Origin: an uncultured Elusimicrobia bacterium
Lineage (GTDB): Bacteria; Elusimicrobiota; Elusimicrobia; F11
DNA length: 64,000 nt
Direction: 5' to 3'
Assembly: GCA_964405835.1 (NCBI GenBank)
Contig: CAYOPN010000002.1
Coordinates: 24,571 to 88,570, forward strand
The position numbers and the translations under genes were made by a program. This document shows positions 1-64,000 of the stretch, piece by piece. Below the pieces are notes generated by a model. The model made no database searches. It was given only the letters and a program-made list of their open reading frames with translations, and had not been told where the DNA came from. Position 1 is the first letter of the stretch; each line of letters begins with the position of its first letter.

Positions 1-556
1 CCTTGTTTTGCGCGTCGTTCTGGTTCAGCAGTTTGAATTTATCCTGGATGCCGAGGTAGACCACATGCATTGACTTGCCCTGGGGCGCGAGATATTTTTT
101 CACGTCGGAAAGCGTCCAGTCCGTGTCCGCAATGATCGCGTCCGCGCGATGGACCGACGGCGGGATCAAGATTTTGTTGACCAGCAAATTCATTGGCTTC
201 ATGGTTTTCGGAAAAACGTAATGGACCAGATCGTGCACGGTCAGCACCGCTTTTATTTTTGAAGGCAAAAGGACCGGCAGTGTGTGCTGGGTCCCCCAAA
301 AAACGTCCACCTTGTCATGGGAAAGGGCGAGAGGCAGTTCGGTTTGCATCCACAACGTGCCATAGCGAGCGATGCTCCCCGGACGTTTGGAAAAATTCGG
401 CCCCGGCAACTCATAATCAAAATCTTTGTGGACATACAGCAGGTATTCGTTTTTTTTGTCGATACGGGCCAGCGCGGAAAGCAGGCTGCGCACGAACATC
501 GGGATCCCGCTGGTTTGTTTTTCGCGCAACGGCCGCGCGTCAATGCCGATACGCAT
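1..556 (-). CDS. Glycosyltransferase, GT4/RfaB-like (GT-B fold), 5' part only; gene runs off the left edge
   Basis: Not in the ORF track because there is no stop inside the window. My minus-strand translation from the ATG at 556 reads MRIGIDARPLREKQTSGIPMFVRSLLSALARIDKKNEYLLYVHKDF...DVFWGTQHTLPVLLPSKIKAVLTVHDLVHYVFP. This is the usual N-terminal half of GT4 enzymes. There is a 1-nt gap to the flippase stop at 558. Confidence 0.7.
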   Translation of the reverse strand, partial: MRIGIDARPLREKQTSGIPMFVRSLLSALARIDKKNEYLLYVHKDFDYELPGPNFSKRPGSIARYGTLWMQTELPLALSHDKVDVFWGTQHTLPVLLPSKIKAVLTVHDLVHYVFPKTMKPMNLLVNKILIPPSVHRADAIIADTDWTLSDVKKYLAPQGKSMHVVYLGIQDKFKLLNQNDAQNK

Positions 557-557
557 A

Positions 558-1805
558 TTAGGAAGCTTCGCCAGGTCGCCAAACGGCGCGGCGACCAAGT
601 CTCCATTGCCGGAGCAGCGATGCCGATGTAATGACCAGCCGGAATGATTCCGCGCCAATCAAGGCGTAGGCCGCGCCGAAACCGCCATGGGTCGGCACCA
701 ACACGACATTCAAAAGAAATCCCACAATAAACGCGAGCCCTTCGTTCAACGCGTGGCGCTTCTGCAAATCTAGAACGACCATAAGATTGGTCACCAGATA
801 CGTCAAAAAGACCAATGCGCCGGCAATGCCCAGCAACGCCAGGTAAGGCGCGGCGGCAATGAAGCGCTCCCCATAAAGCATCCGGGTGACAAACGGCGCG
901 CCCACATAAAGAAAAACCCCCCAAGCTAGGGCCGCCCCCACCATACCGGCCGCCAACCGGCGCGCTTTTTTCATGAACGTATCCCGTCCAACCTGCAACG
1001 CCGCCGACAGATGGGGCACCGAAATACTCATGATCGCGGCTGGAAACAGATAAGAAATCTCAAACACGCGAAACGCCGCCGAATATTCTCCGACCGTTTG
1101 CGCCGCCCAATACCACGCCATAATAATTCCACCGATCCGGATGTACCAAAGCCCAAACGCGGCGCCGACGCCGAGCGGAAAAGCCGTTATGAATATCCGC
1201 TTCCATTCCGTTTTTTTACCCCGCCAGGAAACCGACATACCGAGCGTGCGGTGCGACCGCCAATTCGACACCAGCGATCCGATGACGGAACCAAGCGACA
1301 ACCCAATCAATACGCCGGGCAGTGTCGGGAAAAACAAAAGCGAGATGGCCACACCCGCCAACACGAACAGGCGTTGCACCACCATGACGTCCCGCGCCAC
1401 GTCGATGCGGCCGAGACCGTTGCACACGAACTGGTTGAAGTCGAGCAGCGAGTTCGAAAGCATCCAAACGAAAGCGAGAAACAACAACCAAGGACGGTCC
1501 CATTGCCAGAAAAAAAACCCGGCACAGCAGAACAAGAGCGTCGTTCCAAACAGCAGAACTAGCTTTAACTCAAAATAGTCGGCCCACTTCTGCCCCTGCT
1601 CTTTAACGAGTTGTGGGCCAATGCCCATGTCGGTGAACACATAAAAAATCTGTGTGATGACAACGGCCGTGGCGAATTTTCCGAAATCCGAGGCGCCCAA
1701 CGCGCGCGCGATCAGGACATTGATCAGGAAAAAAATCCCGCGCGACCCCACGTCCAGCACCATGCGCCAGCTGACTTTCTCCAAGAAAGACGACGGCGCG
1801 GTCAT
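558..1805 (-). CDS. Polysaccharide/oligosaccharide flippase, MOP superfamily (Wzx-like)
   Basis: Track ORF 558..1823. Polytopic hydrophobic protein with the N-terminal pattern SRGIFFLINVLIARALGASDFGKFATAVV typical of Wzx/polysaccharide-biosynthesis-protein family members. Start moved to the ATG at 1805 (MTAPSSF), which gives an ATGA overlap with the upstream stop at 1802. Confidence 0.7.
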   Translation of the reverse strand: MTAPSSFLEKVSWRMVLDVGSRGIFFLINVLIARALGASDFGKFATAVVITQIFYVFTDMGIGPQLVKEQGQKWADYFELKLVLLFGTTLLFCCAGFFFWQWDRPWLLFLAFVWMLSNSLLDFNQFVCNGLGRIDVARDVMVVQRLFVLAGVAISLLFFPTLPGVLIGLSLGSVIGSLVSNWRSHRTLGMSVSWRGKKTEWKRIFITAFPLGVGAAFGLWYIRIGGIIMAWYWAAQTVGEYSAAFRVFEISYLFPAAIMSISVPHLSAALQVGRDTFMKKARRLAAGMVGAALAWGVFLYVGAPFVTRMLYGERFIAAAPYLALLGIAGALVFLTYLVTNLMVVLDLQKRHALNEGLAFIVGFLLNVVLVPTHGGFGAAYALIGAESFRLVITSASLLRQWRLGRRAVWRPGEAS

Positions 1806-2647
1806 CTGGAGGCCGCCACCCAAATCGTGTTGTAGAAATTGACGCCGAACACTTTGTTAAGCAGCGAATGGAATGCGTAATAGGTTTTGTGGGCCCACAA
1901 CTTGAATCCCGACACCGCGAAATATGGATCAAGCGAGGCCTCGACAACGTTAAAACCCAACCCCTCGAGTGAACGCACCAGGGACGCCGTCGTAAATTGA
2001 GACAAATGGATTTCGTCCACGCTGCCGTCCAAAACAATCGGTGGAATCCCGAATTTTCCGATCTTTCGCTTGAGGTTGCGCAAGCGCAACTCCATGGACT
2101 TCAAATCGTTCGGCACCGCAACAATCAACATGCCATTCTCACTGAGCAGCGACTTGCATTTTTCGAGCACGAAGCGCGGATCGTGAACATGCTCCAGCAC
2201 ATGGAACAACGTGATGTTCTCGTATTTTTTATTGAAATCGAGCTCTTCTATTGTCCCCTGACGGATGCTGAGGCCGTACTTCTCGCGCGCGATGGCGATG
2301 GCGCTCGAGGAAATCTCAAGTCCGTCCACTTCTTCGAAATCCTGGCGGGCCTTGTGCAAAAGTTGGCCGATGCCGGCGCCCACGTCGAGCAATTTCCCCG
2401 GGCGTTTCACACGACGGATTTTCTTGAGCCGGCGGCCCCACAACACGTCGCGCGCTTCTATTTGATCAAGCCAGACATCGTATTTGGAGGGTTTCGAATA
2501 ATATTGTTTGAGGTCGGAGAGACTGGGACGCGGGCTCACAAAAACATAACCACAGTCGCGGCATTCCACGAGATGGGCGGTCTTGTCGAGGTCGGAAAAA
2601 TTCTTCGATGCGCAAAAATTACACTTCTCGACAGTTTCGACTGGCAC
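1802..2647 (-). CDS. Class I SAM-dependent methyltransferase with N-terminal Cys4 zinc ribbon
   Basis: Track ORF 1802..2911. The first 88 residues are Arg-rich and overlap pdxA, so they were rejected. GTG at 2647 gives VPVETVEKCNFC...CRDCGYVF (zinc ribbon), then LLDVGAGIGQLL (SAM motif I) and ITLFHVLEHVHDP. The start codon is uncertain. Confidence 0.75.
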   Translation of the reverse strand: MPVETVEKCNFCASKNFSDLDKTAHLVECRDCGYVFVSPRPSLSDLKQYYSKPSKYDVWLDQIEARDVLWGRRLKKIRRVKRPGKLLDVGAGIGQLLHKARQDFEEVDGLEISSSAIAIAREKYGLSIRQGTIEELDFNKKYENITLFHVLEHVHDPRFVLEKCKSLLSENGMLIVAVPNDLKSMELRLRNLKRKIGKFGIPPIVLDGSVDEIHLSQFTTASLVRSLEGLGFNVVEASLDPYFAVSGFKLWAHKTYYAFHSLLNKVFGVNFYNTIWVAASR

Positions 2648-2649
2648 GT

Positions 2650-3555
2650 TTATTCCCCCGCCATTTTGGCCGCCAACTTGATCGCGTCGACGAGGCTCTC
2701 TTCGGACGCTTTCCCCTTGCCGGCGATTTCGTAGGCCGTGCCGTGTGCGACCGACGTGCGCACAATTGGAAGTCCCAGCGTCACATTGACGCCGCGAACC
2801 AGTGTATTTTTCCCGGTGGATGAGAACGACGAAAGTTTGATCGGAATCTGGCCTTGGTCGTGGTACATCGCCACGCCCGCGTCGTACACGCCGTCGCGCA
2901 CGAGCGGCCACACCGTGTCGGCGGACAGCGGACCTTCGGCGCGGACCTTTTTTTGTTTTGCTTTTCGGATGGCGGGCGCGATCACGGTCCGTTCCTCTTT
3001 GCCGAGCAACCCGCCGTCACCGGCATGCGGATTAAGACCACAGACCGCGATACGCGGATTTTTGATTCCCATTTTTCGAAGCGCTTGATGGGTCAACAGA
3101 ATCGTTTCGAGCACGCGCGAAACGGTCAATGCCGACGCCACCTTCTTCAAGGGAATATGCGACGTTACGTGGACGGCGCGCAGTGGGCCATGCACGAGCA
3201 TAAGCGCCACGCGCCGGGCCCCCGTAAGTTTGGCGAACATTTCGGTGTGTCCAGTAAATTTCTTTCCCCACCCGCCCATGCGGAACGACTGTTTGTTGAT
3301 CGGCGCCGTGACCACGGCATCTATTTGTTTGGTCAGCGCGGCTTGAATGGCGGCTTCAATGTAGATACCGCTGGCTTTGCCGTTGGCGGCGGTGGCAACG
3401 CCGTAACGGAAACTTTTATTGGAAGGAACACCGAGATCGCCGAAGGTGACGGGAACGCAGATCTGGAGGACATCGGGACGATGGAGGGCCTTACGGACAA
3501 TCTCCGGTCCGACGCCTGCCGGATCCCCGATGGTTATGCCGATGCGCGGCTTCAC
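2650..3555 (-). CDS. pdxA: PdxA-family NAD-dependent 4-hydroxythreonine-4-phosphate dehydrogenase-like oxidoreductase
   Basis: PdxA-family motifs: MKPRIGITIGDPAGVGPEI, GLNPHAGDGG, MYHDQGQIPIK, GLPIVRTSVAHGTAYEIAGKG. GTG start in a GTGA overlap with the kpsF stop (3552). Confidence 0.8.
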   Translation of the reverse strand: MKPRIGITIGDPAGVGPEIVRKALHRPDVLQICVPVTFGDLGVPSNKSFRYGVATAANGKASGIYIEAAIQAALTKQIDAVVTAPINKQSFRMGGWGKKFTGHTEMFAKLTGARRVALMLVHGPLRAVHVTSHIPLKKVASALTVSRVLETILLTHQALRKMGIKNPRIAVCGLNPHAGDGGLLGKEERTVIAPAIRKAKQKKVRAEGPLSADTVWPLVRDGVYDAGVAMYHDQGQIPIKLSSFSSTGKNTLVRGVNVTLGLPIVRTSVAHGTAYEIAGKGKASEESLVDAIKLAAKMAGE

Positions 3556-4529
3556 TTCGCGGAGACAAGGCCTTTTCGGACCAAATCGTGCAAATGGACC
3601 ATGCCGACGGAGCGATGCTTGCGGTCGATGACGGGCAGGACAGTAAGTGGTTTTTTCCGCGTTTCCATGATTTCCAGCGCGCGCACGGCCATTTCGTCGG
3701 AGTAAATAAAGATGGGGCTGGGATTCATGATCTGACGAATTTTCACGTTGCGGATTGCCAGGCCTTTCGCGAACGCCTGCCGCACGTCATAATCGGTGAC
3801 AAGCCCCACCATGCGGCCCTTTCCATTGACCACCGAGACCGCGCCCGTCCATTTGCGTGACATTTCGATCAAAAGATTGGTCATTGAATCGTTCACGTTG
3901 GCAACCGGGTTGAGATCTCCCGCGCGCATCACATCGGACATTTTCAGCAGGAGCCGCCGCCCCAAAAGCCCGCCCGGATGGTACAGCGCGAAATTTTTCT
4001 CGTTGAAACCGCGCATTTTCATAAGCGCAATCGCGATCGCGTCGCCGATCACGAGCGATACCGTCGAACTGGTCGTGGGAGCAAGATTTAATGGACAGGC
4101 TTCGCGTTTGATGGGGACCGCCAATACAATGTCTGATTGATGGGCCAAGGTGGAATGGCTTTCGGCCGTCAGGCACATGATTTTGGCCCCGATCTTCCGG
4201 ATTGCGGGCAGGATACCCAGCAGTTCTTCGCTTTCACCGGATTTGCCGATCGCGAACACCACGTCGTGCTTCTGCAAAACGCCGAGGTTGCCGTGCATGC
4301 CTTCGACCGGATGAAGGAAGATGGCGGGCGTGCCAGTGGACGAGAGCGTGGAGGCGATCTTTTGGGCGATCAAGCCGGATTTTCCGATGCCGGTGACCAC
4401 CACCTTGCCTTTGCAGCGGTAAAGAATCTTAACGGCTTTATCGAAAGATCCATCGATCGATGTTTTTGCCTCAAGCAGGCTTTTTGCCTGGGTGCTGATG
4501 ACGTCTTTTATTTCACTGCGAATGTTCAT
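3552..4529 (-). CDS. kpsF: Arabinose-5-phosphate isomerase, KpsF/GutQ type (SIS domain + CBS pair)
   Basis: SIS motif VVVTGIGKSGLIAQKIASTLSSTGTPAIFLHP, then a C-terminal tandem CBS region (VMRAGDLNPV...GAVSVVNGKGRMVGLVTDYD...LPVIDRKHRSVGMVHLHDL). This is the full KpsF/GutQ architecture. Confidence 0.85.
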   Translation of the reverse strand: MNIRSEIKDVISTQAKSLLEAKTSIDGSFDKAVKILYRCKGKVVVTGIGKSGLIAQKIASTLSSTGTPAIFLHPVEGMHGNLGVLQKHDVVFAIGKSGESEELLGILPAIRKIGAKIMCLTAESHSTLAHQSDIVLAVPIKREACPLNLAPTTSSTVSLVIGDAIAIALMKMRGFNEKNFALYHPGGLLGRRLLLKMSDVMRAGDLNPVANVNDSMTNLLIEMSRKWTGAVSVVNGKGRMVGLVTDYDVRQAFAKGLAIRNVKIRQIMNPSPIFIYSDEMAVRALEIMETRKKPLTVLPVIDRKHRSVGMVHLHDLVRKGLVSAK

Positions 4530-5892
4530 ATTGGTCCTTGCCGGCAGGGGCGGCCATGAGGGCCAATATTCCCCAAAAAAAGAAATTTACTTCAAAGTTT
4601 TTGATGTGGGACCCGAACATAAACGAAACCAACAGGCCGCAAAACCCGGCGAAAGCGCCCCATTGAACAGCGGTTTTGCGCGCGCATTGTAAGAATTCCA
4701 CGCCGAACGAGCCAAGAAGAAATAAAAAGGCCAGTAGTCCAATCATCCCTTGTTCGGCAGCCACTTGCAGATATTGATTTCCCGCATTGTCGTTCACAAT
4801 CTGCTGGATCTTCTCACGGTGGCGCGGCAATTCGATCATGTAGCGACCAAGTCCGCATCCGATGACCGGCGCGTTGCCTATCAAGGCAAATGCTCCGCGC
4901 CACATGTCGCGCCTATTTCCAACCAGGGTCGAAACGGACAATTCTCCGGAGAGCACCGAACTAACGTCCATCAAGAGATAATGAGTACGGAGATGGCGTC
5001 CCGACGCGGCAAACCAATACGTTGTTGCGCCGATGGCAAGTCCAAACACGACAACAAGCGCGGCCATTGCTGCGGCCAGCCGCGGACGTTTTAGAGCGGC
5101 ATATGTAAAAAATACCACCCCTCCCACGGCCGCAGCAATGAACGCCGATCGCGACCCCGAAATGAACAGTAAGAACATCAAAACGCCCCCCCACAGACAC
5201 ACCTGGCGGACCCGAGCAAGCGCAAAGAGAAAGGAAAAAAACAGGGGAAGGAGCAAAGCGCAAACCATTGCTTGCGCGTTGGAATCAGAGAAAAAGCCAT
5301 TGTACTGCGGCCTACCGCTCAAAATAAATGCCGATACCGTTGCAAAAGAGGTGAGGCCAAAATATTGCGCCATGCCGATGAAGATGGGAACGGAAAATGC
5401 CCAGAAGAAATCGCGTGGACAAACACCATGTTCTTTAAACAATCGATAAACAACCGGGCCGGAAAGAACGTAACAAAAATCAAGCGCAATCCAACCCAAC
5501 GCGTTTGATAGAGGGAAAGCCTTATAACCGAAGCTTTTAATACCGGCGACAAATACAGAAAATAACGCGACGCCAACAAACGTACGAGTGGCCAAGGGAT
5601 AAAAAAAACCTTCTTCATTTCGCCGGGAAAGGTTTTCCCCGGCGACTCCGGCATACAAGACGGCCAACATGACTGGAACACCGCGTACATCCGCCAACAA
5701 ATTCAAGAGACCGGTGAGCGGGACCATAAAAATAAGGAACTGAAGAATGCGCTTGGGATATCGAAGCGAAAAAATCAGCCCCGCGGTCGACGCAAATGCT
5801 GTGAAACCAAAAGAACGAAACCCCGAATTCATGGCAATGGCCAGGCAAACAATCCAAGCGGCCAAAGACACCCCGGCCTCAATCTTTCTCAA
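4513..5892 (-). CDS. O-antigen ligase/polymerase family (Wzy_C) polytopic membrane protein
   Basis: Multi-span protein with Wzy_C-like core SGSRSAFIAAAVGGVVFF ... RRDMWRGAFALIGNAPVIGCGLGRY ... NAGNQYLQVAAEQGMIGLLAF. TTG start in a TTGA overlap with the upstream stop (5889). Confidence 0.65.
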   Translation of the reverse strand: MRKIEAGVSLAAWIVCLAIAMNSGFRSFGFTAFASTAGLIFSLRYPKRILQFLIFMVPLTGLLNLLADVRGVPVMLAVLYAGVAGENLSRRNEEGFFYPLATRTFVGVALFSVFVAGIKSFGYKAFPLSNALGWIALDFCYVLSGPVVYRLFKEHGVCPRDFFWAFSVPIFIGMAQYFGLTSFATVSAFILSGRPQYNGFFSDSNAQAMVCALLLPLFFSFLFALARVRQVCLWGGVLMFLLFISGSRSAFIAAAVGGVVFFTYAALKRPRLAAAMAALVVVFGLAIGATTYWFAASGRHLRTHYLLMDVSSVLSGELSVSTLVGNRRDMWRGAFALIGNAPVIGCGLGRYMIELPRHREKIQQIVNDNAGNQYLQVAAEQGMIGLLAFLFLLGSFGVEFLQCARKTAVQWGAFAGFCGLLVSFMFGSHIKNFEVNFFFWGILALMAAPAGKDQYEHSQ

Positions 5893-7022
5893 GCTGACGC
5901 CTTTTCAAATATATGGGCCATTTCGTTCGCCATTTTTTCTATCGAGAAACGATCTGTGACAGTCTGGTTCGTTGCGCCTATACGCGACCGCAACTCCGCG
6001 TTCTCTATCAAGAGAAAAATCTTTTCAACCATGCCGGCCACGTCGCCGGACCGGACGAAAAAACCATGTTCGTCATCACGAAACACTTCCGGAAGCGCTC
6101 CCACCGGCGTCATAATCACCGGCAACCCGGCGCCCATTGCCTCAAGCACAGCCACCGGGAAAGCCTCGGCGTAGGATGGTTGGACAAAAATATCGGCGGC
6201 AGCAAAAAATTCCTCCTTTTTCTTTCCCGTCACAATGCCGTGCAAATGAAAATTTTTCGGGTATTTCTTTAACAACTCAAGCCATTTGTCCCATCCTGAG
6301 GACGCGTCTTTGACAACCGAACTCACATTTCGCTCGACGTCCAGGCGCTCGCCCGCGAATTCGAACCGGGCCCCGGGATATTTTTTTAGGACGGCCTCGG
6401 CAGCAGCCAGCAAATCATAAAAACCTTTGGCCACCGACAAGTGGCCCATATAAGCAATAACAGGCGCTGATTTTTCCCCTATAAGCCGACGGGACTTTGA
6501 GGACGACGGCGGGCAAGCATTGTAAACGACCCGCACGTCGACTCCTGGCAACATCGGGAGAACATCTTGCGCAATCGAATTCGAACATACAACAACCGTA
6601 TGGATCCGCTGCAAATTTCGAACAAAGTACCGTCGGACGGGCCCTGACAGGGATTGAAGGTATTCCGGCAGCTTCGAGCCATGCAAGTGGGCCACAACAG
6701 GAACGCCAAAAAGCCGACAGGCTTTAAGGTAGGCGACATCGCGCGCAAGACCTGAAGCATTCTGAGAAAGCGTCATATACACAACACGTGGACGTTGAAA
6801 CACGAGGCGAAACGTGAGTTGCGCGGCAATCGACAGGACACGGATGATTCCCCGGAGGTCCCACGCCCCTTTTGCGGCGTTCGATGAGCGCACGTTGCTT
6901 TTCAAAATACGCAGGTCGAACCGCGCTTTCAACTCGGACCCGACCAGCAAGGAACTGATCTGCTCAACGCCGGCCCACGGGGGCGGCAAAGGAACGACGA
7001 ACAACACCCTTGGGCGGTTCAA
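5889..7022 (-). CDS. Glycosyltransferase family 4 (GT-B)
   Basis: RVLFVVPLPPPWAGVE N-terminus. C-terminal GT1/GT4 signature FVQPSYAEAFPVAVLEAMGAGLPVIMTPVGALPEV. TTG start in a TTGA overlap with the upstream stop (7019). Confidence 0.8.
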   Translation of the reverse strand: MNRPRVLFVVPLPPPWAGVEQISSLLVGSELKARFDLRILKSNVRSSNAAKGAWDLRGIIRVLSIAAQLTFRLVFQRPRVVYMTLSQNASGLARDVAYLKACRLFGVPVVAHLHGSKLPEYLQSLSGPVRRYFVRNLQRIHTVVVCSNSIAQDVLPMLPGVDVRVVYNACPPSSSKSRRLIGEKSAPVIAYMGHLSVAKGFYDLLAAAEAVLKKYPGARFEFAGERLDVERNVSSVVKDASSGWDKWLELLKKYPKNFHLHGIVTGKKKEEFFAAADIFVQPSYAEAFPVAVLEAMGAGLPVIMTPVGALPEVFRDDEHGFFVRSGDVAGMVEKIFLLIENAELRSRIGATNQTVTDRFSIEKMANEMAHIFEKASA

Positions 7023-7861
7023 GTAATTTCTTGGTTGGCCAATTCGGACGAGGTTTTTTTCTTCAATCTGACTTTGAGCTTGAAATAATCCAGCATAACC
7101 AAGTACACGAAAATAAAATTATCCACCCAGTAACGGCGCCACAGCCGAATGGGCTCTTGTATATAACGAAAAAACCATTCCATGCCGATGTCTTGGATCC
7201 AACGCGGCGCGCGTTTGGCGCGCCCAGCGATCACGTCGAAACTTCCGCCGACGCCCATACAGAATGGGACATTTAATTTACTGACGTTGTTCGACATCCA
7301 ATATTCCTTTTTGGGAGAACCCATTGCGACAAAAAGAATATCCGCGTTTGACGCGGCAATATGGGAAACAACACGGTCATTGTCTTTATCAAGAAAATAC
7401 CCGTCCTGCGCGCCGGCAATGACCAGCCCCGGATATTTTGTCTGGACATGTTTCACCACCGCATCGAGGACCCATTGCATGGCCCCCAAGAAATAAACCC
7501 GGTAATGCCGTTTGTCCGCCTCAATAAATAAGCGTTCCATTAAATCAATGCCGGTGACGCGTTCAGGGATGGGCCTGCCAATCAATTTCAACGCCCAAAC
7601 CACGGACTGGCCATCGGCATTGATCAACGCGCACGAACGAACAATTTCTTTGAGCGCCGGGTCGCGGTGCATTAACACCACTTTTCCGGCGTTTATCACG
7701 CAATGTTGATGAGGACGCCGGTCCTGCACAATTTTATGGACTTCCGTGACCGTATCTTCCAACGAAAGATTGGCGACCGGGCAATCCAACAAATAAACGT
7801 TCTTATTAAAAAGATAAGAGGTCTGCGGAAGGGGCGGGGGTTGTTTCAAAACGGAGTTCAT
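7019..7861 (-). CDS. WecB/TagA/CpsF-family glycosyltransferase (GT26)
   Basis: Family-typical GIDLMERLF...YRVYFLGA...VVKHVQTKYPGLVIAG...DILFVAMGSPKKEYW...GVGGSFDVIAGRAKRAPRW. ATGA overlap with the upstream stop (7858). Confidence 0.8.
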   Translation of the reverse strand: MNSVLKQPPPLPQTSYLFNKNVYLLDCPVANLSLEDTVTEVHKIVQDRRPHQHCVINAGKVVLMHRDPALKEIVRSCALINADGQSVVWALKLIGRPIPERVTGIDLMERLFIEADKRHYRVYFLGAMQWVLDAVVKHVQTKYPGLVIAGAQDGYFLDKDNDRVVSHIAASNADILFVAMGSPKKEYWMSNNVSKLNVPFCMGVGGSFDVIAGRAKRAPRWIQDIGMEWFFRYIQEPIRLWRRYWVDNFIFVYLVMLDYFKLKVRLKKKTSSELANQEIT

Positions 7862-9594
7862 AGACGGAGCCTAAAGAAATAAAAGACAAAAATAAAGCAA
7901 CCAATAAAGAACGGCGGGACCAAATAAAAAATATACGGGGCCAACACCTTGCGAAAGAAGCTTTTTTGTTTGACCTCCTGCTCAACCGAGGCGCTGGAAC
8001 TTGGCACGTCATATTGGCGCCGGAGCCACGATTCCAAAACACCTGCCTTGTACAACGCGAAACATCCTTCGCCCAATGTATTGCCTTGAAACATTGCGGG
8101 AAAAGAAAGTAGACAAGGTGAAGCATCATGCTTTTGAAAATAAATAAGCACCGCTCCTTCTTTCCCAAATTTCTCAAAAAACAAGCTGATGCCTGACCTT
8201 AACGCCGACCGCGATGTTTCGCATCCGGCAACATTCAAGATCTCGACATTTTCTTTGGGGACCGGCGCTCCGAGGTACCGCATGTACAGGTCTGGAACGG
8301 GCAATAACCAACATTGGTCAGATAACACCAACACAGGCCGGTTATAGGACTTCGCCTTTTCGAAAAAAGAAAACTGCGGAGAATAATTCATTGGTGTGCT
8401 GCGAAAACTATTCCAGGCGGCCGCACAATCCCTTCGAAATCTCTGAAAATCATCCACGGAAAAGTGAATGGCCAATCCCGCCACCAACAGTGCGATAGCG
8501 ACAAATATCGCCCGCCCAAATCGGGGCAGATATTTCCTCAGGGAGAAGGCCATGCTGTCCAATCCGATTAAAAAAAAGACAATTGTCGGCGCCACATAAG
8601 CGATCAAATAGCGCTCCTGCATTGGAAACACCGACCTGGCGGTGAATATCAAATGAACAAAATACAAGGCCGGGCCGGTAGCGAATCCCGTAATCCATCC
8701 CAAATATCGCTTGTGACGTTCCGGATGAAATAAGCCCATGATAGAAACGGCGGCATACAAAGGAAGCGGCAAACGGACCCATTGCCAATGCTGCATCAGT
8801 GAATCCCATGACATTCTCCATTTCCAGGACAAGGCATCATTGGATTGCGGCGGGGTGAAGAACATACTGTAAAGCGGATAAACGTTGATAATAATAGTGA
8901 CCGCTAAAACGGAGATGGTGCCTGCCACCAAAATAAGCGCCCACCATTTCTTTTTCTCCTTCGCCAAACCATGAACAAAAACGGCGACAAAGAGCAGCGC
9001 GGCGCTCCCAATATAAGGCCATGCGAAAAAATGGGAGTTCAGCCCGGCAGTAAACGCCGCCAAATAGAACCACAATGCCTTATAGAGGTCCCCGGCATTT
9101 AATTTTGAAAATGCGGTCCCAAACCCCAATACCGCCAGCAACGACATCAAACTTGAGAAGGAATAACACTGCGCCTCATAACTAAAACGCGCTTCAAGTC
9201 CACAACCAAAATAAAGCACAACGCCGATGACGCCGATCTCTTTAAATCGGGTTCCGGGCCAAAATAAAACCAGCAAGAGGGAGAGCCCCGAATAGAACCA
9301 CGGAATGAGCGAGAAGCCGGTTTCTGTTGGTGTGATTAATTTAAACCAACCCCATTTTTTGATCGCAAAATCAGCGACGGGCTTATAGAAATAACAAGTG
9401 GCCCGGCTTAAGTCGTGGAGTGAATTGGGTGCGGAAAGATAAACGTGGTTATTGCAAACCTCGTCTCCCCAAAGCAGATTATGGACCCCACCCAATCTGG
9501 AAGTCTGAGAAACACAAACGAAAAAAAGGCCGATCGCGACAAAGGCTATATTTATCCAGTAATGCCCTTTATTGGCGGCGTCGCGCCAGAACAT
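7858..9594 (-). CDS. Large polytopic membrane protein, possibly GT-C-fold glycosyltransferase
   Basis: 578 aa with more than 10 hydrophobic segments and a soluble C-terminal region. An acidic WGDEV motif follows the first helix, as in the first periplasmic loop of GT-C enzymes. Sits directly downstream of a DPM1-like GT2. Function is inferred only. Confidence 0.45.
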   Translation of the reverse strand: MFWRDAANKGHYWINIAFVAIGLFFVCVSQTSRLGGVHNLLWGDEVCNNHVYLSAPNSLHDLSRATCYFYKPVADFAIKKWGWFKLITPTETGFSLIPWFYSGLSLLLVLFWPGTRFKEIGVIGVVLYFGCGLEARFSYEAQCYSFSSLMSLLAVLGFGTAFSKLNAGDLYKALWFYLAAFTAGLNSHFFAWPYIGSAALLFVAVFVHGLAKEKKKWWALILVAGTISVLAVTIIINVYPLYSMFFTPPQSNDALSWKWRMSWDSLMQHWQWVRLPLPLYAAVSIMGLFHPERHKRYLGWITGFATGPALYFVHLIFTARSVFPMQERYLIAYVAPTIVFFLIGLDSMAFSLRKYLPRFGRAIFVAIALLVAGLAIHFSVDDFQRFRRDCAAAWNSFRSTPMNYSPQFSFFEKAKSYNRPVLVLSDQCWLLPVPDLYMRYLGAPVPKENVEILNVAGCETSRSALRSGISLFFEKFGKEGAVLIYFQKHDASPCLLSFPAMFQGNTLGEGCFALYKAGVLESWLRRQYDVPSSSASVEQEVKQKSFFRKVLAPYIFYLVPPFFIGCFIFVFYFFRLRL

Positions 9595-11050
9595 TTAACT
9601 CCGCTCCCAAAATATAGTGATGGTCCAACACGTCGAAACCTGCGCGGCCCAACGTTTCCGTCAGGGAAGGAAGGCTGTAGTGGGTAATATGTTCGTCGGC
9701 GTATCCATTTGGATGGACCTTTTTATAGAGGTTTTCGATAAATGGCCAATAAGGACGGCCGTAGTCGGGTGTTCCGATCACCATTGTTCCGCCCGGCTTA
9801 ATGACGCGGGCCAGCTCTTGAAACGGCCTATCACCGGCCGGAATATGCTCAATGACTTGCGAGCAAATAATTCCTTCGAAGGTTTGGTCAGCAAACGGCA
9901 GGTCAAAAATACTGCCCTGCACTAACGATGCGCATTTTTGCCGGGTATAACGCAGCTTGTAAAGCGCTACATCAAGGCCCACAATGTTTGGCAAATCTTG
10001 AATGATGCGGCTGGACCCGCATCCGACGTCCAAAATAACTCCATTGATCTTTTTTGCCCAGTTTAACACCACGTTATGGCGTGTCCGTTGCCAATACATC
10101 TGAAGCGGGATAATGCTATTGAACGCGCGTTCGTCATAATCCGCGGACGCGATCGAAGAACGCAAAGCCCACATCGACTTCAAGGTCTTTATCAAGCAAA
10201 TTCCGAACTCGATTAACCGGGCCTTGGATTTCCCATCCACGCGCGGCGCGTATTGGAATGGGATCTCATCGATACGCCATCCGTTCATATGGATCTTGAT
10301 CAAAATCTCTTCCAACGCTTCGAAGTTGGTGCCTTTGATCGTGATCCCTTGAAGCGCTTCGCGGCGGTAGAGGCGGAAACCGCTGGAGATGTCTTTGATG
10401 GGAACGGAAAGAACGCGGGTGAAAACAACATTCAGTATCCGGCTTAATATTTTTCGAAACATGGGCGCTTTAAAATCAGCGCCGGGAACATAGCGGGAGG
10501 CCACAACGACTTCCCCTTTTTTCCGCGCTTTCCAAAGGCTTTCCACAAATCCCGGTGGATGGGACAAGTCCGCGTCCATGGTGAGAACATAGCGCCCGCG
10601 GCTCACCGAAAAACCTTCGTTTAAGGCCTGCCCATATCCGCGCTCTTGCTGGACGATCACCTGCGCTCCGTTGGCGCGGGCCACATCCACGGTCTTGTCT
10701 TTGGAACCGCCGTCGACTACGATAATTTCGTGAGAAACGCCCATCTTCGCCAACAAATGCTTCAAATTCGAGAGAAGCGGGGCGACGTTTTTCTCTTCGT
10801 TTAGCGTCAAAACGAGGACCGAAACCTCAATCGGATAGGCGAGAGGGTTCAATTCGGCCCCGTTTCCATTCAAGAACAACGGGATCCCACGGTAGGTGGG
10901 AAATTTGGCGTTGCACGAGCAGCAAACCGCCTGCCGGTCATGTTCTTCCAGCGGACCTTTCTTGCAGGTCGGACAGGCCCATTTTTCACTGACCAATGGA
11001 CTGACGGACACCCGTTTTTCGGAATTTAATTCTTCGGTTAGAGTCGGCAT
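9569..11050 (-). CDS. Triple-domain fusion: Trm112-like zinc ribbon + GT2 polyprenol-phosphate glycosyltransferase (DPM1-like) + class I SAM methyltransferase
   Basis: N-terminus CPTCKKGPLEEHDRQAVCCSCNAKFPTYRGIPLFL (Trm112/DUF343 pattern). Middle VSVLVLTLNEEKNV...IIVVDGGSKDKT...LTMDADLSHPP (GT2/DPM1-like). C-terminus ILDVGCGSSRI...FDLPFADQTFEGIICSQVIEHI...IKPGGTMVI (methyltransferase). Confidence 0.75.
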   Translation of the reverse strand: MPTLTEELNSEKRVSVSPLVSEKWACPTCKKGPLEEHDRQAVCCSCNAKFPTYRGIPLFLNGNGAELNPLAYPIEVSVLVLTLNEEKNVAPLLSNLKHLLAKMGVSHEIIVVDGGSKDKTVDVARANGAQVIVQQERGYGQALNEGFSVSRGRYVLTMDADLSHPPGFVESLWKARKKGEVVVASRYVPGADFKAPMFRKILSRILNVVFTRVLSVPIKDISSGFRLYRREALQGITIKGTNFEALEEILIKIHMNGWRIDEIPFQYAPRVDGKSKARLIEFGICLIKTLKSMWALRSSIASADYDERAFNSIIPLQMYWQRTRHNVVLNWAKKINGVILDVGCGSSRIIQDLPNIVGLDVALYKLRYTRQKCASLVQGSIFDLPFADQTFEGIICSQVIEHIPAGDRPFQELARVIKPGGTMVIGTPDYGRPYWPFIENLYKKVHPNGYADEHITHYSLPSLTETLGRAGFDVLDHHYILGAELNVLARRRQ

Positions 11051-11063
11051 TGTTTTTTCCCTA

Positions 11064-12734
11064 TCACGTATTTTTTTGTTCTTTAACGTATCTCAGCAGG
11101 AGGCCTAAAAATAACCAAAATGGAACACCCAAGAACGGTCCTTCTAGCGGGACGTTGAAAGCAGCGATCACCATATACCAAACCCAAAAGGCCAGCGCGA
11201 AAACGGCAATCATGTCCTTTCGACGGCAATGTCCCCATAACCTGGAAACAAAAACAAGGTTCAGCAGGAGAAATCCCCCCAAACCAAGAAGCCCCATTCG
11301 AAACAAAATTGCGAGATGAGAATTATGGAAATCGATTCCATACCAATGCTGGGACACAATCCGGCTTATTTCCTCCTGGGTCATGACAAACGGCGGCCTT
11401 GGAACGACATCGTCGGAGGGGTTCCGATATGCGTTTGAAATTCGATTCTTAAACTCATACGTTTTTTTCATTTCGTCTATAGCACGGATGCGTCGTTCCG
11501 GATCTTGAAAGGGATTCATACTCCAGGCAATCAACGGTTCGTCAAATCCAATGCCGATAAAAATATTCCTTTCAAGGACCTGCTCGAGTCCATCGAACCA
11601 GACGGTCAACCGCCATGAAACATTTCCGGCCTCGACATTGGGAGCCAGCGCTTTTAAGATTTTCTCCCTGAACCGTTTAAAGTGAACCATGTGAAGTTTT
11701 TCGGGCGTGAAATCCACGGGCGCCACAGCAGAAGCCGGCACATCCTTTTGCGTGACCATGGCCGGCGAAACCGTTTGAGTGATTTGAACTGGCTCAACTT
11801 TTACCGGTGCAGGAATGACAGGGTCACTTTTTACCGGAGCTGGACCTGGAATTGGAACCACTGGATCGGCGCTCGGCGTCACCACAGGCTCGGAGGGCGG
11901 GGCCAATTTGACGGCAGGGGTTGCCGAAGAAACGATGCGTTGGATACGAAAAAGACGTGTGTATCGGCCAAAACCTTGTGGCTCGCCAAAAATCATCACG
12001 GAAATGCCGGTTGTCACAATGAACAGAAGCCCAAACAGCATTGCATGTTTCAAGAAGTGTTTGGGAACACCGCATACCAAGCCAATAAACAGGATCGTCA
12101 GCGATGTCAACGCTATGGCAATAATCCCAGAGCGAATGGTCGTATAGATGACAAATGTCGCAGCGATGGCACCAATGCTCCGTACCACCCAAACAAAACG
12201 GTCATCATGTTGGGTAAAACCGTATAAGGCCACGTACGCAAACGCAGTCAGCGAAGCAACCCCTGCCAACGCATAACGCGGCCACCATGAAACGGAAAAA
12301 TAGGTAAGTCCGCTCGCAACCATGCATACGGTGCCGCCAACAAACATCCAGCACAATAATTTTCGAACCGTTTTTTGATCGGGCACCAACGCGTATGAGA
12401 GAAAGGCAAACAATGAGTAATAACAAAGGGCGGACCGTTTTAACGTATCGAGCACGTCGGGCCCTTTTTGGCTTAGCACTGGAAACAACGCAATCAAACC
12501 GGCAGACCAATACACGCCGAAAGCCGCATAAAGCCACCGGTCTCGCTTCTCCGGACGCCATTTCCCCCTAACAACCTGGACTGCAAACAGGGCCGTCATG
12601 ACAAGAAGCACAAACTCCGAGACAAACAGAGGGACGGGTCCAACCCAGAAAAAATTATAAGTGAACCCTTTATTGAACCCCAAAAGAAGCGCCAAATAAG
12701 CGCCTAACAGATGCGTGAAGAGCAGGACAATCAT
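11064..12734 (-). CDS. O-antigen ligase/polymerase-family membrane protein with an inserted Pro/Val-rich linker
   Basis: N-terminal multi-span region, then the low-complexity linker PAVKLAPPSEPVVTPSADPVVPIPGPAPVKSDPVIPAPVKVEPV, a soluble segment, and a C-terminal FHNSHLAILFRMGLLGLGGF motif resembling the Wzy_C HN-x-yL...G core. ATGA overlap at 12731. Confidence 0.55.
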   Translation of the reverse strand: MIVLLFTHLLGAYLALLLGFNKGFTYNFFWVGPVPLFVSEFVLLVMTALFAVQVVRGKWRPEKRDRWLYAAFGVYWSAGLIALFPVLSQKGPDVLDTLKRSALCYYSLFAFLSYALVPDQKTVRKLLCWMFVGGTVCMVASGLTYFSVSWWPRYALAGVASLTAFAYVALYGFTQHDDRFVWVVRSIGAIAATFVIYTTIRSGIIAIALTSLTILFIGLVCGVPKHFLKHAMLFGLLFIVTTGISVMIFGEPQGFGRYTRLFRIQRIVSSATPAVKLAPPSEPVVTPSADPVVPIPGPAPVKSDPVIPAPVKVEPVQITQTVSPAMVTQKDVPASAVAPVDFTPEKLHMVHFKRFREKILKALAPNVEAGNVSWRLTVWFDGLEQVLERNIFIGIGFDEPLIAWSMNPFQDPERRIRAIDEMKKTYEFKNRISNAYRNPSDDVVPRPPFVMTQEEISRIVSQHWYGIDFHNSHLAILFRMGLLGLGGFLLLNLVFVSRLWGHCRRKDMIAVFALAFWVWYMVIAAFNVPLEGPFLGVPFWLFLGLLLRYVKEQKNT

Positions 12735-13753
12735 CTTCGAAAAATGGATTTGGCGATGTTTTTATGAAACTTATTATCGGCAACTACCGAAGGAACGCGC
12801 CCAATGCCAGATCTCAACGGCCCTACCGCGGAAGAGAGATCGTGGGTGGCCAGGCGAGGCCAGTAATACATCTTAATCCGCTCCCGCAGCGCCAGTTGTC
12901 GATTGGACAAGGATTCCCCTCCAAAGAGCCGTTGAAATAGCGCATCAAAAGTTGCGAGGACATTTTCGGAGGACGTTCCTGGAGACGGCAAACGGTTGCG
13001 GAGCATGGCCGTCAAATATCCCAAGGAGACGTCATCGACATCCGGCCATAAGCGATTGACCATTGCATCAACGATCCGGTCCAACTCTCCCGACATTGCT
13101 TGGCGATTTTCGTTCGATGTCGATTTCTTGCTGGAACGGTATTGAAATAAAAACTCTGGAATGTTCCGCATTTCACAATCGAAAAACAGCCGCGTCCACA
13201 ATTCGTAATCCTGGGCAAAGCGGATGGACTCGTTGTAACCGCCCCGCTCGCGCAAAACATCGGTTTTCATCATCACGGTCGGATGGGCAAAACAACGGCG
13301 CGTCAGGTCGCCGTCGGACATAAGGTGGCACTTGATTTCGAGCGGATCGACGGGGTAGCGCATGTTCTTGATAAAGCGTCCTTGCTCATCAATTTCTTGG
13401 TGCCATGTTCCCACAACGGCCGTTGCCGGATGCCGCTCAAACGCTTCCACTTGTTTCTGAAAACGGTCTTTCAGAGAAACATCATCGGCGTCCATGCGCG
13501 CCAAATACCGGCCTTTGGCGAGGGCAAGGCCTTTGTTGAGCGCCTTGGTCTGGCCAAGGTCGGTCTCATTTTTAACGAGACGGATGCGGGGGTCTCCAAA
13601 CGATCCGATAATTTCCACGGAGCGGTCAGTGCTCGCGTTGTCCAGCACAAGGAACTCAAAATCACCATACGATTGTTCGAGAATGCTTTTGACGGCTTCG
13701 CCGACAAAACGTTCGCCGTTTTTGACCGACATTAAAACGGAAATATTAGGCAT
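12731..13753 (-). CDS. Glycosyltransferase family 2
   Basis: ISVLMSVKNGERFVGEAVKSILEQSYGDFEFLVLDNASTDRSVEII...ARMDADDVS (GT-A DxD region). Start moved from the track TTG (13777) to the ATG at 13753 (MPNISV), an 8-nt overlap with the upstream stop. Confidence 0.8.
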   Translation of the reverse strand: MPNISVLMSVKNGERFVGEAVKSILEQSYGDFEFLVLDNASTDRSVEIIGSFGDPRIRLVKNETDLGQTKALNKGLALAKGRYLARMDADDVSLKDRFQKQVEAFERHPATAVVGTWHQEIDEQGRFIKNMRYPVDPLEIKCHLMSDGDLTRRCFAHPTVMMKTDVLRERGGYNESIRFAQDYELWTRLFFDCEMRNIPEFLFQYRSSKKSTSNENRQAMSGELDRIVDAMVNRLWPDVDDVSLGYLTAMLRNRLPSPGTSSENVLATFDALFQRLFGGESLSNRQLALRERIKMYYWPRLATHDLSSAVGPLRSGIGRVPSVVADNKFHKNIAKSIFRR

Positions 13754-14624
13754 GCGAATGGGCCAGGTAATGTTCAACGGTTTTCTGAAGCCCGGCGGCG
13801 AGACCGGTGGACGCTTGCCAACCTAGCAACTCGCGCGCTTTCTTAACATCGGCGTAAAGCGACATGTTTTCTCCGGGGCGGTAAGCCACCGCGCCAAACA
13901 CGGGTTCTCCGCCGCCGCACAAGCGGACGATGGTTTCGACCACCGAACGCACGGTCGCCGGGTTGCCGGACGCCAAGTTGATAACATGGCCGCGCGCTTC
14001 TTTTTTCTCCGCCGCCAACATAAGCCCCTTAACAATGTCGTCCACGTAACAAAAGTCCCGCAGCTGCTTGCCTTCGGACGTATCGAACTTTCTTTTCTCA
14101 ACGCAGCCTTTGATGATTTGCGGAATGAAGCGCCTCCCATCCTGCCCGGGGCCGTACGTGAGAAACAAGCGCACGACAATGCCTGGAAATTTCTCGGTCT
14201 TGGCCAGCGCTTGAATCAAATGCGTGGCCGCGGTTTTCCCCACAGAATACGGCGCGATCGGCGACTCCCGGAGATCTTCTTGCTGTGGTGACAATGCATC
14301 GCCGTACTCGTCGCTGCTGCCCACTTGGACGAAAGCCTCGAGCGCCGAAGGATCAATGGCTTCAATAAGATTTTCGACCACCGCAAAATGTTGATCCAAC
14401 ACAGCGCGTCCGCCTTTTAAAAATGGCGTGTGATCGATATAGCCGGCGAGATTGAAGACTTTCTGAAACTTGAGGCCTTTCAACGCCCCAAAAACGGCGG
14501 CACGGTCCCGCAAGTCGAGCTGGCCTTTGGAGAGGACCGTGACGTTGTTTCCGGTTTCGGCCAGCTTGCGAGTGAGATGCGTCCCAATAAACCCCGCTCC
14601 GCCGGCGACGAGGACGTCAGCCAT
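13746..14624 (-). CDS. NAD(P)-dependent epimerase/dehydratase-family protein, probable NDP-4-keto-6-deoxyhexose reductase
   Basis: [17 protein letters not shown] Rossmann motif and an extended-SDR YSVGK catalytic region. It is the last gene of the CDP-hexose module. The reductase role is inferred from context. Confidence 0.75.
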   Translation of the reverse strand: MADVLVAGGAGFIGTHLTRKLAETGNNVTVLSKGQLDLRDRAAVFGALKGLKFQKVFNLAGYIDHTPFLKGGRAVLDQHFAVVENLIEAIDPSALEAFVQVGSSDEYGDALSPQQEDLRESPIAPYSVGKTAATHLIQALAKTEKFPGIVVRLFLTYGPGQDGRRFIPQIIKGCVEKRKFDTSEGKQLRDFCYVDDIVKGLMLAAEKKEARGHVINLASGNPATVRSVVETIVRLCGGGEPVFGAVAYRPGENMSLYADVKKARELLGWQASTGLAAGLQKTVEHYLAHSHA

Positions 14625-15123
14625 GCTTTAAATTCCAATCGTAAGGAATGGAATTTTCAAAAGGGTCCGTCCGGCTGATTTCATCCGGGTCGTGCGGGAT
14701 GGTCGAGCAATTCGCGACGATGGCGGACGCCGTGCCGACGCCTTTAAACCCGTTCCACACATTTGGCGGAATGGTCACGAGCTGATAGTTTTCGGGGCCG
14801 ATGAACAGCTCCATCAATGCGCCGCGCGTTTTGGATTTCGGACGGTCGTCGTAGAGCACGAGTTTGATCTTGCCCGACACCACCGCGTAGTTAAGCGTCA
14901 TCTTCGAATGAATGTGCCAGGCCTTCACCACGCCCGGATGCACGACCGAGAAATAGATCTCACCGAACTTTTCAAAGACCGGTGAATCGTTGCGCAGCAT
15001 GTGCATGATCTTGCCGCGTTCGTCGTTGATTTGACGCAGCAGCGTCACAACAACACCGTCGATGGCCGCGCGTTTGGCGGGCTTGTCCGCCGTTTTTTTG
15101 GCGGATTTTTTTTTACTTCGCAT
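14617..15123 (-). CDS. Cupin-fold NDP-4-keto-6-deoxyhexose epimerase/isomerase (RmlC/WxcM-like) with a Lys-rich N-terminal tail
   Basis: Start moved to the internal ATG at 15123 ([18 protein letters not shown]). Core [10 protein letters not shown]...[35 protein letters not shown]...IPPNVWNGF is a cupin sugar-epimerase-like pattern. 11-nt overlap with the rfbG stop. Confidence 0.65.
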
Positions 15124-16087
15124 AGTTTGCCTCGTACCATTCAATGGTTTTGCTGAGACCTTTTTCCAAATTGAAGACCGGTTTCCATCCGAGCAGCCGC
15201 CGTGCTTTGCGAGACGACAGGTGCTGATCGATGATCTCATTAGAGGCTTGGTTTAAGATCTTCGGTTTTACGTCGGATTTCATGAGTTTTGTCACCGCAG
15301 CGACGATCTGCAGCACCGTCATGGGTTTTTCGTAGCTGAAATTAAACGCCTCGCCATGCACTTTTTCATCTTGCATCGCTTCCGCGGTATGAAGATAGGC
15401 GTCCACACCGTCTTCGACATAGATGTAATCGCGAATGAATTTCCCGTTCGAGCGGATGATGGGCCGTTCTCCCCGCAGCAGCGAGACGATGGTGCCCGGC
15501 ACGATGCGGTTTAAGTTCAAGTCCCCGCCGCCGTAGAAGTTGCCGCAGCGGGTCACGCACACGGGCAACTTGTAGCTTTTGTGGTAAGCATTGCAGAGTA
15601 AATCAGCGCAAGACTTCGAAACATCATAGGGATGCGTGCCATTGAGCGGGGTTTCTTCGGTGTAGGGAAGTTTCTCTTGATCTCCATACGCTTTATCGCT
15701 GGAAGCGACCACCACACGCTTGATCGAAGATGTCTGCCGGCAGGCTTCGAGCACATTCCACGTGCCCTTGATATTGGCCTCGAACGTGCCAAGCGGGCTG
15801 CGATTGGCCGCGCCGACGATCGTCTGGGCCGCCAAATGGAACACCGTTTCAATCTCGTATTCGTTGAGCGCGCGTTCCAGCACCGCCAAATCTTCCACCT
15901 CGCCGCGCACCACATTCACCTTGTCGATTGACCCGTCCAGCACCAGGTTGGATTTCGGCGTCCAGTCCCTGACCAGCGCCGTCACGTTGGCTCCGTCGGC
16001 TGCCAATTTCTTTGTGAGCCACGAACCCAGCAGGCCCGTCGCTCCCGTCACGAACACATTTTTATGTTTCCAAGGGGAAGCTACCAT
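15113..16087 (-). CDS. rfbG: CDP-glucose 4,6-dehydratase
   Basis: Start moved to the ATG at 16087 ([24 protein letters not shown]). Extended SDR with SSDKAYG and YDVSK. Length, C-terminal LGWKP...LSKTIEWY and position directly after rfbF fit RfbG. The track N-terminal extension overlaps rfbF and was rejected. Confidence 0.8.
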
Positions 16088-16803
16088 GATTTCCAAGGGG
16101 CTCCTTTTTTCCAGAGTTTGTTCAAATGGTCCCGCTCGCGCGGCGTGTCCATGCATTGCCAGAAACCGTCGTGCTTGAAGGCGCGCAACTGGCCCGCCTT
16201 GGCCACGCGCTGCAACGCGCCGAATTCCAAATCGCAATCGGACGCGGACGAAAGATACTTCAAAAACTCCCGGCGGAACACAAAGAAACCGCCGTTGATG
16301 TGGCCCGTGCTGAGCTGGGGTTTCTCATCAAACTTCAACACACGGTCACCGGCCAGTTCAATCTCGCCAAAACGCGACGGCGGTCGCACCGCGGTCACGG
16401 TACCCAGTTTGCCGTGGCGCACGTGGTATTCATGGAGCTTCTTGAGATTTGAATTGATCACGCCATCACCGTAGGTCACGTGGAAATGGGGCGCCGTAAG
16501 AAATTTTTCAACGCGTTTAAGCCGGCCGCCTTTTAACGTGCCGGTGCCCGTGTTTACAAAATCGATCTTCCAATGCTTCTCGCCTGAGAAATATTTCCGG
16601 ATGTAATTGCCTTTGAAACCAAGGGGCAAAACAAAATGGCGAAAACCGTGCGCGTCATACGTCTTCATGATGTGCCAAAGGATTGGTTTGCCCCCCACTT
16701 CAACCATGGGTTTGGGGCGGATGTCTCCGTCCTCGCGCATACGCGTTCCCTTGCCACCGCACAAAATAACGACCGGGACCGCGTTCAACATGAGCTTGTT
16801 CAT
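16081..16803 (-). CDS. rfbF: Glucose-1-phosphate cytidylyltransferase
   Basis: [47 protein letters not shown]...TYGDGV...INGGFFVF are RfbF-typical motifs. ATGA overlap with the upstream stop (16800). Confidence 0.85.
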
Positions 16804-17762
16804 GGTTGGACGCCCGCGAGACAGCGGATCCACACGCGATCATCGCCATATTCACGGCAGTGGTACGGGTCTGGGGCCGAAAGCGGATCGGGATGGCCGG
16901 CGTTTTTTTTGGGTTTCAGAAAATTTTTAATCCGGCGGAGTTGGTCGCGCATTGGCAGTTTATCGATCCAACCGTTTCGCGCGCGAATGGCGTCATTCAT
17001 TTCCCGTTGCTTGGTCCAAGGCAAACCGCACGTTTCCAGGTACAGCGAGCGGAAACCGCCGGCTGCCAGCACCTTCGACAGTGATTTTGGTTCAAAGAAC
17101 AACACGTGCGGTTCGAGGTCGAACTTAAACCGGTAGTCCCCGTTCGGCACTTCAATGAACAAATAACCTTCGGGTTTCAAATAGGCCTTCAAATTTTTTA
17201 AATATTCCACGGGAGCATTTATGTGCTCAAAGACGTGGCTGAGAATGATCAAATCGAATTTCTTGTTGGCAAATTCCTCGAGCTCTGCCTTCCAAACTAT
17301 ACCGTGCCGTTCAAGTGATTGTTGGGCTTTTTGGTCCGGCTCTACCGCGAAGCATTGGACTGTTGCGGGAAGAAGCTTGACCAGATAACTCTCGAGCACG
17401 CCATAGCCGGCCCCGATATCGAGCACGTCGATCTGTTTACCGAACTTAAGCCGGTCCTTAATGAAATCCACGCGCGCCTGCGCTTGATGGTGATAGGTCG
17501 GGATATCAAACGGTGTTTTGTCCGCCACGTGGCCCCAGAAGGTCCCGCTGTTGTAATAGGCGTTCAACATGTCGGTGGACGCCATCGGGTACATATAGAC
17601 AAGGCCGCAATCGACACAACGGGCGACCGTGCGACTCAGGAACAATTGGTTGTGCGCCGGATACGTCATCACATGTTGATGGGCGCGTTGGCGGCAAAGC
17701 GGGCATTCAAGCCCGCGGACAGTGTTCCCTCCGGCCGGTTTGGTGATTGTCGCTTCAGGCAT
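16800..17762 (-). CDS. Class I SAM-dependent methyltransferase with N-terminal zinc ribbon
   Basis: Start at the internal ATG 17762 (MPEATITKP). CPLCRQ...CVDCGLVYMYP ribbon, VLDIGAGYGVLE motif I, FDLIILSHVFEHI, LKPEGYLFIEVP. Confidence 0.75.
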   Translation of the reverse strand: MPEATITKPAGGNTVRGLECPLCRQRAHQHVMTYPAHNQLFLSRTVARCVDCGLVYMYPMASTDMLNAYYNSGTFWGHVADKTPFDIPTYHHQAQARVDFIKDRLKFGKQIDVLDIGAGYGVLESYLVKLLPATVQCFAVEPDQKAQQSLERHGIVWKAELEEFANKKFDLIILSHVFEHINAPVEYLKNLKAYLKPEGYLFIEVPNGDYRFKFDLEPHVLFFEPKSLSKVLAAGGFRSLYLETCGLPWTKQREMNDAIRARNGWIDKLPMRDQLRRIKNFLKPKKNAGHPDPLSAPDPYHCREYGDDRVWIRCLAGVQP

Positions 17763-18705
17763 ACACCGTCCCTTTTTTACTTGCTTTGAAAAATTCCACG
17801 ATGTTTTGTGCAGCGCGCAATTCCATGGCCACGCGCGAAGCATTGGTCAGCGTGGCCACGTGCGGCGTGCAAATCACATTGGAACGGCCCATGAGCGGAC
17901 CTTTGTAGGGTTCGTTCTCGTAAACGTCGAGCGCCGCGCCGCCGAGCCGTTTTTCATCCAGCGCTTTCACCAAAGCATTTTCGTCGATCATATAGCCGCG
18001 CGCGGTGTTCACGAGGAACGCCCCTTGCTTCATCTTGGCGAACTCAACCGTGCTCATCAAATGACCGTCCGATGGCTGGCGCGATGCGTGGAGCGACACC
18101 ACGTCCGATTCTGCGAGAAGCGCGTTGAAATCTTTCAGTTCGACGCCTTCAGGGACATCCGTTTTCTTCAACACCGGGTCCGACACCAGCACATGCGCGC
18201 CGAACGGAGAGAGCAAGCGCGCCACGGCGCGACCAATGCGGCCAAAACCAACCAGGCCGACCGTCCATTCGGAAAGCAATACGCCGGTATGCTTCTTCCA
18301 TTGGGAGGACTGGGAATCAAGCACGTGGGATGGAATGTTCCGCGCAAGCGCCAGGATCATCGCCACCGTCATCTCGGCCACCGGCTGAATCACCTCTTCG
18401 ATCGTTACCAGAACGGACACTCCATGTTGTTTGGCCGCAGCTAGATCAACCGCATCGGTCCCAATACCACAACGGCTCACGCATTTGAGCTCCGGAAGTG
18501 CCGCGAACAACGCCGCGTCGTATGGTTCGACGCCGGCCAGCACCGCATCGACGCATTTGAGCTCCGCTTCCATTTCTTCGCGTTTAAGCCGGTGGCCCAG
18601 CTTGTTTAAGTGGACCTCCATACCGGCGCGTTCCATGGCTTTGAGCGGTTCCTGCGACGTTTCGCAGAATTGCTGCAGCGCAACGTAGACCACCGGTCTC
18701 TTCAT
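17755..18705 (-). CDS. D-isomer-specific 2-hydroxyacid dehydrogenase (phosphoglycerate/glycerate dehydrogenase-like)
   Basis: TVGLVGFGRIGRAVARLL NAD motif, LLAESDVVSLH, FLVNTARG, AALDVYENEP...NVICTPHVA. Full-length D-2-HADH pattern. ATGA overlap at 18702. Confidence 0.8.
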   Translation of the reverse strand: MKRPVVYVALQQFCETSQEPLKAMERAGMEVHLNKLGHRLKREEMEAELKCVDAVLAGVEPYDAALFAALPELKCVSRCGIGTDAVDLAAAKQHGVSVLVTIEEVIQPVAEMTVAMILALARNIPSHVLDSQSSQWKKHTGVLLSEWTVGLVGFGRIGRAVARLLSPFGAHVLVSDPVLKKTDVPEGVELKDFNALLAESDVVSLHASRQPSDGHLMSTVEFAKMKQGAFLVNTARGYMIDENALVKALDEKRLGGAALDVYENEPYKGPLMGRSNVICTPHVATLTNASRVAMELRAAQNIVEFFKASKKGTVYA

Positions 18706-19475
18706 GCTGCGCTGCCCGTCTTGCTCAAGATATTTTCGAGCACGGCCAATTGCCGCTGGTCTTCTTTCAAATATTTTTCAACGAGCTCCACTTCGCGCGG
18801 CTCGTTGATGCCCGGGTAACCTTTGCTGAACGGCACACCTTGGATCATTACATCGTGCTCAAGTGTGCGGTTCTGATCGAGAGATTCTTGTATTTCGAGC
18901 GGCGTCCGGCTGAAAGCGCCGACTTGTTTGAGGAACTTCTTTTCAAACGCGAGGATCCCAAGCACAATCCGCACCGTCTCCGGCTTCATGTGCGAAAAGA
19001 TCCGCGAGCAAAACATGAGCCGGTCCGATGCCGACACCACGCATTTCACAATTGACTTGTCGCTGAGCTCGGCCGCGTCCGATATCGGGGCCGTCGCGTT
19101 CCATACGGGGCCCGCCGGATTGGACTTGATGGCGGCGACCAGGTTCTTCAAATCGTCTGGGAGGATTAGGATCTCGTCGCCTTGCACGTTCACCACATGC
19201 GTGCAATCGAGAGCATCGGCGGCCTCCGCTACACGGTCGGTGGCGCCAGGATGATTGGGATTGGTCATGATCACGCGGCCACCGAAACCTTCAATCGCGT
19301 CCTTCACTTCTTTATCGCAGGCCGCCACGACCACATCCGAGAAAACCCCCGCAAGGACCGCGCGGCGACGGACATGTTCGACCATAGGGATCCCGCGAAA
19401 CGGAAGCAACGGTTTCCCCGGAAAACGCGTGGAAGCCATGCGCGCAGGAATGATGGCGGCGACTTTTACGCTCAT
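18702..19475 (-). CDS. kdsB: 3-deoxy-manno-octulosonate cytidylyltransferase-like (KdsB/KpsU family)
   Basis: Start at the internal ATG 19475 (MSVKVAAIIPARMASTRFPGKPL). HPGATDRVAEA, VNVQGDEI and a LDQNRTLEH-type region parallel E. coli KdsB motifs as I recall them. The true substrate is unknown. ATGA overlap at 19472. Confidence 0.75.
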   Translation of the reverse strand: MSVKVAAIIPARMASTRFPGKPLLPFRGIPMVEHVRRRAVLAGVFSDVVVAACDKEVKDAIEGFGGRVIMTNPNHPGATDRVAEAADALDCTHVVNVQGDEILILPDDLKNLVAAIKSNPAGPVWNATAPISDAAELSDKSIVKCVVSASDRLMFCSRIFSHMKPETVRIVLGILAFEKKFLKQVGAFSRTPLEIQESLDQNRTLEHDVMIQGVPFSKGYPGINEPREVELVEKYLKEDQRQLAVLENILSKTGSAA

Positions 19476-20185
19476 TGCGGCAAAGTTCCGCAATCGACGT
19501 TCACGCATTGCCCCGTGATCGCCGAAGCGGCCGGACTTGCCAGAAAAAACACGGCCTCCGCCACTTCACGTTCGGTCGGCAAACGGCCAAGCGCCGTTTG
19601 GGTCTTTGCAAAATTCTTAAGGTACGCGGCCACGTTCGCCCCAAGCGGCGGCGCCGACTTTTCTTTCAGTGACTCCAAAATTGTTTTCGTGGCCACATAG
19701 ACCGGACACACGGCATTTACGCGAATACCTTTCGGTCCAAGTTCCTTTGCAAGTGACTGCGTGATGCCGTTCACAGCGAATTTTGACGCGCAATAGGCGC
19801 TGTTGTTGGCACTGCCGCGTTTGCCGGCCAGGCTTGACACGTTCACGATCGCGCCTCCCTTCTTCATCACGGAAGCAGCTGCCGCGCAGCCCCACATCGT
19901 TCCGAGCACATTGGTCTCATAAACCTGCGCCATAAAAGATTCATCAATGTCGGCGACCGGTTTCCAACGCGATACGCCCGCGCAATTCACCACCACATCG
20001 AGGCGTCCGTGCTTTTTCCGCACGGATTCGGCGAACGACATCACATCACGGCGCCGGCGCACATCACCGCCGTTCGAGCGCGCGTACACCTCCACTTTTG
20101 CGCCGCGGGACGAAAAAAGTTTCGCAATGGCGAGGCCGATGCCGCGTGTGCCGCCGGTGACGATGACGACGGGCGCCTTGATCAT
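19472..20185 (-). CDS. Short-chain dehydrogenase/reductase (classical SDR)
   Basis: Start at the internal ATG 20185 (MIKAPVVIVTGGTRGIGLAIA). NCAG, SSLAG...YCASK catalytic motif. ATGA overlap at 20182. Confidence 0.8.
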   Translation of the reverse strand: MIKAPVVIVTGGTRGIGLAIAKLFSSRGAKVEVYARSNGGDVRRRRDVMSFAESVRKKHGRLDVVVNCAGVSRWKPVADIDESFMAQVYETNVLGTMWGCAAAASVMKKGGAIVNVSSLAGKRGSANNSAYCASKFAVNGITQSLAKELGPKGIRVNAVCPVYVATKTILESLKEKSAPPLGANVAAYLKNFAKTQTALGRLPTEREVAEAVFFLASPAASAITGQCVNVDCGTLPQ

Positions 20186-20943
20186 ATGGTCATCGCGGTG
20201 AACCCGCCATCCACGGCAACGATGGAACCGGTCACGAAGCTCGCGGCGTCCGAGACGAGCCACAACACCGCGCCCACCAACTCCTCCGGCTTTCCATAAC
20301 GGCCCATCGGCGTGTGCCCGAGGATCTTGGCCTCACGGTCTTTGTCGATAAAATTTTTCATGCTCCATTCGGTCGGGAAAAAACCGGGCCGCAGCGCGTT
20401 CACGCGCACGCCTTGCGTCGCCCATTCGCGCCCCAGGTTCTGCGTGATGCTCGAGATGCCCGCTTTCGCCACCGAATACACAAACGCTTTCGAAAGCGGC
20501 GGACCCGAGGAGGCCGACGCAAAGTTCACAATGCTGCCGCTTCTCTGTTTCAACATGGTTTTACCGAAGACCTGGCAGGCGAGCAGCGTCGCGGTCACGT
20601 GGCTGTCGAAAATGCGGTGGACTTCTTCTTCGGTGATATCAAAGAACGGCGTCGGCGCGTTGACGCCCGCGCCGTTCAAGAGCACGTCGACGCGGCCGTG
20701 CTTCTTCAAAATTTCGTCGTGGCAACGCTGCAGGTCGGCCTTCTTGGTGACGTCACACGTCATGTCGGTCACCGCGACCTTTGACTTGTCGAGCGCGCTG
20801 GCCTTGATGTCAACGATCACGACCCTCATGCCCGATTCCGCCATGGCTTGCGCGATCGCCGAGCAGAGAAACCCGGCGCCGCCGACCACGACGGCCACTT
20901 TGTCTTTCAAATTAAAACGCTGGTCGATGGTGACGTGACTCAC
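20182..20943 (-). CDS. Short-chain dehydrogenase/reductase (classical SDR)
   Basis: KVAVVVGGAGFLCSAIAQAM, NGAG, FASASS...YSVAK. I propose the GTG at 20943 (VSHVTIDQ), a GTGA overlap with the upstream stop. The track extension overlaps the HAD gene. Confidence 0.75.
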   Translation of the reverse strand: MSHVTIDQRFNLKDKVAVVVGGAGFLCSAIAQAMAESGMRVVIVDIKASALDKSKVAVTDMTCDVTKKADLQRCHDEILKKHGRVDVLLNGAGVNAPTPFFDITEEEVHRIFDSHVTATLLACQVFGKTMLKQRSGSIVNFASASSGPPLSKAFVYSVAKAGISSITQNLGREWATQGVRVNALRPGFFPTEWSMKNFIDKDREAKILGHTPMGRYGKPEELVGAVLWLVSDAASFVTGSIVAVDGGFTAMTI

Positions 20944-21566
20944 GCGGCCTCCTTTAAAGAAACAAAATCTTTTATGAAGGGGCCGGAGGCCAGCGCCGCG
21001 TTCGCGACACCGATGAATGGACAACCCGCCGCCGCGGCGGAGCGCGCATCTTCGGCGGTGTCACCGAAAAAAACCAATTCGTAGCCGGCCAATCCCAGTC
21101 TTCCCCGGGCGGCGGTGAGCCATTCCGCCTTGTTCACCGGCGCCCCTTGGATCAGATCAAAATGGGGCGCCCAGTTACGTCCATTCAGAATCTCGGAAAG
21201 GTACTCGTGCGGCGTGCTGGAGAGCAGCGCGGTCTTGCGCGCGCTTTTCATTTGCAGCACAAAATCCAGCGCGCCCGGGATTTCGGGCGCCGCGATGATG
21301 GCCTTGGTGGTGGCCGCCGCGTACCGGGCCGTCAAATCTTCCTCTATGGCGGCCGTGTACGGTTTTTTCAGAATTGTCTCGTACACATAACGGAACTTCA
21401 CTTTGCGCGTGACATGGTGGTTGTTGTGGCAATAGTCGCGGATCTCGTTTGCGTGGGACGGAAAATCCGCGAAACAGAGATCGAACGCGCGGTATTTGAT
21501 GGGATTGGAATCCACGAGCGTTCCATCGAAATCAAAAATGACCAGCTTGACGTTATCCGGCAGCAA
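20940..21566 (-). CDS. HAD-superfamily phosphatase (HAD-IA, phosphoglycolate-phosphatase-like)
   Basis: Motif I LVIFDFDGTLVDSNP, motif II LLSSTP, motif IV VFFGDTAEDARSA. Start uncertain: TTG at 21566 puts the DxDGT motif about 10 residues from the N-terminus, whereas the track start 21629 overlaps the aldolase by 61 nt. Confidence 0.7.
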   Translation of the reverse strand: MLPDNVKLVIFDFDGTLVDSNPIKYRAFDLCFADFPSHANEIRDYCHNNHHVTRKVKFRYVYETILKKPYTAAIEEDLTARYAAATTKAIIAAPEIPGALDFVLQMKSARKTALLSSTPHEYLSEILNGRNWAPHFDLIQGAPVNKAEWLTAARGRLGLAGYELVFFGDTAEDARSAAAAGCPFIGVANAALASGPFIKDFVSLKEAA

Positions 21567-21568
21567 GA

Positions 21569-22348
21569 TTAAACGCGGACCTGTCTGACGGTTTTGAGCA
21601 ACTCGTTGGTGCGCTCCCCCCACTTCCACAACAGGAACACATCGGACGACAAGACCACGAACGTGTAACCGGCCGTAAGCGCTTCGGCAACGTTTTTCTC
21701 ATTTGGATCAACAACTTGCGTGCCGCAGGCCTTGCCGTGTTTCTCACAGGCCTTGACCACCCGTTCGCAAGCCGCGGCCACTTCGGGATGAAACAGTTGC
21801 CCCGGAACTCCCATGGAACCGGACAAATCGTAAGGCCCCACCATCACGCCGTCGATTTCCTTGAGTGAAAGAATGGAATCAATCGCTTCAACACCCTGGA
21901 CCGATTCGATCTGCACAATCAACGTGGACTGTTCATTCCAGGACTTGGTGTAGGAATCAAAATTGTGGCCGTATCCCTGAGCGCGACCCACGCCAAAGCT
22001 GCGTTTCCCGACCGGCGAATATTTCGACCATTCAATGATCTTCTGTGCTTCTTCTTTCGAGTTGACCATGGGGACGATGAGACCGTCCGCGCCGGAATCG
22101 AGCACGCGCTTGATCTGTTCGGCATTGTGGGAAGAGATGCGCGGCAGGCAAGGAATGCCGGCGGCCTGGCTGGTGGCGATGATGCCTTGCGCCTGTTCCA
22201 AACTGATGGTGCTGTGCTCAAGATCGATGCCAATGAAATCAACGCCCGCTTTTGTGAACGCTTCGGTGATGGAAAGATGCCCCAGCGACGTCCACGCGCC
22301 GAAAACCGATGAACGATTTTTTATTTTGGATCGGAAGTCAGTTCGCAA
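21569..22348 (-). CDS. HpcH/HpaI-family class II (metal-dependent) pyruvate aldolase
   Basis: SVFGAWTSLGHLSITEAFTKAGVDFIGIDLEHS...LIVPMVNSKEEAQKII...IVQIESVQGVEAIDSIL...DGVMVGPYDLSGSMG aligns along its length with HpaI/RhmA-type aldolases as I recall them. TTG start preceded by an AAGGGAG Shine-Dalgarno. Confidence 0.8.
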   Translation of the reverse strand: MRTDFRSKIKNRSSVFGAWTSLGHLSITEAFTKAGVDFIGIDLEHSTISLEQAQGIIATSQAAGIPCLPRISSHNAEQIKRVLDSGADGLIVPMVNSKEEAQKIIEWSKYSPVGKRSFGVGRAQGYGHNFDSYTKSWNEQSTLIVQIESVQGVEAIDSILSLKEIDGVMVGPYDLSGSMGVPGQLFHPEVAAACERVVKACEKHGKACGTQVVDPNEKNVAEALTAGYTFVVLSSDVFLLWKWGERTNELLKTVRQVRV

Positions 22349-22360
22349 AGATTATCTCCC

Positions 22361-23332
22361 TTACCACAAGATGTCGGACGGCCCCCAACTCTTGGGAGCC
22401 ACCGCATTGGAAAATCGCTGAAACCAGCGCGCCAGCCAATAGCGGCCGCGGACATTCGGAAGTTTCCCCAACAGACCCGGGCCGGCCAGAATGTGGCGGC
22501 GAATGTCGCGGGCTTCGGTTTCGGAAAAAAGTCCTTTTTCCTTTCCGATTTGCGCGAGCTCGGCCACATAATCATTTTTCTCGTACAAAATGGCGATCAA
22601 AATATTTTTCAACAACCGCTGCTTTGACAGCGATCCGTTGGCAGCGGAAAGGTCTTTAAAATAAAGCGCGTCTCCGAAAATAAGCTGACCGCGGTGATTC
22701 GCGGTCTTTTGCCCGCCTTCCCGTTTCCACCAGCAACGTTTCAAATCGAACAGCGAAAAACCTTTGGCGCGCAGCGCCTCGTCAATGTGCGAGAAGAGCG
22801 GCTGCCCTTTATAAAGTTCGGCGAATTCGACTTCCACCTCGATGCCGAGCAGCTTGTCGCACGACGCCAGGGCCCCTTTCAACACGTCCACTTCGCCGCC
22901 CTGCACGTCCAACTTCATGAAATCGGGAGAGACCTTCAACCCAGCGAGCACATTGTCCAGCGTGTCCACCGGCACCTCGACGGTCCTCTGAATGTCCCAC
23001 CGGCCGGAATCCGGAAAACGGGAGAGGAACGCGCGGTTGGGTTCGAGCATCGAGGAACATCCCGGCGCGCGCGTGAGGTTTAGTTTTCGCTGACCCGGCC
23101 GGTCCGCCAACGCCGTGGCCACAAAAGTTTGCCCGCCTTTGGCCGCGCTGTTGAGGCGGCTGCATTCGGCGGCATCCGGTTCGAAACCGACGACCCGCAA
23201 ATCAATACCCAAAGCGGCCCACCGGTCGTGGATGCCGGCCCGCGCGCCGACATCAATAAGAGTTATGGGATCGTTCTCGACCGCCGAGCGGAACAAAGGG
23301 GTTTGAAGCAAGGTCTTAAGGAGAGAAGACAT
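22361..23332 (-). CDS. FkbM-family methyltransferase
   Basis: Start moved to the ATG at 23332 (MSSLLKTLL), a TAATG 1-nt overlap. LIDVGARAGIHDRW, VVGFEPDAAEC, DFMKLDVQGGEVDVLKGA are FkbM-family signatures. Confidence 0.75.
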   Translation of the reverse strand: MSSLLKTLLQTPLFRSAVENDPITLIDVGARAGIHDRWAALGIDLRVVGFEPDAAECSRLNSAAKGGQTFVATALADRPGQRKLNLTRAPGCSSMLEPNRAFLSRFPDSGRWDIQRTVEVPVDTLDNVLAGLKVSPDFMKLDVQGGEVDVLKGALASCDKLLGIEVEVEFAELYKGQPLFSHIDEALRAKGFSLFDLKRCWWKREGGQKTANHRGQLIFGDALYFKDLSAANGSLSKQRLLKNILIAILYEKNDYVAELAQIGKEKGLFSETEARDIRRHILAGPGLLGKLPNVRGRYWLARWFQRFSNAVAPKSWGPSDILW

Positions 23333-24126
23333 TAGCGTGCGAACTCCGGTTTTGTTTCCCGTTCCCAAATTTCCGTGTTGTATTGGCGGTCCGGTTTTTG
23401 AAACACGTTCGACAGGCCGGACCGGGCCAGCAGTTCGCGCACGCGCGCGTCTTTTTGATCAAGGGAATCCATTTCAACGAGCAACGATTTCATGGCGGGG
23501 CCCGCGACGGTATTCACCGCTCCCTGCAATACATCGAGTTCGGTCCCGTCCACGTCGATTTTCAGCGCGGTCGGTTTGATGCCCGTTGCTTCCACGAAAT
23601 CGTCCAGCTTCATGGCCCAAATTCCTTCCTGATACACGACCGGCTGGCCGTTGTGCGTTATCGCCATGGGAGAACGCGATTCCGAATGGAGCGCCGCTCC
23701 GGGCGTCAGGTCCTGAACGTGCAGATGGCTAATCCCGGTCACGGCGCTGAGGCCGATTGAATAAACATCGATCACATCTTGAAGATGGTTCGCGGCCACG
23801 TTGTCCCGCAACAAATGAAGGTTTGAATATTCGGGTTCAAAGCAGACCACGCGAAGCCCCGGATGCCGGAGCGCCGCGTACAACGAGTAAACGCCGACAT
23901 TGGCGCCGACATCAAACAACACGTCGGTAGGCCCCAGCGATTTGTCGATCCAATCAAGCGTTTCTGGTTCTTTTGTGTTGAACGAGCTCCAACGGTAACT
24001 GGTGATGGGGTTGTCGCAAGCGAGCGTAAAGTGAAGGCCGCGCGAATGCACCGTACGGCGCGGCGTCAGCGAATGGATTAATTTCCAGCGAAGCTGGCCC
24101 AGTTTTCCGGAAAGGCGTGAGAGCAT
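23332..24126 (-). CDS. FkbM-family methyltransferase
   Basis: Start at the internal ATG 24126 (MLSRLSGKL), a TGATG 1-nt overlap. LFDVGANVGVYSLYAA, VVCFEPEYSNLHLL, ALKIDVDGTELDVLQGA. Confidence 0.75.
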   Translation of the reverse strand: MLSRLSGKLGQLRWKLIHSLTPRRTVHSRGLHFTLACDNPITSYRWSSFNTKEPETLDWIDKSLGPTDVLFDVGANVGVYSLYAALRHPGLRVVCFEPEYSNLHLLRDNVAANHLQDVIDVYSIGLSAVTGISHLHVQDLTPGAALHSESRSPMAITHNGQPVVYQEGIWAMKLDDFVEATGIKPTALKIDVDGTELDVLQGAVNTVAGPAMKSLLVEMDSLDQKDARVRELLARSGLSNVFQKPDRQYNTEIWERETKPEFAR

Positions 24127-24755
24127 CAGCGCGCCGGCGCCGCGGCGGCCGGGACCGAGGTCTCCCATTTGTTTCCTTGCGCCATCAAACGCGGATCGGA
24201 AACGATGCCGTGCCAGACGACGCCTTGGAACGCTTCGGAATGCGGCGTGACGTTGTTGGGGTTGACCGTGGGCACCACGACCACAATGTCGCCGCGCTGC
24301 TTGGTGTATCCGCCATCGCGGCCGACAATGCCCAAGACCGTCATACCGCGGGTCTTGGCTTCGTCGATCGCGGAAACCAAATTGGGGCTGATGTTCTTTT
24401 CGCGATTGCCGCCGCCCACGGAAAAAATCAGGACCGCGTCTTTCGGGCCGCCCTTGCTGACCTTGAGCCAGGCGGCGAATACCGTGTCCCAGCCTTCGTC
24501 GTTCGTGCGCGCCGTGAGCTCGGAAACGTTATCGGTCGGCGCGTAGGCCTCGATGCCGGCCAGTTTTCGAAAATCGTTCACGGCGTGGCCGCAATTGCCG
24601 GCGCTGCCGCCGACGCCAAGCAGGAACAGCCGGCCGCCGTCTTCGCGCAGCTTGACCAGACGCTGGACCATCCGGTCGATCGCTTGGCGGTCCAACCCGC
24701 GCGCCACCTGCTCCACTTCGGACAAGTACGTCTCAATGAAATTTGTTTTTTCCAT
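24126..24755 (-). CDS. SIS-domain sugar-phosphate isomerase, GmhA (sedoheptulose-7-phosphate isomerase)-like
   Basis: RLFLLGVGGSAGNCGHAVNDFRK ... DAVLIFSVGGG ... GMTVLGIVGRDGG. Single-SIS protein of GmhA size and layout. Confidence 0.7.
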   Translation of the reverse strand: MEKTNFIETYLSEVEQVARGLDRQAIDRMVQRLVKLREDGGRLFLLGVGGSAGNCGHAVNDFRKLAGIEAYAPTDNVSELTARTNDEGWDTVFAAWLKVSKGGPKDAVLIFSVGGGNREKNISPNLVSAIDEAKTRGMTVLGIVGRDGGYTKQRGDIVVVVPTVNPNNVTPHSEAFQGVVWHGIVSDPRLMAQGNKWETSVPAAAAPAR

Positions 24756-24764
24756 TCCGGTCCC

Positions 24765-25496
24765 TCAGGCCTTGCTCATCTGGCGCAAAACGAACCCGGC
24801 TTTCTTCGCGTCGTTGTAAAACATCTTCACGGTGTCCAAAGAAAATTCGCCGAGGTCTTTTCCGTTCAGCGACAGCTTTTCAATCAAATCATCGGTGGCG
24901 GTGATGATATGGCAGCCGGCGGAGTCCGCCTGATAGATATTCAACGTCTCGCGCGGGCTTGCCCAAAGGACCTTGGCCTTGGGAAATGGCGCGAAGTCCT
25001 TTACGGCTTTTTGCATGACGGGCAATGGATCAACGCCGGTGTCGGCGATGCGTCCGGCGAAAATGGAAACAATGATATCGTCCTGCGGCTTGAGCGCCGC
25101 GCGGAGCCCGTCCAATTGCGCTTGCGTAAGAATGGCTGTAACGTTCAGCTTCACCCCTTTATCAAACAACCGCCGGATCAACGGCACCGACGATTCGCCG
25201 CGTGTGTTCGTGATCGGAATTTTCACGTTCACGTTCTCGCCCCAGGTGGCAATCAACGCCGCCTGCTCCTCCATCTCGGCGAACTCATCAGAAAAAACCT
25301 CGAATGAAATCGGCAGGTCCTTCACTTCGGCCAGCACCGTTTTCGCGAACTGCTCGTAATCGCTGATCCCCGCCTTCGCCATGAGCGTGGGGTTGGTGGT
25401 GAACCCTTTCACGAATCCCTGGCGATACCGCTTTAAGATGGTCTCCACATTGGCGCCATCTCCAAACACGGCGATTTTTAATTTGGGCAAAGACAT
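24765..25496 (-). CDS. Transaldolase-family protein (short TalC/fructose-6-phosphate-aldolase type)
   Basis: GFTTNPTLM, the catalytic-lysine region NVNVKIPIT, and VSIFAGRIAD correspond to the GVTTNPS / VKVP / NRID motifs of type 3B transaldolase/FSA enzymes. Confidence 0.8.
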   Translation of the reverse strand: MSLPKLKIAVFGDGANVETILKRYRQGFVKGFTTNPTLMAKAGISDYEQFAKTVLAEVKDLPISFEVFSDEFAEMEEQAALIATWGENVNVKIPITNTRGESSVPLIRRLFDKGVKLNVTAILTQAQLDGLRAALKPQDDIIVSIFAGRIADTGVDPLPVMQKAVKDFAPFPKAKVLWASPRETLNIYQADSAGCHIITATDDLIEKLSLNGKDLGEFSLDTVKMFYNDAKKAGFVLRQMSKA

Positions 25497-25507
25497 AGTT
25501 TCTCCTC

Positions 25508-26461
25508 TTAGCGTTTCTTCGCGACGATCCGGGCAAACGAACTGAGCCCGGCTTTTTGCAAAAACGATTGGAATTCTTTTTTCACATCGGCCCCGGACGC
25601 CATGAGTTCGCGTTCAAATGACGAGAGGGACAGGTCGGCGTTCTGGTCCACGTGCGCCTGCACAATTTCGACATCGAGCACGCCCGGTGTGCTTACTTCC
25701 TGCAGCGCAAAGCCGTTCTTTTCCAGAAGCAGCTCGAGTCCTTTCAACGTGAAACAATTGGTGCGGTCCGGCGGACAAAAATAAAGATTGTTGAAGCCGA
25801 GTAGGGTCATATCAAAACCCGAAGCGACCAGCGCGGTGATAAACAACAACCCGCCCGGCGCCAAGCGTTCCGCCACGGCCGTGAGCAATTTCTGAGGGTC
25901 GTTCACGTGGTCCAAATTCTCAAGCATCACCGCGGCCTGCGCCGCCGGCCCTTTCGGCGCTTTACCGGCAACCAAATCCATTTCTCCCAGGGAACGCACA
26001 TCACGGAACGCTTCGCTCAAAAGCGCCGTGAACCGGCTTTGGGGCGGCGCCACTTCCAAGACCGACGGCTTGTCGACGCCTTGGATCTGTAGCGTGCGCT
26101 GGATCCAATCCAATTTCGGCAAATACACGTTCTCGGTGCGGCTGCCGGCCACGCCCGCGTGAAACCCATCGGGAGACTGACGGCGGCGCGTTACCTCCGA
26201 CAAGACCGCCTCCCACGCGGCGGCGTCGGGCAAATTGAGCAGGAAAAGACTTCCGGTCGCAGGGCAACGCCCGTATTCCAGTCCTTCCACGGCCCCCGCG
26301 GGGACCAAGGGACTGCCGAGAGGAGAGAGCCCGCGCTTGGCCGACTTTGCGGCCAGCGCTTTCTTGGTTGTTTCAATGCAAAACTGCCGGTACGCGCGCA
26401 ACCCATCCAGCGCTTTCACCGACGATAATGGGAACGCAACGTTGGTCTCGGTCAAAATCAT
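25508..26461 (-). CDS. Putative SAM-dependent methyltransferase
   Basis: C-terminal half has VLEVAPPQSRF, AAVMLENLDHVNDPQKLL and LAPGGLLFITALV (class I methyltransferase post-I/III motifs). The N-terminal part is unassigned. Confidence 0.55.
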   Translation of the reverse strand: MILTETNVAFPLSSVKALDGLRAYRQFCIETTKKALAAKSAKRGLSPLGSPLVPAGAVEGLEYGRCPATGSLFLLNLPDAAAWEAVLSEVTRRRQSPDGFHAGVAGSRTENVYLPKLDWIQRTLQIQGVDKPSVLEVAPPQSRFTALLSEAFRDVRSLGEMDLVAGKAPKGPAAQAAVMLENLDHVNDPQKLLTAVAERLAPGGLLFITALVASGFDMTLLGFNNLYFCPPDRTNCFTLKGLELLLEKNGFALQEVSTPGVLDVEIVQAHVDQNADLSLSSFERELMASGADVKKEFQSFLQKAGLSSFARIVAKKR

Positions 26462-26462
26462 A

Positions 26463-27479
26463 TTACTCCCTCCCCACAGACAGCACGTCCCGCTTCGCGT
26501 ACACGTCGCGGATGATTTCCATCACTTGCCGCGCTTCGTCCAGCGTCCCGTGTGTCGCCGGCCGCTTCTCTTTAATCGCCGCCAGGAATTCGTTCACTTC
26601 CTTGTCCCAGGACTCGTCGCGGTCAAAATGGATGATTTCCTCGCGCGGGTTGCCGAGCGCGAACGCCTCGTCTTCAAATTGGCGTTTTCCGATGACGAGT
26701 TGCTCGCGGCCGTAGCTGCCCGTGCGAGAAAGCAGGCCCGAAGCGATCAGATAGCCGTTCTCGCAGCCGATCTCAAAACGGAATGTGTGCTTCCACAGCG
26801 TGGCGGAAGAATGAAGAAAGGCGGGAACGCCTTTTTCGGAGCGGAGCAGCAGGAACGCGTTGTCTTCGACGCCGCACTTCCAGAACGAATCGCTGAGCAC
26901 ACCGTCGGTGACCTGGCAGGGGCCGAGAAAATTCAAAAAGATGTCGAGCATGTGAATGCCTTGATCAAGCAGGATGCCGCCGCCAGAAACCTGTTTGTCG
27001 TTGCGCCAGCTCTGCCGGTAATGCACGCCCCCCGACTTACCGTAAGTGCCCTTCATGTAAAGAATTTGGCCGAGGCTGCCCCCTTTAAGGAGCGACTTGG
27101 CGGTCACAACGGAAGGATGAAGCCGGTGATTAAATCCAAAAACGACGGTGTGGTTGGGGGTCGCTGCGGCCGCGTCCGCAATGCGGGAAAAATCATCCCA
27201 ATTGCGGCCCGGCGGTTTTTCACAGAAAACGTGGCGGCAATTCTTAATCGCTTCCACGCAGAGGTCGGAGGTGACGTTGTTGGGAGTGCAGATAAAAGCG
27301 GCGTCAAACTGGTCCCAAGGGATCCGTTCGCTGGTTGAAAGGGGCGTTCCAACAATGTCTTTCTGATGGGGGTCCAGCGCCGGGTCGTAGATCTTCACGT
27401 CGCTCACGTCCGGGTGTTGTTTAAGGACTTTGGCGCGGATCCGTCCCATATAGCCGTAACCAATTACAATGCATCGCAT
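26463..27479 (-). CDS. Gfo/Idh/MocA-family NAD(P)-dependent oxidoreductase
   Basis: MRCIVIGYGYMGRIRAKVL Rossmann start, VFCEKPP (EKP motif), and a C-terminal alpha/beta domain of the expected size. Confidence 0.8.
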   Translation of the reverse strand: MRCIVIGYGYMGRIRAKVLKQHPDVSDVKIYDPALDPHQKDIVGTPLSTSERIPWDQFDAAFICTPNNVTSDLCVEAIKNCRHVFCEKPPGRNWDDFSRIADAAAATPNHTVVFGFNHRLHPSVVTAKSLLKGGSLGQILYMKGTYGKSGGVHYRQSWRNDKQVSGGGILLDQGIHMLDIFLNFLGPCQVTDGVLSDSFWKCGVEDNAFLLLRSEKGVPAFLHSSATLWKHTFRFEIGCENGYLIASGLLSRTGSYGREQLVIGKRQFEDEAFALGNPREEIIHFDRDESWDKEVNEFLAAIKEKRPATHGTLDEARQVMEIIRDVYAKRDVLSVGRE

Positions 27480-27491
27480 AAGGGCGGGATT

Positions 27492-29060
27492 CTACAATAG
27501 GAAACGGGCAAATTTACCGACGGAATCGGCGGTCATCGGCTCAACCATGGCATCCACATCTCGGCAGGCCGCGGCCCAATCCGGACGCAGGGAAGCCCCG
27601 TCCGAACCGCGAAAAACGTTCAATATGCGCTCAAACTCCTCCGGCGCGCCGGCATGTTCCTTCCATTTGGCGATCAGATAGAGCGGATCGACAACCGGTC
27701 CGGGCTCCCCCGCCCAATAGATGGGCTTGACCCCATCCAACACCGAATAAATCGCGGCCGAAGAGCCGCGGTAAACCAGCGCCGAACACTCCACAAAATC
27801 ATCGTGAATGGCGGGGCGCGTGGACAGATGGATATTTTGAAATTCGTCTTTCTTTCGTTTGAGGAAAGGCGCCGCTTTTTCGTACGGAAGGACCGGGTGG
27901 CAGCGGAAAACAAACTCATGATCCGGCAAACGGGCCGCCAGGTCCATCGCCAAATCAAACAGCAACACCATCTCTTTTAAGATCCCTTCCGGGAGAACCA
28001 GCACCCGCTTCTTCGCAGGACGTGGAGCGGTCGGCTCCGGCGCTTGCGCGGGCCGCCGATGCGAACCGAGCACCAACAAATTTGATTGGAAGGGACGGAA
28101 ACCGGCATCCATGCGCTGACGTGTCCCCTCTCCGGTGCACAAAACGATTTCGGGCGCAGCGATATCCCCTTCCACCGATTGCGGGTTTAACAACGCCAAA
28201 CAATGCGGCAACAAAACCGTGTGTTGATATCCCGCCAACTTCACGGCAGAATCGGCTGCTTTGGCGCCTTTCCAAAAAACCTTTTCCCAAGGCTGCCCCT
28301 CGAACAACGTGACCACGCTGCGCGGCCGCCAGGTTTGAACGGCGCGTTTCGCAATCCAATAAAACATGTGGTTCTTGGTGGTGTAGGGCCGCAGCACGTC
28401 CAGCACCGCCATCGCGGCCACGCGTCGAAGGAGTCCGCTGGATTGGCGCGCCAATCGACGCAAACGCAGAGCACAACCGAATTGCTGGAGGACGCTCAAA
28501 AGCGGCGCCCACCATGGAATCAACAGGAACTCCGGAAAGCGCAGCTTATTCGGATTCCCCACGCAGGCCCCGGCAAAAAGCAGCGCGGTCCAACCGACCT
28601 TCAATTTGGCGGACAAACTGCCGTCATCGGACTTGGCGTCGCCGACCAGAAAAAGCGCCCGCACATTGTTTTCGGCGAGGAGGTCCCTCAGGGGTCCAAA
28701 ATAAAAATCCGATGCCTTGCTCAATCCTTCCCGGCCGGGCACCCATGATTTAATGAGAATGTCCGGTTTCCCGTATTTGTACCGGTCCCCTATAAAAATG
28801 ATCGAACAAAAAAGCAGCAACAACGCATCGTAGACAGCGGAGAAAAGGCCAATGGAGGTCTTCAGCAAACAAGTGAAGATACCCGGAACATTGACGGGCG
28901 CTTGTTTGGATTCCTCTTCCAGCAAACGAAGATGTTCCGGCGGCACGGAATGGCGCGGATGAACAAGGCTCGTGGCGAGCAGCACGCGGTCGCGGACCGC
29001 GCGTCTCAATTCAAGGACAGCGTCAGCGAGCGACGCGTAGAGTTGGGAGGACGTTTCCAT
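27492..29060 (-). CDS. Uncharacterised protein, possibly GT-B-like surface-carbohydrate transferase
   Basis: 522 aa with no recognisable catalytic motif. The C-terminal half (RVLVLPEGILKE...FVFRCHPV...ALVYRGSSAAIYSVLDGVKPIY) resembles the nucleotide-sugar-binding half of GT-B/capsule-type transferases. ATG at 29060 overlaps the upstream gene by 38 nt. Confidence 0.35.
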   Translation of the reverse strand: METSSQLYASLADAVLELRRAVRDRVLLATSLVHPRHSVPPEHLRLLEEESKQAPVNVPGIFTCLLKTSIGLFSAVYDALLLLFCSIIFIGDRYKYGKPDILIKSWVPGREGLSKASDFYFGPLRDLLAENNVRALFLVGDAKSDDGSLSAKLKVGWTALLFAGACVGNPNKLRFPEFLLIPWWAPLLSVLQQFGCALRLRRLARQSSGLLRRVAAMAVLDVLRPYTTKNHMFYWIAKRAVQTWRPRSVVTLFEGQPWEKVFWKGAKAADSAVKLAGYQHTVLLPHCLALLNPQSVEGDIAAPEIVLCTGEGTRQRMDAGFRPFQSNLLVLGSHRRPAQAPEPTAPRPAKKRVLVLPEGILKEMVLLFDLAMDLAARLPDHEFVFRCHPVLPYEKAAPFLKRKKDEFQNIHLSTRPAIHDDFVECSALVYRGSSAAIYSVLDGVKPIYWAGEPGPVVDPLYLIAKWKEHAGAPEEFERILNVFRGSDGASLRPDWAAACRDVDAMVEPMTADSVGKFARFLL

Positions 29061-31158
29061 TTTTTATTTCAACGATCTTATCGGCGCCCCAGGCGTCCGC
29101 GTAACGTTCCGCGGCCATGGCCAACACCTGGTCGCGCTGCTTTCCTGCTTTGAATCCTTGCAGCAACCATTGCAAATAGGCCCCTATGCGTTGGGCGGCC
29201 TTTCCGTCGCGGAACGGGTCCATAAGCGGCAAGACCGGCGACCAGTCGCCAAAACCGGCGATGCCGCCCTGTCTGGTGAAATGTTCGTGGCACGCGGGCC
29301 AAAGATCTTCCCAGCGTTTAAAGAAGACCCGCCCTTCTCCCAATTGGTGGAACGGGCTCACGTGCCAGCCTTCGATGTCCAACAGCAGCGTCGGGACGCC
29401 GGCGAGCGCGGCTTCCAAACCGGCGGTCCCCGCAAAAAGACTGTTGTGGATGGCGAGGTCGGAGGCCAAGGCGGCCGTGGCGGGCGTGTGGGCCCCCATG
29501 CGTTCACCTTCCTGCAAAACCACGCAGCGCCCGGTGGCCTCGGCTTCTTTGAGCAAATTGGCGTAAGGGCCGAGACGCGTCCGGACGGTCCGTGGAATTT
29601 TCGGTTTAAAAATCACGCCAAGCCAAGGCTCCCGCAACACCTTTTCGCACAAGAGACGGTATCCAAGCGCTTGCAGGTCGTGCCCGGTGTTCCAACGGTC
29701 GTCCGCCATCGAATTTTCGTCGAAGAACGTGATGATTTTGCGCGCGCCATTTTTCAACAGCGATTCGCGCAGCGCCTGCGCCTGTTTTTTTACGAGCGAA
29801 TACCGGTAGTCGCCGATGTAACCGGACGCCACGCAGTACGAAATCTTGGACAGCGATTGGCGCTCAATGTCGAAGGAATAAGGCGAAAACACAAAATCCA
29901 CGTCGGCCGTGACCGCCAAATCCGGCGCGCCGAGCGCGTCGAAGGAACGTTGGAAAAGCGCGGTCACGCCGCCGTTTTCCTCCATGGCCTCCGCAATCGC
30001 GCAGTGGTCGGCCGTGTAACGGTACCACGTGAAATACACTTTCAAATTTTCTGACCGGAACACGTCCAACCAATTGGATTTCAACGCGCTGAAACGCGCC
30101 AACGCGTCGTTGATTTGCCGGGCCTCTGAACTTTTCGACACGACCGTTATGGCGGGGTTGTATTTCCGTTTCCGTCCGACATTGTAGATGGGCGCCGAAA
30201 AAACCCGCGTCGCTTCGGGCCGGAGCACCACGGGAGAAATCCCATGCGGCGCCATCTCCGCCTGTTTCAATTGATCGTACGGCATGAACGGGCCGCCGAA
30301 GAGAAGCGCCACATCGGCCCCCGGAAACTGGGCCTGTTGCCAAAAGAAAAGATCGGAAAACGCCCCAGGTTTGTTGATGTTGAGCTGGCCGTAATAATCC
30401 ACGCCGATCCGCGGGTCCGCCGGCGCAGCCGGACGCGGGCGTTTAACAAGCCATTTCAATAGAGACCGCCGGTAACCGGCATTTTTTAAATCCGCTTTGC
30501 GATGACGGTAAATGTTCCCCCACTCGATGGCCCATTGGGGCAATAGCGCTTTGATTTTTTTCTGCAGGGCCTCGAACAGGCGGAACGCGGGCGGAACGAA
30601 CACCAGGTCCATTTTCATTTGACCGGCGTAACTCTTTAAGACCTCGCGCCACGGCGTAATTTCGAGGAAAAGCGTTATCGCCGAAGCGGACGGCAACTCC
30701 AATTGGCGGCGTTTCCAATCCGCCACCTGGATCAAATACACAACGCGCCCCATGGTCCCGCGAAACGGGATCATCACATCGCACAGCGACTTGTACACAA
30801 ACGTTTCCACGCGCCCTTTGAGCGCGCCCACTTTTTCAAACTGACGGTAGAGCGGATCGCGCCGGACCGCTTCGTAAATGTGGGCGAGTTCCATGAAGGC
30901 CACGCGCAGTTGCACGAGAAGACCAGCGGCGTCTTTCACGTCGATCATGCGAAAGCGGAACATTTCGACGCGGAAACCAAAAAAGAACGCAGTCGCGCGG
31001 GCAGCCCACCAACCGGGCAACGAACGGTCAATTAGAAAACAGGTAAGTGAGCTGAAGGGTTTCTTTTGGGTGCGATCGCGCCAAAGCCGGGGAAGGATGT
31101 GAAACAGCCAGACGCGCGCCGTGCAATGTTCGACGATGGTGAGAAAAGGCGGGTTCAA
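29023..31158 (-). CDS. Uncharacterised large protein, possibly GT-B-like surface-carbohydrate transferase
   Basis: About 711 aa from the TTG at 31158 (TTGA overlap with the aminotransferase stop). The C-terminal region LASDLAIHNSLFAGTAGLEAALAGVPTLLLD is GT-B-like. Otherwise there is no family I can name. Confidence 0.35.
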   Translation of the reverse strand: MNPPFLTIVEHCTARVWLFHILPRLWRDRTQKKPFSSLTCFLIDRSLPGWWAARATAFFFGFRVEMFRFRMIDVKDAAGLLVQLRVAFMELAHIYEAVRRDPLYRQFEKVGALKGRVETFVYKSLCDVMIPFRGTMGRVVYLIQVADWKRRQLELPSASAITLFLEITPWREVLKSYAGQMKMDLVFVPPAFRLFEALQKKIKALLPQWAIEWGNIYRHRKADLKNAGYRRSLLKWLVKRPRPAAPADPRIGVDYYGQLNINKPGAFSDLFFWQQAQFPGADVALLFGGPFMPYDQLKQAEMAPHGISPVVLRPEATRVFSAPIYNVGRKRKYNPAITVVSKSSEARQINDALARFSALKSNWLDVFRSENLKVYFTWYRYTADHCAIAEAMEENGGVTALFQRSFDALGAPDLAVTADVDFVFSPYSFDIERQSLSKISYCVASGYIGDYRYSLVKKQAQALRESLLKNGARKIITFFDENSMADDRWNTGHDLQALGYRLLCEKVLREPWLGVIFKPKIPRTVRTRLGPYANLLKEAEATGRCVVLQEGERMGAHTPATAALASDLAIHNSLFAGTAGLEAALAGVPTLLLDIEGWHVSPFHQLGEGRVFFKRWEDLWPACHEHFTRQGGIAGFGDWSPVLPLMDPFRDGKAAQRIGAYLQWLLQGFKAGKQRDQVLAMAAERYADAWGADKIVEIKNGNVLPTLRVAR

Positions 31159-32318
31159 AATTTTTTCAGGCCGTCTTTGACCGCTTGCACGCAAGTGTCC
31201 AGTTCCCCTGCGGTCAGCCCAACGCTGGAGGGAAGGCTGATGCCGCGCGCATACAGGTCTTCCGAGACTTCAAGCGGACCCGCGTCGCAATCGCGAAACG
31301 GCGGCAACCCCTGCAGCGGATGCCAGAAAGGACGGGCCTGGATGTTGCTCTCACGAAGCGACGCCAAGAACGCCTTGCGTTTCTCCAAGGTCGTGCGCTC
31401 CGGCAACAGGAACGTGTACAGCCAAAACGTGGCGTCGGTGCCGGCGGGTGTGGGCATCAGCGTGATGCCCGGAAAATCCTTGAGCGCGGCCGCGTAGGTC
31501 TGCGCGTTTTTCTTTTTAATGCGGACGAACTCGCCCAACGATTCCATTTGGGCCAAGCCGAGCGCCGCTTGCAAACTGGTCAACCGGTAATTGAACCCCA
31601 CTTCCTTGTGATAACTCTCGGTCTCATCGTCCTTGGATTGCGTCGACCAATACCGGATGCGGTCCGCGCGCGCCTTATCGGCGGTCACCACCGCGCCGCC
31701 GCCGCCCGTCGTCACAATTTTATTGCCGTTAAAACTGAAAACACCGGCGTCGCCGAAGATCCCGGCCGCTTTCCCTTGATATTTCACGCCCATGGCTTCG
31801 GCCGCGTCTTCCACCACGGCGAGGTTGTGCCGCCGCGCCACCGGAACAATTTTGTCCATCGCGCAGGCAAGCCCGAGAATGTGGACCGGCATTACCGCGC
31901 GCACCGTGCGGCCGGATTTCTTGTGGATGCAGCGTCCGTCTTTCTGTTGCGTGTTCGCTTCCAGGTATTTTTCGAATTTCACGGGGTCCATCTGCCAAGC
32001 GGAGGGTTCGGCGTCGATGAAGATCGGGTCCGCGCCGCAGTGCCGGATGGCGTTCGCGGAAGCGACAAAGGTCAGATTGGAGACAACGACAAGATCGCCC
32101 GGCCCGACCCCGACAGAACGCAACGCCAAATGCAGCGCCGCGGTACCGCTGGCCAGCGCGACCGCATGCGGAACACCGGCGGTCTTCGCGATAATATTTT
32201 CAAACTCGGTAACGAACGGGCCGGCGGACGAAACCCAGCCGGAATCCAAACATTTCTTCAGGTAAGTCCAGGACGATTCGGTGAGCGTGGGGACGGAAAG
32301 CGGGATGTTAGACGGCAT
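31155..32318 (-). CDS. DegT/DnrJ/EryC1/StrS-family PLP-dependent sugar aminotransferase (LegC-like by context)
   Basis: Start at the internal ATG 32318 (MPSNIPLSVP). GWVSSAGPFVTEFE, ALASGTAALHLAL, FSFNGNKIVTTGGGG (PLP lysine region). Sits next to the LegB-like dehydratase. Confidence 0.8.
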   Translation of the reverse strand: MPSNIPLSVPTLTESSWTYLKKCLDSGWVSSAGPFVTEFENIIAKTAGVPHAVALASGTAALHLALRSVGVGPGDLVVVSNLTFVASANAIRHCGADPIFIDAEPSAWQMDPVKFEKYLEANTQQKDGRCIHKKSGRTVRAVMPVHILGLACAMDKIVPVARRHNLAVVEDAAEAMGVKYQGKAAGIFGDAGVFSFNGNKIVTTGGGGAVVTADKARADRIRYWSTQSKDDETESYHKEVGFNYRLTSLQAALGLAQMESLGEFVRIKKKNAQTYAAALKDFPGITLMPTPAGTDATFWLYTFLLPERTTLEKRKAFLASLRESNIQARPFWHPLQGLPPFRDCDAGPLEVSEDLYARGISLPSSVGLTAGELDTCVQAVKDGLKKF

Positions 32319-33291
32319 ACCTATCGACACGGTAAATGTCTTTGTGGCGGCGGACCCACTCGATGGTTTTGGACAATCCTTCTTCAAGACCCACGCGCGG
32401 CGCCCACTTCAAAATCTTCTTGGCTTTTTTGACGTCGGCCAGCAACCGTTCCACTTCGCTTTTTGCGGGGCGCAAACGCTGCTTATCGGCCTCAAATTGA
32501 ACGGGGCGTCCCATAAGTTTGCCGATCAGTTTGGCCAAGTCTCCGATCCGGATTTCGCGACCGGTGCCGAGATTGATGACCTCGCCGACTGCCTTTGGTG
32601 CTTCAGCTGCGCGGATGAATCCTTCCACGGTATTGGAAACAAAATTCAGGTCGCGGGTCGGATGCAGATTGCCAAGCTTTAATTTTTGACCGGACAAACA
32701 TTGCGCGATGATGGTTGGGATCACGGCGCGCGCCGATTGACGCGGACCGAATGTATTGAACGGCCGCACCGTCACGACCGGCAGGTTAAACGACAGAAAA
32801 AACGATTCGGCGATTTTATCCCCAGCGATTTTTGTGGCGGAATAGGGTGATTGCGCTTGCAGCGGATGTTCTTCGGTAATCGGCACGAAGCGAGCGGTGC
32901 CGTACGCTTCGCTCGTGGAAGTATGAATGACCTTTTCGATGTCCCAGCGCCGGGCCGATTGCAGCACGTTTAAGGTCCCCTGAACATTGGTCTTCACATA
33001 CGAATCGGGCGCTATGTAGGAGTAGGGGATCCCGATCAACGCCGCCAAATGAAAAACAATATCAGCGTTCTTAACAGCCTGGTCGACAAAACTCTGGTCT
33101 TGAACGTCCCCCGAAATAACGTGAATGTCTTTTTTCCGGGCCGACGAATCCATCCACCCCCACGACCCATCCCCGCGGTAATGAACGAACGCCGTGGTTT
33201 TGGCGCCGAGCTCCACCAATTTTTCGGTGAGGTGGCTTCCAATAAATCCGCCCGCCCCCGTCACCAACACTTTTTTACCAGCCCATTTCAT
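32308..33291 (-). CDS. Extended-SDR NDP-sugar 4,6-dehydratase (LegB-like by context)
   Basis: KVLVTGAGGFIGSHL, STSEAYG, YSATK, and the C-terminal [19 protein letters not shown]. The substrate (GDP- versus UDP-GlcNAc) cannot be read from sequence. Confidence 0.75.
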   Translation of the reverse strand: MKWAGKKVLVTGAGGFIGSHLTEKLVELGAKTTAFVHYRGDGSWGWMDSSARKKDIHVISGDVQDQSFVDQAVKNADIVFHLAALIGIPYSYIAPDSYVKTNVQGTLNVLQSARRWDIEKVIHTSTSEAYGTARFVPITEEHPLQAQSPYSATKIAGDKIAESFFLSFNLPVVTVRPFNTFGPRQSARAVIPTIIAQCLSGQKLKLGNLHPTRDLNFVSNTVEGFIRAAEAPKAVGEVINLGTGREIRIGDLAKLIGKLMGRPVQFEADKQRLRPAKSEVERLLADVKKAKKILKWAPRVGLEEGLSKTIEWVRRHKDIYRVDRYAV

Positions 33292-33335
33292 GGGCGTGTC
33301 TCTATCAAAAATTGGCTACGGCGGCTATCAGCTAA

Positions 33336-33362
33336 CTTGAGGTCACAAACTGTGACCTCAAG
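33336..33362. repeat. Perfect hairpin/palindrome P1: CTTGAGGTCACA-aac-TGTGACCTCAAG
   Basis: 12-nt arms with a 3-nt loop, ending 3 nt before the ORF6N stop codon (33366-33368), with the T5 run that follows on the plus strand extending into that stop codon. Its 11-nt arm core is identical to palindrome P2 inside the ORF6N gene. Confidence 0.9.
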
Positions 33363-33365
33363 TTT

Positions 33366-33905
33366 TTAGTCTGGTCGAACAAATCCACGGACATCCACCT
33401 GTTTTTCTGGTTTATCCAGTATTTTTTGGATCGTCGCAAAAACTTCGGTGAACCTACCGTCGTATTTCTCTTCCAGCTTTCTAATTTTCTCCTGCAAGTC
33501 CCGATGCGAGGTCAAATACTCACGCAACTTGGTAAATGCGCGCATTATCTGAATATTTACCTCGATCGCCGTTTTGCTTCGCAGGACCGATGAAAGCATG
33601 GCAATGCCATTTTCGGTAAAGGCATAAGGGGCATAGCGGCGTCCCCCTCTCCCTTCGTTTGAGGTCACAATTTGTGACCTCAAAGAAACTTGTTCATCCT
33701 CAGTTAGTTGGAACATAAAATCAGCTGGAAATCGCTCCTGGTTTCTATTTACGGATTGGATGAGAACCTTAACTTTGACGCCATACAGCTGAGCCAAATG
33801 GCTATCCAGCATAATTCTATTGCCTCGAAACAGGAATATTTTATCTTCTATGGCGCGAATTTGAAGTTGAGTATTGTTCACGTGTGTCTCCTTTTTTGAA
33901 GGCAT
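33366..33905 (-). CDS. ORF6N-domain (KilA-N-like DNA-binding) protein
   Basis: IRAIEDKIFLFRGNRIMLDSHLAQLYGV...FPADFMFQLTEDE...LRSQIVTS...GGRRYAPYAFTENGIAMLSSVLRS is the conserved ORF6N pattern. The gene is flanked by the two largest minus-strand intergenic gaps apart from 49858-49984. GC is visibly lower than its neighbours. Confidence 0.8.
   Translation of the reverse strand: MPSKKETHVNNTQLQIRAIEDKIFLFRGNRIMLDSHLAQLYGVKVKVLIQSVNRNQERFPADFMFQLTEDEQVSLRSQIVTSNEGRGGRRYAPYAFTENGIAMLSSVLRSKTAIEVNIQIMRAFTKLREYLTSHRDLQEKIRKLEEKYDGRFTEVFATIQKILDKPEKQVDVRGFVRPD
33658..33684. repeat. Perfect palindrome P2 inside the ORF6N coding sequence: TTTGAGGTCACA-att-TGTGACCTCAAA
   Basis: 12-nt arms with a 3-nt loop. 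It encodes the conserved LRSQIVTS peptide on the minus strand. Core TTGAGGTCACA/TGTGACCTCAA is identical to P1. Confidence 0.9.
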
Positions 33906-33942
33906 TCCGTGAAGGGGTGCGGATTTTACGTCGGAGGGGTTC

Positions 33943-35016
33943 TTAAGGTTTGCTGGCCCAGCTTTCTACTAAACGTTGGGCCTCTTCGTAGTTTTGGTGG
34001 TGGCCGATGTCGATCCACTCTTCCATGATGGGGAAGCTGACCACGGTCTTTTTCTGGGCGATGAAGCGTTTGATGAGGTCTGGCATGTCGCAGTGCTCGC
34101 CTTTCTTTTGGATGGGGCCCAGCGCGGATGGTTCGATCAAGTAAATTCCGGCATTCACGAACAGGTTGTAGACAGGTTTCTCGATCACATCGGTGATGAC
34201 TTCCTCGTTGCAATTAATCACGCCGTAAGGAACTTTCACGTCGTATTTACGGACCGCCACCGTGCAGTCGGCGTTGTGTTCTTTGTGAAAAGCGATCATG
34301 GAACGGAAATCCATATCGGTCAAAATATCGCCGTTCATGACGAGCAGCGTATCGTCGGTTTTCTCCAGCAACCCCAGCGCGCCCGCCGTTCCCAGCGGCT
34401 CTTCTTCATCCAAATAGGAGACCTGGATGTCGAATTTCTTTCCGTCTTGGAAATGGTTCACGATTTCTTCGCTCTTGTGATGGGTGGTGATCTTCACTTT
34501 GCGGATTCCGGATTTTCGCAGGTTGCGAATGATGATTTCCATGAGCGGCTGGTCGCCAACGGGCAACATGGGTTTGGGGGTGTTCATCGTCAAAGGCATC
34601 AAACGTTTTCCCTGGCCGCCCGCCATCAGCACGGCCTGAACGGAGAGATCGCGGCCGGGCATTAAATCGTCCAGACACAACAAGTCAAGGACCCGGCCTG
34701 CTTCATCGACGATCGGAAGATGGAGAACGTTGTACTTGTTGAGTATTTTCAAGTAGGCCTCGGGCGGTTGCCCCGGGAGGGCCGTGATGGGTTTCGCGAA
34801 CCGGGTCCCCTGCTTTTTGGTGAGCAAGGTTGAAATGGGAAGCGCGAAATTCATGTGGTCAAGAACGGCCCGGCGCATGTCGCCGTCGGTCACGGTTCCC
34901 AATAAAATCCGTTGGGCGTCGGCCACCAAAACAATTCCCCACTGCGTGCGGTCGAGAACTTGAAACGCATCGCTGATGGGTTTGTCCGGAGCAATTAATA
35001 TGGGGTCCAAATTCAC
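33943..35016 (-). CDS. CBS-pair + sugar-phosphate nucleotidyltransferase (PtmE-like)
   Basis: N-terminal CBS pair (GIVLVADAQRILLGTVTDGDMRR...LPIVDEAGRVLD), then AVLMAGGQGKRLMPLTMNTPKPMLPVG...LGTAGALGLL (NTP_transferase). Same architecture as the GlcN-1-P guanylyltransferase of the Campylobacter legionaminic acid route. GTG start in a GTGA overlap at 35013. Confidence 0.8.
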   Translation of the reverse strand: MNLDPILIAPDKPISDAFQVLDRTQWGIVLVADAQRILLGTVTDGDMRRAVLDHMNFALPISTLLTKKQGTRFAKPITALPGQPPEAYLKILNKYNVLHLPIVDEAGRVLDLLCLDDLMPGRDLSVQAVLMAGGQGKRLMPLTMNTPKPMLPVGDQPLMEIIIRNLRKSGIRKVKITTHHKSEEIVNHFQDGKKFDIQVSYLDEEEPLGTAGALGLLEKTDDTLLVMNGDILTDMDFRSMIAFHKEHNADCTVAVRKYDVKVPYGVINCNEEVITDVIEKPVYNLFVNAGIYLIEPSALGPIQKKGEHCDMPDLIKRFIAQKKTVVSFPIMEEWIDIGHHQNYEEAQRLVESWASKP

Positions 35017-35678
35017 TTAATGACCACCTCGCGGGTCGCAAAAATTTGATTCTTAAAGTTTTCGTAAAGCTTCAGCCCAGCAGGTCCGCTGCGTTCCGGA
35101 TGGAATTGGCACGCGAAGACTTTCCCCACCTGCACGCTCGAACAAAATGTCACGGGCCCGTAAGTCGTTTGCGAAAGCGCGGCCGAGGGTGCGGTGGGAC
35201 GCACATGGTACGAATGAACAAAATAAAAAGACGTCCCTTCGGGCGTGCCTTCCAATCCTGTCCCCTCCCACGTCCGTCCGGCAGGACGAGAAATGCTGTT
35301 CCATCCCACCTGCGGCACTTTGTGGGCGCCGGGCTCGATCTTTACCACATCGCCCTCGATAAGCCCAAGTCCTTTGTGGCGGCCAAATTCATGGCTCTCC
35401 GTCATGAGCAACTGAAGGCCCAAACATATCCCCATAAACGGCTTCCCGCTGACGGCCGCGTCCTTTAACACCTGCACCAGATCAAGCCGTCGCAACGTCT
35501 CCATCGCATTGCCAAATGCGCCAACCCCCGGGAGGATGACGGCATCCGCGTTTTCAATATCGGTCTTTGCATTCGATAGAGTTCCCATCAACCCCACGTG
35601 TTCGCAGGCGCGTAAGATACTGAACACGTTGCCGAGCCCATAATCGACGATGACCACATTGCCTTGTTTCTGCTGCAT
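35013..35678 (-). CDS. hisH: Imidazole-glycerol-phosphate-synthase-like glutamine amidotransferase subunit (HisH paralogue, WbuY-like)
   Basis: VVIVDYGLGNVFSI, PGVGAFG, GICLGLQLL (catalytic Cys), FYFVHSY, QFHPERS. No other his genes nearby, and it is adjacent to the HisF paralogue. Confidence 0.85.
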   Translation of the reverse strand: MQQKQGNVVIVDYGLGNVFSILRACEHVGLMGTLSNAKTDIENADAVILPGVGAFGNAMETLRRLDLVQVLKDAAVSGKPFMGICLGLQLLMTESHEFGRHKGLGLIEGDVVKIEPGAHKVPQVGWNSISRPAGRTWEGTGLEGTPEGTSFYFVHSYHVRPTAPSAALSQTTYGPVTFCSSVQVGKVFACQFHPERSGPAGLKLYENFKNQIFATREVVIK

Positions 35679-36509
35679 TTAGGCCGCCTTGACCTTCAGG
35701 AAATCTTTGACTTGGGCAATGGTCCCTTGTTCGATGCTCCGGATGATGCGGCTGCCGCGAAGCGAATCCGCATTGATGCCGTCGGTATTCCCCTCCGCGA
35801 TGGCGCGCTTCATAAAATTAAAATGGAACAACGACGCCACGCTGACCGCGTCGGCATGACCATCTTGAATAACCGCTTCGATGTCCTCGGGCGCTCCCGC
35901 GCCGCCCGCGGCAATGACCGGAATGGAAACCATATCGGCCATTTTGCGCGTGAGCTCCACGTCGTACCCTTTGCCCGCGCCTTCTTTGTCGATGGAGGTG
36001 AGCAAAATCTCGCCGGCCCCCAATTCTTGCGCGCGCTGGGCCCATGCAAAGGCCTCAACGCCGGTGTTTTCCCGTCCGTTGTTTGTGAAGCAAAGATAGC
36101 CGCCGTTCGGCTGGCGAATAACTTCGATAGACACGACGATCGTCGATGAACCAAAAATACGGGACGCTTCGCCGATAAGCTGCGGCTGGTTAATGACGGC
36201 GGTATTTAACGACACCTTGTCGGCCCCGGCGCGCAGGACTTGGCGGATATCTTCAATGGTCCGCAAACCGCCGCCGACCGTGAGCGGGATGAAAATCTCC
36301 TTGGAAATGCGCTTTACGATGTCCAACAAACTGTTTCGTTCGTAAAGGCTGGCCACCACATCCATAAAAATCAATTCATCGGCGCCCTGGTCGTAATAAT
36401 GCCGCGCGAAAATTTCGGGACGGCCCAAGACCCGCAAACCTTCCAGGTGGATTCCTTTGACGAGATTCGGGCCTTTGATATCGAGGCGGGGAATGATTCG
36501 GATTGCCAT
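35679..36509 (-). CDS. hisF: Imidazole-glycerol-phosphate-synthase-like cyclase subunit (HisF paralogue, WbuZ-like)
   Basis: RIIPRLDIKG...VKGI, DELIFMDV, PLTVGGGLR, ADKVSLNTA, GAGEILLTSIDKEGAGKGYD, PVIAAGGAG. Its stop abuts the hisH start with no gap. Confidence 0.85.
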   Translation of the reverse strand: MAIRIIPRLDIKGPNLVKGIHLEGLRVLGRPEIFARHYYDQGADELIFMDVVASLYERNSLLDIVKRISKEIFIPLTVGGGLRTIEDIRQVLRAGADKVSLNTAVINQPQLIGEASRIFGSSTIVVSIEVIRQPNGGYLCFTNNGRENTGVEAFAWAQRAQELGAGEILLTSIDKEGAGKGYDVELTRKMADMVSIPVIAAGGAGAPEDIEAVIQDGHADAVSVASLFHFNFMKRAIAEGNTDGINADSLRGSRIIRSIEQGTIAQVKDFLKVKAA

Positions 36510-36540
36510 ATTAATAGCCCCTCATTTATCAAAATTTCAA

Positions 36541-36569
36541 TTGTCCGACTACCGGGATTTCTTTATACT
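36541..36569 (+). promoter_or_regulatory. Candidate sigma70-type promoter for the plus-strand operon
   Basis: TTGTCC (36541-36546), a 17-nt spacer, then TATACT (36564-36569), 19 nt upstream of the ATG at 36588. It lies in the only divergent intergenic region (36510-36587). Sequence match only. Confidence 0.35.
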
Positions 36570-36587
36570 CGCCCGTCGTAAAATCCC

Positions 36588-37517
36588 ATGAAAGTTAATC
36601 CTTCCGGCATCATGTTTCACCACTTCCACAACGACGTCCACCCGATGTCGCAAGGCTCCATCTCGGCCGGTGATTTGGACCAAATACTCCGGCATATCGG
36701 ACGCGACAACATCCTCTCCCCCAATGAATGGCGCCAACATGCGGACCGCGGGGAGTTGGCCCCCCATCACACCTGCATCACACTCGATGACACGCTGCTT
36801 TGCCAATACGACGTGGCCAAACCGGTGTTGGACAAATGGAACATCAAGGCATTTTGGTTCGTCAATTCGGGCCCGCTCCTCGGCCAACTGGAACCGCTTG
36901 AAATTTACCGTCATTTCCGGACCATGGAATACCCAGACATCGCCGCTTTTTACGCGGATTTCTTCGAGGCGGCCGGCCGGTCGCCCTATCAATCCAAATT
37001 CAAACAGGCGCTCGGTTCTTTTGTCCCGGAAAACTATTTAAAGGAATTCCCTTTTTATACGCCGCAGGACCGCACGTTCCGTTTTGTTCGCGACCGCGTG
37101 CTGGGAAAGGCCGCTTACGACGACGTAATGCAAAGCCTCATGAAATCGCGAAGATACGACGTTCAAGCCGCTTCCCGGCTGCTCTGGATGAAGGAAAGCC
37201 AAGTGAAACAACTCCAAGAGGAAGGACATGAAATCGGGATGCATTCGCACACGCACCCGACAACGCTCGGTGAATTGGACCGCGCGGAACAACAAAAAGA
37301 ATACGAGCTCAATTTCTCTTTCTTAAAAAAGCTCCTAAACGTCTCCCCCACCAGCATGTCGCATCCCTGCAACTCCTACAGCGGCGTTACGCTCGACATC
37401 CTCCGCAATATGGGAATCACCGTTGGGTTTCGGTCGAACCCCAGCCAACCGGAATTTACCAACCTGGAATTTCCGCGCATTGACCACGCGGTGCTCATGG
37501 CAGAAGTGGCGCGATGA
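36588..37517 (+). CDS. Polysaccharide deacetylase-family (NodB-like) protein
   Basis: CITLDDTLLCQYDVAKPVLDKWNIKAFWFVNS (TFDD-like metal/acid motif) and GHEIGMHSHTHP (His-rich second motif). Confidence 0.65.
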   Translation: MKVNPSGIMFHHFHNDVHPMSQGSISAGDLDQILRHIGRDNILSPNEWRQHADRGELAPHHTCITLDDTLLCQYDVAKPVLDKWNIKAFWFVNSGPLLGQLEPLEIYRHFRTMEYPDIAAFYADFFEAAGRSPYQSKFKQALGSFVPENYLKEFPFYTPQDRTFRFVRDRVLGKAAYDDVMQSLMKSRRYDVQAASRLLWMKESQVKQLQEEGHEIGMHSHTHPTTLGELDRAEQQKEYELNFSFLKKLLNVSPTSMSHPCNSYSGVTLDILRNMGITVGFRSNPSQPEFTNLEFPRIDHAVLMAEVAR

Positions 37518-38308
37518 AAATCACGGTCTTCACAAGCAACCAACCCCGCCACCTAAACCTGGTCCGCCAACTTTCGGAAATTTCCGATGAGGTTTTTGCC
37601 TGCCTTGAGTGCAGCACGCTCTTTCCCGGCGAGGTCGAGGATTTTTATCACAAGTCGGAAACGTTCCAGGCGTATTTCCGGCATGTCATATCGGCGGAGC
37701 GCGCGCTTTTCAAGGCCCCTTCTTTTCATCCCAAAAATGTCCGCACGCTCAGCATGAAGATGGGCGACCTAAACCGCCTCACGATGGAAGAACTGGCCCC
37801 CACGCTCGACGCCGATCATTATGTGGTGTTTGGGGCCAGTTTTATTAAAGGCCCTCTCTGTGATTTCCTGGTCGAGCGCAAAGCGCTCAACATCCACATG
37901 GGTCTTTCCCCTTACTATCGCGGCAACTCTTGCAATTTCTGGGCCCTGCAAGACGGAAGACCCGAGATGGTGGGCGCTTCCATCATTCACTTGGCCAAAG
38001 GATTGGACACCGGAGAAATTCTTTTTCATTCCGTCCCCCCGGCCAAGGCCTACGCTCCCTTTGAACTCGGCATGCAGGCGGTGGCCTCCGCCCAACTCGC
38101 GCTGGTCAACATGATCAAGGAAAAGAAAATCCGCTCGTTCGCGCCGGTCGCGCAAGACAAAAGCCAAGAATTGCGTTACACGCGAAAAAACGATTTCACG
38201 GACCAGGTGGCCGCCGCGTTTATGGCCCAGCCACCGTCCTCAAACGATATTTTCAAGAAACTGAAAGAACGCCGGCTTGAAACATTCATCAACCCGGTCG
38301 TCTGCTGA
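37514..38308 (+). CDS. Formyltransferase-domain protein (Fmt/PurN N-terminal fold)
   Basis: ALNIHMGLSPYYRGNSCNFWALQDGRPEMVGASIIHLAKGLDTGEILF parallels the NxHxSLLPxxRG...GxTxxxxxxxxDxGxI core, with the catalytic His and Asp present. ATGA overlap at 37514. Confidence 0.65.
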   Translation: MKITVFTSNQPRHLNLVRQLSEISDEVFACLECSTLFPGEVEDFYHKSETFQAYFRHVISAERALFKAPSFHPKNVRTLSMKMGDLNRLTMEELAPTLDADHYVVFGASFIKGPLCDFLVERKALNIHMGLSPYYRGNSCNFWALQDGRPEMVGASIIHLAKGLDTGEILFHSVPPAKAYAPFELGMQAVASAQLALVNMIKEKKIRSFAPVAQDKSQELRYTRKNDFTDQVAAAFMAQPPSSNDIFKKLKERRLETFINPVVC

Positions 38309-38326
38309 CATGGAGATCCCAGAGTA

Positions 38327-39703
38327 ATGATAAAGTTCCCCGCGCCCCAAACCGGCCTTGCCCTTTTCGACGTGCCGGAAGAGAAGCTCGACATCAAATA
38401 CGGCCTGCCACGGGAAGTGGCCTTCTGCCAGTCCTGCGTCATTTCCAACCAGAAACCGACTTCGGCGGTGGAATACAAACACACGGCCGCCTCGAAAAAA
38501 GAGACCGTGGCGATCGGGGAAGACGGAATTTGCAGCGCGTGCCGCGTTTCGGAAGAGAAAAAGAAAATCGATTGGGCGGAACGGCGCAAAGAACTGAAAG
38601 AGCTTTGCGACAAACACCGCAAGAACGACGGCTCGTTCGACTGCCTGGTCCCCGGTTCCGGCGGCAAAGACAGTTTTTACACGGCCCACATTCTCAAGCA
38701 CGAATTCGGAATGCATCCGTTAACGATCACATGGGCGCCGCACATTTACACCGACTGGGGCTGGAAGAACATGCAGTCCTGGATCCACGCCGGGTTCGAC
38801 AATATATTGATGACGCCCAATGGAAAAGTCCACCGTTTGCTGACCCGCCTCGCCGTTGAAAACTTGTTTCATCCTTTCCAGCCCTTCTTTTACGGGCAAA
38901 AGGCATTGGCTCCGAAATTGGCCAGCAAGTTCAATATCCCGCTTATTTTTTACGGAGAGAACGAAGCCGAATATGGCAACAAAGCCGCCACATTTAAGAA
39001 CCCGAAACAAGACACCAAGTATTTCGCGATCCCCTCCCAAAGCGATATTTATCTTGGAGGTGTTTCCATGCGCGAATTGATCGAAGACTTTAAACTTGTC
39101 GACAACGACTTAAATCTCTACATGCCGGCCGACCCCAACGAACTTTCCGCGCGCAACACCGAGGTGCATTATTTAGGCTATTACCTGAAATGGCACCCGC
39201 AGTCCTGCTACTACTACGTGTGCGAGCACAGCGATTTTCAAGCTTGCCCCGAACGCAACCCCGGCACGTTCAGCAAATACGCCAGCCTCGATGACAAGAT
39301 CGATGACTTAAATTTCTATACCACCTACATCAAGTTCGGAATTGGACGCGCCACCTACGATGCCTCGCAAGAAATCCGCTCCGGCGATATTACCCGTGAA
39401 GAAGGCGTGGGCCTGGTGAAACGCTACGACGGCGAGTTCCCCGAACGGTTCATGAAAGAGTTGCTTGAATATTTGAGCCTGCCCGAGCGTCAATTCGGCG
39501 AGGTTTCGAAATTTTTCGAGAGCCCCGTCATGACACGGGCGTATTTTGATCTGTTGTGCGACAAGTTCCGTTCGCCCCATCTTTGGAAGCGCGAAGGAAA
39601 CCAATGGCAGTTGCGTCACCGCGTATGGGACAAAGAAACCCTTCCCGCCACGACGGGCCCTTCGTGGAAAAAAGAATACGACGCGAAATGGAACCTATCT
39701 TAA
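38327..39703 (+). CDS. N-acetyl sugar amidotransferase (PP-loop ATP-pyrophosphatase; WbuX/PseA/LfnA-like)
   Basis: N-terminal Cys cluster CQSCVISNQKPTS...CSAC, PP-loop CLVPGSGGKDS, and HPLTITWAPHIYTDWGWKN. This family is normally partnered with HisH/HisF paralogues, which lie divergently at 35013-36509. Confidence 0.8.
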   Translation: MIKFPAPQTGLALFDVPEEKLDIKYGLPREVAFCQSCVISNQKPTSAVEYKHTAASKKETVAIGEDGICSACRVSEEKKKIDWAERRKELKELCDKHRKNDGSFDCLVPGSGGKDSFYTAHILKHEFGMHPLTITWAPHIYTDWGWKNMQSWIHAGFDNILMTPNGKVHRLLTRLAVENLFHPFQPFFYGQKALAPKLASKFNIPLIFYGENEAEYGNKAATFKNPKQDTKYFAIPSQSDIYLGGVSMRELIEDFKLVDNDLNLYMPADPNELSARNTEVHYLGYYLKWHPQSCYYYVCEHSDFQACPERNPGTFSKYASLDDKIDDLNFYTTYIKFGIGRATYDASQEIRSGDITREEGVGLVKRYDGEFPERFMKELLEYLSLPERQFGEVSKFFESPVMTRAYFDLLCDKFRSPHLWKREGNQWQLRHRVWDKETLPATTGPSWKKEYDAKWNLS

Positions 39704-40584
39704 AACGCTGCGCGCTTTACATCCCCACAAAAGACCGTCCTCAACAACTCGACCGGCTTTTGACCGCTTACAAAACGGCCGGCTTTCGCTCCTCGATGTA
39801 TATCGGCGATGCAAGCACGAATGAGGCTTCCGCTCTCCTCTCCGAAAACATTGCAAAACAGCACGCGGAAGGACTCATGGTCCATTACCGCCGCCTGGCC
39901 AGCCGGGGGATTCACGAGGGACTGCTGGACCTGCTCGAAAACGGACAGGAAGATTTCGCGGCCTTTGTGGAAGACGACAATTTCGTATCGCCCGAAGGCC
40001 TCGCCGAGTGCGCGAAATTTTTATCGGACCATCCGGATTACCGCACGGCCTGCGGTACCGGTGAGACCTTTCACGAAAACAATCCGCAAAGGACCTCCGC
40101 CTATCCCATGGGATCCAACGAACGGGAGCGGCCGATGGACCGTTTGTCAAGCTACTTTAACGGCGGCTTGTTTCTCCCCTATCTTTCCGTCCATCGCCGA
40201 AGCGAATTTATTGAAGACCTCGCGCCTGTTCGCCGCTGCCGCGACGTTAATTTCATTGAAATACTGGTGAACGGTTTAAGCATCCTGCGCGGCAAGGCGA
40301 AATGTATCGATACGTTTTACATCCGCCGGCAGGTCCCGCGGCCGGGAGAGTACGGCATTCCACCGGCCGTCGAGTGGATCACGAGTGAGGGTTGGCGTGA
40401 TGCCGCCCTAATTTTCCTAAGCGAAATCGCCAAAGCGCTGGTTGACGCGGGCGAAGAGGCGGCAACGGCGCACGCGGCGGCGGAAACCGCGCTTTATGAC
40501 TATTTGACTGTCCGGTTCAAAGCCTGCACCCCGCCCCAACCCCTGTTGAAGAAGATTTTTAAAATGATAAAGAGCCCGGCATGA
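39688..40584 (+). CDS. Putative GT-A-fold (GT2-like) glycosyltransferase-domain protein
   Basis: Start at the internal ATG 39688 (MEPILKRCALYIPTKDRPQQL). IPTKDRP and FVEDDN resemble the GT2 N-terminal strand and DxD motifs. Weak assignment. Confidence 0.4.
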   Translation: MEPILKRCALYIPTKDRPQQLDRLLTAYKTAGFRSSMYIGDASTNEASALLSENIAKQHAEGLMVHYRRLASRGIHEGLLDLLENGQEDFAAFVEDDNFVSPEGLAECAKFLSDHPDYRTACGTGETFHENNPQRTSAYPMGSNERERPMDRLSSYFNGGLFLPYLSVHRRSEFIEDLAPVRRCRDVNFIEILVNGLSILRGKAKCIDTFYIRRQVPRPGEYGIPPAVEWITSEGWRDAALIFLSEIAKALVDAGEEAATAHAAAETALYDYLTVRFKACTPPQPLLKKIFKMIKSPA

Positions 40585-41537
40585 AAGATTTCGCTGTCAT
40601 CGGCTGCGGCGGACTGGGAGCGCGGCACGCGCAAGCCTTGTCCAAAACCAAAGAGTCTATCCGGGTATGGGCCGTCGACACTTCCGCGACCGCTCTCGAA
40701 GCGTGCCGGGACATTATTGAAAAGACGCCGGGCCGTAATCCCAAAAGCGAATTCCAATACGCGTCCGGACTCGAATCCCTTCCCAAAAAGTTGGCTTTCG
40801 TGATCATTGCGACCACGAACCGGCCGCGCCTTGGCATTTTGAAGACGTTGGTTGAAAAACATGAAGTGACGGGAATGCTGCTTGAGAAAATCCTTTTTCC
40901 GAAATGGGCCGATTACGATGAATGTGAAAAGCTTCTTAAAAAAGGCCTGCCCCCCACTTGGGTCAATACCAACATGACAATGGTCCCTCACTACCGGGAC
41001 CTAAAACCCTTTTCCCAGGGCGCGCCCGTGTCCTTGAATCTTGTCGGTGGCGACATCCGGATTGCCTCCAATTTCATTCACTACATCGACTACATTCATT
41101 TCCTGACAGGGGCCACGGAATACGAGCCCCTCATCGACCCGCGCTTTGTGACGGTCATCGACAGCAAACGGGCGGGATTCAAGGAGCTCGAAGGCGAAGC
41201 GTATTTCCGCTTCAAGGACGGCAGTTCGGTCCATATCTCGACCCGGAACAACTCCGACAATCCCTTTCAGATAGAGGTTTCAACCAAGGACGCGCATTTG
41301 TTCTCCCGGGACCGGGAAGAAAAATCGTGGCTGGCCACACGCGAAGGCAAATGGGCTTGGAAAGAATCCGTGACACCGACGCCGTTTCAAAGCCGGCTGA
41401 CCACGGAGTTGGCCGATCAGTTTATGGCGGGTCAAAAGCTTCCCCTCACCGGCCTGGAAATGTCGATCAAATTGCACCGTCCGCTCGTCCAAGCCCTGCT
41501 CAAATTGGGCAATACCGATGAAATACCCTTCACGTGA
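40581..41537 (+). CDS. Gfo/Idh/MocA-like NAD(P)-binding oxidoreductase
   Basis: MKDFAVIGCGGLGARHAQAL Rossmann motif and MLLEKIL (EKP-like position). ATGA overlap at 40581. Confidence 0.5.
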   Translation: MKDFAVIGCGGLGARHAQALSKTKESIRVWAVDTSATALEACRDIIEKTPGRNPKSEFQYASGLESLPKKLAFVIIATTNRPRLGILKTLVEKHEVTGMLLEKILFPKWADYDECEKLLKKGLPPTWVNTNMTMVPHYRDLKPFSQGAPVSLNLVGGDIRIASNFIHYIDYIHFLTGATEYEPLIDPRFVTVIDSKRAGFKELEGEAYFRFKDGSSVHISTRNNSDNPFQIEVSTKDAHLFSRDREEKSWLATREGKWAWKESVTPTPFQSRLTTELADQFMAGQKLPLTGLEMSIKLHRPLVQALLKLGNTDEIPFT

Positions 41538-41558
41538 TTTTTTTCTACCATCCGGGAC

Positions 41559-42533
41559 ATGAGCAAACAATCTCTTCGTAACGCCGCCAAAGAAGCGCTA
41601 AAAGTCGCTTTTTCAATCCCCCGGAAAAACGCGCTGCGCCGCACGGCGGACCTGTACTCCAACATGCCGATCGACCCCTCGGAGATTTCCCCAAAAAGGT
41701 CGAAGACCATCAAGAGCTACATTGCCAAACGCGCGTTCGGGTCCGAATCCGTCGATTTTTTTGAACACATCCGCCGGAACTACGGGAAGTCTTTCGAACA
41801 CGGCGCCAGCCTGGGATCGCATCACGCGAACTTTGAGCGCGACCTGATGACACGCGGACTCGTGCGCAACATGGACTGTTACGAAATATCCCCTGGCGCC
41901 ATTGTTAAAGCCAAAGCGCTCGCGCAAAACGACGGCCTTACCAACATCCGCTTTTTCGAACAGAACCTGAACGACATGAAGTTCGAACGCGCCAAATACA
42001 ACGCGATCTTCGCGTTCAAGAGCCTGCACCACGTTGAAAATCTGGAAGGCCTGTTTGAACGTGTCCGCGCCGCCTTGCTGCCGGATGGCTACTTCTTTGT
42101 GGACGATTTCTTCGGTCCCCGGCGCCTGCAATGGACAGACGAACAGCTTCGCATCACCAATGAAATTCTCGCGCTGCTTCCCGACGAACTAAAGGTGGAC
42201 CTGGGGTCGTTCCGTCCCAAAATCCATGGCGAACGAAAACGCAGCAGCATTGAGGAAAACATTGCGATCGATCCCTCCGAAGCGGTCCGTTCGGATGATG
42301 TACTGCCGGTCCTGAAGAAATATTTTGAGGTCATCGAAGAGAAAGACTACGGCGGGAACATCTACTTGCTGCTGTTCAACAAGATCATGGGCAACTTCCG
42401 GGACGACCATCCGTTATCGCAAACGATTATCCGGCTGATCATGTACATCGAAGAGCAGGCGCTCAAGACCGGCACCCTCAAAAGCAGCGACTTTAAATAC
42501 CTCATCGCCCGCCCCCTTCCAAAAACCAACTAG
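41559..42533 (+). CDS. Class I SAM-dependent methyltransferase
   Basis: NMDCYEISPGAIVKAK, IRFFEQNLNDMKF, YNAIFAFKSLHHVENLEGLF, LLPDGYFFVDDF. Confidence 0.7.
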   Translation: MSKQSLRNAAKEALKVAFSIPRKNALRRTADLYSNMPIDPSEISPKRSKTIKSYIAKRAFGSESVDFFEHIRRNYGKSFEHGASLGSHHANFERDLMTRGLVRNMDCYEISPGAIVKAKALAQNDGLTNIRFFEQNLNDMKFERAKYNAIFAFKSLHHVENLEGLFERVRAALLPDGYFFVDDFFGPRRLQWTDEQLRITNEILALLPDELKVDLGSFRPKIHGERKRSSIEENIAIDPSEAVRSDDVLPVLKKYFEVIEEKDYGGNIYLLLFNKIMGNFRDDHPLSQTIIRLIMYIEEQALKTGTLKSSDFKYLIARPLPKTN

Positions 42534-43717
42534 CTTCTTTTGCGCCGTCCGATGAAGTCGAAGAGATAAGATGAAATCGGCTTTCTTTCCGAAAAGAAAA
42601 AGGCCTTCCTGACGAAATAGTGCGTGAACAGCGGGTTCACGTCAAACAGAAACGTTTCAAAATCATCCAGAGGATAGTCCCGCACGCTGGTGCCGGTATT
42701 GTGGGTCGGGTCCATGCGCGGACCGGAAACAAATCGGTTGCTCGTGAAAAAGAACTCCGCGCTTTTAAACGATTCACAGTCCAAATAATGGTCGAACCAC
42801 TCACGGGACATCTCTCCAAAGGACACGAAGTTGGTCAGCATGTCATAGGAACCGGCTGCCAATTTCTTGTACCAATCAACCGGGACCAGAACAAAATCGT
42901 ATTGGTCGATGAACTCCCGGGAGATCACTTCCTTGTCGGAAAAATCCGCCAAGGTCGCCATCCGGGCCTCCGGAAACGCACGGCCGAGATAATAGGCGGC
43001 CAAAAGAAGTTGGTCCGGAAAATCGACGAGGATATGCGTGGTCTTCGGATATTCGGACTTAAACAAGTTCGAAAAAACGCCGTACGCGCTGCCCAAGTCG
43101 AGGCTGACGAACTTCTGCCGTGACGACAATTCCTTCCCGAGATGCCGGCGCAGCAAATTAATGAAGTAGATGTGGCGTGCCCAGCGGACATTAAAGGTAT
43201 GGCCCTGATGGCGATACGCGTACGGATTTCCCGGCGATGTCGACACATCGTATTTCTGAAGAAGGTCCAGGGCCCCTTCTTTTTTCAAAATCTCAAAATA
43301 CTCGAGCAAGATGCGGTTGAAATGCCGCGTATACCCGTTGAATGTTTGCCGCGCGATATCGATCGCGCCCATGATGGGATTTTTCAAGAACGGGGCCGCC
43401 CAATAACGCGGGTTCCAGTTCGAATAATCGGTGATGGGTCCGCTATCGGGAATGAAAACGTCCATGCGCCGGAAATTTTCGAACACGGACATCCTGATTT
43501 TCCCCTCCGCCGTGAACAACAGAGATGGGGCGGCCTCGACCCTTTTCTTCCAGGTATCGGCGAGTGAATCGGTCGACAGTTCCGTTTTGGAACGGTGATA
43601 GGCGTTCATTGATTCAAGCCGCTGAGTCAATTGGGCGGGAGTATGGTTGGTGGCATGCGCTTCATCCAAATTGCGGGCCTTCCGCCAATTCGTGAAGACT
43701 TTTTCGAGGGTATTCAA
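42530..43717 (-). CDS. Putative sugar O-methyltransferase-like protein
   Basis: FVSLDLGSAYGVFSNLF (motif-I-like), HILVDFPDQLLLAAYYL, and a large N-terminal helical region. The track start is TTG with no obvious Shine-Dalgarno. Stop codons of this gene and 41559..42533 share one CTAG. Confidence 0.45.
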   Translation of the reverse strand: MNTLEKVFTNWRKARNLDEAHATNHTPAQLTQRLESMNAYHRSKTELSTDSLADTWKKRVEAAPSLLFTAEGKIRMSVFENFRRMDVFIPDSGPITDYSNWNPRYWAAPFLKNPIMGAIDIARQTFNGYTRHFNRILLEYFEILKKEGALDLLQKYDVSTSPGNPYAYRHQGHTFNVRWARHIYFINLLRRHLGKELSSRQKFVSLDLGSAYGVFSNLFKSEYPKTTHILVDFPDQLLLAAYYLGRAFPEARMATLADFSDKEVISREFIDQYDFVLVPVDWYKKLAAGSYDMLTNFVSFGEMSREWFDHYLDCESFKSAEFFFTSNRFVSGPRMDPTHNTGTSVRDYPLDDFETFLFDVNPLFTHYFVRKAFFFSERKPISSYLFDFIGRRKRS

Positions 43718-43725
43718 AGCTGTTC

Positions 43726-44448
43726 TTACTTTATCGCCAAATAACCTTCGAAGCAGACGTACTTAAACACGGTGATGACGTCTTTGAAACCGGCACGCGT
43801 CAGAAGATCGTTGTTACCCTGCGTCGAAAATGGCTCGAGCACGCCCTTGAGGCTGCGCGCCTTGGCGATGATCTCGTTCGGAGAATATCCCTTCGCCAAT
43901 TTGTAGTCGGTATAAAGCGAGGTCATGATGTCTTGAAAACGGGCGTCGGAAGAGCGGACCTTTTCAAACCAGATGAAGGCGCCGCCCCAATTGAGCGATT
44001 CGTAAATCCGGTTAAGGAGGATCTGCCGGTTCTTCGGATGGACAAACTGAATGGTGTAGTAGGAGGTGATTAGATCGGAGGGAGCGAACTGAATATTCAT
44101 CAAGTCATCGCTCACAAAGGAAACATTGGAATAGGCCGCGCAATTCTTCCGGGCCTGCTCAACCATGTCCGCTTCGCGGTCGATGCCGATAAAATCAACT
44201 TTCTTGCTCTTGTTGTGCTCCGCCAATACCGAGGTGAGTTTGCCGGTGGACGAACCAATCTCATAGGCGGTCGATCCGTTGGAAAGGAAGAAATCGGAGA
44301 GTTTTACGACGAGATCGTGGCCTTCGTGGTAGAAAGGGACGGATTTTTCGACATGCTGATCAAATTTTTTCGCTACTTCACCACCGAAGGACCAATTGGC
44401 ATTTTCAGCGACGATGTCATCACCGGTCAAATTTGATGCCGTTGTCAT
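43726..44448 (-). CDS. CmoA-family (carboxy-SAM synthase-like) methyltransferase-fold protein
   Basis: Collinear with E. coli CmoA as I recall it: NWSFGGEVAKKFDQHVEKSVPFY (vs [23 protein letters not shown]), YEIGSSTG, SYYTIQFVHPKNRQILLNRIYESLNWGGAFIWFEK, KGYSPNEIIAKARSL, CFEGYLAIK. Strong AGGAGG Shine-Dalgarno 7 nt upstream. Confidence 0.75.
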   Translation of the reverse strand: MTTASNLTGDDIVAENANWSFGGEVAKKFDQHVEKSVPFYHEGHDLVVKLSDFFLSNGSTAYEIGSSTGKLTSVLAEHNKSKKVDFIGIDREADMVEQARKNCAAYSNVSFVSDDLMNIQFAPSDLITSYYTIQFVHPKNRQILLNRIYESLNWGGAFIWFEKVRSSDARFQDIMTSLYTDYKLAKGYSPNEIIAKARSLKGVLEPFSTQGNNDLLTRAGFKDVITVFKYVCFEGYLAIK

Positions 44449-44494
44449 AGAGGCCTCCTTTCCTGGGATGGGTGCTTATCGACGGAGCTGACTA

Positions 44495-46312
44495 TCATTT
44501 TGACCCCGGACGGTCAATCTGCCGCGCCGGCGAGCCCACAACGGTCGTGCCGGGCGCCACGGCGCGCAATACAACCGCGCCTGCTCCGACCACAGCATTT
44601 TTTCCAATCAAAATCCCTTGTTTCACCACCGCGCGCGCGCCCACATGCGCCTCCGCGCCCACATTGACCAACCCCGCCAAACAAGCGGCGGGCGCGATAT
44701 GCGCGTGGTCTCCGATACGACAATCGTGCTCAATGATGGCACCCGTGTTCAAAATGACATTCCGTCCGATTTTTGCGCCCGGATTGATCTTCACACCGGC
44801 AAATACCACGCTGCCCGCGCCGATCACGGCATCATTGGCAACAACCGCCGATGGATGCACCACTGTCAATGGCGATAGACCTTGCGCTAGCGCCGCGTTG
44901 AAAAGTTTTTTCCGTAACCGGCTATCGCCCACGGAACCGACGCCGATCACGAACGCGGTCGCGCCCAATCGTTTGGCCAAAGCGATCTTTTGATCATTGC
45001 CCAATACCGGCACACCGAGGACCCGTTTTCCCCAAAGCTTTCGGTCCGGGTCCACAATGCCCACCGGCGTTGCGGCCTTCGATTGCAGCAGCGCGTCGAT
45101 CACGACCTTCGCGTGCCCTCCGCCGCCGATCACGACACAACCGACGGCGCCCGGCACAACAGACGCGTCCACAAATTTTTTCACGAGCAACCGGCTGCCC
45201 AGCTTCAATTGCTTGATGCCATCCACAATCCGCTGCGCGGCCTTGCCATCGCCATAGGGATTGGATTTCCCTTTGAGACCGGAGCGGAAGGACGGGGCCA
45301 GCGCCTTTTGGAGGGCCTTAAGAATTTCCCGGCGCTTCGGCGCGCAATCAATAACATTGTTCGCCCGCAAACGTCCTTTCTGGCGATCGCCGATATTGAC
45401 CACCGGCAACCCGAACGACGGCGCTTCAATCAGACCGCTCGATGAATTGCCCAACATCGCGGCGGCCCATTTCATCATGCTGAAATACCCTTGCACGCCG
45501 AAACTCTCCACCAAGCGCGCCGAAGGATTTTCTTTCAAATAGGCCTCGATCCGCTTGCGGACGCGCGAACCATTGGTGTCGTTGCTGGGCGCGGTGAAAA
45601 CCACGGGCCTGCGCGATGCCTTGAGCGCGGCGAGCAATTCGCCGGTATGCGCTTCCGTCTCCTCCGCTTCCATGGTCTCCGGATGAAAGGTCACGAGCAA
45701 AGGCGGTGTGCGTCCCGCCAATCCGAATTTGCGGGCAAGTTGTTGCGGCAAAAGCGTTTTCAGTTGGGAAATATTGTCGAGGCCCGGAGCGCCCGAAACG
45801 TGCACGCGCCAAGGCTCCTCTCCCATCTGGACCACGCGCGCGCGATGTTGCTCATTGGAAACAAAATGTATGTGCGCGAGCTTCGTCATCGCATGACGAA
45901 AAGAATTGTCGATCGCGCCTTCGGTGATTTCGCCGCCATGAATATGGGCGAGAGGAATCAAAAGCGGCGTGGCGGCCGCGGCGGCCGCGAACATTTCAAA
46001 CCGGTCCCCTAGGACCAGCAGCAGGTCCGGACGGCGGCGTTGAAATGCGCGGGCGAAACTTTGCGTCGCTTGCCCCATCGTTCTGGCGATCCCGGCCGGT
46101 GAATCATCTGTCAAATCAAGCGGCACGCGTTCGATGGGGCCAAATTTGTCCGATTCAATCGCTGTCACGGTATTTCCATGCTTGGCAGACAGATGGGCGC
46201 CGGAGACATACAAAACCAATTTCAAACCGCGGTCTTTTGCGATGCGGCGCAGGATAGGACGGTACAATCCGTAATCCGAACGGTTGGTCGTGACAACGCC
46301 GACCGTTCTCAT
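44495..46312 (-). CDS. Fusion: hydrolysing NDP-sugar 2-epimerase (NeuC/LegG-like) + hexapeptide-repeat N-acetyltransferase (NeuD/PglD/LegH-like)
   Basis: N-terminus MRTVGVVTTNRSDYGLYRPIL...LLVLGDRFE...HIHGGE...HFVSN (NeuC type). C-terminus VVIGGGGHAKVVIDAL...GVPVLG, then left-handed beta-helix repeats (IGAGSVVFAGVKINPGAKIGRNVILNTGAIIEHDCRIGDHAHIAP). Confidence 0.8.
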   Translation of the reverse strand: MRTVGVVTTNRSDYGLYRPILRRIAKDRGLKLVLYVSGAHLSAKHGNTVTAIESDKFGPIERVPLDLTDDSPAGIARTMGQATQSFARAFQRRRPDLLLVLGDRFEMFAAAAAATPLLIPLAHIHGGEITEGAIDNSFRHAMTKLAHIHFVSNEQHRARVVQMGEEPWRVHVSGAPGLDNISQLKTLLPQQLARKFGLAGRTPPLLVTFHPETMEAEETEAHTGELLAALKASRRPVVFTAPSNDTNGSRVRKRIEAYLKENPSARLVESFGVQGYFSMMKWAAAMLGNSSSGLIEAPSFGLPVVNIGDRQKGRLRANNVIDCAPKRREILKALQKALAPSFRSGLKGKSNPYGDGKAAQRIVDGIKQLKLGSRLLVKKFVDASVVPGAVGCVVIGGGGHAKVVIDALLQSKAATPVGIVDPDRKLWGKRVLGVPVLGNDQKIALAKRLGATAFVIGVGSVGDSRLRKKLFNAALAQGLSPLTVVHPSAVVANDAVIGAGSVVFAGVKINPGAKIGRNVILNTGAIIEHDCRIGDHAHIAPAACLAGLVNVGAEAHVGARAVVKQGILIGKNAVVGAGAVVLRAVAPGTTVVGSPARQIDRPGSK

Positions 46313-47352
46313 GACACCATCGATTCCGTGATGACCTTTCCGGCGGGAATACGCCGCCCCGCTTTTTTCCCCAGCAGGCGGGACAGGTGGTGTGGCGGAA
46401 GCCCGGTGCCGGGACGTCGCACGGTCAATACGTCGGGAGTAAACACGTCGCCTTTTTCGATGGAGCGCAGCGCAACCAAACTTTTTCGGGCGACTTTCGC
46501 GGTGTCGGACTCGGAAACCGCGCGCTCTTTGCGGCCATGGCCGAGCGCTTTCTCGATGGCCCGGATTCCGGCAACGAGCCGCGCGAATTCGGCGGGTTCT
46601 ACCGATGCCGCGTGATCGGGGCCCCTCATGTTCCGGTCGAGCGTTAAATGTTTCTCAATCACGCAAGCACCGAGCGCGACCGCGGCCAGCGCCACGTCGA
46701 TGCCCAGCGTATGGTCGGAATAACCGACCGGAACGCCAAATGTTTTACGCATGGTTTGCATGGCGCGCAAATTCACATCTTCCGGCGAGGCCGGATAATT
46801 GCTCACGCAATGCAACAAGATAAGCGGCGGATTTCCGGCGCGCTTGATGGCGCGGACCGCGTCCGCCACCTCATTCAAATCCGACATTCCGGTGGAAACA
46901 ATCATGGGCTGGGACTTTTTCGCGACATGCGCGAGAAACGCGTGGTTGGTTAGTTCGCCCGACGGCAATTTGTAGGCCGGCAATGCGAGCGTTTCCAACA
47001 GGTCGGCGGAAATTTCATCAAACGGCGTCGAGAGAAATAGGATCCCCGCCTTCTTGCAATAGTCGAGCAAGACACGATGGTCCGACGCGGACAATTCCAA
47101 ACGCTTGAGCATCTGGAGTTGGGACTCGGCGGCGGACGTGTTCTTCAACTGATACCCGGCTTTGGGCGCTTCGGGGGTCACGAGCCGTTCGGCGGAAAAG
47201 GTTTGAAACTTGACGGCGTCGGCGCCCGCTTTCTTGGCAGCGTCAATCAATCGCTTCGCAATTTTTATTTCTCCATTGTGGTTGACGCCGGCTTCGGCGA
47301 TCACGAAACACGGCCGGCCTTCACCGATGCGTCGGCCACTGATCCGGATCAA
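46309..47352 (-). CDS. neuB: N-acylneuraminate/legionaminate synthase (NeuB/LegI family)
   Basis: PCFVIAEAGVNHNG, AVKFQTF, LSTPFD, YKLPSGE, MIVSTGMS, LLHCVSNYPA, GYSDHT, EKHLTLD and a C-terminal SAF domain. I propose the TTG at 47352 (TTGA overlap). The track start overlaps the upstream gene by 61 nt. Confidence 0.85.
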   Translation of the reverse strand: MIRISGRRIGEGRPCFVIAEAGVNHNGEIKIAKRLIDAAKKAGADAVKFQTFSAERLVTPEAPKAGYQLKNTSAAESQLQMLKRLELSASDHRVLLDYCKKAGILFLSTPFDEISADLLETLALPAYKLPSGELTNHAFLAHVAKKSQPMIVSTGMSDLNEVADAVRAIKRAGNPPLILLHCVSNYPASPEDVNLRAMQTMRKTFGVPVGYSDHTLGIDVALAAVALGACVIEKHLTLDRNMRGPDHAASVEPAEFARLVAGIRAIEKALGHGRKERAVSESDTAKVARKSLVALRSIEKGDVFTPDVLTVRRPGTGLPPHHLSRLLGKKAGRRIPAGKVITESMVS

Positions 47353-48098
47353 TGCGCGGCTCCTTTGGTTTCCAGCCATGGCAGCGGAAACTGTCCGCTT
47401 TTGACCCATACTTCGGCGCGGTTGAATTCCTCGAGCGTGTCGATCGAAATCGATGCGTAGTCGGGCGTTTCATAAAGAAGCATGCGACTGTCTTTGCGCC
47501 AACCGTCTTTCCTTTCACGCACGAATTCGGTCCTCCACATGTAAATCGAACCGTTGATCCGGTAAATAACGGGCGCGTCTTGCCGCCGGACAATCGATGA
47601 CCCTTCAGGGAACAAATCCTGCATGTAACCGTCTTTCTGTACCACCGAATGCCAAATCGGATTGAATTCCGGCTTGGAAGCGCCGATGATGCCGTCCGCA
47701 TCGGGCTCCACCATCATGCGTTGGAAACATTCGTACACGTAAATAGGCAGGCGGCAAGGCGTTGTCGGGTCGAGCAACAACAATTGACGGTATTCTTCGC
47801 CCTTCTTCTCGACCGCATCGAGCGCGTGGCGCAGCACGGGCCAGAGCGCCGTGTCATCCTTGGAAAGTTCGGGTGGTCGCAGGAACGGCACTTCGGCGCC
47901 ATATTTTTTTGCGACCTCGGCAATCTCCGGCGAATCGGTGCTAACGATTGTGCGCACCACCTCACTGCAGCTCTTGGCCAACAAAATGGAATGGGCAATC
48001 AAGGGCAACCCGCAGAACGGCCGGATATTTTTCCCGGGCAGTCCTTTGGAACCGCCGCGCGCCGGAATGACCGCCAGAATTCCCGTTGATGTATCCAT
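47349..48098 (-). CDS. Acylneuraminate cytidylyltransferase family (NeuA/LegF-like CMP-nonulosonate synthetase)
   Basis: Start at the internal ATG 48098 (MDTSTGILAVIPARGGSKGLPGKNIRPFCGLPLIAHSI). TAATG 1-nt overlap with the upstream stop. Confidence 0.8.
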   Translation of the reverse strand: MDTSTGILAVIPARGGSKGLPGKNIRPFCGLPLIAHSILLAKSCSEVVRTIVSTDSPEIAEVAKKYGAEVPFLRPPELSKDDTALWPVLRHALDAVEKKGEEYRQLLLLDPTTPCRLPIYVYECFQRMMVEPDADGIIGASKPEFNPIWHSVVQKDGYMQDLFPEGSSIVRRQDAPVIYRINGSIYMWRTEFVRERKDGWRKDSRMLLYETPDYASISIDTLEEFNRAEVWVKSGQFPLPWLETKGAAH

Positions 48099-49096
48099 TA
48101 GTAACGCACCTTCTGTACACGTTGCGACTTTGAAGACAAGCGGGCGGCATCGCACACGGCCAGCGCACGGAAACCATCCAGTCCGCTCGCCAAATACGCA
48201 GGCGTTTTCTTTTCGAACACCGCTTCTTGAAATTCTTGCAACTGGTCCGCGTACATCCGATCGCGGTCCTGTTTGATTTGGTGGCGCGCGGCGCGGCCGG
48301 CGGAAGGAATGTGCGTCACCTGATTAAGCACGCCGTCCCATTCCAATATGCCGCTCTCGCCGTAGGCCGCCATGCGGCGCTGGGTGGGGCGCGTCAGATA
48401 ATCCAAATGAAGCGAGACCGTTGTTCCGGATTTGGTGGTCCACAGCAGATCGGCGGACTCTTCGGACTGGATCTTGAGGCGGCCTTGATTACTGAGCCGG
48501 GCCTGCAGAACGTCGGGCCAGCCAAAAATCCAGCCGGCGTAATCGATTTCGTGGATGAGGTCGCGTAAGACGCCGCCTTCGGATGCGCGCGCGGAGTAAC
48601 TGTTCTTGTAATCGCGGGAAGGCCGCCATTGAGGGAGATAGGACTGGCATTCAATGCGGACGTAATGGACTTTCTTCAATTGCGCGAGGGAGTCGCGAAA
48701 ATGGTTCAACGAACCCGAGAACCGCAGTACACAGGCGGTATAAATTTTTCGGCGCGCTTTTTTTGCCGCTTTCAGTAGCTGCTTGGCATTGGACGCATCG
48801 ACCGACAACGGCTTCTCAACCAACAAATCAAAACCGGCCGCGAGCGCTTTCTCGGCATCCTGCCTGTGCCGGCCCGTGTCCGTGGCGATCACGCAAGCGC
48901 GCGCGCCGTCTTTCCATGCCTGCCGCAAACTGTCCACGGTCGCGTAGCCCGCGCCTTGTAACTCGCGGCGTCGCGACGGCCGCACCGGCAACGCCAGCGC
49001 GCGCGTGGAATCCAGCCGTGACAGCAATTGCAAATGCCGGAACCCAATGCTCCCGGTCCCGTAAACAACGATGGGTGAAAGTGTTTGTGTTACCAA
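48098..49096 (-). CDS. Gfo/Idh/MocA-family oxidoreductase (PtmF-like by context)
   Basis: The track ORF (490 aa) has a 158-residue Arg/Gly-rich N-terminus lying entirely over the SDR gene, which I rejected. TTG at 49096 gives (M)VTQTLSPIVVYGTGSIGFRHLQLL, followed by LLVEKPLS. Confidence 0.65.
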   Translation of the reverse strand: MVTQTLSPIVVYGTGSIGFRHLQLLSRLDSTRALALPVRPSRRRELQGAGYATVDSLRQAWKDGARACVIATDTGRHRQDAEKALAAGFDLLVEKPLSVDASNAKQLLKAAKKARRKIYTACVLRFSGSLNHFRDSLAQLKKVHYVRIECQSYLPQWRPSRDYKNSYSARASEGGVLRDLIHEIDYAGWIFGWPDVLQARLSNQGRLKIQSEESADLLWTTKSGTTVSLHLDYLTRPTQRRMAAYGESGILEWDGVLNQVTHIPSAGRAARHQIKQDRDRMYADQLQEFQEAVFEKKTPAYLASGLDGFRALAVCDAARLSSKSQRVQKVRY

Positions 49097-49857
49097 GCCG
49101 TCCAACCGCCATCGACCGCTATATTTTGGCCCGTCACGTAGGCCGACAAATCGCTCACCAGGTAAATCACGGCGCCTTTTAAATCTTCTTCGGTGGCCAT
49201 GCGGCCGAGCGGCGTTTTCGCGATGTACTTCTTTTGAAATTCGGAATGCTGGCCTCTCGCCACGCCGCCGGGAGAAATCACATTGACCCGGACTTTGGGC
49301 GCGAACCGCGTGGCCAAATAACGCATCAATTGGATCAACCCGCCTTTGGAAGCCGCGTAACCGGCCGGGTTTTGCATTTCCGTTCCTTGATAAATCCCAA
49401 AATCCGGACCGGTCATGCCGTATATCGATGAAAAAAGAATAACGGAACCGTGGCCCGACGCTTCCAAACTTTTTTGGCATTCTTGCGCCAGCACAAAGGC
49501 CGCCGTTAAATTCACGCGCATCGCGGTGTCCCAGGCCGCCACGGTCTGTTCGGGGAAAGGTTTCGCCCACCCTTCCAGTTTGGTCTCGCCCACAAATGCT
49601 GCGCAGTGAATCAAAATATCGAGACCACCCAATTCTTTGATGACGGCTTTTGCCGCATTGCGCGTTGAGGTTTCATCTTTCAAATCACATTCAAAAGAAA
49701 GCACACCCGCGATATCGGATTTTTTTTGGTCGACAACAGCGACGCGACAACCCAGTTCGACCAGTCCTTCAACGATTGTCCGGCCGATATTTCCGGCCCC
49801 ACCGGTGACAAGCGCCCGGCGGTTGGACAGGTTTATTAGCTCTTTTATGGTTCGCAT
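49090..49857 (-). CDS. Short-chain dehydrogenase/reductase (PtmA-like by context)
   Basis: RALVTGGAGNIGRTIV, HCAA, FSSIYG...YAASK. First gene after the 127-nt gap, with an AAGG Shine-Dalgarno-like element upstream. Confidence 0.8.
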   Translation of the reverse strand: MRTIKELINLSNRRALVTGGAGNIGRTIVEGLVELGCRVAVVDQKKSDIAGVLSFECDLKDETSTRNAAKAVIKELGGLDILIHCAAFVGETKLEGWAKPFPEQTVAAWDTAMRVNLTAAFVLAQECQKSLEASGHGSVILFSSIYGMTGPDFGIYQGTEMQNPAGYAASKGGLIQLMRYLATRFAPKVRVNVISPGGVARGQHSEFQKKYIAKTPLGRMATEEDLKGAVIYLVSDLSAYVTGQNIAVDGGWTAW

Positions 49858-49984
49858 ATAGATGCCTTAATTTCCTTTTTTGGCTGTTAAAACTGCGTTT
49901 AAATCGAGATTCGGCCGGCTTTTTAATTCATGCTGCAAAAACAACGTGAATTTGACTGCGTAGGATTTGATTTGCCGGATTTGC

Positions 49985-51031
49985 CTAACTCTGATATCCA
50001 AAAATATCCTCGGTAAAACGGGTTAAACGTTCGGTTTGAAACAAATCCAACAAGCCCACCGCGGCCTCGATTTCCGGATCAACCAACGCCGCCAATTGCT
50101 CGGCAATGCCGGTCTTCAACGTGGAATCAAAAGTGGAAATGGCTACGTCCTCCCACTCTCCCAACGACATTTTCTTTTGTTGAAGTTTTTCGAGCGGGCA
50201 AAACCGGTAGGCCGATTTGGAAGTGAAAACTTCAACAACCCATCTCCCCGCGCTTCCCCAATCCGCGTGATAGTTAAACGGAATTCCCTGTTCGGTCGTG
50301 CCCGCGCCCACGTACAACGAACCGCTTGGATGCCACGGCCAACTTCCCTGCCGGATCCCATTCCATTTTTCCGGAAACCCAATAAGCCCATGGGCCAAGT
50401 TCATGACGTGAATGCTGTTGGCGACGCCCCAGCGCTTTAATTCCTCTTCGGAAAATTGTTTCGGATTGATCCGGTGAACGAGCTCGGTGAATGTGTAGGT
50501 AGCGGAAGTTGCCCCGCCATCCTGCGCAATCCGCCACCGGGCTTCAATGACGGCGGGATAAGCGATCCGGTTGAAAGCGCACAGCAAACGGACGCCCGCC
50601 TTGTCGCCTTCTTCCGCAAGCTTTCGTATCTCGGAAGACCAAAGGGAAACCGGTTTTTCGCACAGGATCGTTTGATAACCCAGCGTGATGAGGTGGCGGA
50701 CGCAGGGCGCCAGTTCGGCGGTGATGGTGGAAACGACGGCGACAGCATCGGAAGAAACGGGGCCCGCCATGTTCGTGTACCCACCGCCCACGGTTTGGAT
50801 ATTGTCGCTTTTAAGCGGGGCCAGCTTTTCGAGCGACCTGGAACACACGGTGATACGATCGGCCTTTAACGATTTCAACGCTTTGACGTATTCCTGCCCC
50901 ATAAATCCATAACCGACCACTGTCACAGGACGGCTTGACCAGCGAAAACGGCCCATTAAACCGGCGAGGTCCTCGGAGCGCATCGGTCGGATTTCGGATT
51001 TGCGGGAGGCGGAAAGAATGTCGGGTGTCAT
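49985..51031 (-). CDS. Gfo/Idh/MocA-like oxidoreductase
   Basis: VTVVGYGFMGQEYVKAL Rossmann motif after about 35 N-terminal residues, and ILCEKPVS. ATGA overlap at 51028. Confidence 0.65.
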   Translation of the reverse strand: MTPDILSASRKSEIRPMRSEDLAGLMGRFRWSSRPVTVVGYGFMGQEYVKALKSLKADRITVCSRSLEKLAPLKSDNIQTVGGGYTNMAGPVSSDAVAVVSTITAELAPCVRHLITLGYQTILCEKPVSLWSSEIRKLAEEGDKAGVRLLCAFNRIAYPAVIEARWRIAQDGGATSATYTFTELVHRINPKQFSEEELKRWGVANSIHVMNLAHGLIGFPEKWNGIRQGSWPWHPSGSLYVGAGTTEQGIPFNYHADWGSAGRWVVEVFTSKSAYRFCPLEKLQQKKMSLGEWEDVAISTFDSTLKTGIAEQLAALVDPEIEAAVGLLDLFQTERLTRFTEDIFGYQS

Positions 51032-52896
51032 AGCGCGGCGGAGGAAAGCGCGTTCATTTTGATTCGCATTTGGTACCAGATCGAAAAATTGACCATTCTC
51101 CAGAGTCCGTAGACCGCCTCCGAATTAAGCTTGTCGTAATCTTTGATCACCGCCGCCGCGTCAAAAAAATTCTCTGCCCGCAACGACGAAAGGTACTCTA
51201 CAAAAAGCGTTTTATTTTCAGCCATCCAGGTCTTGATCGGGAACGGAAATCCCATTTTGTTTTTTCGCCAGACCACGCTTGCCGGAATTTTATTTTCTAT
51301 CGCTTTGCGCAAAATCCACTTTGTCCACCCCTGATGAAACAACGCGGTCTCCGGCAATTTCAAACAGAACTCGGCCACCTCGAAATCAAAGAACGGATAG
51401 CGTCCTTCAATGGGAATGCTCATCAACGAACGGTCCATGGCCCGCAACCAGTACGGCACCTTGAATTCCGTATACCAATGAAAAATTTTCTCGCTGAAAC
51501 CGAACTCATCGGTGTTGTACGCCCCTTCAAGCGGGTTTGTCATGTATTGGGCAATCAAACGTTGATAGGGCACGTTGTAATTTTTAACGGCATCCAAATT
51601 TTCCAAGACCTTGGCGGGGTCCAATTTCTTTTCGGAATAGGCGTCCAATTCAGCCAACGCTTCGCGTTCGCGGCCGGTTTTCTTCAGTTGTTCGATGAAC
51701 AGGTAAAAAAATTCCTCGGGATATCCCCCCAGCAATTCATCGCCACCGGACCCCGACAAACAAATGCGGTTACCGTCCTGCGCGATGCGTTCCACCAACG
51801 TCCGGTACGTAAACCCACCCGACCCTCCCGGCGAAAATATGGGTTCCTCCATGATCGCGATGTTCTTTTCCAGGTCGGCCAAAATATCTTTGTTGTCGGG
51901 ACGGAGCACGTGGTAATGAAACGATTTACCGTGATGCTCATGAATGGCGCGCGCAAACGGTTCTTCGTCCTGGTTTTCTTGCTCAAACTTGACCGTGTAC
52001 GTGTGGATGCGCTCGGGTGGCAACAGTTCAAGCGCGGCGGCAACAATGGCGGACGAATCCAGCCCCCCGCTCATTTCAAAAGCGAACGGAACGTTTCCCA
52101 CCAAACGTTTTTCAACCGCCCGTTTAAAGACGTTCCAAAAACCGCCCACCAATTCCTCCCGCTCCGCAGCGGACGGAGAGGGCCCTCTCTCAAACAATTT
52201 GAGCCGATAATTTGACACTGGTGTAATTTTTTCTATGGGGAGTTGGCGCAAATTGATCTCACTGTGAGATCCCTTTGGAAAATGGCGGATACCGTTAAAA
52301 AACGTTTCCTGGTCGACGTCTTTGGCCGCGTAAACCAGATAACGTGTCGCGGCGCTGCGGTTGACGGACGGGGAGAGCTCGGGGAGCAATTTAAACAGGG
52401 CCGTTATATTGGAAGCCCAGGCAATGCCGCCGTTTATCGTGGCGTAATAAAAAGGCGCCTTTCCCATCTTGTCCCGGGCAAAAAGGACTTTTTCTTTCCG
52501 CTTGTCGTAAAGGACCACGGCCCAAAATCCGTCAAACCGTTCAAAGCAAGATGTTCCCCACCGCTCATAGGCGGCCAAAACAACTTCGGTGTCCGATTCG
52601 GTCCGGAACGAGACACCCTCGGCGACCAAAGCGGCGCGAACGGATTGGTAATTGTAAATCTCTCCGTTAAAAATGACGGAAAGTGTTTTTGAGGAATTCC
52701 AGAAGGGTTGGTTCGACCGCTCGTTGAGATCGATGATCGAAAAACGCGTGTGCAGAAAAGCAAGTTCGAACGAATCGTTCTTCTCGACAAAAAAGGAAGA
52801 GTTGTCCGGTCCGCGTGTTCTCAGATGAGACAGGCAGGCCGGGATATCGGCCTTAAGCGTGCCAGCGGGCGCCAAATAACCGGCAATGCCGCACAT
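51028..52896 (-). CDS. asnB: Asparagine synthase (glutamine-hydrolysing)-family amidotransferase
   Basis: MCGIAGY Ntn nucleophile, RGPD, and the synthetase PP-loop-like FEMSGGLDSS. 622 aa, a typical AsnB-like paralogue of glycan clusters. The symbol denotes the family only. Confidence 0.8.
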   Translation of the reverse strand: MCGIAGYLAPAGTLKADIPACLSHLRTRGPDNSSFFVEKNDSFELAFLHTRFSIIDLNERSNQPFWNSSKTLSVIFNGEIYNYQSVRAALVAEGVSFRTESDTEVVLAAYERWGTSCFERFDGFWAVVLYDKRKEKVLFARDKMGKAPFYYATINGGIAWASNITALFKLLPELSPSVNRSAATRYLVYAAKDVDQETFFNGIRHFPKGSHSEINLRQLPIEKITPVSNYRLKLFERGPSPSAAEREELVGGFWNVFKRAVEKRLVGNVPFAFEMSGGLDSSAIVAAALELLPPERIHTYTVKFEQENQDEEPFARAIHEHHGKSFHYHVLRPDNKDILADLEKNIAIMEEPIFSPGGSGGFTYRTLVERIAQDGNRICLSGSGGDELLGGYPEEFFYLFIEQLKKTGREREALAELDAYSEKKLDPAKVLENLDAVKNYNVPYQRLIAQYMTNPLEGAYNTDEFGFSEKIFHWYTEFKVPYWLRAMDRSLMSIPIEGRYPFFDFEVAEFCLKLPETALFHQGWTKWILRKAIENKIPASVVWRKNKMGFPFPIKTWMAENKTLFVEYLSSLRAENFFDAAAVIKDYDKLNSEAVYGLWRMVNFSIWYQMRIKMNALSSAAL

Positions 52897-52899
52897 GCT

Positions 52900-53772
52900 T
52901 TATTTCGCCGCGACGCCGGGAATCGGGTGCAGCTTCTTTTTCAAACGGTGCGCGGTGCGGACCCAAGAGAAGTAACGAATGCCCGTAATAAAAAGAAGGA
53001 ACGGAAGAATCGCGGCGAACTCCCAAAGTTTTACTTGTTTGAATGTGGCGATGACTTCGGTCTCAAACGGATGAAACCACGACTTTAGTTTGCGGGCGAA
53101 GGTCCAGTCGCCCGAGTAGGTCGTGTAAAACAAACAATCCCCGCGGCCGTAGCGCTGCCAGCGCTCAAGCACAAAGTCCAAACTCGTGAACCCCACTTCG
53201 ATGCAATCCACATCGGCGATCGCGAAGCGATGCCCGTCGCGCGCCATGCGTTCGCACAGGTCGGTATCGTCGCTGTTCGTGAAAAACGGGTTGTACTTGT
53301 ATTTGCGGATGACCTCGGTCTCAAACAAAATCGGCGTTCCCACCACCGACTTAAAACCGGGCGTGTATTTACGCTTGTAAATATCCTGTGCCCAGCCGAT
53401 GTAACTGCCTTTGTCGCGGAGCACCGTGCGCGTGCTGACGCCCGAGCATTTGTGTTCCTCCATGTATTCGATCATGCGGCGCAGCGAACCTTTCGGCATG
53501 ATGTTGTCCGGCCCTACGAACGAAACATACTTGGTCGTGGCGTTATCGACGCCCAAGTTCCGCGCGATCGCGAGCCCGCGCCCCGGATCTTTGAGCATGC
53601 GCGTTATGAAAGGCTTGGAGAGCTCCACGGTGCGGTCCGTGGAGTTTCCATCGATGAAAAGAATATCTTTCGGCTGGTTCTCCACCACGGACTTCAAGGC
53701 GTCGACCACCATGTTCTCGACGTTCTTCGTGCACACCACCACCGTCAAATCCAGCGTATCGGTTTCGTTCAC
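52900..53772 (-). CDS. Glycosyltransferase family 2
   Basis: I propose the GTG at 53772 (GTGA overlap). LTVVVCTKNVENMVVDALKSVVENQPKDILFIDGNSTDRT...FVGPDN, with a C-terminal hydrophobic tail. Confidence 0.7.
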   Translation of the reverse strand: MNETDTLDLTVVVCTKNVENMVVDALKSVVENQPKDILFIDGNSTDRTVELSKPFITRMLKDPGRGLAIARNLGVDNATTKYVSFVGPDNIMPKGSLRRMIEYMEEHKCSGVSTRTVLRDKGSYIGWAQDIYKRKYTPGFKSVVGTPILFETEVIRKYKYNPFFTNSDDTDLCERMARDGHRFAIADVDCIEVGFTSLDFVLERWQRYGRGDCLFYTTYSGDWTFARKLKSWFHPFETEVIATFKQVKLWEFAAILPFLLFITGIRYFSWVRTAHRLKKKLHPIPGVAAK

Positions 53773-55139
53773 CAGTAGAGCCCCTCGTAGGCGATCTTCG
53801 GCTGGCCTTGTAATTCTTTGAGCCCAACCAAGTCGAACACCTGAATGGATTTCGTTAAAAGGTTGGGCACCGTGTGGAAATCCGGATGATCGTTGCTGAC
53901 CACCAGGCACTCGCTGGCGTCCACGACTTCTTTTAAATCGTGCGCGAGCAATTCGGTGATGTGCGGAATATGTTTATCCAAATATTCTTTGTTGGACCCC
54001 GTTAGATAGGAATAGGTGATCTGCGGGTCGTAGATCTTAAGCTTGTAGCCTTTACCGAGCAAGTATTCGATCAAGTCAACGGTCGGGCTTTCGCGCAAGT
54101 CGTCAGTATTTTCTTTAAAGCTCATGCCGAGAAATCCGATCGGCGCCTTCTCGCGTTTCATGATGCGCTTTAAAATATCGTCGATCCGGTTCTTGTTACT
54201 TTCCATGATGCTGTTGATGATCGGCAACTGCAGATTTTTGTCCACCGAGACCCGTTTCATCGCGCGCAAATCCTTCGGCAGGCAGGAACCCCCGAAAGGT
54301 TTGCCCGGTTTCAGATACTTTGGCGAGATGTTTAACTGCGTGTCCGCGAGGAAAATGTCCATTAGCTTGTGCGCGTCGATGCCCAAGCTGTTGCAGAACG
54401 TGCCCACCTCGTTGCCAAATCCGACTTTCAAAGCATGGAAAACGTTGTTCACAATCTTGATGACTTCCGCCACTTTGGGATCGGTGACGAACAGCGGCCC
54501 GGTCTTCCCGCGAAAAATGGCGGCCACCTTCTCTGCGACGTCCTTTTTCTCCGATCCGATGACGGTCTTCCCCGGAGAGAAGAAATCGCGGATGGCGGTC
54601 CCTTCGCGCAAGAACTCCGGCAGCACCACCACGTGGATGTCGCGGCCCAACCGCTCTCCGACAAAGGAGCGCAACAGCGGGATAATTTTGGTTTCGGTGG
54701 TGCCGGGCTGGAGCGTGCTGCGATAAATCAAGATGAAGGGTTTTTGCAGGTCCTTGAGCACCGTACCGATTTCTTCGGTGACCTTCAGCACATACTCCAT
54801 GTTAAGCGAGCCCGCCTCCAACGACGGAGTCCCGACGCAGATGAAGCAAGCGTCGCTGCCTTCCACGGCCGCGCTCACGTTTTCAACCGTCACCAAGCGC
54901 TTGGAATCGACGGCGTCTTTCAAATAGCTATCCAGTTCCGGTTCGAAGATGGGCGAGAGGCCTTCGGCCAGCCGGCGCGATTTCTTGAGGTTCACGTCCA
55001 GGCCGATCACGTTGAGACCGTTCTTGGCGAGGCACGCCGCCGAAACGCATCCGACGTATCCCAAACCGAAGATCGATAAATTTTGAATGGCCGCGCCTTT
55101 CTCCGGCGATCCCACTTTTTCTTCTGTTTTTATTGCCAC
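53769..55139 (-). CDS. UDP-glucose/GDP-mannose dehydrogenase-family nucleotide-sugar 6-dehydrogenase
   Basis: LSIFGLGYVGCVSAACLA, FICVGTP, GGSCLPKD (catalytic Cys), LGMSFKENTDDLRESP. GTG start with a GAGGGG Shine-Dalgarno. Substrate not assignable. Confidence 0.85.
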   Translation of the reverse strand: MAIKTEEKVGSPEKGAAIQNLSIFGLGYVGCVSAACLAKNGLNVIGLDVNLKKSRRLAEGLSPIFEPELDSYLKDAVDSKRLVTVENVSAAVEGSDACFICVGTPSLEAGSLNMEYVLKVTEEIGTVLKDLQKPFILIYRSTLQPGTTETKIIPLLRSFVGERLGRDIHVVVLPEFLREGTAIRDFFSPGKTVIGSEKKDVAEKVAAIFRGKTGPLFVTDPKVAEVIKIVNNVFHALKVGFGNEVGTFCNSLGIDAHKLMDIFLADTQLNISPKYLKPGKPFGGSCLPKDLRAMKRVSVDKNLQLPIINSIMESNKNRIDDILKRIMKREKAPIGFLGMSFKENTDDLRESPTVDLIEYLLGKGYKLKIYDPQITYSYLTGSNKEYLDKHIPHITELLAHDLKEVVDASECLVVSNDHPDFHTVPNLLTKSIQVFDLVGLKELQGQPKIAYEGLYW

Positions 55140-55154
55140 GTTTCGTTCCCCTCT

Positions 55155-57305
55155 TTAATTAAATGACGAACGGCCGCCCAAAACGGGGGCCGCGGTTTCT
55201 TCCGCCGCTTCCGGCGACAAATTCAATGAAGCGCGGATGACAGGCTGGATGATGTCGCCCTCGATCCATTCCCGCACGCACTTCTTCTCCACCGCTTCTT
55301 TCACGACAGCCAGCGCGCGGCCAAAAACATTTAGGGTCTCATCCAAATCGTAATTGCTGTGGGCCAATGACATAAATGGCGCGGAGCGCGTCAACACGCC
55401 TTGCCGGACGACTTCCTGCTGCAACAGCGTCAATAATTCTTCGGTTGAGAATCCGGCCACTGGCTCGAACAGGTATTCGGGCCAGAAATCCAGGCCGATG
55501 CAAGAAACAAAAGGCGTGCCGATCTTTTTGGTCAACGCGTTAAACCCGCTTTTAAATGTCCGGCCCAGCTCGGCGATCCGAGCCGTGCCCTTCTCGCGTT
55601 CCATGATCTCAATGGTTTTCAACGCCGCCGCCATCGACGGCAACTCGCCGCCGAACGTGAACGAGAAGAAAACTTCTTCCAATGCCTGCATGATCTCCGC
55701 CTTACCGCAAAGGACCGAGACCGGATAGCCGTTCCCCATCGCTTTGCCGAACGTGGAGAGGTCCGGCGTCACCCCGAAGTATTTCTGGGCGCCGCCCATG
55801 TCGATGCGGAACCCGGTGATGGTTTCATCAAAAATCAAAAGAGCGCCGTTTTTGCGGCACAGGTCCTGCACTTTTTCCAGGAAGTGGTCTTCCGGCGCGA
55901 AAAAATTCACGGGTTCCAAAATAACAGCGGCCACATTGTCTTTGTTCTCATCAAATATTTTCTGAAGCGTATCGATCTTGTTGTAAGTGAACGGCTTGGT
56001 GAGCTTCCGGACGGCATCGGGCACCCCTTTGTGACGGGAGGTTGAGCCGATGAACCAGTCCTGCCAGCCATGATAACCACAACAGGCGATAACTTCCCTG
56101 TTCGTGACGCCGCGCGCCAAACGGACCGCGCCGGCCGTGGCGTCCGAGCCGTTTTTTCCGAAACGGACCATCTCCGCCGCCGGCACCAGCGACACGATTT
56201 TCTCCGCGAGTTTGGTTTCGAGCGGATGGGCCATGGACGGAGCGTTGAAAAATTCGTTGGCGCATTCGTAAGCGGCACGGTTGACCTCGGGATGGCTGTG
56301 GCCCAAGATGACCGGCCCCAAACTCAGCGTGTAGTCGATGTACTCGTTGCCGTCCAAGTCCCATACTTTTGAACCGCGTCCGCGAACCAGCATGCTCGGC
56401 GCCACGCCGTTAACGTATTGGGCCGGCGACTTCGAAAATGTTTGGGCCCCGCCGGGGACCAGCGTCAGCGCTTTTTTCCACGCCTGCTCGGTTTTCTCCC
56501 GCTTCAACGGAAGCGCGCGTTGAATCTCGAGCTGTCCTTGCTTCGCATCCTTTTCCAACGCGGACTTCCACCCCTCTCCGTAAATGTGCGGCTGGTCCAT
56601 TAACTTCGGATGCGCGTCCAAATAGGCAAGGATTTCCTCCAACGAGCCGAAAATCTTCTCTTTCTCAAAATGCTCGACCAACTTTTTAATGACGGCAAGG
56701 TCTTCAGGATAATCAACCGTTAGGCGGACTTTGCTCCTGTCCGTTTTGTAATCCACGCGTTTAATTTTAAAGAGCTCGGGTTGTTTCCAAAAATAAAAGG
56801 TCACGTGTTCACGTTCGGACGGTTTCTTTGCCTCACCCCAGGCCCGTTCCAATACTGGGAAAGAAAAAACCTCAACATCCATTCCGTCCGGAAACGTGCC
56901 GGGCGTCGGCACATTATTGCCTGCAAAATCAATCTTTCCCTTGCCCGCTTGAAACGCGCCCACGACACTGTCCACCACCACCGGGTCTACTAACGGACAA
57001 TCGGAAGTCAATCGCACGACAGTACTGGCGCCGTTTTCTTTGGCGGCGCGGTAATAACGGTCAAGAACGTCGTTTTCGGAACCGCGAAACACCGCGACAT
57101 TCAACGCGCGGCATTCGGCCACGATCACGTCGTCCGCCGGCGCGCCGGTCGTCGCAATGACTACCTTGTCGAGTGTTTTCGACGATGCGAGCCGTTCGAT
57201 CATGATCTGCAACAGCGTCCGCCCATTGATCTTCTCGAGGACCTTGTTGGGGAAACGCGTGGACGCGCAGCGCGCTTGGATGATGGCAATGACCTTCTGC
57301 TTCAT
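55155..57305 (-). CDS. Fusion: SpsF/NeuA-type cytidylyltransferase + class III PLP aminotransferase (glutamate-1-semialdehyde 2,1-aminomutase-like)
   Basis: Start at the internal ATG 57305 (MKQKVIAIIQARCASTRFPNKVL...LTSDCPL). C-terminal domain GGAQTFSKSP...GSKVWDLDGNEYIDY...GPVILGH...IFDETITGFR...STFGKAMGNGYPVS, with the PLP lysine present. Confidence 0.8.
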   Translation of the reverse strand: MKQKVIAIIQARCASTRFPNKVLEKINGRTLLQIMIERLASSKTLDKVVIATTGAPADDVIVAECRALNVAVFRGSENDVLDRYYRAAKENGASTVVRLTSDCPLVDPVVVDSVVGAFQAGKGKIDFAGNNVPTPGTFPDGMDVEVFSFPVLERAWGEAKKPSEREHVTFYFWKQPELFKIKRVDYKTDRSKVRLTVDYPEDLAVIKKLVEHFEKEKIFGSLEEILAYLDAHPKLMDQPHIYGEGWKSALEKDAKQGQLEIQRALPLKREKTEQAWKKALTLVPGGAQTFSKSPAQYVNGVAPSMLVRGRGSKVWDLDGNEYIDYTLSLGPVILGHSHPEVNRAAYECANEFFNAPSMAHPLETKLAEKIVSLVPAAEMVRFGKNGSDATAGAVRLARGVTNREVIACCGYHGWQDWFIGSTSRHKGVPDAVRKLTKPFTYNKIDTLQKIFDENKDNVAAVILEPVNFFAPEDHFLEKVQDLCRKNGALLIFDETITGFRIDMGGAQKYFGVTPDLSTFGKAMGNGYPVSVLCGKAEIMQALEEVFFSFTFGGELPSMAAALKTIEIMEREKGTARIAELGRTFKSGFNALTKKIGTPFVSCIGLDFWPEYLFEPVAGFSTEELLTLLQQEVVRQGVLTRSAPFMSLAHSNYDLDETLNVFGRALAVVKEAVEKKCVREWIEGDIIQPVIRASLNLSPEAAEETAAPVLGGRSSFN

Positions 57306-58159
57306 TATTTTTTCTTCAACTCCGCGCACGCAACACCCTTGGCCTGGGCGAGCATCGTTCCCGCTTGACCGTCAACACCGGCTGCTGAACCTTCTTCGAT
57401 CCATCCCGCCGCGCCACCGTCCCGGAAAAAGCGCTGTTCCACGACATGCAGGCCGCTTTCATCCACCAATTTTTTCCAATCGGAAGCAGAGTATTCCTTG
57501 TAGAACCAATACAGGCCCTTGGAATCTTGCGTGTAAGTAATACCACCGTTACCCATGGGAACGGTGAGCAAAATCGACCCGCCGGGACTGAGGATCCTTT
57601 TCAATTCGGCCAATACTTTTTTGTCGTCGTCACGGTATTCCGGTTTCTTCGTAGGCAGGTCTTTGGGACGGTTGAAAACCGTACCCGCCTCGGAATTCGA
57701 ATTAAACTCATCGAAACCGATGTGCTCGATCGTTGAAATAATAAAAATTAGATCAAACGTGTTGTTGTCGAACGAGGACTGTCGCGCGTCCCCCTGATGA
57801 AATTTGAAAATGGAAGTAACGTCTTCTTCCAAGTTGATGAAGCGGTTACGAACGCGGTTAATGTCGACAATGTCAAGCGCCGACAGATCAAATTTCGCCA
57901 CTTTCTTAAGTTCAACCTGCGCGCTTACAAGCGTCATGTCCGCCAAAGAAAGCCCCACTTCGAGCACGTTCTTTTGGCCCGCGTAGCGCGAGATGGCCCA
58001 TGGAATTTCAATGCAGCGTTCGGAAATTCCGGGGAACCAGGGGGTGGGCTTGGCTTCAAAACGGGCCGGCCACTTTTTTCTCTCCAATTCCTCCATCACC
58101 GCCGCGTACCAATCCCTGTTGATCGAGAACTGTTTTTTGGCCAAGGCTTCTGTCGTCAT
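57305..58159 (-). CDS. Putative class I SAM-dependent methyltransferase
   Basis: VLEVGLSLADMT, FDLIFIISTIEHIGFDEF, LSPGGSILLTVPMG. Stop overlaps the downstream ATG by 1 nt. Confidence 0.6.
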   Translation of the reverse strand: MTTEALAKKQFSINRDWYAAVMEELERKKWPARFEAKPTPWFPGISERCIEIPWAISRYAGQKNVLEVGLSLADMTLVSAQVELKKVAKFDLSALDIVDINRVRNRFINLEEDVTSIFKFHQGDARQSSFDNNTFDLIFIISTIEHIGFDEFNSNSEAGTVFNRPKDLPTKKPEYRDDDKKVLAELKRILSPGGSILLTVPMGNGGITYTQDSKGLYWFYKEYSASDWKKLVDESGLHVVEQRFFRDGGAAGWIEEGSAAGVDGQAGTMLAQAKGVACAELKKK

Positions 58160-58175
58160 ATCATCTCCCTCATTT

Positions 58176-59453
58176 TTAATTGACCCATCCCATGTGTTGC
58201 ATCTTCATCCAGCACGCGCGGATTACGCGCGCATCATCAATGGCTTTGTGCCGTTTGTTCGGTGTTTTTAATCCGGCAAATTCGTAGCGGTCCAGCGTCG
58301 GGTCCAAACCGTGCAGCGAAAACAACGTGTCAATATCCAGATGCGCCCGGTGCTCGATATGGTACGGCAACTTCTTGTCCCACGAACGCAAGCGACTACC
58401 GGCTTCCACACGCGACCACATGTTGTAAAGCAAAATATCGTCGATCTGTTTTCCCGAGGAGACCATCTGGACCTTCTTTCCACCGGCGATTTCCTCGAAC
58501 CACGACTCAATTTTCTTAGTGGCTTCCGAGGTCGACACGGCATTGCCATCAAGCAGGTTCAAAATATTTTCTTCAAGCCACGGAGTTACTTGCTCTTTGT
58601 CGTAATCGTTAAGCTCAATGTACAGCTCGTCCCCTTTTTCCGAAACAAAACCGATCGATATCAGCGTCGTATTCTGTCCCCCGCGCGTGAATTCGGTGTC
58701 AAAAAATACCTTTATGAAATTGTCCGGCTGAAGAAATGCCGGGCTCATCGCCGCCGGTCGCGCGTATTTCCGGAAATAGAAAGACAACAATTCCAAATCT
58801 TCGGGCGTATCGACGTCCACCGACCGCTGGCGAGGCATGTAATAACCGACAGACTTCTTCGGCATCCATGTTTTTTCCTTGATTAGTGCCGGAACCCGCA
58901 CCCACGCGAGAGATCCGTTGTCGACAAACGTGGGGGCCAAATCTTGCCCCCGCACCGAAGTCATGTTTTCAAATATTACCAACGGCTTAATAAAGCCTTT
59001 TTCATCATTGATGTGGGCCGGGTAATAATGAAAGCAGTCCGTGGTGCCGATGACCGCATCCGCCTCTTTTTTCCCTTCCAGCATTTTATAGGCCTTCCGG
59101 ATGTCCTCGGCATTTCGCAATGGAGAAGTGGCCCATAACAAACACAGGTTGTCGTACGACTTACCTTTTTTTTTCATTTCCTCGAGCGCGTGGATCAAAA
59201 CATCATTCAAGGAAACCGTGTCTCCGCCCAGTTCGGCCGGACGAACAAACGGGACGGGAATGGAGCGTTGGCGGCAGATTTCCAATGCTTCGTCCGAATC
59301 GGTCGATATCACGACATCGTCAAACACGCCGGACTCCACCGCCGCGTCGTACGTGTGGACAAACATCGGCTTTCCGAAGAAATCGATGAAATTCTTCTTT
59401 TTGACCCGCGTGGACCCTCCCCGCACAGGAATAACGGCGATATTTCTAGCCAC
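58176..59453 (-). CDS. Fusion: acylneuraminate-cytidylyltransferase-family domain + DEDDh-type 3'-5' exonuclease-like domain
   Basis: I propose the GTG at 59453 (VARNIAVIPVRGGSTRVKKKNF...VISTDSDE...WATSPLR). The C-terminal approx 190 aa carries VFFDTEF (Exo I DxE), DDILLYN (Exo II-like) and HKAIDDAR (Exo III H-x4-D). Confidence 0.7.
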   Translation of the reverse strand: MARNIAVIPVRGGSTRVKKKNFIDFFGKPMFVHTYDAAVESGVFDDVVISTDSDEALEICRQRSIPVPFVRPAELGGDTVSLNDVLIHALEEMKKKGKSYDNLCLLWATSPLRNAEDIRKAYKMLEGKKEADAVIGTTDCFHYYPAHINDEKGFIKPLVIFENMTSVRGQDLAPTFVDNGSLAWVRVPALIKEKTWMPKKSVGYYMPRQRSVDVDTPEDLELLSFYFRKYARPAAMSPAFLQPDNFIKVFFDTEFTRGGQNTTLISIGFVSEKGDELYIELNDYDKEQVTPWLEENILNLLDGNAVSTSEATKKIESWFEEIAGGKKVQMVSSGKQIDDILLYNMWSRVEAGSRLRSWDKKLPYHIEHRAHLDIDTLFSLHGLDPTLDRYEFAGLKTPNKRHKAIDDARVIRACWMKMQHMGWVN

Positions 59454-60384
59454 GATTGGCCTTGTCGGTTGACCAGTGTTCGGTCGTGTAATAATAGAAC
59501 TGAATTGCCCAACGCTCGCCGGCGGTAACGTTGGTGGCGCTGTGAATGATATTTCCACTGAAACAAAATAGCGACCCCGCCGGAAGCGCGGCATAACTGA
59601 ACGGCTTTATTCCATACCGTCGCAAATCTTCCAACGTGAACTTCTTTTCCCGTTTGGCCATGATTTCGTAAAGCATCTGCGGATACATCTTCCAGTGGTG
59701 AGATCCTTCGGAATAAGCAAACGCGCCGGTTTTGACGTCGACATCGCTAAGATACAGGTAAGCTTTCAGGGTGCTCGAATACGTATCGAAATGGATTTGG
59801 TTGTAATTCTTCCCGGTTGTCAACGTTTTCCGTTCCAACTTGATTGTCACCGGCCGGAGGTTCCCCCCGTTTGCATACTTCGCGATCCCTTCCACGATGG
59901 GATTTTCAACCACTTCGCGTAAGACGGGAAACTGCTGGAATAATTCTTCCATGGTGAAATAGTTGTTTTTCTGCTGGAGCGCGATTTTTTCCGGGCCGTA
60001 AACCATTGAATAGAGTTTATGCGTTGGGTCATCGACAACCCATTGCAAGGTCCCCTCAGGGCCATTGATCGACCATTGACGTCGTTTCGAATCCACATGC
60101 TGAAATGGAGTCCCTTCTTTTAAGGACTTTTCAAAAAGTTGACTGGCTTCATGAAATTCGTTCTTGACCTCGCTTAAGAAACCGGCGATGGGGCGAGACG
60201 GAGAAAAGCCTGGGATAACGGCCAATCCTTTTTCGTAAAGATCCATTCGTGAACGGTCCAACTCCGGATTCACGGAAATTTCAGGCCGTTTCAGAAACGG
60301 TTCGCCGGTCAAATAGTTGGCCTTACCACCCAACATCCAACGCGCTATCTTAAATTTTCTATTGATTGACGCTTTGATGTCCAA
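59446..60384 (-). CDS. PhyH-like Fe(II)/2-oxoglutarate-dependent dioxygenase
   Basis: IHFDT (HxD facial-triad candidate), AFAYSEGSHHW, and GNIIHSATNVTAGERWAIQFYY (distal His plus Arg). TTG start with a GAGGA Shine-Dalgarno. Confidence 0.55.
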   Translation of the reverse strand: MDIKASINRKFKIARWMLGGKANYLTGEPFLKRPEISVNPELDRSRMDLYEKGLAVIPGFSPSRPIAGFLSEVKNEFHEASQLFEKSLKEGTPFQHVDSKRRQWSINGPEGTLQWVVDDPTHKLYSMVYGPEKIALQQKNNYFTMEELFQQFPVLREVVENPIVEGIAKYANGGNLRPVTIKLERKTLTTGKNYNQIHFDTYSSTLKAYLYLSDVDVKTGAFAYSEGSHHWKMYPQMLYEIMAKREKKFTLEDLRRYGIKPFSYAALPAGSLFCFSGNIIHSATNVTAGERWAIQFYYYTTEHWSTDKANRG

Positions 60385-60395
60385 AATTATCCTCG

Positions 60396-61514
60396 TTAAT
60401 TGGAGGCGTTGCTTCCGATAACTCCGGAAGATGCCGTTTGATGGGGCGACAGATCAACGCCGCCGTGAGATAACACAACTTCTTTTAATGCCCTTAGCGC
60501 CGCGAATTGATCATCGGAAGGTTTCCGGAGCAAGTCTCCATGTCCGCCGGACATCCCGTAGATCACGGTGGGCCGGTTGATGTTGTCGACGATAATTTCT
60601 CCGTGCCGGGCCAAAAGCCCTACCGAGGCGACCGGATGACCTGCTATGACGGTGCGCCCCATTCCCGCTTTTAAGATGGCCTCCATTCTCAAAACCTGGG
60701 CCACAGTCCCTTCAAAGCCGGCTTGCACATCAAAACGAAATATATTGAGCTCGCGTTTTTCCGCCGCATCAATGGCGGCGGGAGACAAACAACCTTTGCC
60801 GCCATCCATAATGATGGCGCCGTCGGAAACAACCGCGATAAGGTCTTCCGTTATGCTGGGCGAACTTCCACTCGATGTTCCAATTAAAATATTGGCGCCG
60901 GTGGCAGCGGCCGCATTGTCCGTTGAGCCGTGCACTTCGGCCACGGTTTCTTGGGGTTTGATGATATTGATCGCTTTGACGATGGTGCTCAATTTCGCCT
61001 CGTCGCGACGTGTTAGATACACATGGGCACCACGTTCCACCAGCTTCATCGCAAGTTTGGAGCCCAAATTTCCCGCTCCGATAATGGCCACGCGAAGCCC
61101 GCCGATTGACGGCACGATCTGCGCCAACAGCGTATCCACGGACTCCACGGTCATGTCATTGGCTTTGTATGTGTAGACCTTGGCGTGCTTTACGACGCCC
61201 CGGACTTCTTTCTCGATATTGCAAAGGTCGACGATGTCGGTCCTGATAGGTGCGATTTTTTTCTCGGTATCCACAAAAATGTAGCGAACGCGCCCATCCA
61301 CCACGCGCGCCACTTCGCGCGCATGCTGGTTCTCGCTCACGATAATACTGCCGGCCACTACCAACGATGTTTCCCGGAGCGGCGAGAAATAATAGGCCGA
61401 AGAATCGACTTTCCGCGTGTTGCCGATACAAAAAGCCGGGATTTTCCCCCGCGCATCCGCACGGGCGAGAACGCTTTTCAGCACGGCCTCGGTTTTTTCA
61501 ATAAGGTTCATCAT
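60396..61514 (-). CDS. NAD(P)-binding Rossmann-domain protein, family unresolved
   Basis: Central LRVAIIGAGNLGSKLAMKLVERGAHVYLTRRD dinucleotide-binding motif, flanked by approx 140-aa N-terminal and approx 190-aa C-terminal regions I cannot assign. ATGA overlap at 61511. Confidence 0.45.
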   Translation of the reverse strand: MMNLIEKTEAVLKSVLARADARGKIPAFCIGNTRKVDSSAYYFSPLRETSLVVAGSIIVSENQHAREVARVVDGRVRYIFVDTEKKIAPIRTDIVDLCNIEKEVRGVVKHAKVYTYKANDMTVESVDTLLAQIVPSIGGLRVAIIGAGNLGSKLAMKLVERGAHVYLTRRDEAKLSTIVKAINIIKPQETVAEVHGSTDNAAAATGANILIGTSSGSSPSITEDLIAVVSDGAIIMDGGKGCLSPAAIDAAEKRELNIFRFDVQAGFEGTVAQVLRMEAILKAGMGRTVIAGHPVASVGLLARHGEIIVDNINRPTVIYGMSGGHGDLLRKPSDDQFAALRALKEVVLSHGGVDLSPHQTASSGVIGSNASN

Positions 61515-62791
61515 GCGGCGACAGCCTCTTTGATTTTTAAAAACTCCGCCACCGTGGGACGATTTTCATCCAACGGCGCAGGGACATCAATATGGCCGGG
61601 GCGGAGAGTTTCCGTTTCATCGATCCATTGGATGCCTTCCGAATTCCCAAGGACCCACGGCCCTTCATGGCTGCACTGCTCCCCCCCACCGATAAGGCCG
61701 AGTACAAAAATGTTAGGAGCGGCGGCCCGCGCAATCCGAAGCGCGCCGGAATAAGCGCCCAGCACGCCGGCGTACTCGCGCGCAATTTCAATCAGCGAAG
61801 CGCCGGTGGCCGGCAACGTTTTTATGGTCACAGGGAGCGACGCAAGTTTTTCTTTCATACGCGCTGGCCAAACCAAAGTTTCTCGAGTCCGCGGATGAAA
61901 CCGCAGATGCACTTCATTCAGAGAAGCCATGGCGACTGCCTGCCCGATAACCCGCACCCAAAAATTCATTTTCTCCTCTGTCATTTCCACCGTATACGAG
62001 CTGAACAGGACCAAGAGTTTTTTCGTCCGATCCAACGCCACCCCCCCCGTTGTTTTTAGAGGCGACCGCGCCGGATGCTTGGTCACGACGGCGTTCTTTA
62101 ATACCGGCACCGCGCGTTGGTACGCGCTGGCGTCAAACGTATCGTAAAACAACACCACGTCGCCGCGTCCGGCCGTGAAAGCAAACCGGTCGTACGGACT
62201 TACGGAAAAAACCTTGTTCCACAAAATTCGAGGGATCACGTAACGATCGACATACAAACGAGCGTGCTTAAAGGAGCGGCGCAACAGGGAAAAACCTTTT
62301 TTCCATAGACGGACCGCCATGGAAGGCTTGGCCAATTGCATCTTTTTCACATTCCGCTCCATGCCGAGGGAAGCCAAATGACGCAGCAGAATTCCGGGAT
62401 CCAAAAGATTGGTGTGCATGACAACGACCTTCGCGCCCAATTCCCTGGCCAGTGCTATCAAGTAACGATCCATGAGATAAAAATCGGTCCCCAACAAAAG
62501 CACTTTGAATGGCTTCTGTTTTATTTGCTCCAACAAGCTGATAATCATCCGTTGGTAGCTCCATGCGCCCTGGGAAGATTGTGACGGCACGCGCTGAAAG
62601 GTGGAGATGCTTCCATTTTTTAAATACTGACTTATCCAATTGTCCGCCGATGCAGAACGGGCCTCGTCGGCCTCCAAGTAGTCGATCGCCCAATCCTGGC
62701 CCAAATCGGGAATGATCGGCACGAAGTAGTCCATGGACACCGTGCCGCTCCCGGAATAAATCAAGATCCGCGGCTTCAGATGTCCTCCCAT
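61511..62791 (-). CDS. Uncharacterised protein, possibly GT-B-like transferase
   Basis: 426 aa with no named motif. Layout (KVLLLGTDFYL...KKLLVLFSSYTVE...HLRFHPR...YAGVLGAYSGALRIA) recalls two Rossmann-like halves. Contains G8 and G7 homopolymers on the coding strand. Confidence 0.35.
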   Translation of the reverse strand: MGGHLKPRILIYSGSGTVSMDYFVPIIPDLGQDWAIDYLEADEARSASADNWISQYLKNGSISTFQRVPSQSSQGAWSYQRMIISLLEQIKQKPFKVLLLGTDFYLMDRYLIALARELGAKVVVMHTNLLDPGILLRHLASLGMERNVKKMQLAKPSMAVRLWKKGFSLLRRSFKHARLYVDRYVIPRILWNKVFSVSPYDRFAFTAGRGDVVLFYDTFDASAYQRAVPVLKNAVVTKHPARSPLKTTGGVALDRTKKLLVLFSSYTVEMTEEKMNFWVRVIGQAVAMASLNEVHLRFHPRTRETLVWPARMKEKLASLPVTIKTLPATGASLIEIAREYAGVLGAYSGALRIARAAAPNIFVLGLIGGGEQCSHEGPWVLGNSEGIQWIDETETLRPGHIDVPAPLDENRPTVAEFLKIKEAVAA

Positions 62792-63984
62792 GTGATGGGA
62801 TACTCCGCCTTGATTTCCCGTTTTGCGGGCCGGCCTTCGACGATTTCCAAATACACGGGCTGCAGGCCGCCGCCGGGGCCTTTTATGGCGATGGCGTCGC
62901 GTGAAATTATTTCGCCTTTGCGGATGTCGGTCCGCGCGTAGAGACTCTTGCGCTGGGAATTGATCGTGTCGTATTCGCTTGGCTGGATCTTTTTCACGCC
63001 ATCGCCCATGATTTGACTCATCAGATTGGCGGCGCGCACAATCTCGCGCATTTCGGCCGGCTCGGAGGAAAGAATGTGGTCAGGACCTTCCAATGTACGG
63101 TCCAGCGTGAAATGACGCTCAATAACGTTCGCGCCAATCGCCAAAGCCGACTGAGAAACCAAATTTCCCAATGTGTGGTCTGAAAGACCCACCGGAACGT
63201 TAAAGGCTTTTTTCATGGTCTCAATTGCTTGCAAGTTCATGTCTTCCGGTGCGGCGGGATACGCGGACACACAATGCAGCAGAACAACATTGGGATTACC
63301 CACACTCTTGATGGCTTCCAAAGCTTCCTCAATCTGTGCCAAGTTCGACATTCCGGTCGACAAAATCATCGGCTTCATGGTTTTGGCGACGTATTTCAAT
63401 AACGGCGTGTTGACCAGGTCGAATGACGCCAGCTTGTAATAGGGATTGCCGACCGACTCCAATAAATCAACGGACTCAAAATCGAACGGCGTCGAGAAAA
63501 TATCGATTCCTTTCTTTTTCGCGTACTCAAATATTTGTTTGTGGTCGTCCAAGCTCAATTCCATTCGCTTGAACATTTCCACCAGCGTCTCTTCCGTACC
63601 GAGTATGGTTTCGGCGTACCGGACTTTTTTTACCTTCCCCGAAACGCGGTTTTCGGTCTTGTAGGTTTGAAATTTAATGGCGTCGCATCCGATTTCGACC
63701 GCGCGGTCAATCAGCCGGCACGCCATCTCCATACTTCCATTGTGATTAAGCCCCGCTTCGGCAATGACAAACGGCTTATGTCCGTTACCGACCGTCTTAT
63801 CGCCAAGCTTCACTTCGTTGTTGAATTTGGAAACGGCCTGCTTCCGTTTCACTTGAGAGAAATCCGAATACTGGTCCGTCAAAATGTCCACCAAGTCGAA
63901 TGCTTTCTGGAACAGGATTTGACTGTCGGCGTAACTAAATTCCCCGGTGGTCCCAATCGAATAGAGTTGATTGAACTTGCCCAA
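62776..63984 (-). CDS. Second NeuB-family nonulosonate/sialic-acid-type synthase with an N-terminal extension; 5' end unresolved
   Basis: PFVIAEAGLNHNG, AIKFQTY, STPFD, YKLASFD, MILSTGMS, LLHCVSAYPA, GLSDHT, ERHFTLD and a SAF domain. The track start is TTG at 63984, but the frame stays open to the window end, so the gene may begin outside the window or be fused to an upstream domain. Confidence 0.8.
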   Translation of the reverse strand: MGKFNQLYSIGTTGEFSYADSQILFQKAFDLVDILTDQYSDFSQVKRKQAVSKFNNEVKLGDKTVGNGHKPFVIAEAGLNHNGSMEMACRLIDRAVEIGCDAIKFQTYKTENRVSGKVKKVRYAETILGTEETLVEMFKRMELSLDDHKQIFEYAKKKGIDIFSTPFDFESVDLLESVGNPYYKLASFDLVNTPLLKYVAKTMKPMILSTGMSNLAQIEEALEAIKSVGNPNVVLLHCVSAYPAAPEDMNLQAIETMKKAFNVPVGLSDHTLGNLVSQSALAIGANVIERHFTLDRTLEGPDHILSSEPAEMREIVRAANLMSQIMGDGVKKIQPSEYDTINSQRKSLYARTDIRKGEIISRDAIAIKGPGGGLQPVYLEIVEGRPAKREIKAEYPITWEDI

Positions 63985-64000
63985 ATGGCTTTGGATCCGC

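What the first reader, a model, noticed from the sequence alone, without database searches (positions are those of the whole stretch)
55155..64000. Second NeuB-centred module with seven genes of unusual composition, distinct from the legionaminic acid set
Seen: at the right edge a second, clearly divergent NeuB paralogue (62776-63984+) leads six tightly packed genes.
- unassigned 426-aa protein, 61511-62791
- Rossmann protein of unresolved family, 60396-61514
- PhyH-like Fe/2OG dioxygenase, 59446-60384
- cytidylyltransferase-exonuclease fusion, 58176-59453
- methyltransferase, 57305-58159
- cytidylyltransferase-aminotransferase fusion, 55155-57305

The NeuB paralogue has an N-terminal extension of about 58 residues, or a fusion continuing outside the window.

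None of the classical companions for Neu5Ac, Pse or Leg is present in this block: no NeuC-type epimerase, PseB/LegB dehydratase or DegT aminotransferase. All of those sit in the other block.

Inference: this module makes and activates a second, differently tailored ulosonic acid that is hydroxylated, methylated and aminated. Alternatively it re-tailors the legionaminic acid made by the first module. The enzyme combination does not match any nonulosonate pathway I know.
Basis: partly seen in the sequence, partly recalled or inferred. Interest (0 to 1): 0.7.

Follow-up and report, generated by a model that had tools for sequence, protein, structure and literature searches.

The report
Uncharacterised mutase-fused sialic-acid-like sugar module
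The block is real and is the in-window part of a gene module, found in many mostly uncultured bacteria and some archaea but never studied, that appears to build, activate and attach a sialic-acid-like sugar using a synthase fused to a flavin 'mutase' domain that no described pathway uses.

Summary
All seven ORFs exist at the stated coordinates, on the minus strand, tightly packed, with the stated domains.

The "NeuB with a 58-residue extension" is the C-terminal 407 residues of a 794-aa fusion. The fusion is a UDP-galactopyranose-mutase-like flavoprotein joined to NeuB and SAF; its N-half lies outside the window.

- The fusion is conserved at 55–88% identity across many phyla.
- It is nearly always followed by the same ~355-aa NAD(P) dehydrogenase (the "Rossmann protein") and an SpsF-type cytidylyltransferase (here fused to the class-III aminotransferase).
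- The NeuB domains of the fusions form their own clade (199/200) and miss both the NeuB and PseI equivalog cut-offs.
- The "unassigned" 426-aa protein is a GT-B glycosyltransferase-like protein with an invariant His-Pro motif, probably the transferase.
- The PhyH, the methyltransferase and the PseF-like–DEDDh exonuclease fusion are lineage-specific additions.
- In the nearest relative, DegT, SDR, GHMP-kinase, NUDIX and ABC-exporter genes lie just upstream, so part of the "missing companions" is a window-edge effect.
- NeuC/NeuD-type genes are almost always absent from such modules.

No literature on the fusion was found. Verdict: an independent, uncharacterised variant of ulosonic-acid biosynthesis. 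The chemistry is inferred, not shown.

The parts
62776..64000 (-). C-terminal 407 residues (388-794) of a 794-aa fusion protein. 63823-64000 is the tail of the UGM-like flavoprotein domain and carries the UGM active-site Tyr410 (63931-63933) and Asp412 (63925-63927). About 62992-63714 is the NeuB TIM barrel. About 62779-62949 is the SAF domain. The N-terminal 387 residues lie outside the window.
   Evidence: The frame is open to the window edge. P0004 (794 aa, NCBI contig of 113,992 bp) ends with exactly this sequence. Pfam NeuB 2.9e-92 and SAF 1.6e-7. Catalytic residues align with N. meningitidis NeuB. UGM residues are invariant in 61 fusions.
61511..62791 (-). 426-aa GT-B-fold protein with an invariant His299-Pro300 and nearly invariant Arg297 and Ser348. 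Probably the glycosyltransferase that uses the CMP-sugar.
   Evidence: No Pfam, NCBIfam or PDB sequence hit. An exhaustive HMMER search finds 176 representatives. AF2 model: pLDDT 92, pTM 0.91. Foldseek returns GT-B enzymes, including the polysialyltransferase-CDP complex 5wcn at E 1.6e-10. Homologues sit in the same module in L001, L002, L018 and L019.
60396..61514 (-). 372-aa two-domain NAD(P)-dependent dehydrogenase (GAGNLG motif at residues 146-151, Arg169-Arg170 after beta-2). It is the dedicated partner of the fusion.
   Evidence: Weak Pfam NAD-binding hits only. AF2 pLDDT 92. Only remote fold matches, TM 0.3-0.44, to dipicolinate synthase A, 2-hydroxyacid dehydrogenases and amino-acid dehydrogenases. 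In 44/47 metagenome loci with enough upstream sequence, the fusion lies directly upstream of a homologue.
59446..60384 (-). 312-aa PhyH-family Fe(II)/2-oxoglutarate dioxygenase. An HFD...H...R motif is visible in the sequence. It is a lineage-specific accessory.
   Evidence: Pfam PhyH 1.6e-7, above the cut-off. The closest solved relative is SnoK, 1e-4. It is absent from L002, L018-L021 and all 80 metagenome loci.
58176..59453 (-). 425-aa fusion of a PseF/NeuA-like cytidylyltransferase with an Rv2179c-like DEDDh 3'-5' exonuclease domain.
   Evidence: Pfam CTP_transf_3 2.5e-21 and Rv2179c-like 1.6e-7. PseF TIGR03584 scores 168 bits, below the 205.7 cut-off. PDB Rv2179c 4e-8. D252, E254, D338, H402 and D407 are invariant in the L002 (66%) and L019 (60%) orthologues. 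Orthologue alignments start at the GTG at 59453.
57305..58159 (-). 284-aa class-I SAM-dependent methyltransferase.
   Evidence: Pfam Methyltransf_11 3.4e-8. A 54% identical orthologue occupies the same position in L019.
55155..57305 (-). 716-aa fusion. The N-terminal domain is an SpsF/KdsB-like cytidylyltransferase, which is the conserved core cytidylyltransferase of the module. The C-terminal domain is a GSA-aminomutase-like class-III aminotransferase.
   Evidence: Pfam CTP_transf_3 3.4e-31 and Aminotran_3 4.9e-56. PRK06209 scores 402.8 bits, below the 486 cut-off. The N-domain hits KdsB-type models. L019 has these as two adjacent genes, 52% and 34% identical; the same fusion occurs in L005.
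49985..55139 (-). Co-directional downstream genes that may belong to the same glycan locus: NDP-sugar dehydrogenase 53769-55139, GT2 52900-53910, asparagine-synthase-type amidotransferase 51028-52896, Gfo/Idh/MocA oxidoreductase 49985-51031.
   Evidence: Pfam and NCBIfam. The GT2 is 40% identical to the GT2 that follows the methyltransferase in L019. The Gfo/Idh/MocA protein is 62% identical to the gene next to the GT-B homologue in L018.

Best explanation
The block is the downstream part of a self-contained, conserved and experimentally uncharacterised module. The module makes a CMP-activated ulosonic (sialic-acid-like) sugar and transfers it to a surface glycan.

Shown:
- The core is a UGM-like flavoprotein-NeuB-SAF fusion, a dedicated two-domain NAD(P) dehydrogenase and an SpsF/KdsB-type cytidylyltransferase.
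- In this organism the core cytidylyltransferase is fused to a class-III aminotransferase.
- The core is joined by a GT-B glycosyltransferase-like protein, a PhyH dioxygenase, a methyltransferase and a second, PseF-like cytidylyltransferase fused to a DEDDh nuclease domain.

Inferred order of events:
1. Upstream genes outside the window (sugar kinase, SDR, DegT, NUDIX) prepare a modified nucleotide sugar.
2. The UGM-like domain keeps the whole UGM active site, including both diphosphate-binding arginines. It binds that nucleotide sugar, and its reduced flavin displaces the nucleotide. This delivers the ring-opened sugar to the fused NeuB domain and so replaces the NeuC/PseG-type hydrolase, which these modules lack.
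3. NeuB condenses the sugar with phosphoenolpyruvate.
4. The dehydrogenase adjusts one centre of the keto-acid.
5. The SpsF-like domain makes the CMP-sugar.
6. The aminotransferase, methyltransferase and dioxygenase add amino, methyl and hydroxyl groups.
7. The GT-B protein transfers the sugar.
For: Fusion identity:
- The L002 orthologue, 88% identical over the window part, is a 794-aa protein with Amino_oxidase/NAD_binding_8 plus NeuB plus SAF.
- P0004, from the source contig, ends with exactly the window sequence.
- More than 120 clusters of full-length fusions at 55-84% identity come from Elusimicrobia, Anaerolineales, Margulisbacteria, Omnitrophota, Marinimicrobia, Thermodesulfobacteriota, Gammaproteobacteria, Magnetococcus and Nitrososphaerales.

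Core synteny:
- The order fusion, Rossmann protein, CTP_transf_3 holds in seven independent contexts.
- In 44/47 metagenome loci with enough upstream sequence, chosen only by Rossmann homology, the fusion lies directly upstream of the Rossmann gene. The SpsF-like cytidylyltransferase is present in 36/41 loci of 8 kb or more.
- L019, a Pseudomonadota MAG, carries almost the whole window set: Rossmann 43%, GT-B 33%, CTP 52%, AT3 34%, CTP-exo 60%, methyltransferase 54%, GT2 40%.

NeuB domain:
- Catalytic residues are conserved against 1xuu.
- It is a separate clade, a 199/200 split.
- It falls below both equivalog cut-offs.

UGM-like domain:
- The best PDB hits are UGMs, 9e-11.
- H56, H59, Y151, W156, R170, R278, Y311, Y346 and D348 of E. 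coli Glf are invariant in 61 fusions.

Missing steps: of 37 core loci of 10 kb or more, 1 has a NeuC-like gene and 1 a NeuD-like gene, against 24 with an SDR and 19 with a DegT gene.

GT-B assignment.
Against: - No enzyme of this module has been assayed. The order of steps, the substrate and the product are inference.
- UGMs normally return the nucleotide to the sugar. Hydrolytic release is a proposal, not a known activity of the family.
- A PseG-type hydrolase was not specifically searched for.
- A NUDIX hydrolase upstream in L002 and L018 could do the nucleotide removal instead.
- The dehydrogenase has no close structural relative, so its reaction is unknown.
- Two cytidylyltransferases in one module are not explained, and neither is the intact DEDDh nuclease domain.
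- The GT-B fold is shared with UDP-GlcNAc 2-epimerases, so 'transferase' is not proven.
- The window's own upstream sequence was not obtainable. Synteny with L002 upstream is assumed.
Confidence: 0.6

Rival explanations
1. The same module and the same product class, but the UGM-like domain acts after activation. It would be a true ring-contracting mutase that converts the CMP-ulosonic acid (phosphate plus C1 carboxylate mimicking a diphosphate) from pyranose to furanose form before transfer. NeuB would take a free sugar produced by other enzymes, for example NUDIX plus a phosphatase.
For: The complete UGM active site is conserved, including residues used for ring contraction. NUDIX is upstream in L002 and L018, and a HAD/PNK3P-like domain sits on the ABC transporter in L018, which offers another route to a free sugar. 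Furanosidic Kdo exists in some capsules (my own recollection, not checked here).
Against: NUDIX was found in only 2 of 37 core loci, so it cannot be the general nucleotide-removing step. Fusion to NeuB rather than to the cytidylyltransferase argues for adjacent steps. No furanosidic nonulosonate is known to me.
Confidence: 0.15
2. The block does not make its own sugar. It re-tailors the legionaminic acid made by the first block (46309-47409 and neighbours) by amination, methylation and hydroxylation.
For: Both blocks lie in one co-directional gene array. A CTP_transf_3-Aminotran_3 fusion sits in a canonical Leg cluster in L005, where LegF is expected. An adjacent GSA-aminomutase-like and cytidylyltransferase pair is listed in a Legionella Pse/NeuB O-antigen cluster (PMC3694923).
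Against: The block has its own intact NeuB domain and two cytidylyltransferases. The fusion-Rossmann-CTP core occurs with no Leg-type NeuB, NeuC or NeuD within 10 kb in L018, L019 and L022.
Confidence: 0.12
3. It is an ordinary pseudaminic, legionaminic or neuraminic acid pathway. Its classical partner genes lie just beyond the window edge, and the fusion is incidental.
For: DegT and SDR genes lie upstream of the orthologue in L002. The best PDB sequence hit of the NeuB domain is a pseudaminic acid synthase, 8h2c at 4.9e-62.
Against: - NeuB2 scores below both the NeuB (388.8 vs 399.65) and PseI (326.7 vs 340.25) cut-offs.
- It forms a separate, well-supported clade.
- It is only 38% and 35% identical to 8h2c PseI and NmNeuB.
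- The Arg314 position of NmNeuB is Gly here.
- No PseH/NeuD-type acetyltransferase or NeuC-type epimerase lies in the 7 kb upstream in L002 or in nearly any related locus.
- The dedicated dehydrogenase belongs to no described NulO pathway.
Confidence: 0.08

Closest known systems
Nonulosonic acid pathways (NeuB/NeuA for Neu5Ac; LegI/LegF for legionaminic acid; PseI/PseF for pseudaminic acid; B. subtilis SpsE/SpsF)
   Same: A NeuB-family PEP-condensing synthase with a SAF domain and conserved catalytic residues. CTP_transf_3 cytidylyltransferases for CMP activation. SDR and DegT genes are frequent neighbours.
   Different: - The synthase is fused to a UGM-like flavoprotein.
- Its NeuB domain forms its own clade and misses both equivalog cut-offs.
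- A dedicated two-domain dehydrogenase always follows.
- NeuC/LegG-type hydrolysing epimerase and NeuD/PseH-type acetyltransferase are almost always absent.
UDP-galactopyranose mutase (Glf, PDB 1i8t/3gf4)
   Same: The N-domain of the fusion is homologous over its whole length (21% identity to E. coli Glf). It keeps H56, H59, Y151, W156, R170, R278, Y311, Y346 and D348 in all 61 sequences examined.
   Different: It scores far below the TIGR00031 cut-off (37 vs 304 bits). It has a ~60-residue insertion and is covalently joined to NeuB. Its nearest NCBIfam models are the uncharacterised 'PRK07208 hypothetical protein' group. Only its last ~58 residues are inside the window.
Bacterial GT-B sialyltransferases / polysialyltransferase (PDB 5wcn, CDP complex)
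   Same: The 426-aa protein has a confident GT-B model, and 5wcn is its second-best structural match. It carries an invariant His-Pro and a conserved Ser in the C-terminal Rossmann half. This resembles the 'HP' and serine motifs of bacterial sialyltransferases (motif knowledge recalled, not tested).
   Different: No sequence-level similarity to any Pfam or PDB family. TM-scores are only about 0.5. Plant GT1 enzymes and UDP-GlcNAc 2-epimerases match equally well.
Oxidation-transamination tailoring of sugars at a primary or secondary carbon (Kdo8N KdnA/KdnB; aminoglycoside 6'-amination by a flavoprotein plus a GSA-aminomutase-like aminotransferase), recalled from the literature
   Same: A class-III (GSA-aminomutase-like) aminotransferase sits in a sugar pathway. 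In related loci it is often paired with a short-chain dehydrogenase.
   Different: Here the aminotransferase is fused to the cytidylyltransferase. No partner oxidase is assigned in the window. The site of amination is unknown.
KdoO, the Fe(II)/2-oxoglutarate Kdo 3-hydroxylase (recalled), and SnoK (PDB 5epa)
   Same: These are Fe/2OG dioxygenases acting on sugar moieties. The PhyH-like protein's closest solved relative is SnoK.
   Different: Very weak similarity (E 1e-4 over 85 residues). No evidence for the substrate. The gene is absent from all other versions of the module.

Membership tests
NeuB family (PEP-dependent ulosonic acid synthases, PF03102 + SAF) | Full-length match to the NeuB TIM-barrel model and a C-terminal SAF domain | tested here: met
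   PF03102 2.9e-92 over model positions 1-241 of 241. PF08666 1.6e-7.
NeuB family (PEP-dependent ulosonic acid synthases, PF03102 + SAF) | Metal and PEP ligands of N. meningitidis NeuB (E25, K53, K129, H215, E234, H236, D247) | tested here: met
   In the alignment to 1xuu these columns read IAEAG, KFQT, KPMILSTG, GLSDHT, ERHFT and GPD. Residue numbering is from my recollection of the 1xuz literature.
N-acetylneuraminate synthase equivalog (TIGR03569, also covers Leg-type synthases) | Score at or above the curated cut-off of 399.65 bits | tested here: not met
   388.8 bits for the window part and 386.2 for P0004. The window's other NeuB scores 463.8.
N-acetylneuraminate synthase equivalog (TIGR03569, also covers Leg-type synthases) | Arg314 of the SAF domain, which contacts the N-acetyl group of ManNAc | tested here: not met
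   NmNeuB 'WVKRPGNG' aligns with 'AIKGPGGG'.
Pseudaminic acid synthase PseI (TIGR03586) | Score at or above the curated cut-off of 340.25 bits | tested here: not met
   326.7 bits. 38% identity to the solved PseI 8h2c.
Pseudaminic acid synthase PseI (TIGR03586) | Clustering with PseB, PseC, PseH and PseG | tested here: inconclusive
   None is in the block. DegT and SDR genes lie upstream in L002, but no acetyltransferase. PseG was not searched for specifically.
Legionaminic acid synthase LegI | Grouping with NeuB genes that sit in LegB/C/G/H context | tested here: not met
   The fused NeuB domains split from all unfused ones in 199/200 replicates. The Leg-context NeuB of L005 groups with window NeuB1 (55% identity), not with NeuB2 (47%).
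UDP-galactopyranose mutase (GLF / TIGR00031) | Active-site residues: flavin-side His pair, substrate Tyr/Trp and two diphosphate-binding Arg | tested here: met
   9 of 10 E. coli Glf positions are invariant in 61 fusion N-domains; Y181 is replaced by Phe. Only Y410 and D412 are encoded inside the window.
UDP-galactopyranose mutase (GLF / TIGR00031) | Score at or above the equivalog cut-off of 303.75 bits | tested here: not met
   37.4 bits. The PF03275 hit is only 'weak' in precomputed annotations.
UDP-galactopyranose mutase (GLF / TIGR00031) | Pyranose-furanose interconversion of a nucleotide sugar | not testable with these tools
   Needs an enzyme assay with reduced flavin.
CMP-ulosonic acid synthetases (PF02348; PseF TIGR03584) | CTP_transf_3 domain above the Pfam cut-off | tested here: met
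   76.9 bits (58176-59453) and 109.2 bits (55155-57305), against a cut-off of 22.6.
CMP-ulosonic acid synthetases (PF02348; PseF TIGR03584) | PseF equivalog cut-off of 205.7 bits | tested here: not met
   168 bits for the CTP-exonuclease fusion. The SpsF-like domain hits only KdsB-type models at 68 bits or less.
DEDDh 3'-5' exonucleases, Rv2179c/RNase AS type (PF16473) | Domain above the cut-off with an intact D-E-D-D-h motif | tested here: met
   31.7 bits vs 27. Rv2179c 4e-8. D252, E254, D338, H402 and D407 are invariant in three orthologues. Nuclease activity was not tested.
Class-III aminotransferases (PF00202); glutamate-1-semialdehyde aminomutase HemL | Aminotran_3 domain; HemL equivalog cut-offs | tested here: inconclusive
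   PF00202 is met at 190.6 bits. No HemL-type model is passed: PRK06209 402.8 vs 486, TIGR00713 260.9 vs 527. It is a member of the class, not HemL.
PhyH Fe(II)/2-oxoglutarate dioxygenases (PF05721) | Domain above the cut-off and an HxD...H facial triad | tested here: met
   32.2 bits vs 22, matching only the C-terminal half of the model. 'IHFD', 'IIHSA' and 'GERW' are visible in the translation.
GT-B glycosyltransferases, sialyltransferase-like | Two-Rossmann GT-B fold | tested here: met
   AF2 pLDDT 92, pTM 0.91. All top Foldseek hits are GT-B proteins with probability 1.0.
GT-B glycosyltransferases, sialyltransferase-like | Sequence membership of a CAZy sialyltransferase family (GT38/52/80) and CMP-sugar use | tested here: not met
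   No Pfam or PDB sequence hit with a single sequence or a 56-sequence profile. The invariant HP motif is a resemblance only. Donor specificity is not testable here.

The most novel reading that the evidence does not exclude
The UGM-like-NeuB fusion defines a new route to ulosonic acids. In it a flavin-dependent, UGM-type domain strips the nucleotide from a nucleotide sugar and hands the ring-opened sugar directly to the PEP-condensing domain. Alternatively it makes a furanosidic CMP-ulosonate. Together with its dedicated dehydrogenase, this core would make a so far undescribed class of sialic-acid-like sugar on the surfaces of many uncultured bacteria and marine Nitrososphaerales archaea. In many loci the core also has a second, divergent NeuB-like domain fused to the cytidylyltransferase.
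Probability: 0.3. Interest if true: 0.8.

Novelty: new variant of a known kind. Interest (0 to 1): 0.62.

Why it matters
Sialic-acid-like sugars decide how microbial surfaces are seen by phages, predators and immune systems. All described routes to them share one logic: dehydratase, aminotransferase, acetyltransferase, hydrolase/epimerase, synthase, then cytidylyltransferase.

This module keeps the synthase and the cytidylyltransferase. It replaces the steps around them with a flavin mutase-like domain and a dehydrogenase of unknown reaction. It is conserved from Elusimicrobia to marine archaea, yet databases call it only 'N-acetylneuraminate synthase family protein' or 'FAD-dependent oxidoreductase'.

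If the inferred chemistry holds, it would add a new reaction type for the UGM fold and a new family of surface sugars. It would also correct a systematic mis-annotation in metagenomes. The module is compact: three core genes could be expressed and assayed directly.

Tried and rejected
- Recovering the source contig failed. Exact look-ups of the 426-aa protein, P0001 and P0004 found no record. The species-representative genome scan returned only a relative, 88% identical in the NeuB2 match. The window's true upstream sequence therefore remains unseen.
- The word-indexed search made the 426-aa protein look like an orphan, with 2 hits. The exhaustive HMMER search showed a family of 176 representatives, so 'orphan' was rejected.
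It was redone with search-derived sequences.
- Foldseek gave no close match for the Rossmann protein (TM 0.44 or less), so no reaction could be assigned.
- A 56-sequence profile of the GT-B family found nothing in PDB or Pfam.
- 'Amine oxidase / protoporphyrinogen oxidase', the Pfam and JGI labels for the N-domain, was rejected in favour of UGM-like on active-site conservation.
- The first tree script timed out.
- Rooting with the very divergent NeuB-like outgroup gave unstable support: 44/100 in a run with invalid distances, then 100/200. The unrooted split test gave 199/200.
- Seven literature searches found no paper on the fusion or the module (passages read).
- GC content of the block (50-54%) is not distinct from the rest of the window. 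There is no sign of recent foreign origin.

Full report
**Observation**

Successive genes overlap or are separated by at most 16 nt.

Pfam and NCBIfam confirm each assignment:
- NeuB plus SAF.
- No family for the 426-aa protein.
- Only weak NAD-binding hits for the 372-aa protein.
- PhyH.
- CTP_transf_3 plus an Rv2179c-like exonuclease.
- A class-I methyltransferase.
- CTP_transf_3 plus Aminotran_3.

The other NeuB (46309-47409) is 47.5% identical. It passes the NeuB equivalog cut-off and sits next to a NeuC+NeuD fusion and a NeuA-like gene. LegB/LegC-like genes lie at 32308-33291 and 31155-32387. GC content is unremarkable.

**The right edge**

The NeuB frame has no stop before base 64000. 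A scan of species-representative genomes found an Elusimicrobia MAG contig (L002) whose orthologue is 88% identical over all 402 residues. That orthologue is a 794-aa protein with an N-terminal flavoprotein domain (NAD_binding_8, Amino_oxidase) followed by NeuB and SAF.

A protein search with that fusion returned P0004: 794 aa, from an NCBI contig of 113,992 bp. That is the same contig size as for the exact copies of the 426-aa and 372-aa window proteins. The last 407 residues of P0004 are identical to the window translation. The '58-residue extension' is therefore the tail of a fused domain.

**What the fused domain is**

Its best solved relatives are UDP-galactopyranose mutases (9e-11). I took E. 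coli Glf from MG1655 and aligned it with 61 fusion N-domains.
- H56, H59, Y151, W156, R170, R278, Y311, Y346 and D348 are invariant. Only Y181 is replaced, by Phe.
- These are the residues I recall as the UGM active site, including the two arginines that hold the diphosphate. Each position in the E. coli sequence carries the residue I expected.
- The domain nevertheless scores far below the UGM equivalog cut-off. It is closest to the uncharacterised 'PRK07208' models.

It is UGM-like, not an orthologue of Glf and not an amine oxidase.

**A conserved module**

More than 120 clusters of full-length fusions at 55-84% identity come from many bacterial phyla and from Nitrososphaerales archaea.

In every context examined, the fusion is followed by a homologue of the 372-aa protein and then, within a few genes, by an SpsF-like CTP_transf_3. 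These contexts are L002, L018, L019, a Marinimicrobia contig, L020/L021 and L022/L023.

The SpsF-like gene corresponds to the N-terminal domain of the window's cytidylyltransferase-aminotransferase fusion, not to the PseF-like one.

I then collected 80 metagenome loci using only a profile of the 372-aa protein.
- In 44 of 47 loci with enough upstream sequence, a UGM-like segment directly followed by NeuB lies immediately upstream.
- The SpsF-like cytidylyltransferase is in 36 of 41 loci of 8 kb or more.
- DegT is in 20, a short-chain dehydrogenase in 18, an ABC exporter in 14, the class-III aminotransferase in 8 and the GT-B protein in 4.
- PhyH, the methyltransferase and the exonuclease domain are in none.

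L019, from a Pseudomonadota MAG, carries nearly the whole window set in similar order, except PhyH.

So the window block is a conserved three-gene core plus lineage-specific tailoring genes.

**The NeuB domain**

The catalytic residues of N. meningitidis NeuB are conserved. The SAF-domain arginine that contacts the N-acetyl group is not. The domain scores below both the NeuB and the PseI equivalog cut-offs.

In a neighbour-joining analysis the NeuB domains of the fusions form a split supported in 199 of 200 replicates. The split separates them from NmNeuB, a solved PseI, 14 unfused NeuBs and window NeuB1. NeuB1 groups with the NeuB of L005, which lies in a canonical Leg context.

**The two unassigned proteins**

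*The 426-aa protein.* It is not an orphan. An exhaustive HMMER search finds 176 representatives, and homologues lie in the same module in L001, L002, L018 and L019.
- Its AlphaFold model is confident (pLDDT 92, pTM 0.91) and is a GT-B fold.
- The best matches are plant GT1 enzymes, a bacterial polysialyltransferase bound to CDP, and UDP-GlcNAc 2-epimerases.
- His299-Pro300 are invariant. Arg297 and Ser348 are nearly invariant.
- It diverges much faster than its neighbours: 44.5% identity to L002 against 71-88%.

I read it as the transferase for the CMP-sugar, with moderate confidence.

*The 372-aa protein.* It gives an equally confident model but has no close structural relative. The remote matches are two-domain dehydrogenases that act on 2-oxo or hydroxy acids. 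Its reaction is unknown.

**Accessory genes**

- The exonuclease-like domain keeps all five DEDDh residues in three orthologues.
- The PhyH protein has the HxD...H motif. Its closest solved relative is SnoK, which acts on a sugar moiety.
- The cytidylyltransferase-aminotransferase fusion also occurs in a canonical Leg cluster in L005.
- The unfused pair of these two genes is listed in a Legionella O-antigen cluster containing PseG and NeuB (PMC3694923).

**Companions**

In L002 the genes directly upstream of the fusion are an MsbA/PglK-like ABC exporter, a NUDIX hydrolase, an HddA/fucokinase-like GHMP kinase, an SDR, a DegT aminotransferase and an FAD oxidoreductase. L018 and L019 have similar sets.

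Across 37 core loci of 10 kb or more, SDR and DegT genes are common (24 and 19). A NeuC-like gene is found once and a NeuD-like gene once.

**Mechanism**

Shown:
- The domain composition.
- The conservation of the core.
- The intact active sites of the NeuB, UGM-like and DEDDh domains.

Inferred:
1. A nucleotide sugar made by the upstream genes is bound by the UGM-like domain.
2. The flavin of that domain displaces the nucleotide and passes the open-chain sugar to NeuB, which would explain why no NeuC/PseG-type enzyme is present.
3. NeuB adds PEP.
4. The dehydrogenase changes one centre.
5. The SpsF-like domain makes the CMP-sugar.
6. Amination, methylation and hydroxylation follow.
7. The GT-B protein transfers the sugar.

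Rivals:
- The UGM-like domain is a true mutase acting on the CMP-sugar.
- The block re-tailors legionaminic acid.
- It is an ordinary Pse/Leg/Neu pathway cut by the window edge.

The last two are disfavoured by the independent occurrence of the core, its own clade of NeuB, and the missing steps.

**Novelty**

Seven full-text searches found nothing on the fusion or the module. Source annotations call it 'N-acetylneuraminate synthase family protein', 'FAD-dependent oxidoreductase' or 'sialic acid synthase SpsE/protoporphyrinogen oxidase'.

It is a new variant of a known kind of system: ulosonic-acid biosynthesis and activation. It is not a new kind of system. The product and the chemistry remain to be determined.

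Noticed in passing
L020:8068-9840 and 24 of 39 metagenome loci of 8 kb or more (e.g. L027 ~2526, L062 ~5683): Directly after the Rossmann gene many loci, mostly from marine samples, carry a second, very divergent NeuB-like domain (about 25% identical to both window NeuBs). In L020 it is fused to the N-terminus of the SpsF-like cytidylyltransferase as a 590-aa protein, and the spacing in other loci suggests the same. That gives two NeuB-type domains in one module. The window version lacks this domain.
   Followed up: partly
L005:5218-16913: A canonical legionaminic-type cluster: LegB-, LegC- and NeuC-like genes, a B12 radical-SAM gene, NeuB, a hexapeptide acetyltransferase, a CBS-nucleotidyltransferase and Gfo/Idh/MocA. 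It carries a CTP_transf_3-Aminotran_3 fusion where the CMP-Leg synthetase is expected, followed by a CN_hydrolase.
   Followed up: partly
window 44495-46312 (-): A 605-aa fusion of a NeuC-type hydrolysing UDP-GlcNAc 2-epimerase (440 bits) and a NeuD/PglB-type acetyltransferase (214 bits) in the first, Leg-like block.
   Followed up: no
window 42530-44448 (-): A NanM-type putative sugar O-methyltransferase (395 aa) and a CmoA-like SAM enzyme (240 aa, below its equivalog cut-off) end the Leg-like block. This suggests that the first sugar is also methylated or carboxymethylated.
   Followed up: no
window 48098-49570 (-): The longest ORF for this Gfo/Idh/MocA oxidoreductase is 490 aa, and its recognisable domain starts only at about residue 167. 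The N-terminal part is unassigned or the true start is later. An overlapping 255-aa ORF lies at 49090-49857.
   Followed up: no
L018:7644-10004: The ABC exporter just upstream of the fusion in this Elusimicrobia genome is 786 aa. It carries an extra N-terminal HAD/PNK3P-like phosphatase domain (weak Pfam hits).
   Followed up: no
L018:15417-22385: Downstream of the module lie three or four Gfo/Idh/MocA genes, two short-chain dehydrogenases and a DHQ-synthase-like sugar-phosphate cyclase. This could be a cyclitol or second-sugar pathway in the same locus.
   Followed up: no
L019:2126-6333: A split transketolase pair and a B12-binding radical-SAM enzyme sit among the precursor genes upstream of the fusion in the Pseudomonadota MAG. 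This hints at chain extension or C-methylation of the precursor sugar.
   Followed up: no
window 61511-62791 compared with L002:9455-10720: The GT-B protein is only 44.5% identical between the window and L002, while flanking genes are 71-88% identical. The rate difference is typical of acceptor-specific glycosyltransferases.
   Followed up: partly
window 52900-53910 / 53769-55139 (-): The longest GT2 ORF overlaps the end of the nucleotide-sugar dehydrogenase gene by about 140 nt. The GT2 domain and its alignment to L019 begin near residue 52, so the true start is probably downstream of the listed GTG.
   Followed up: no
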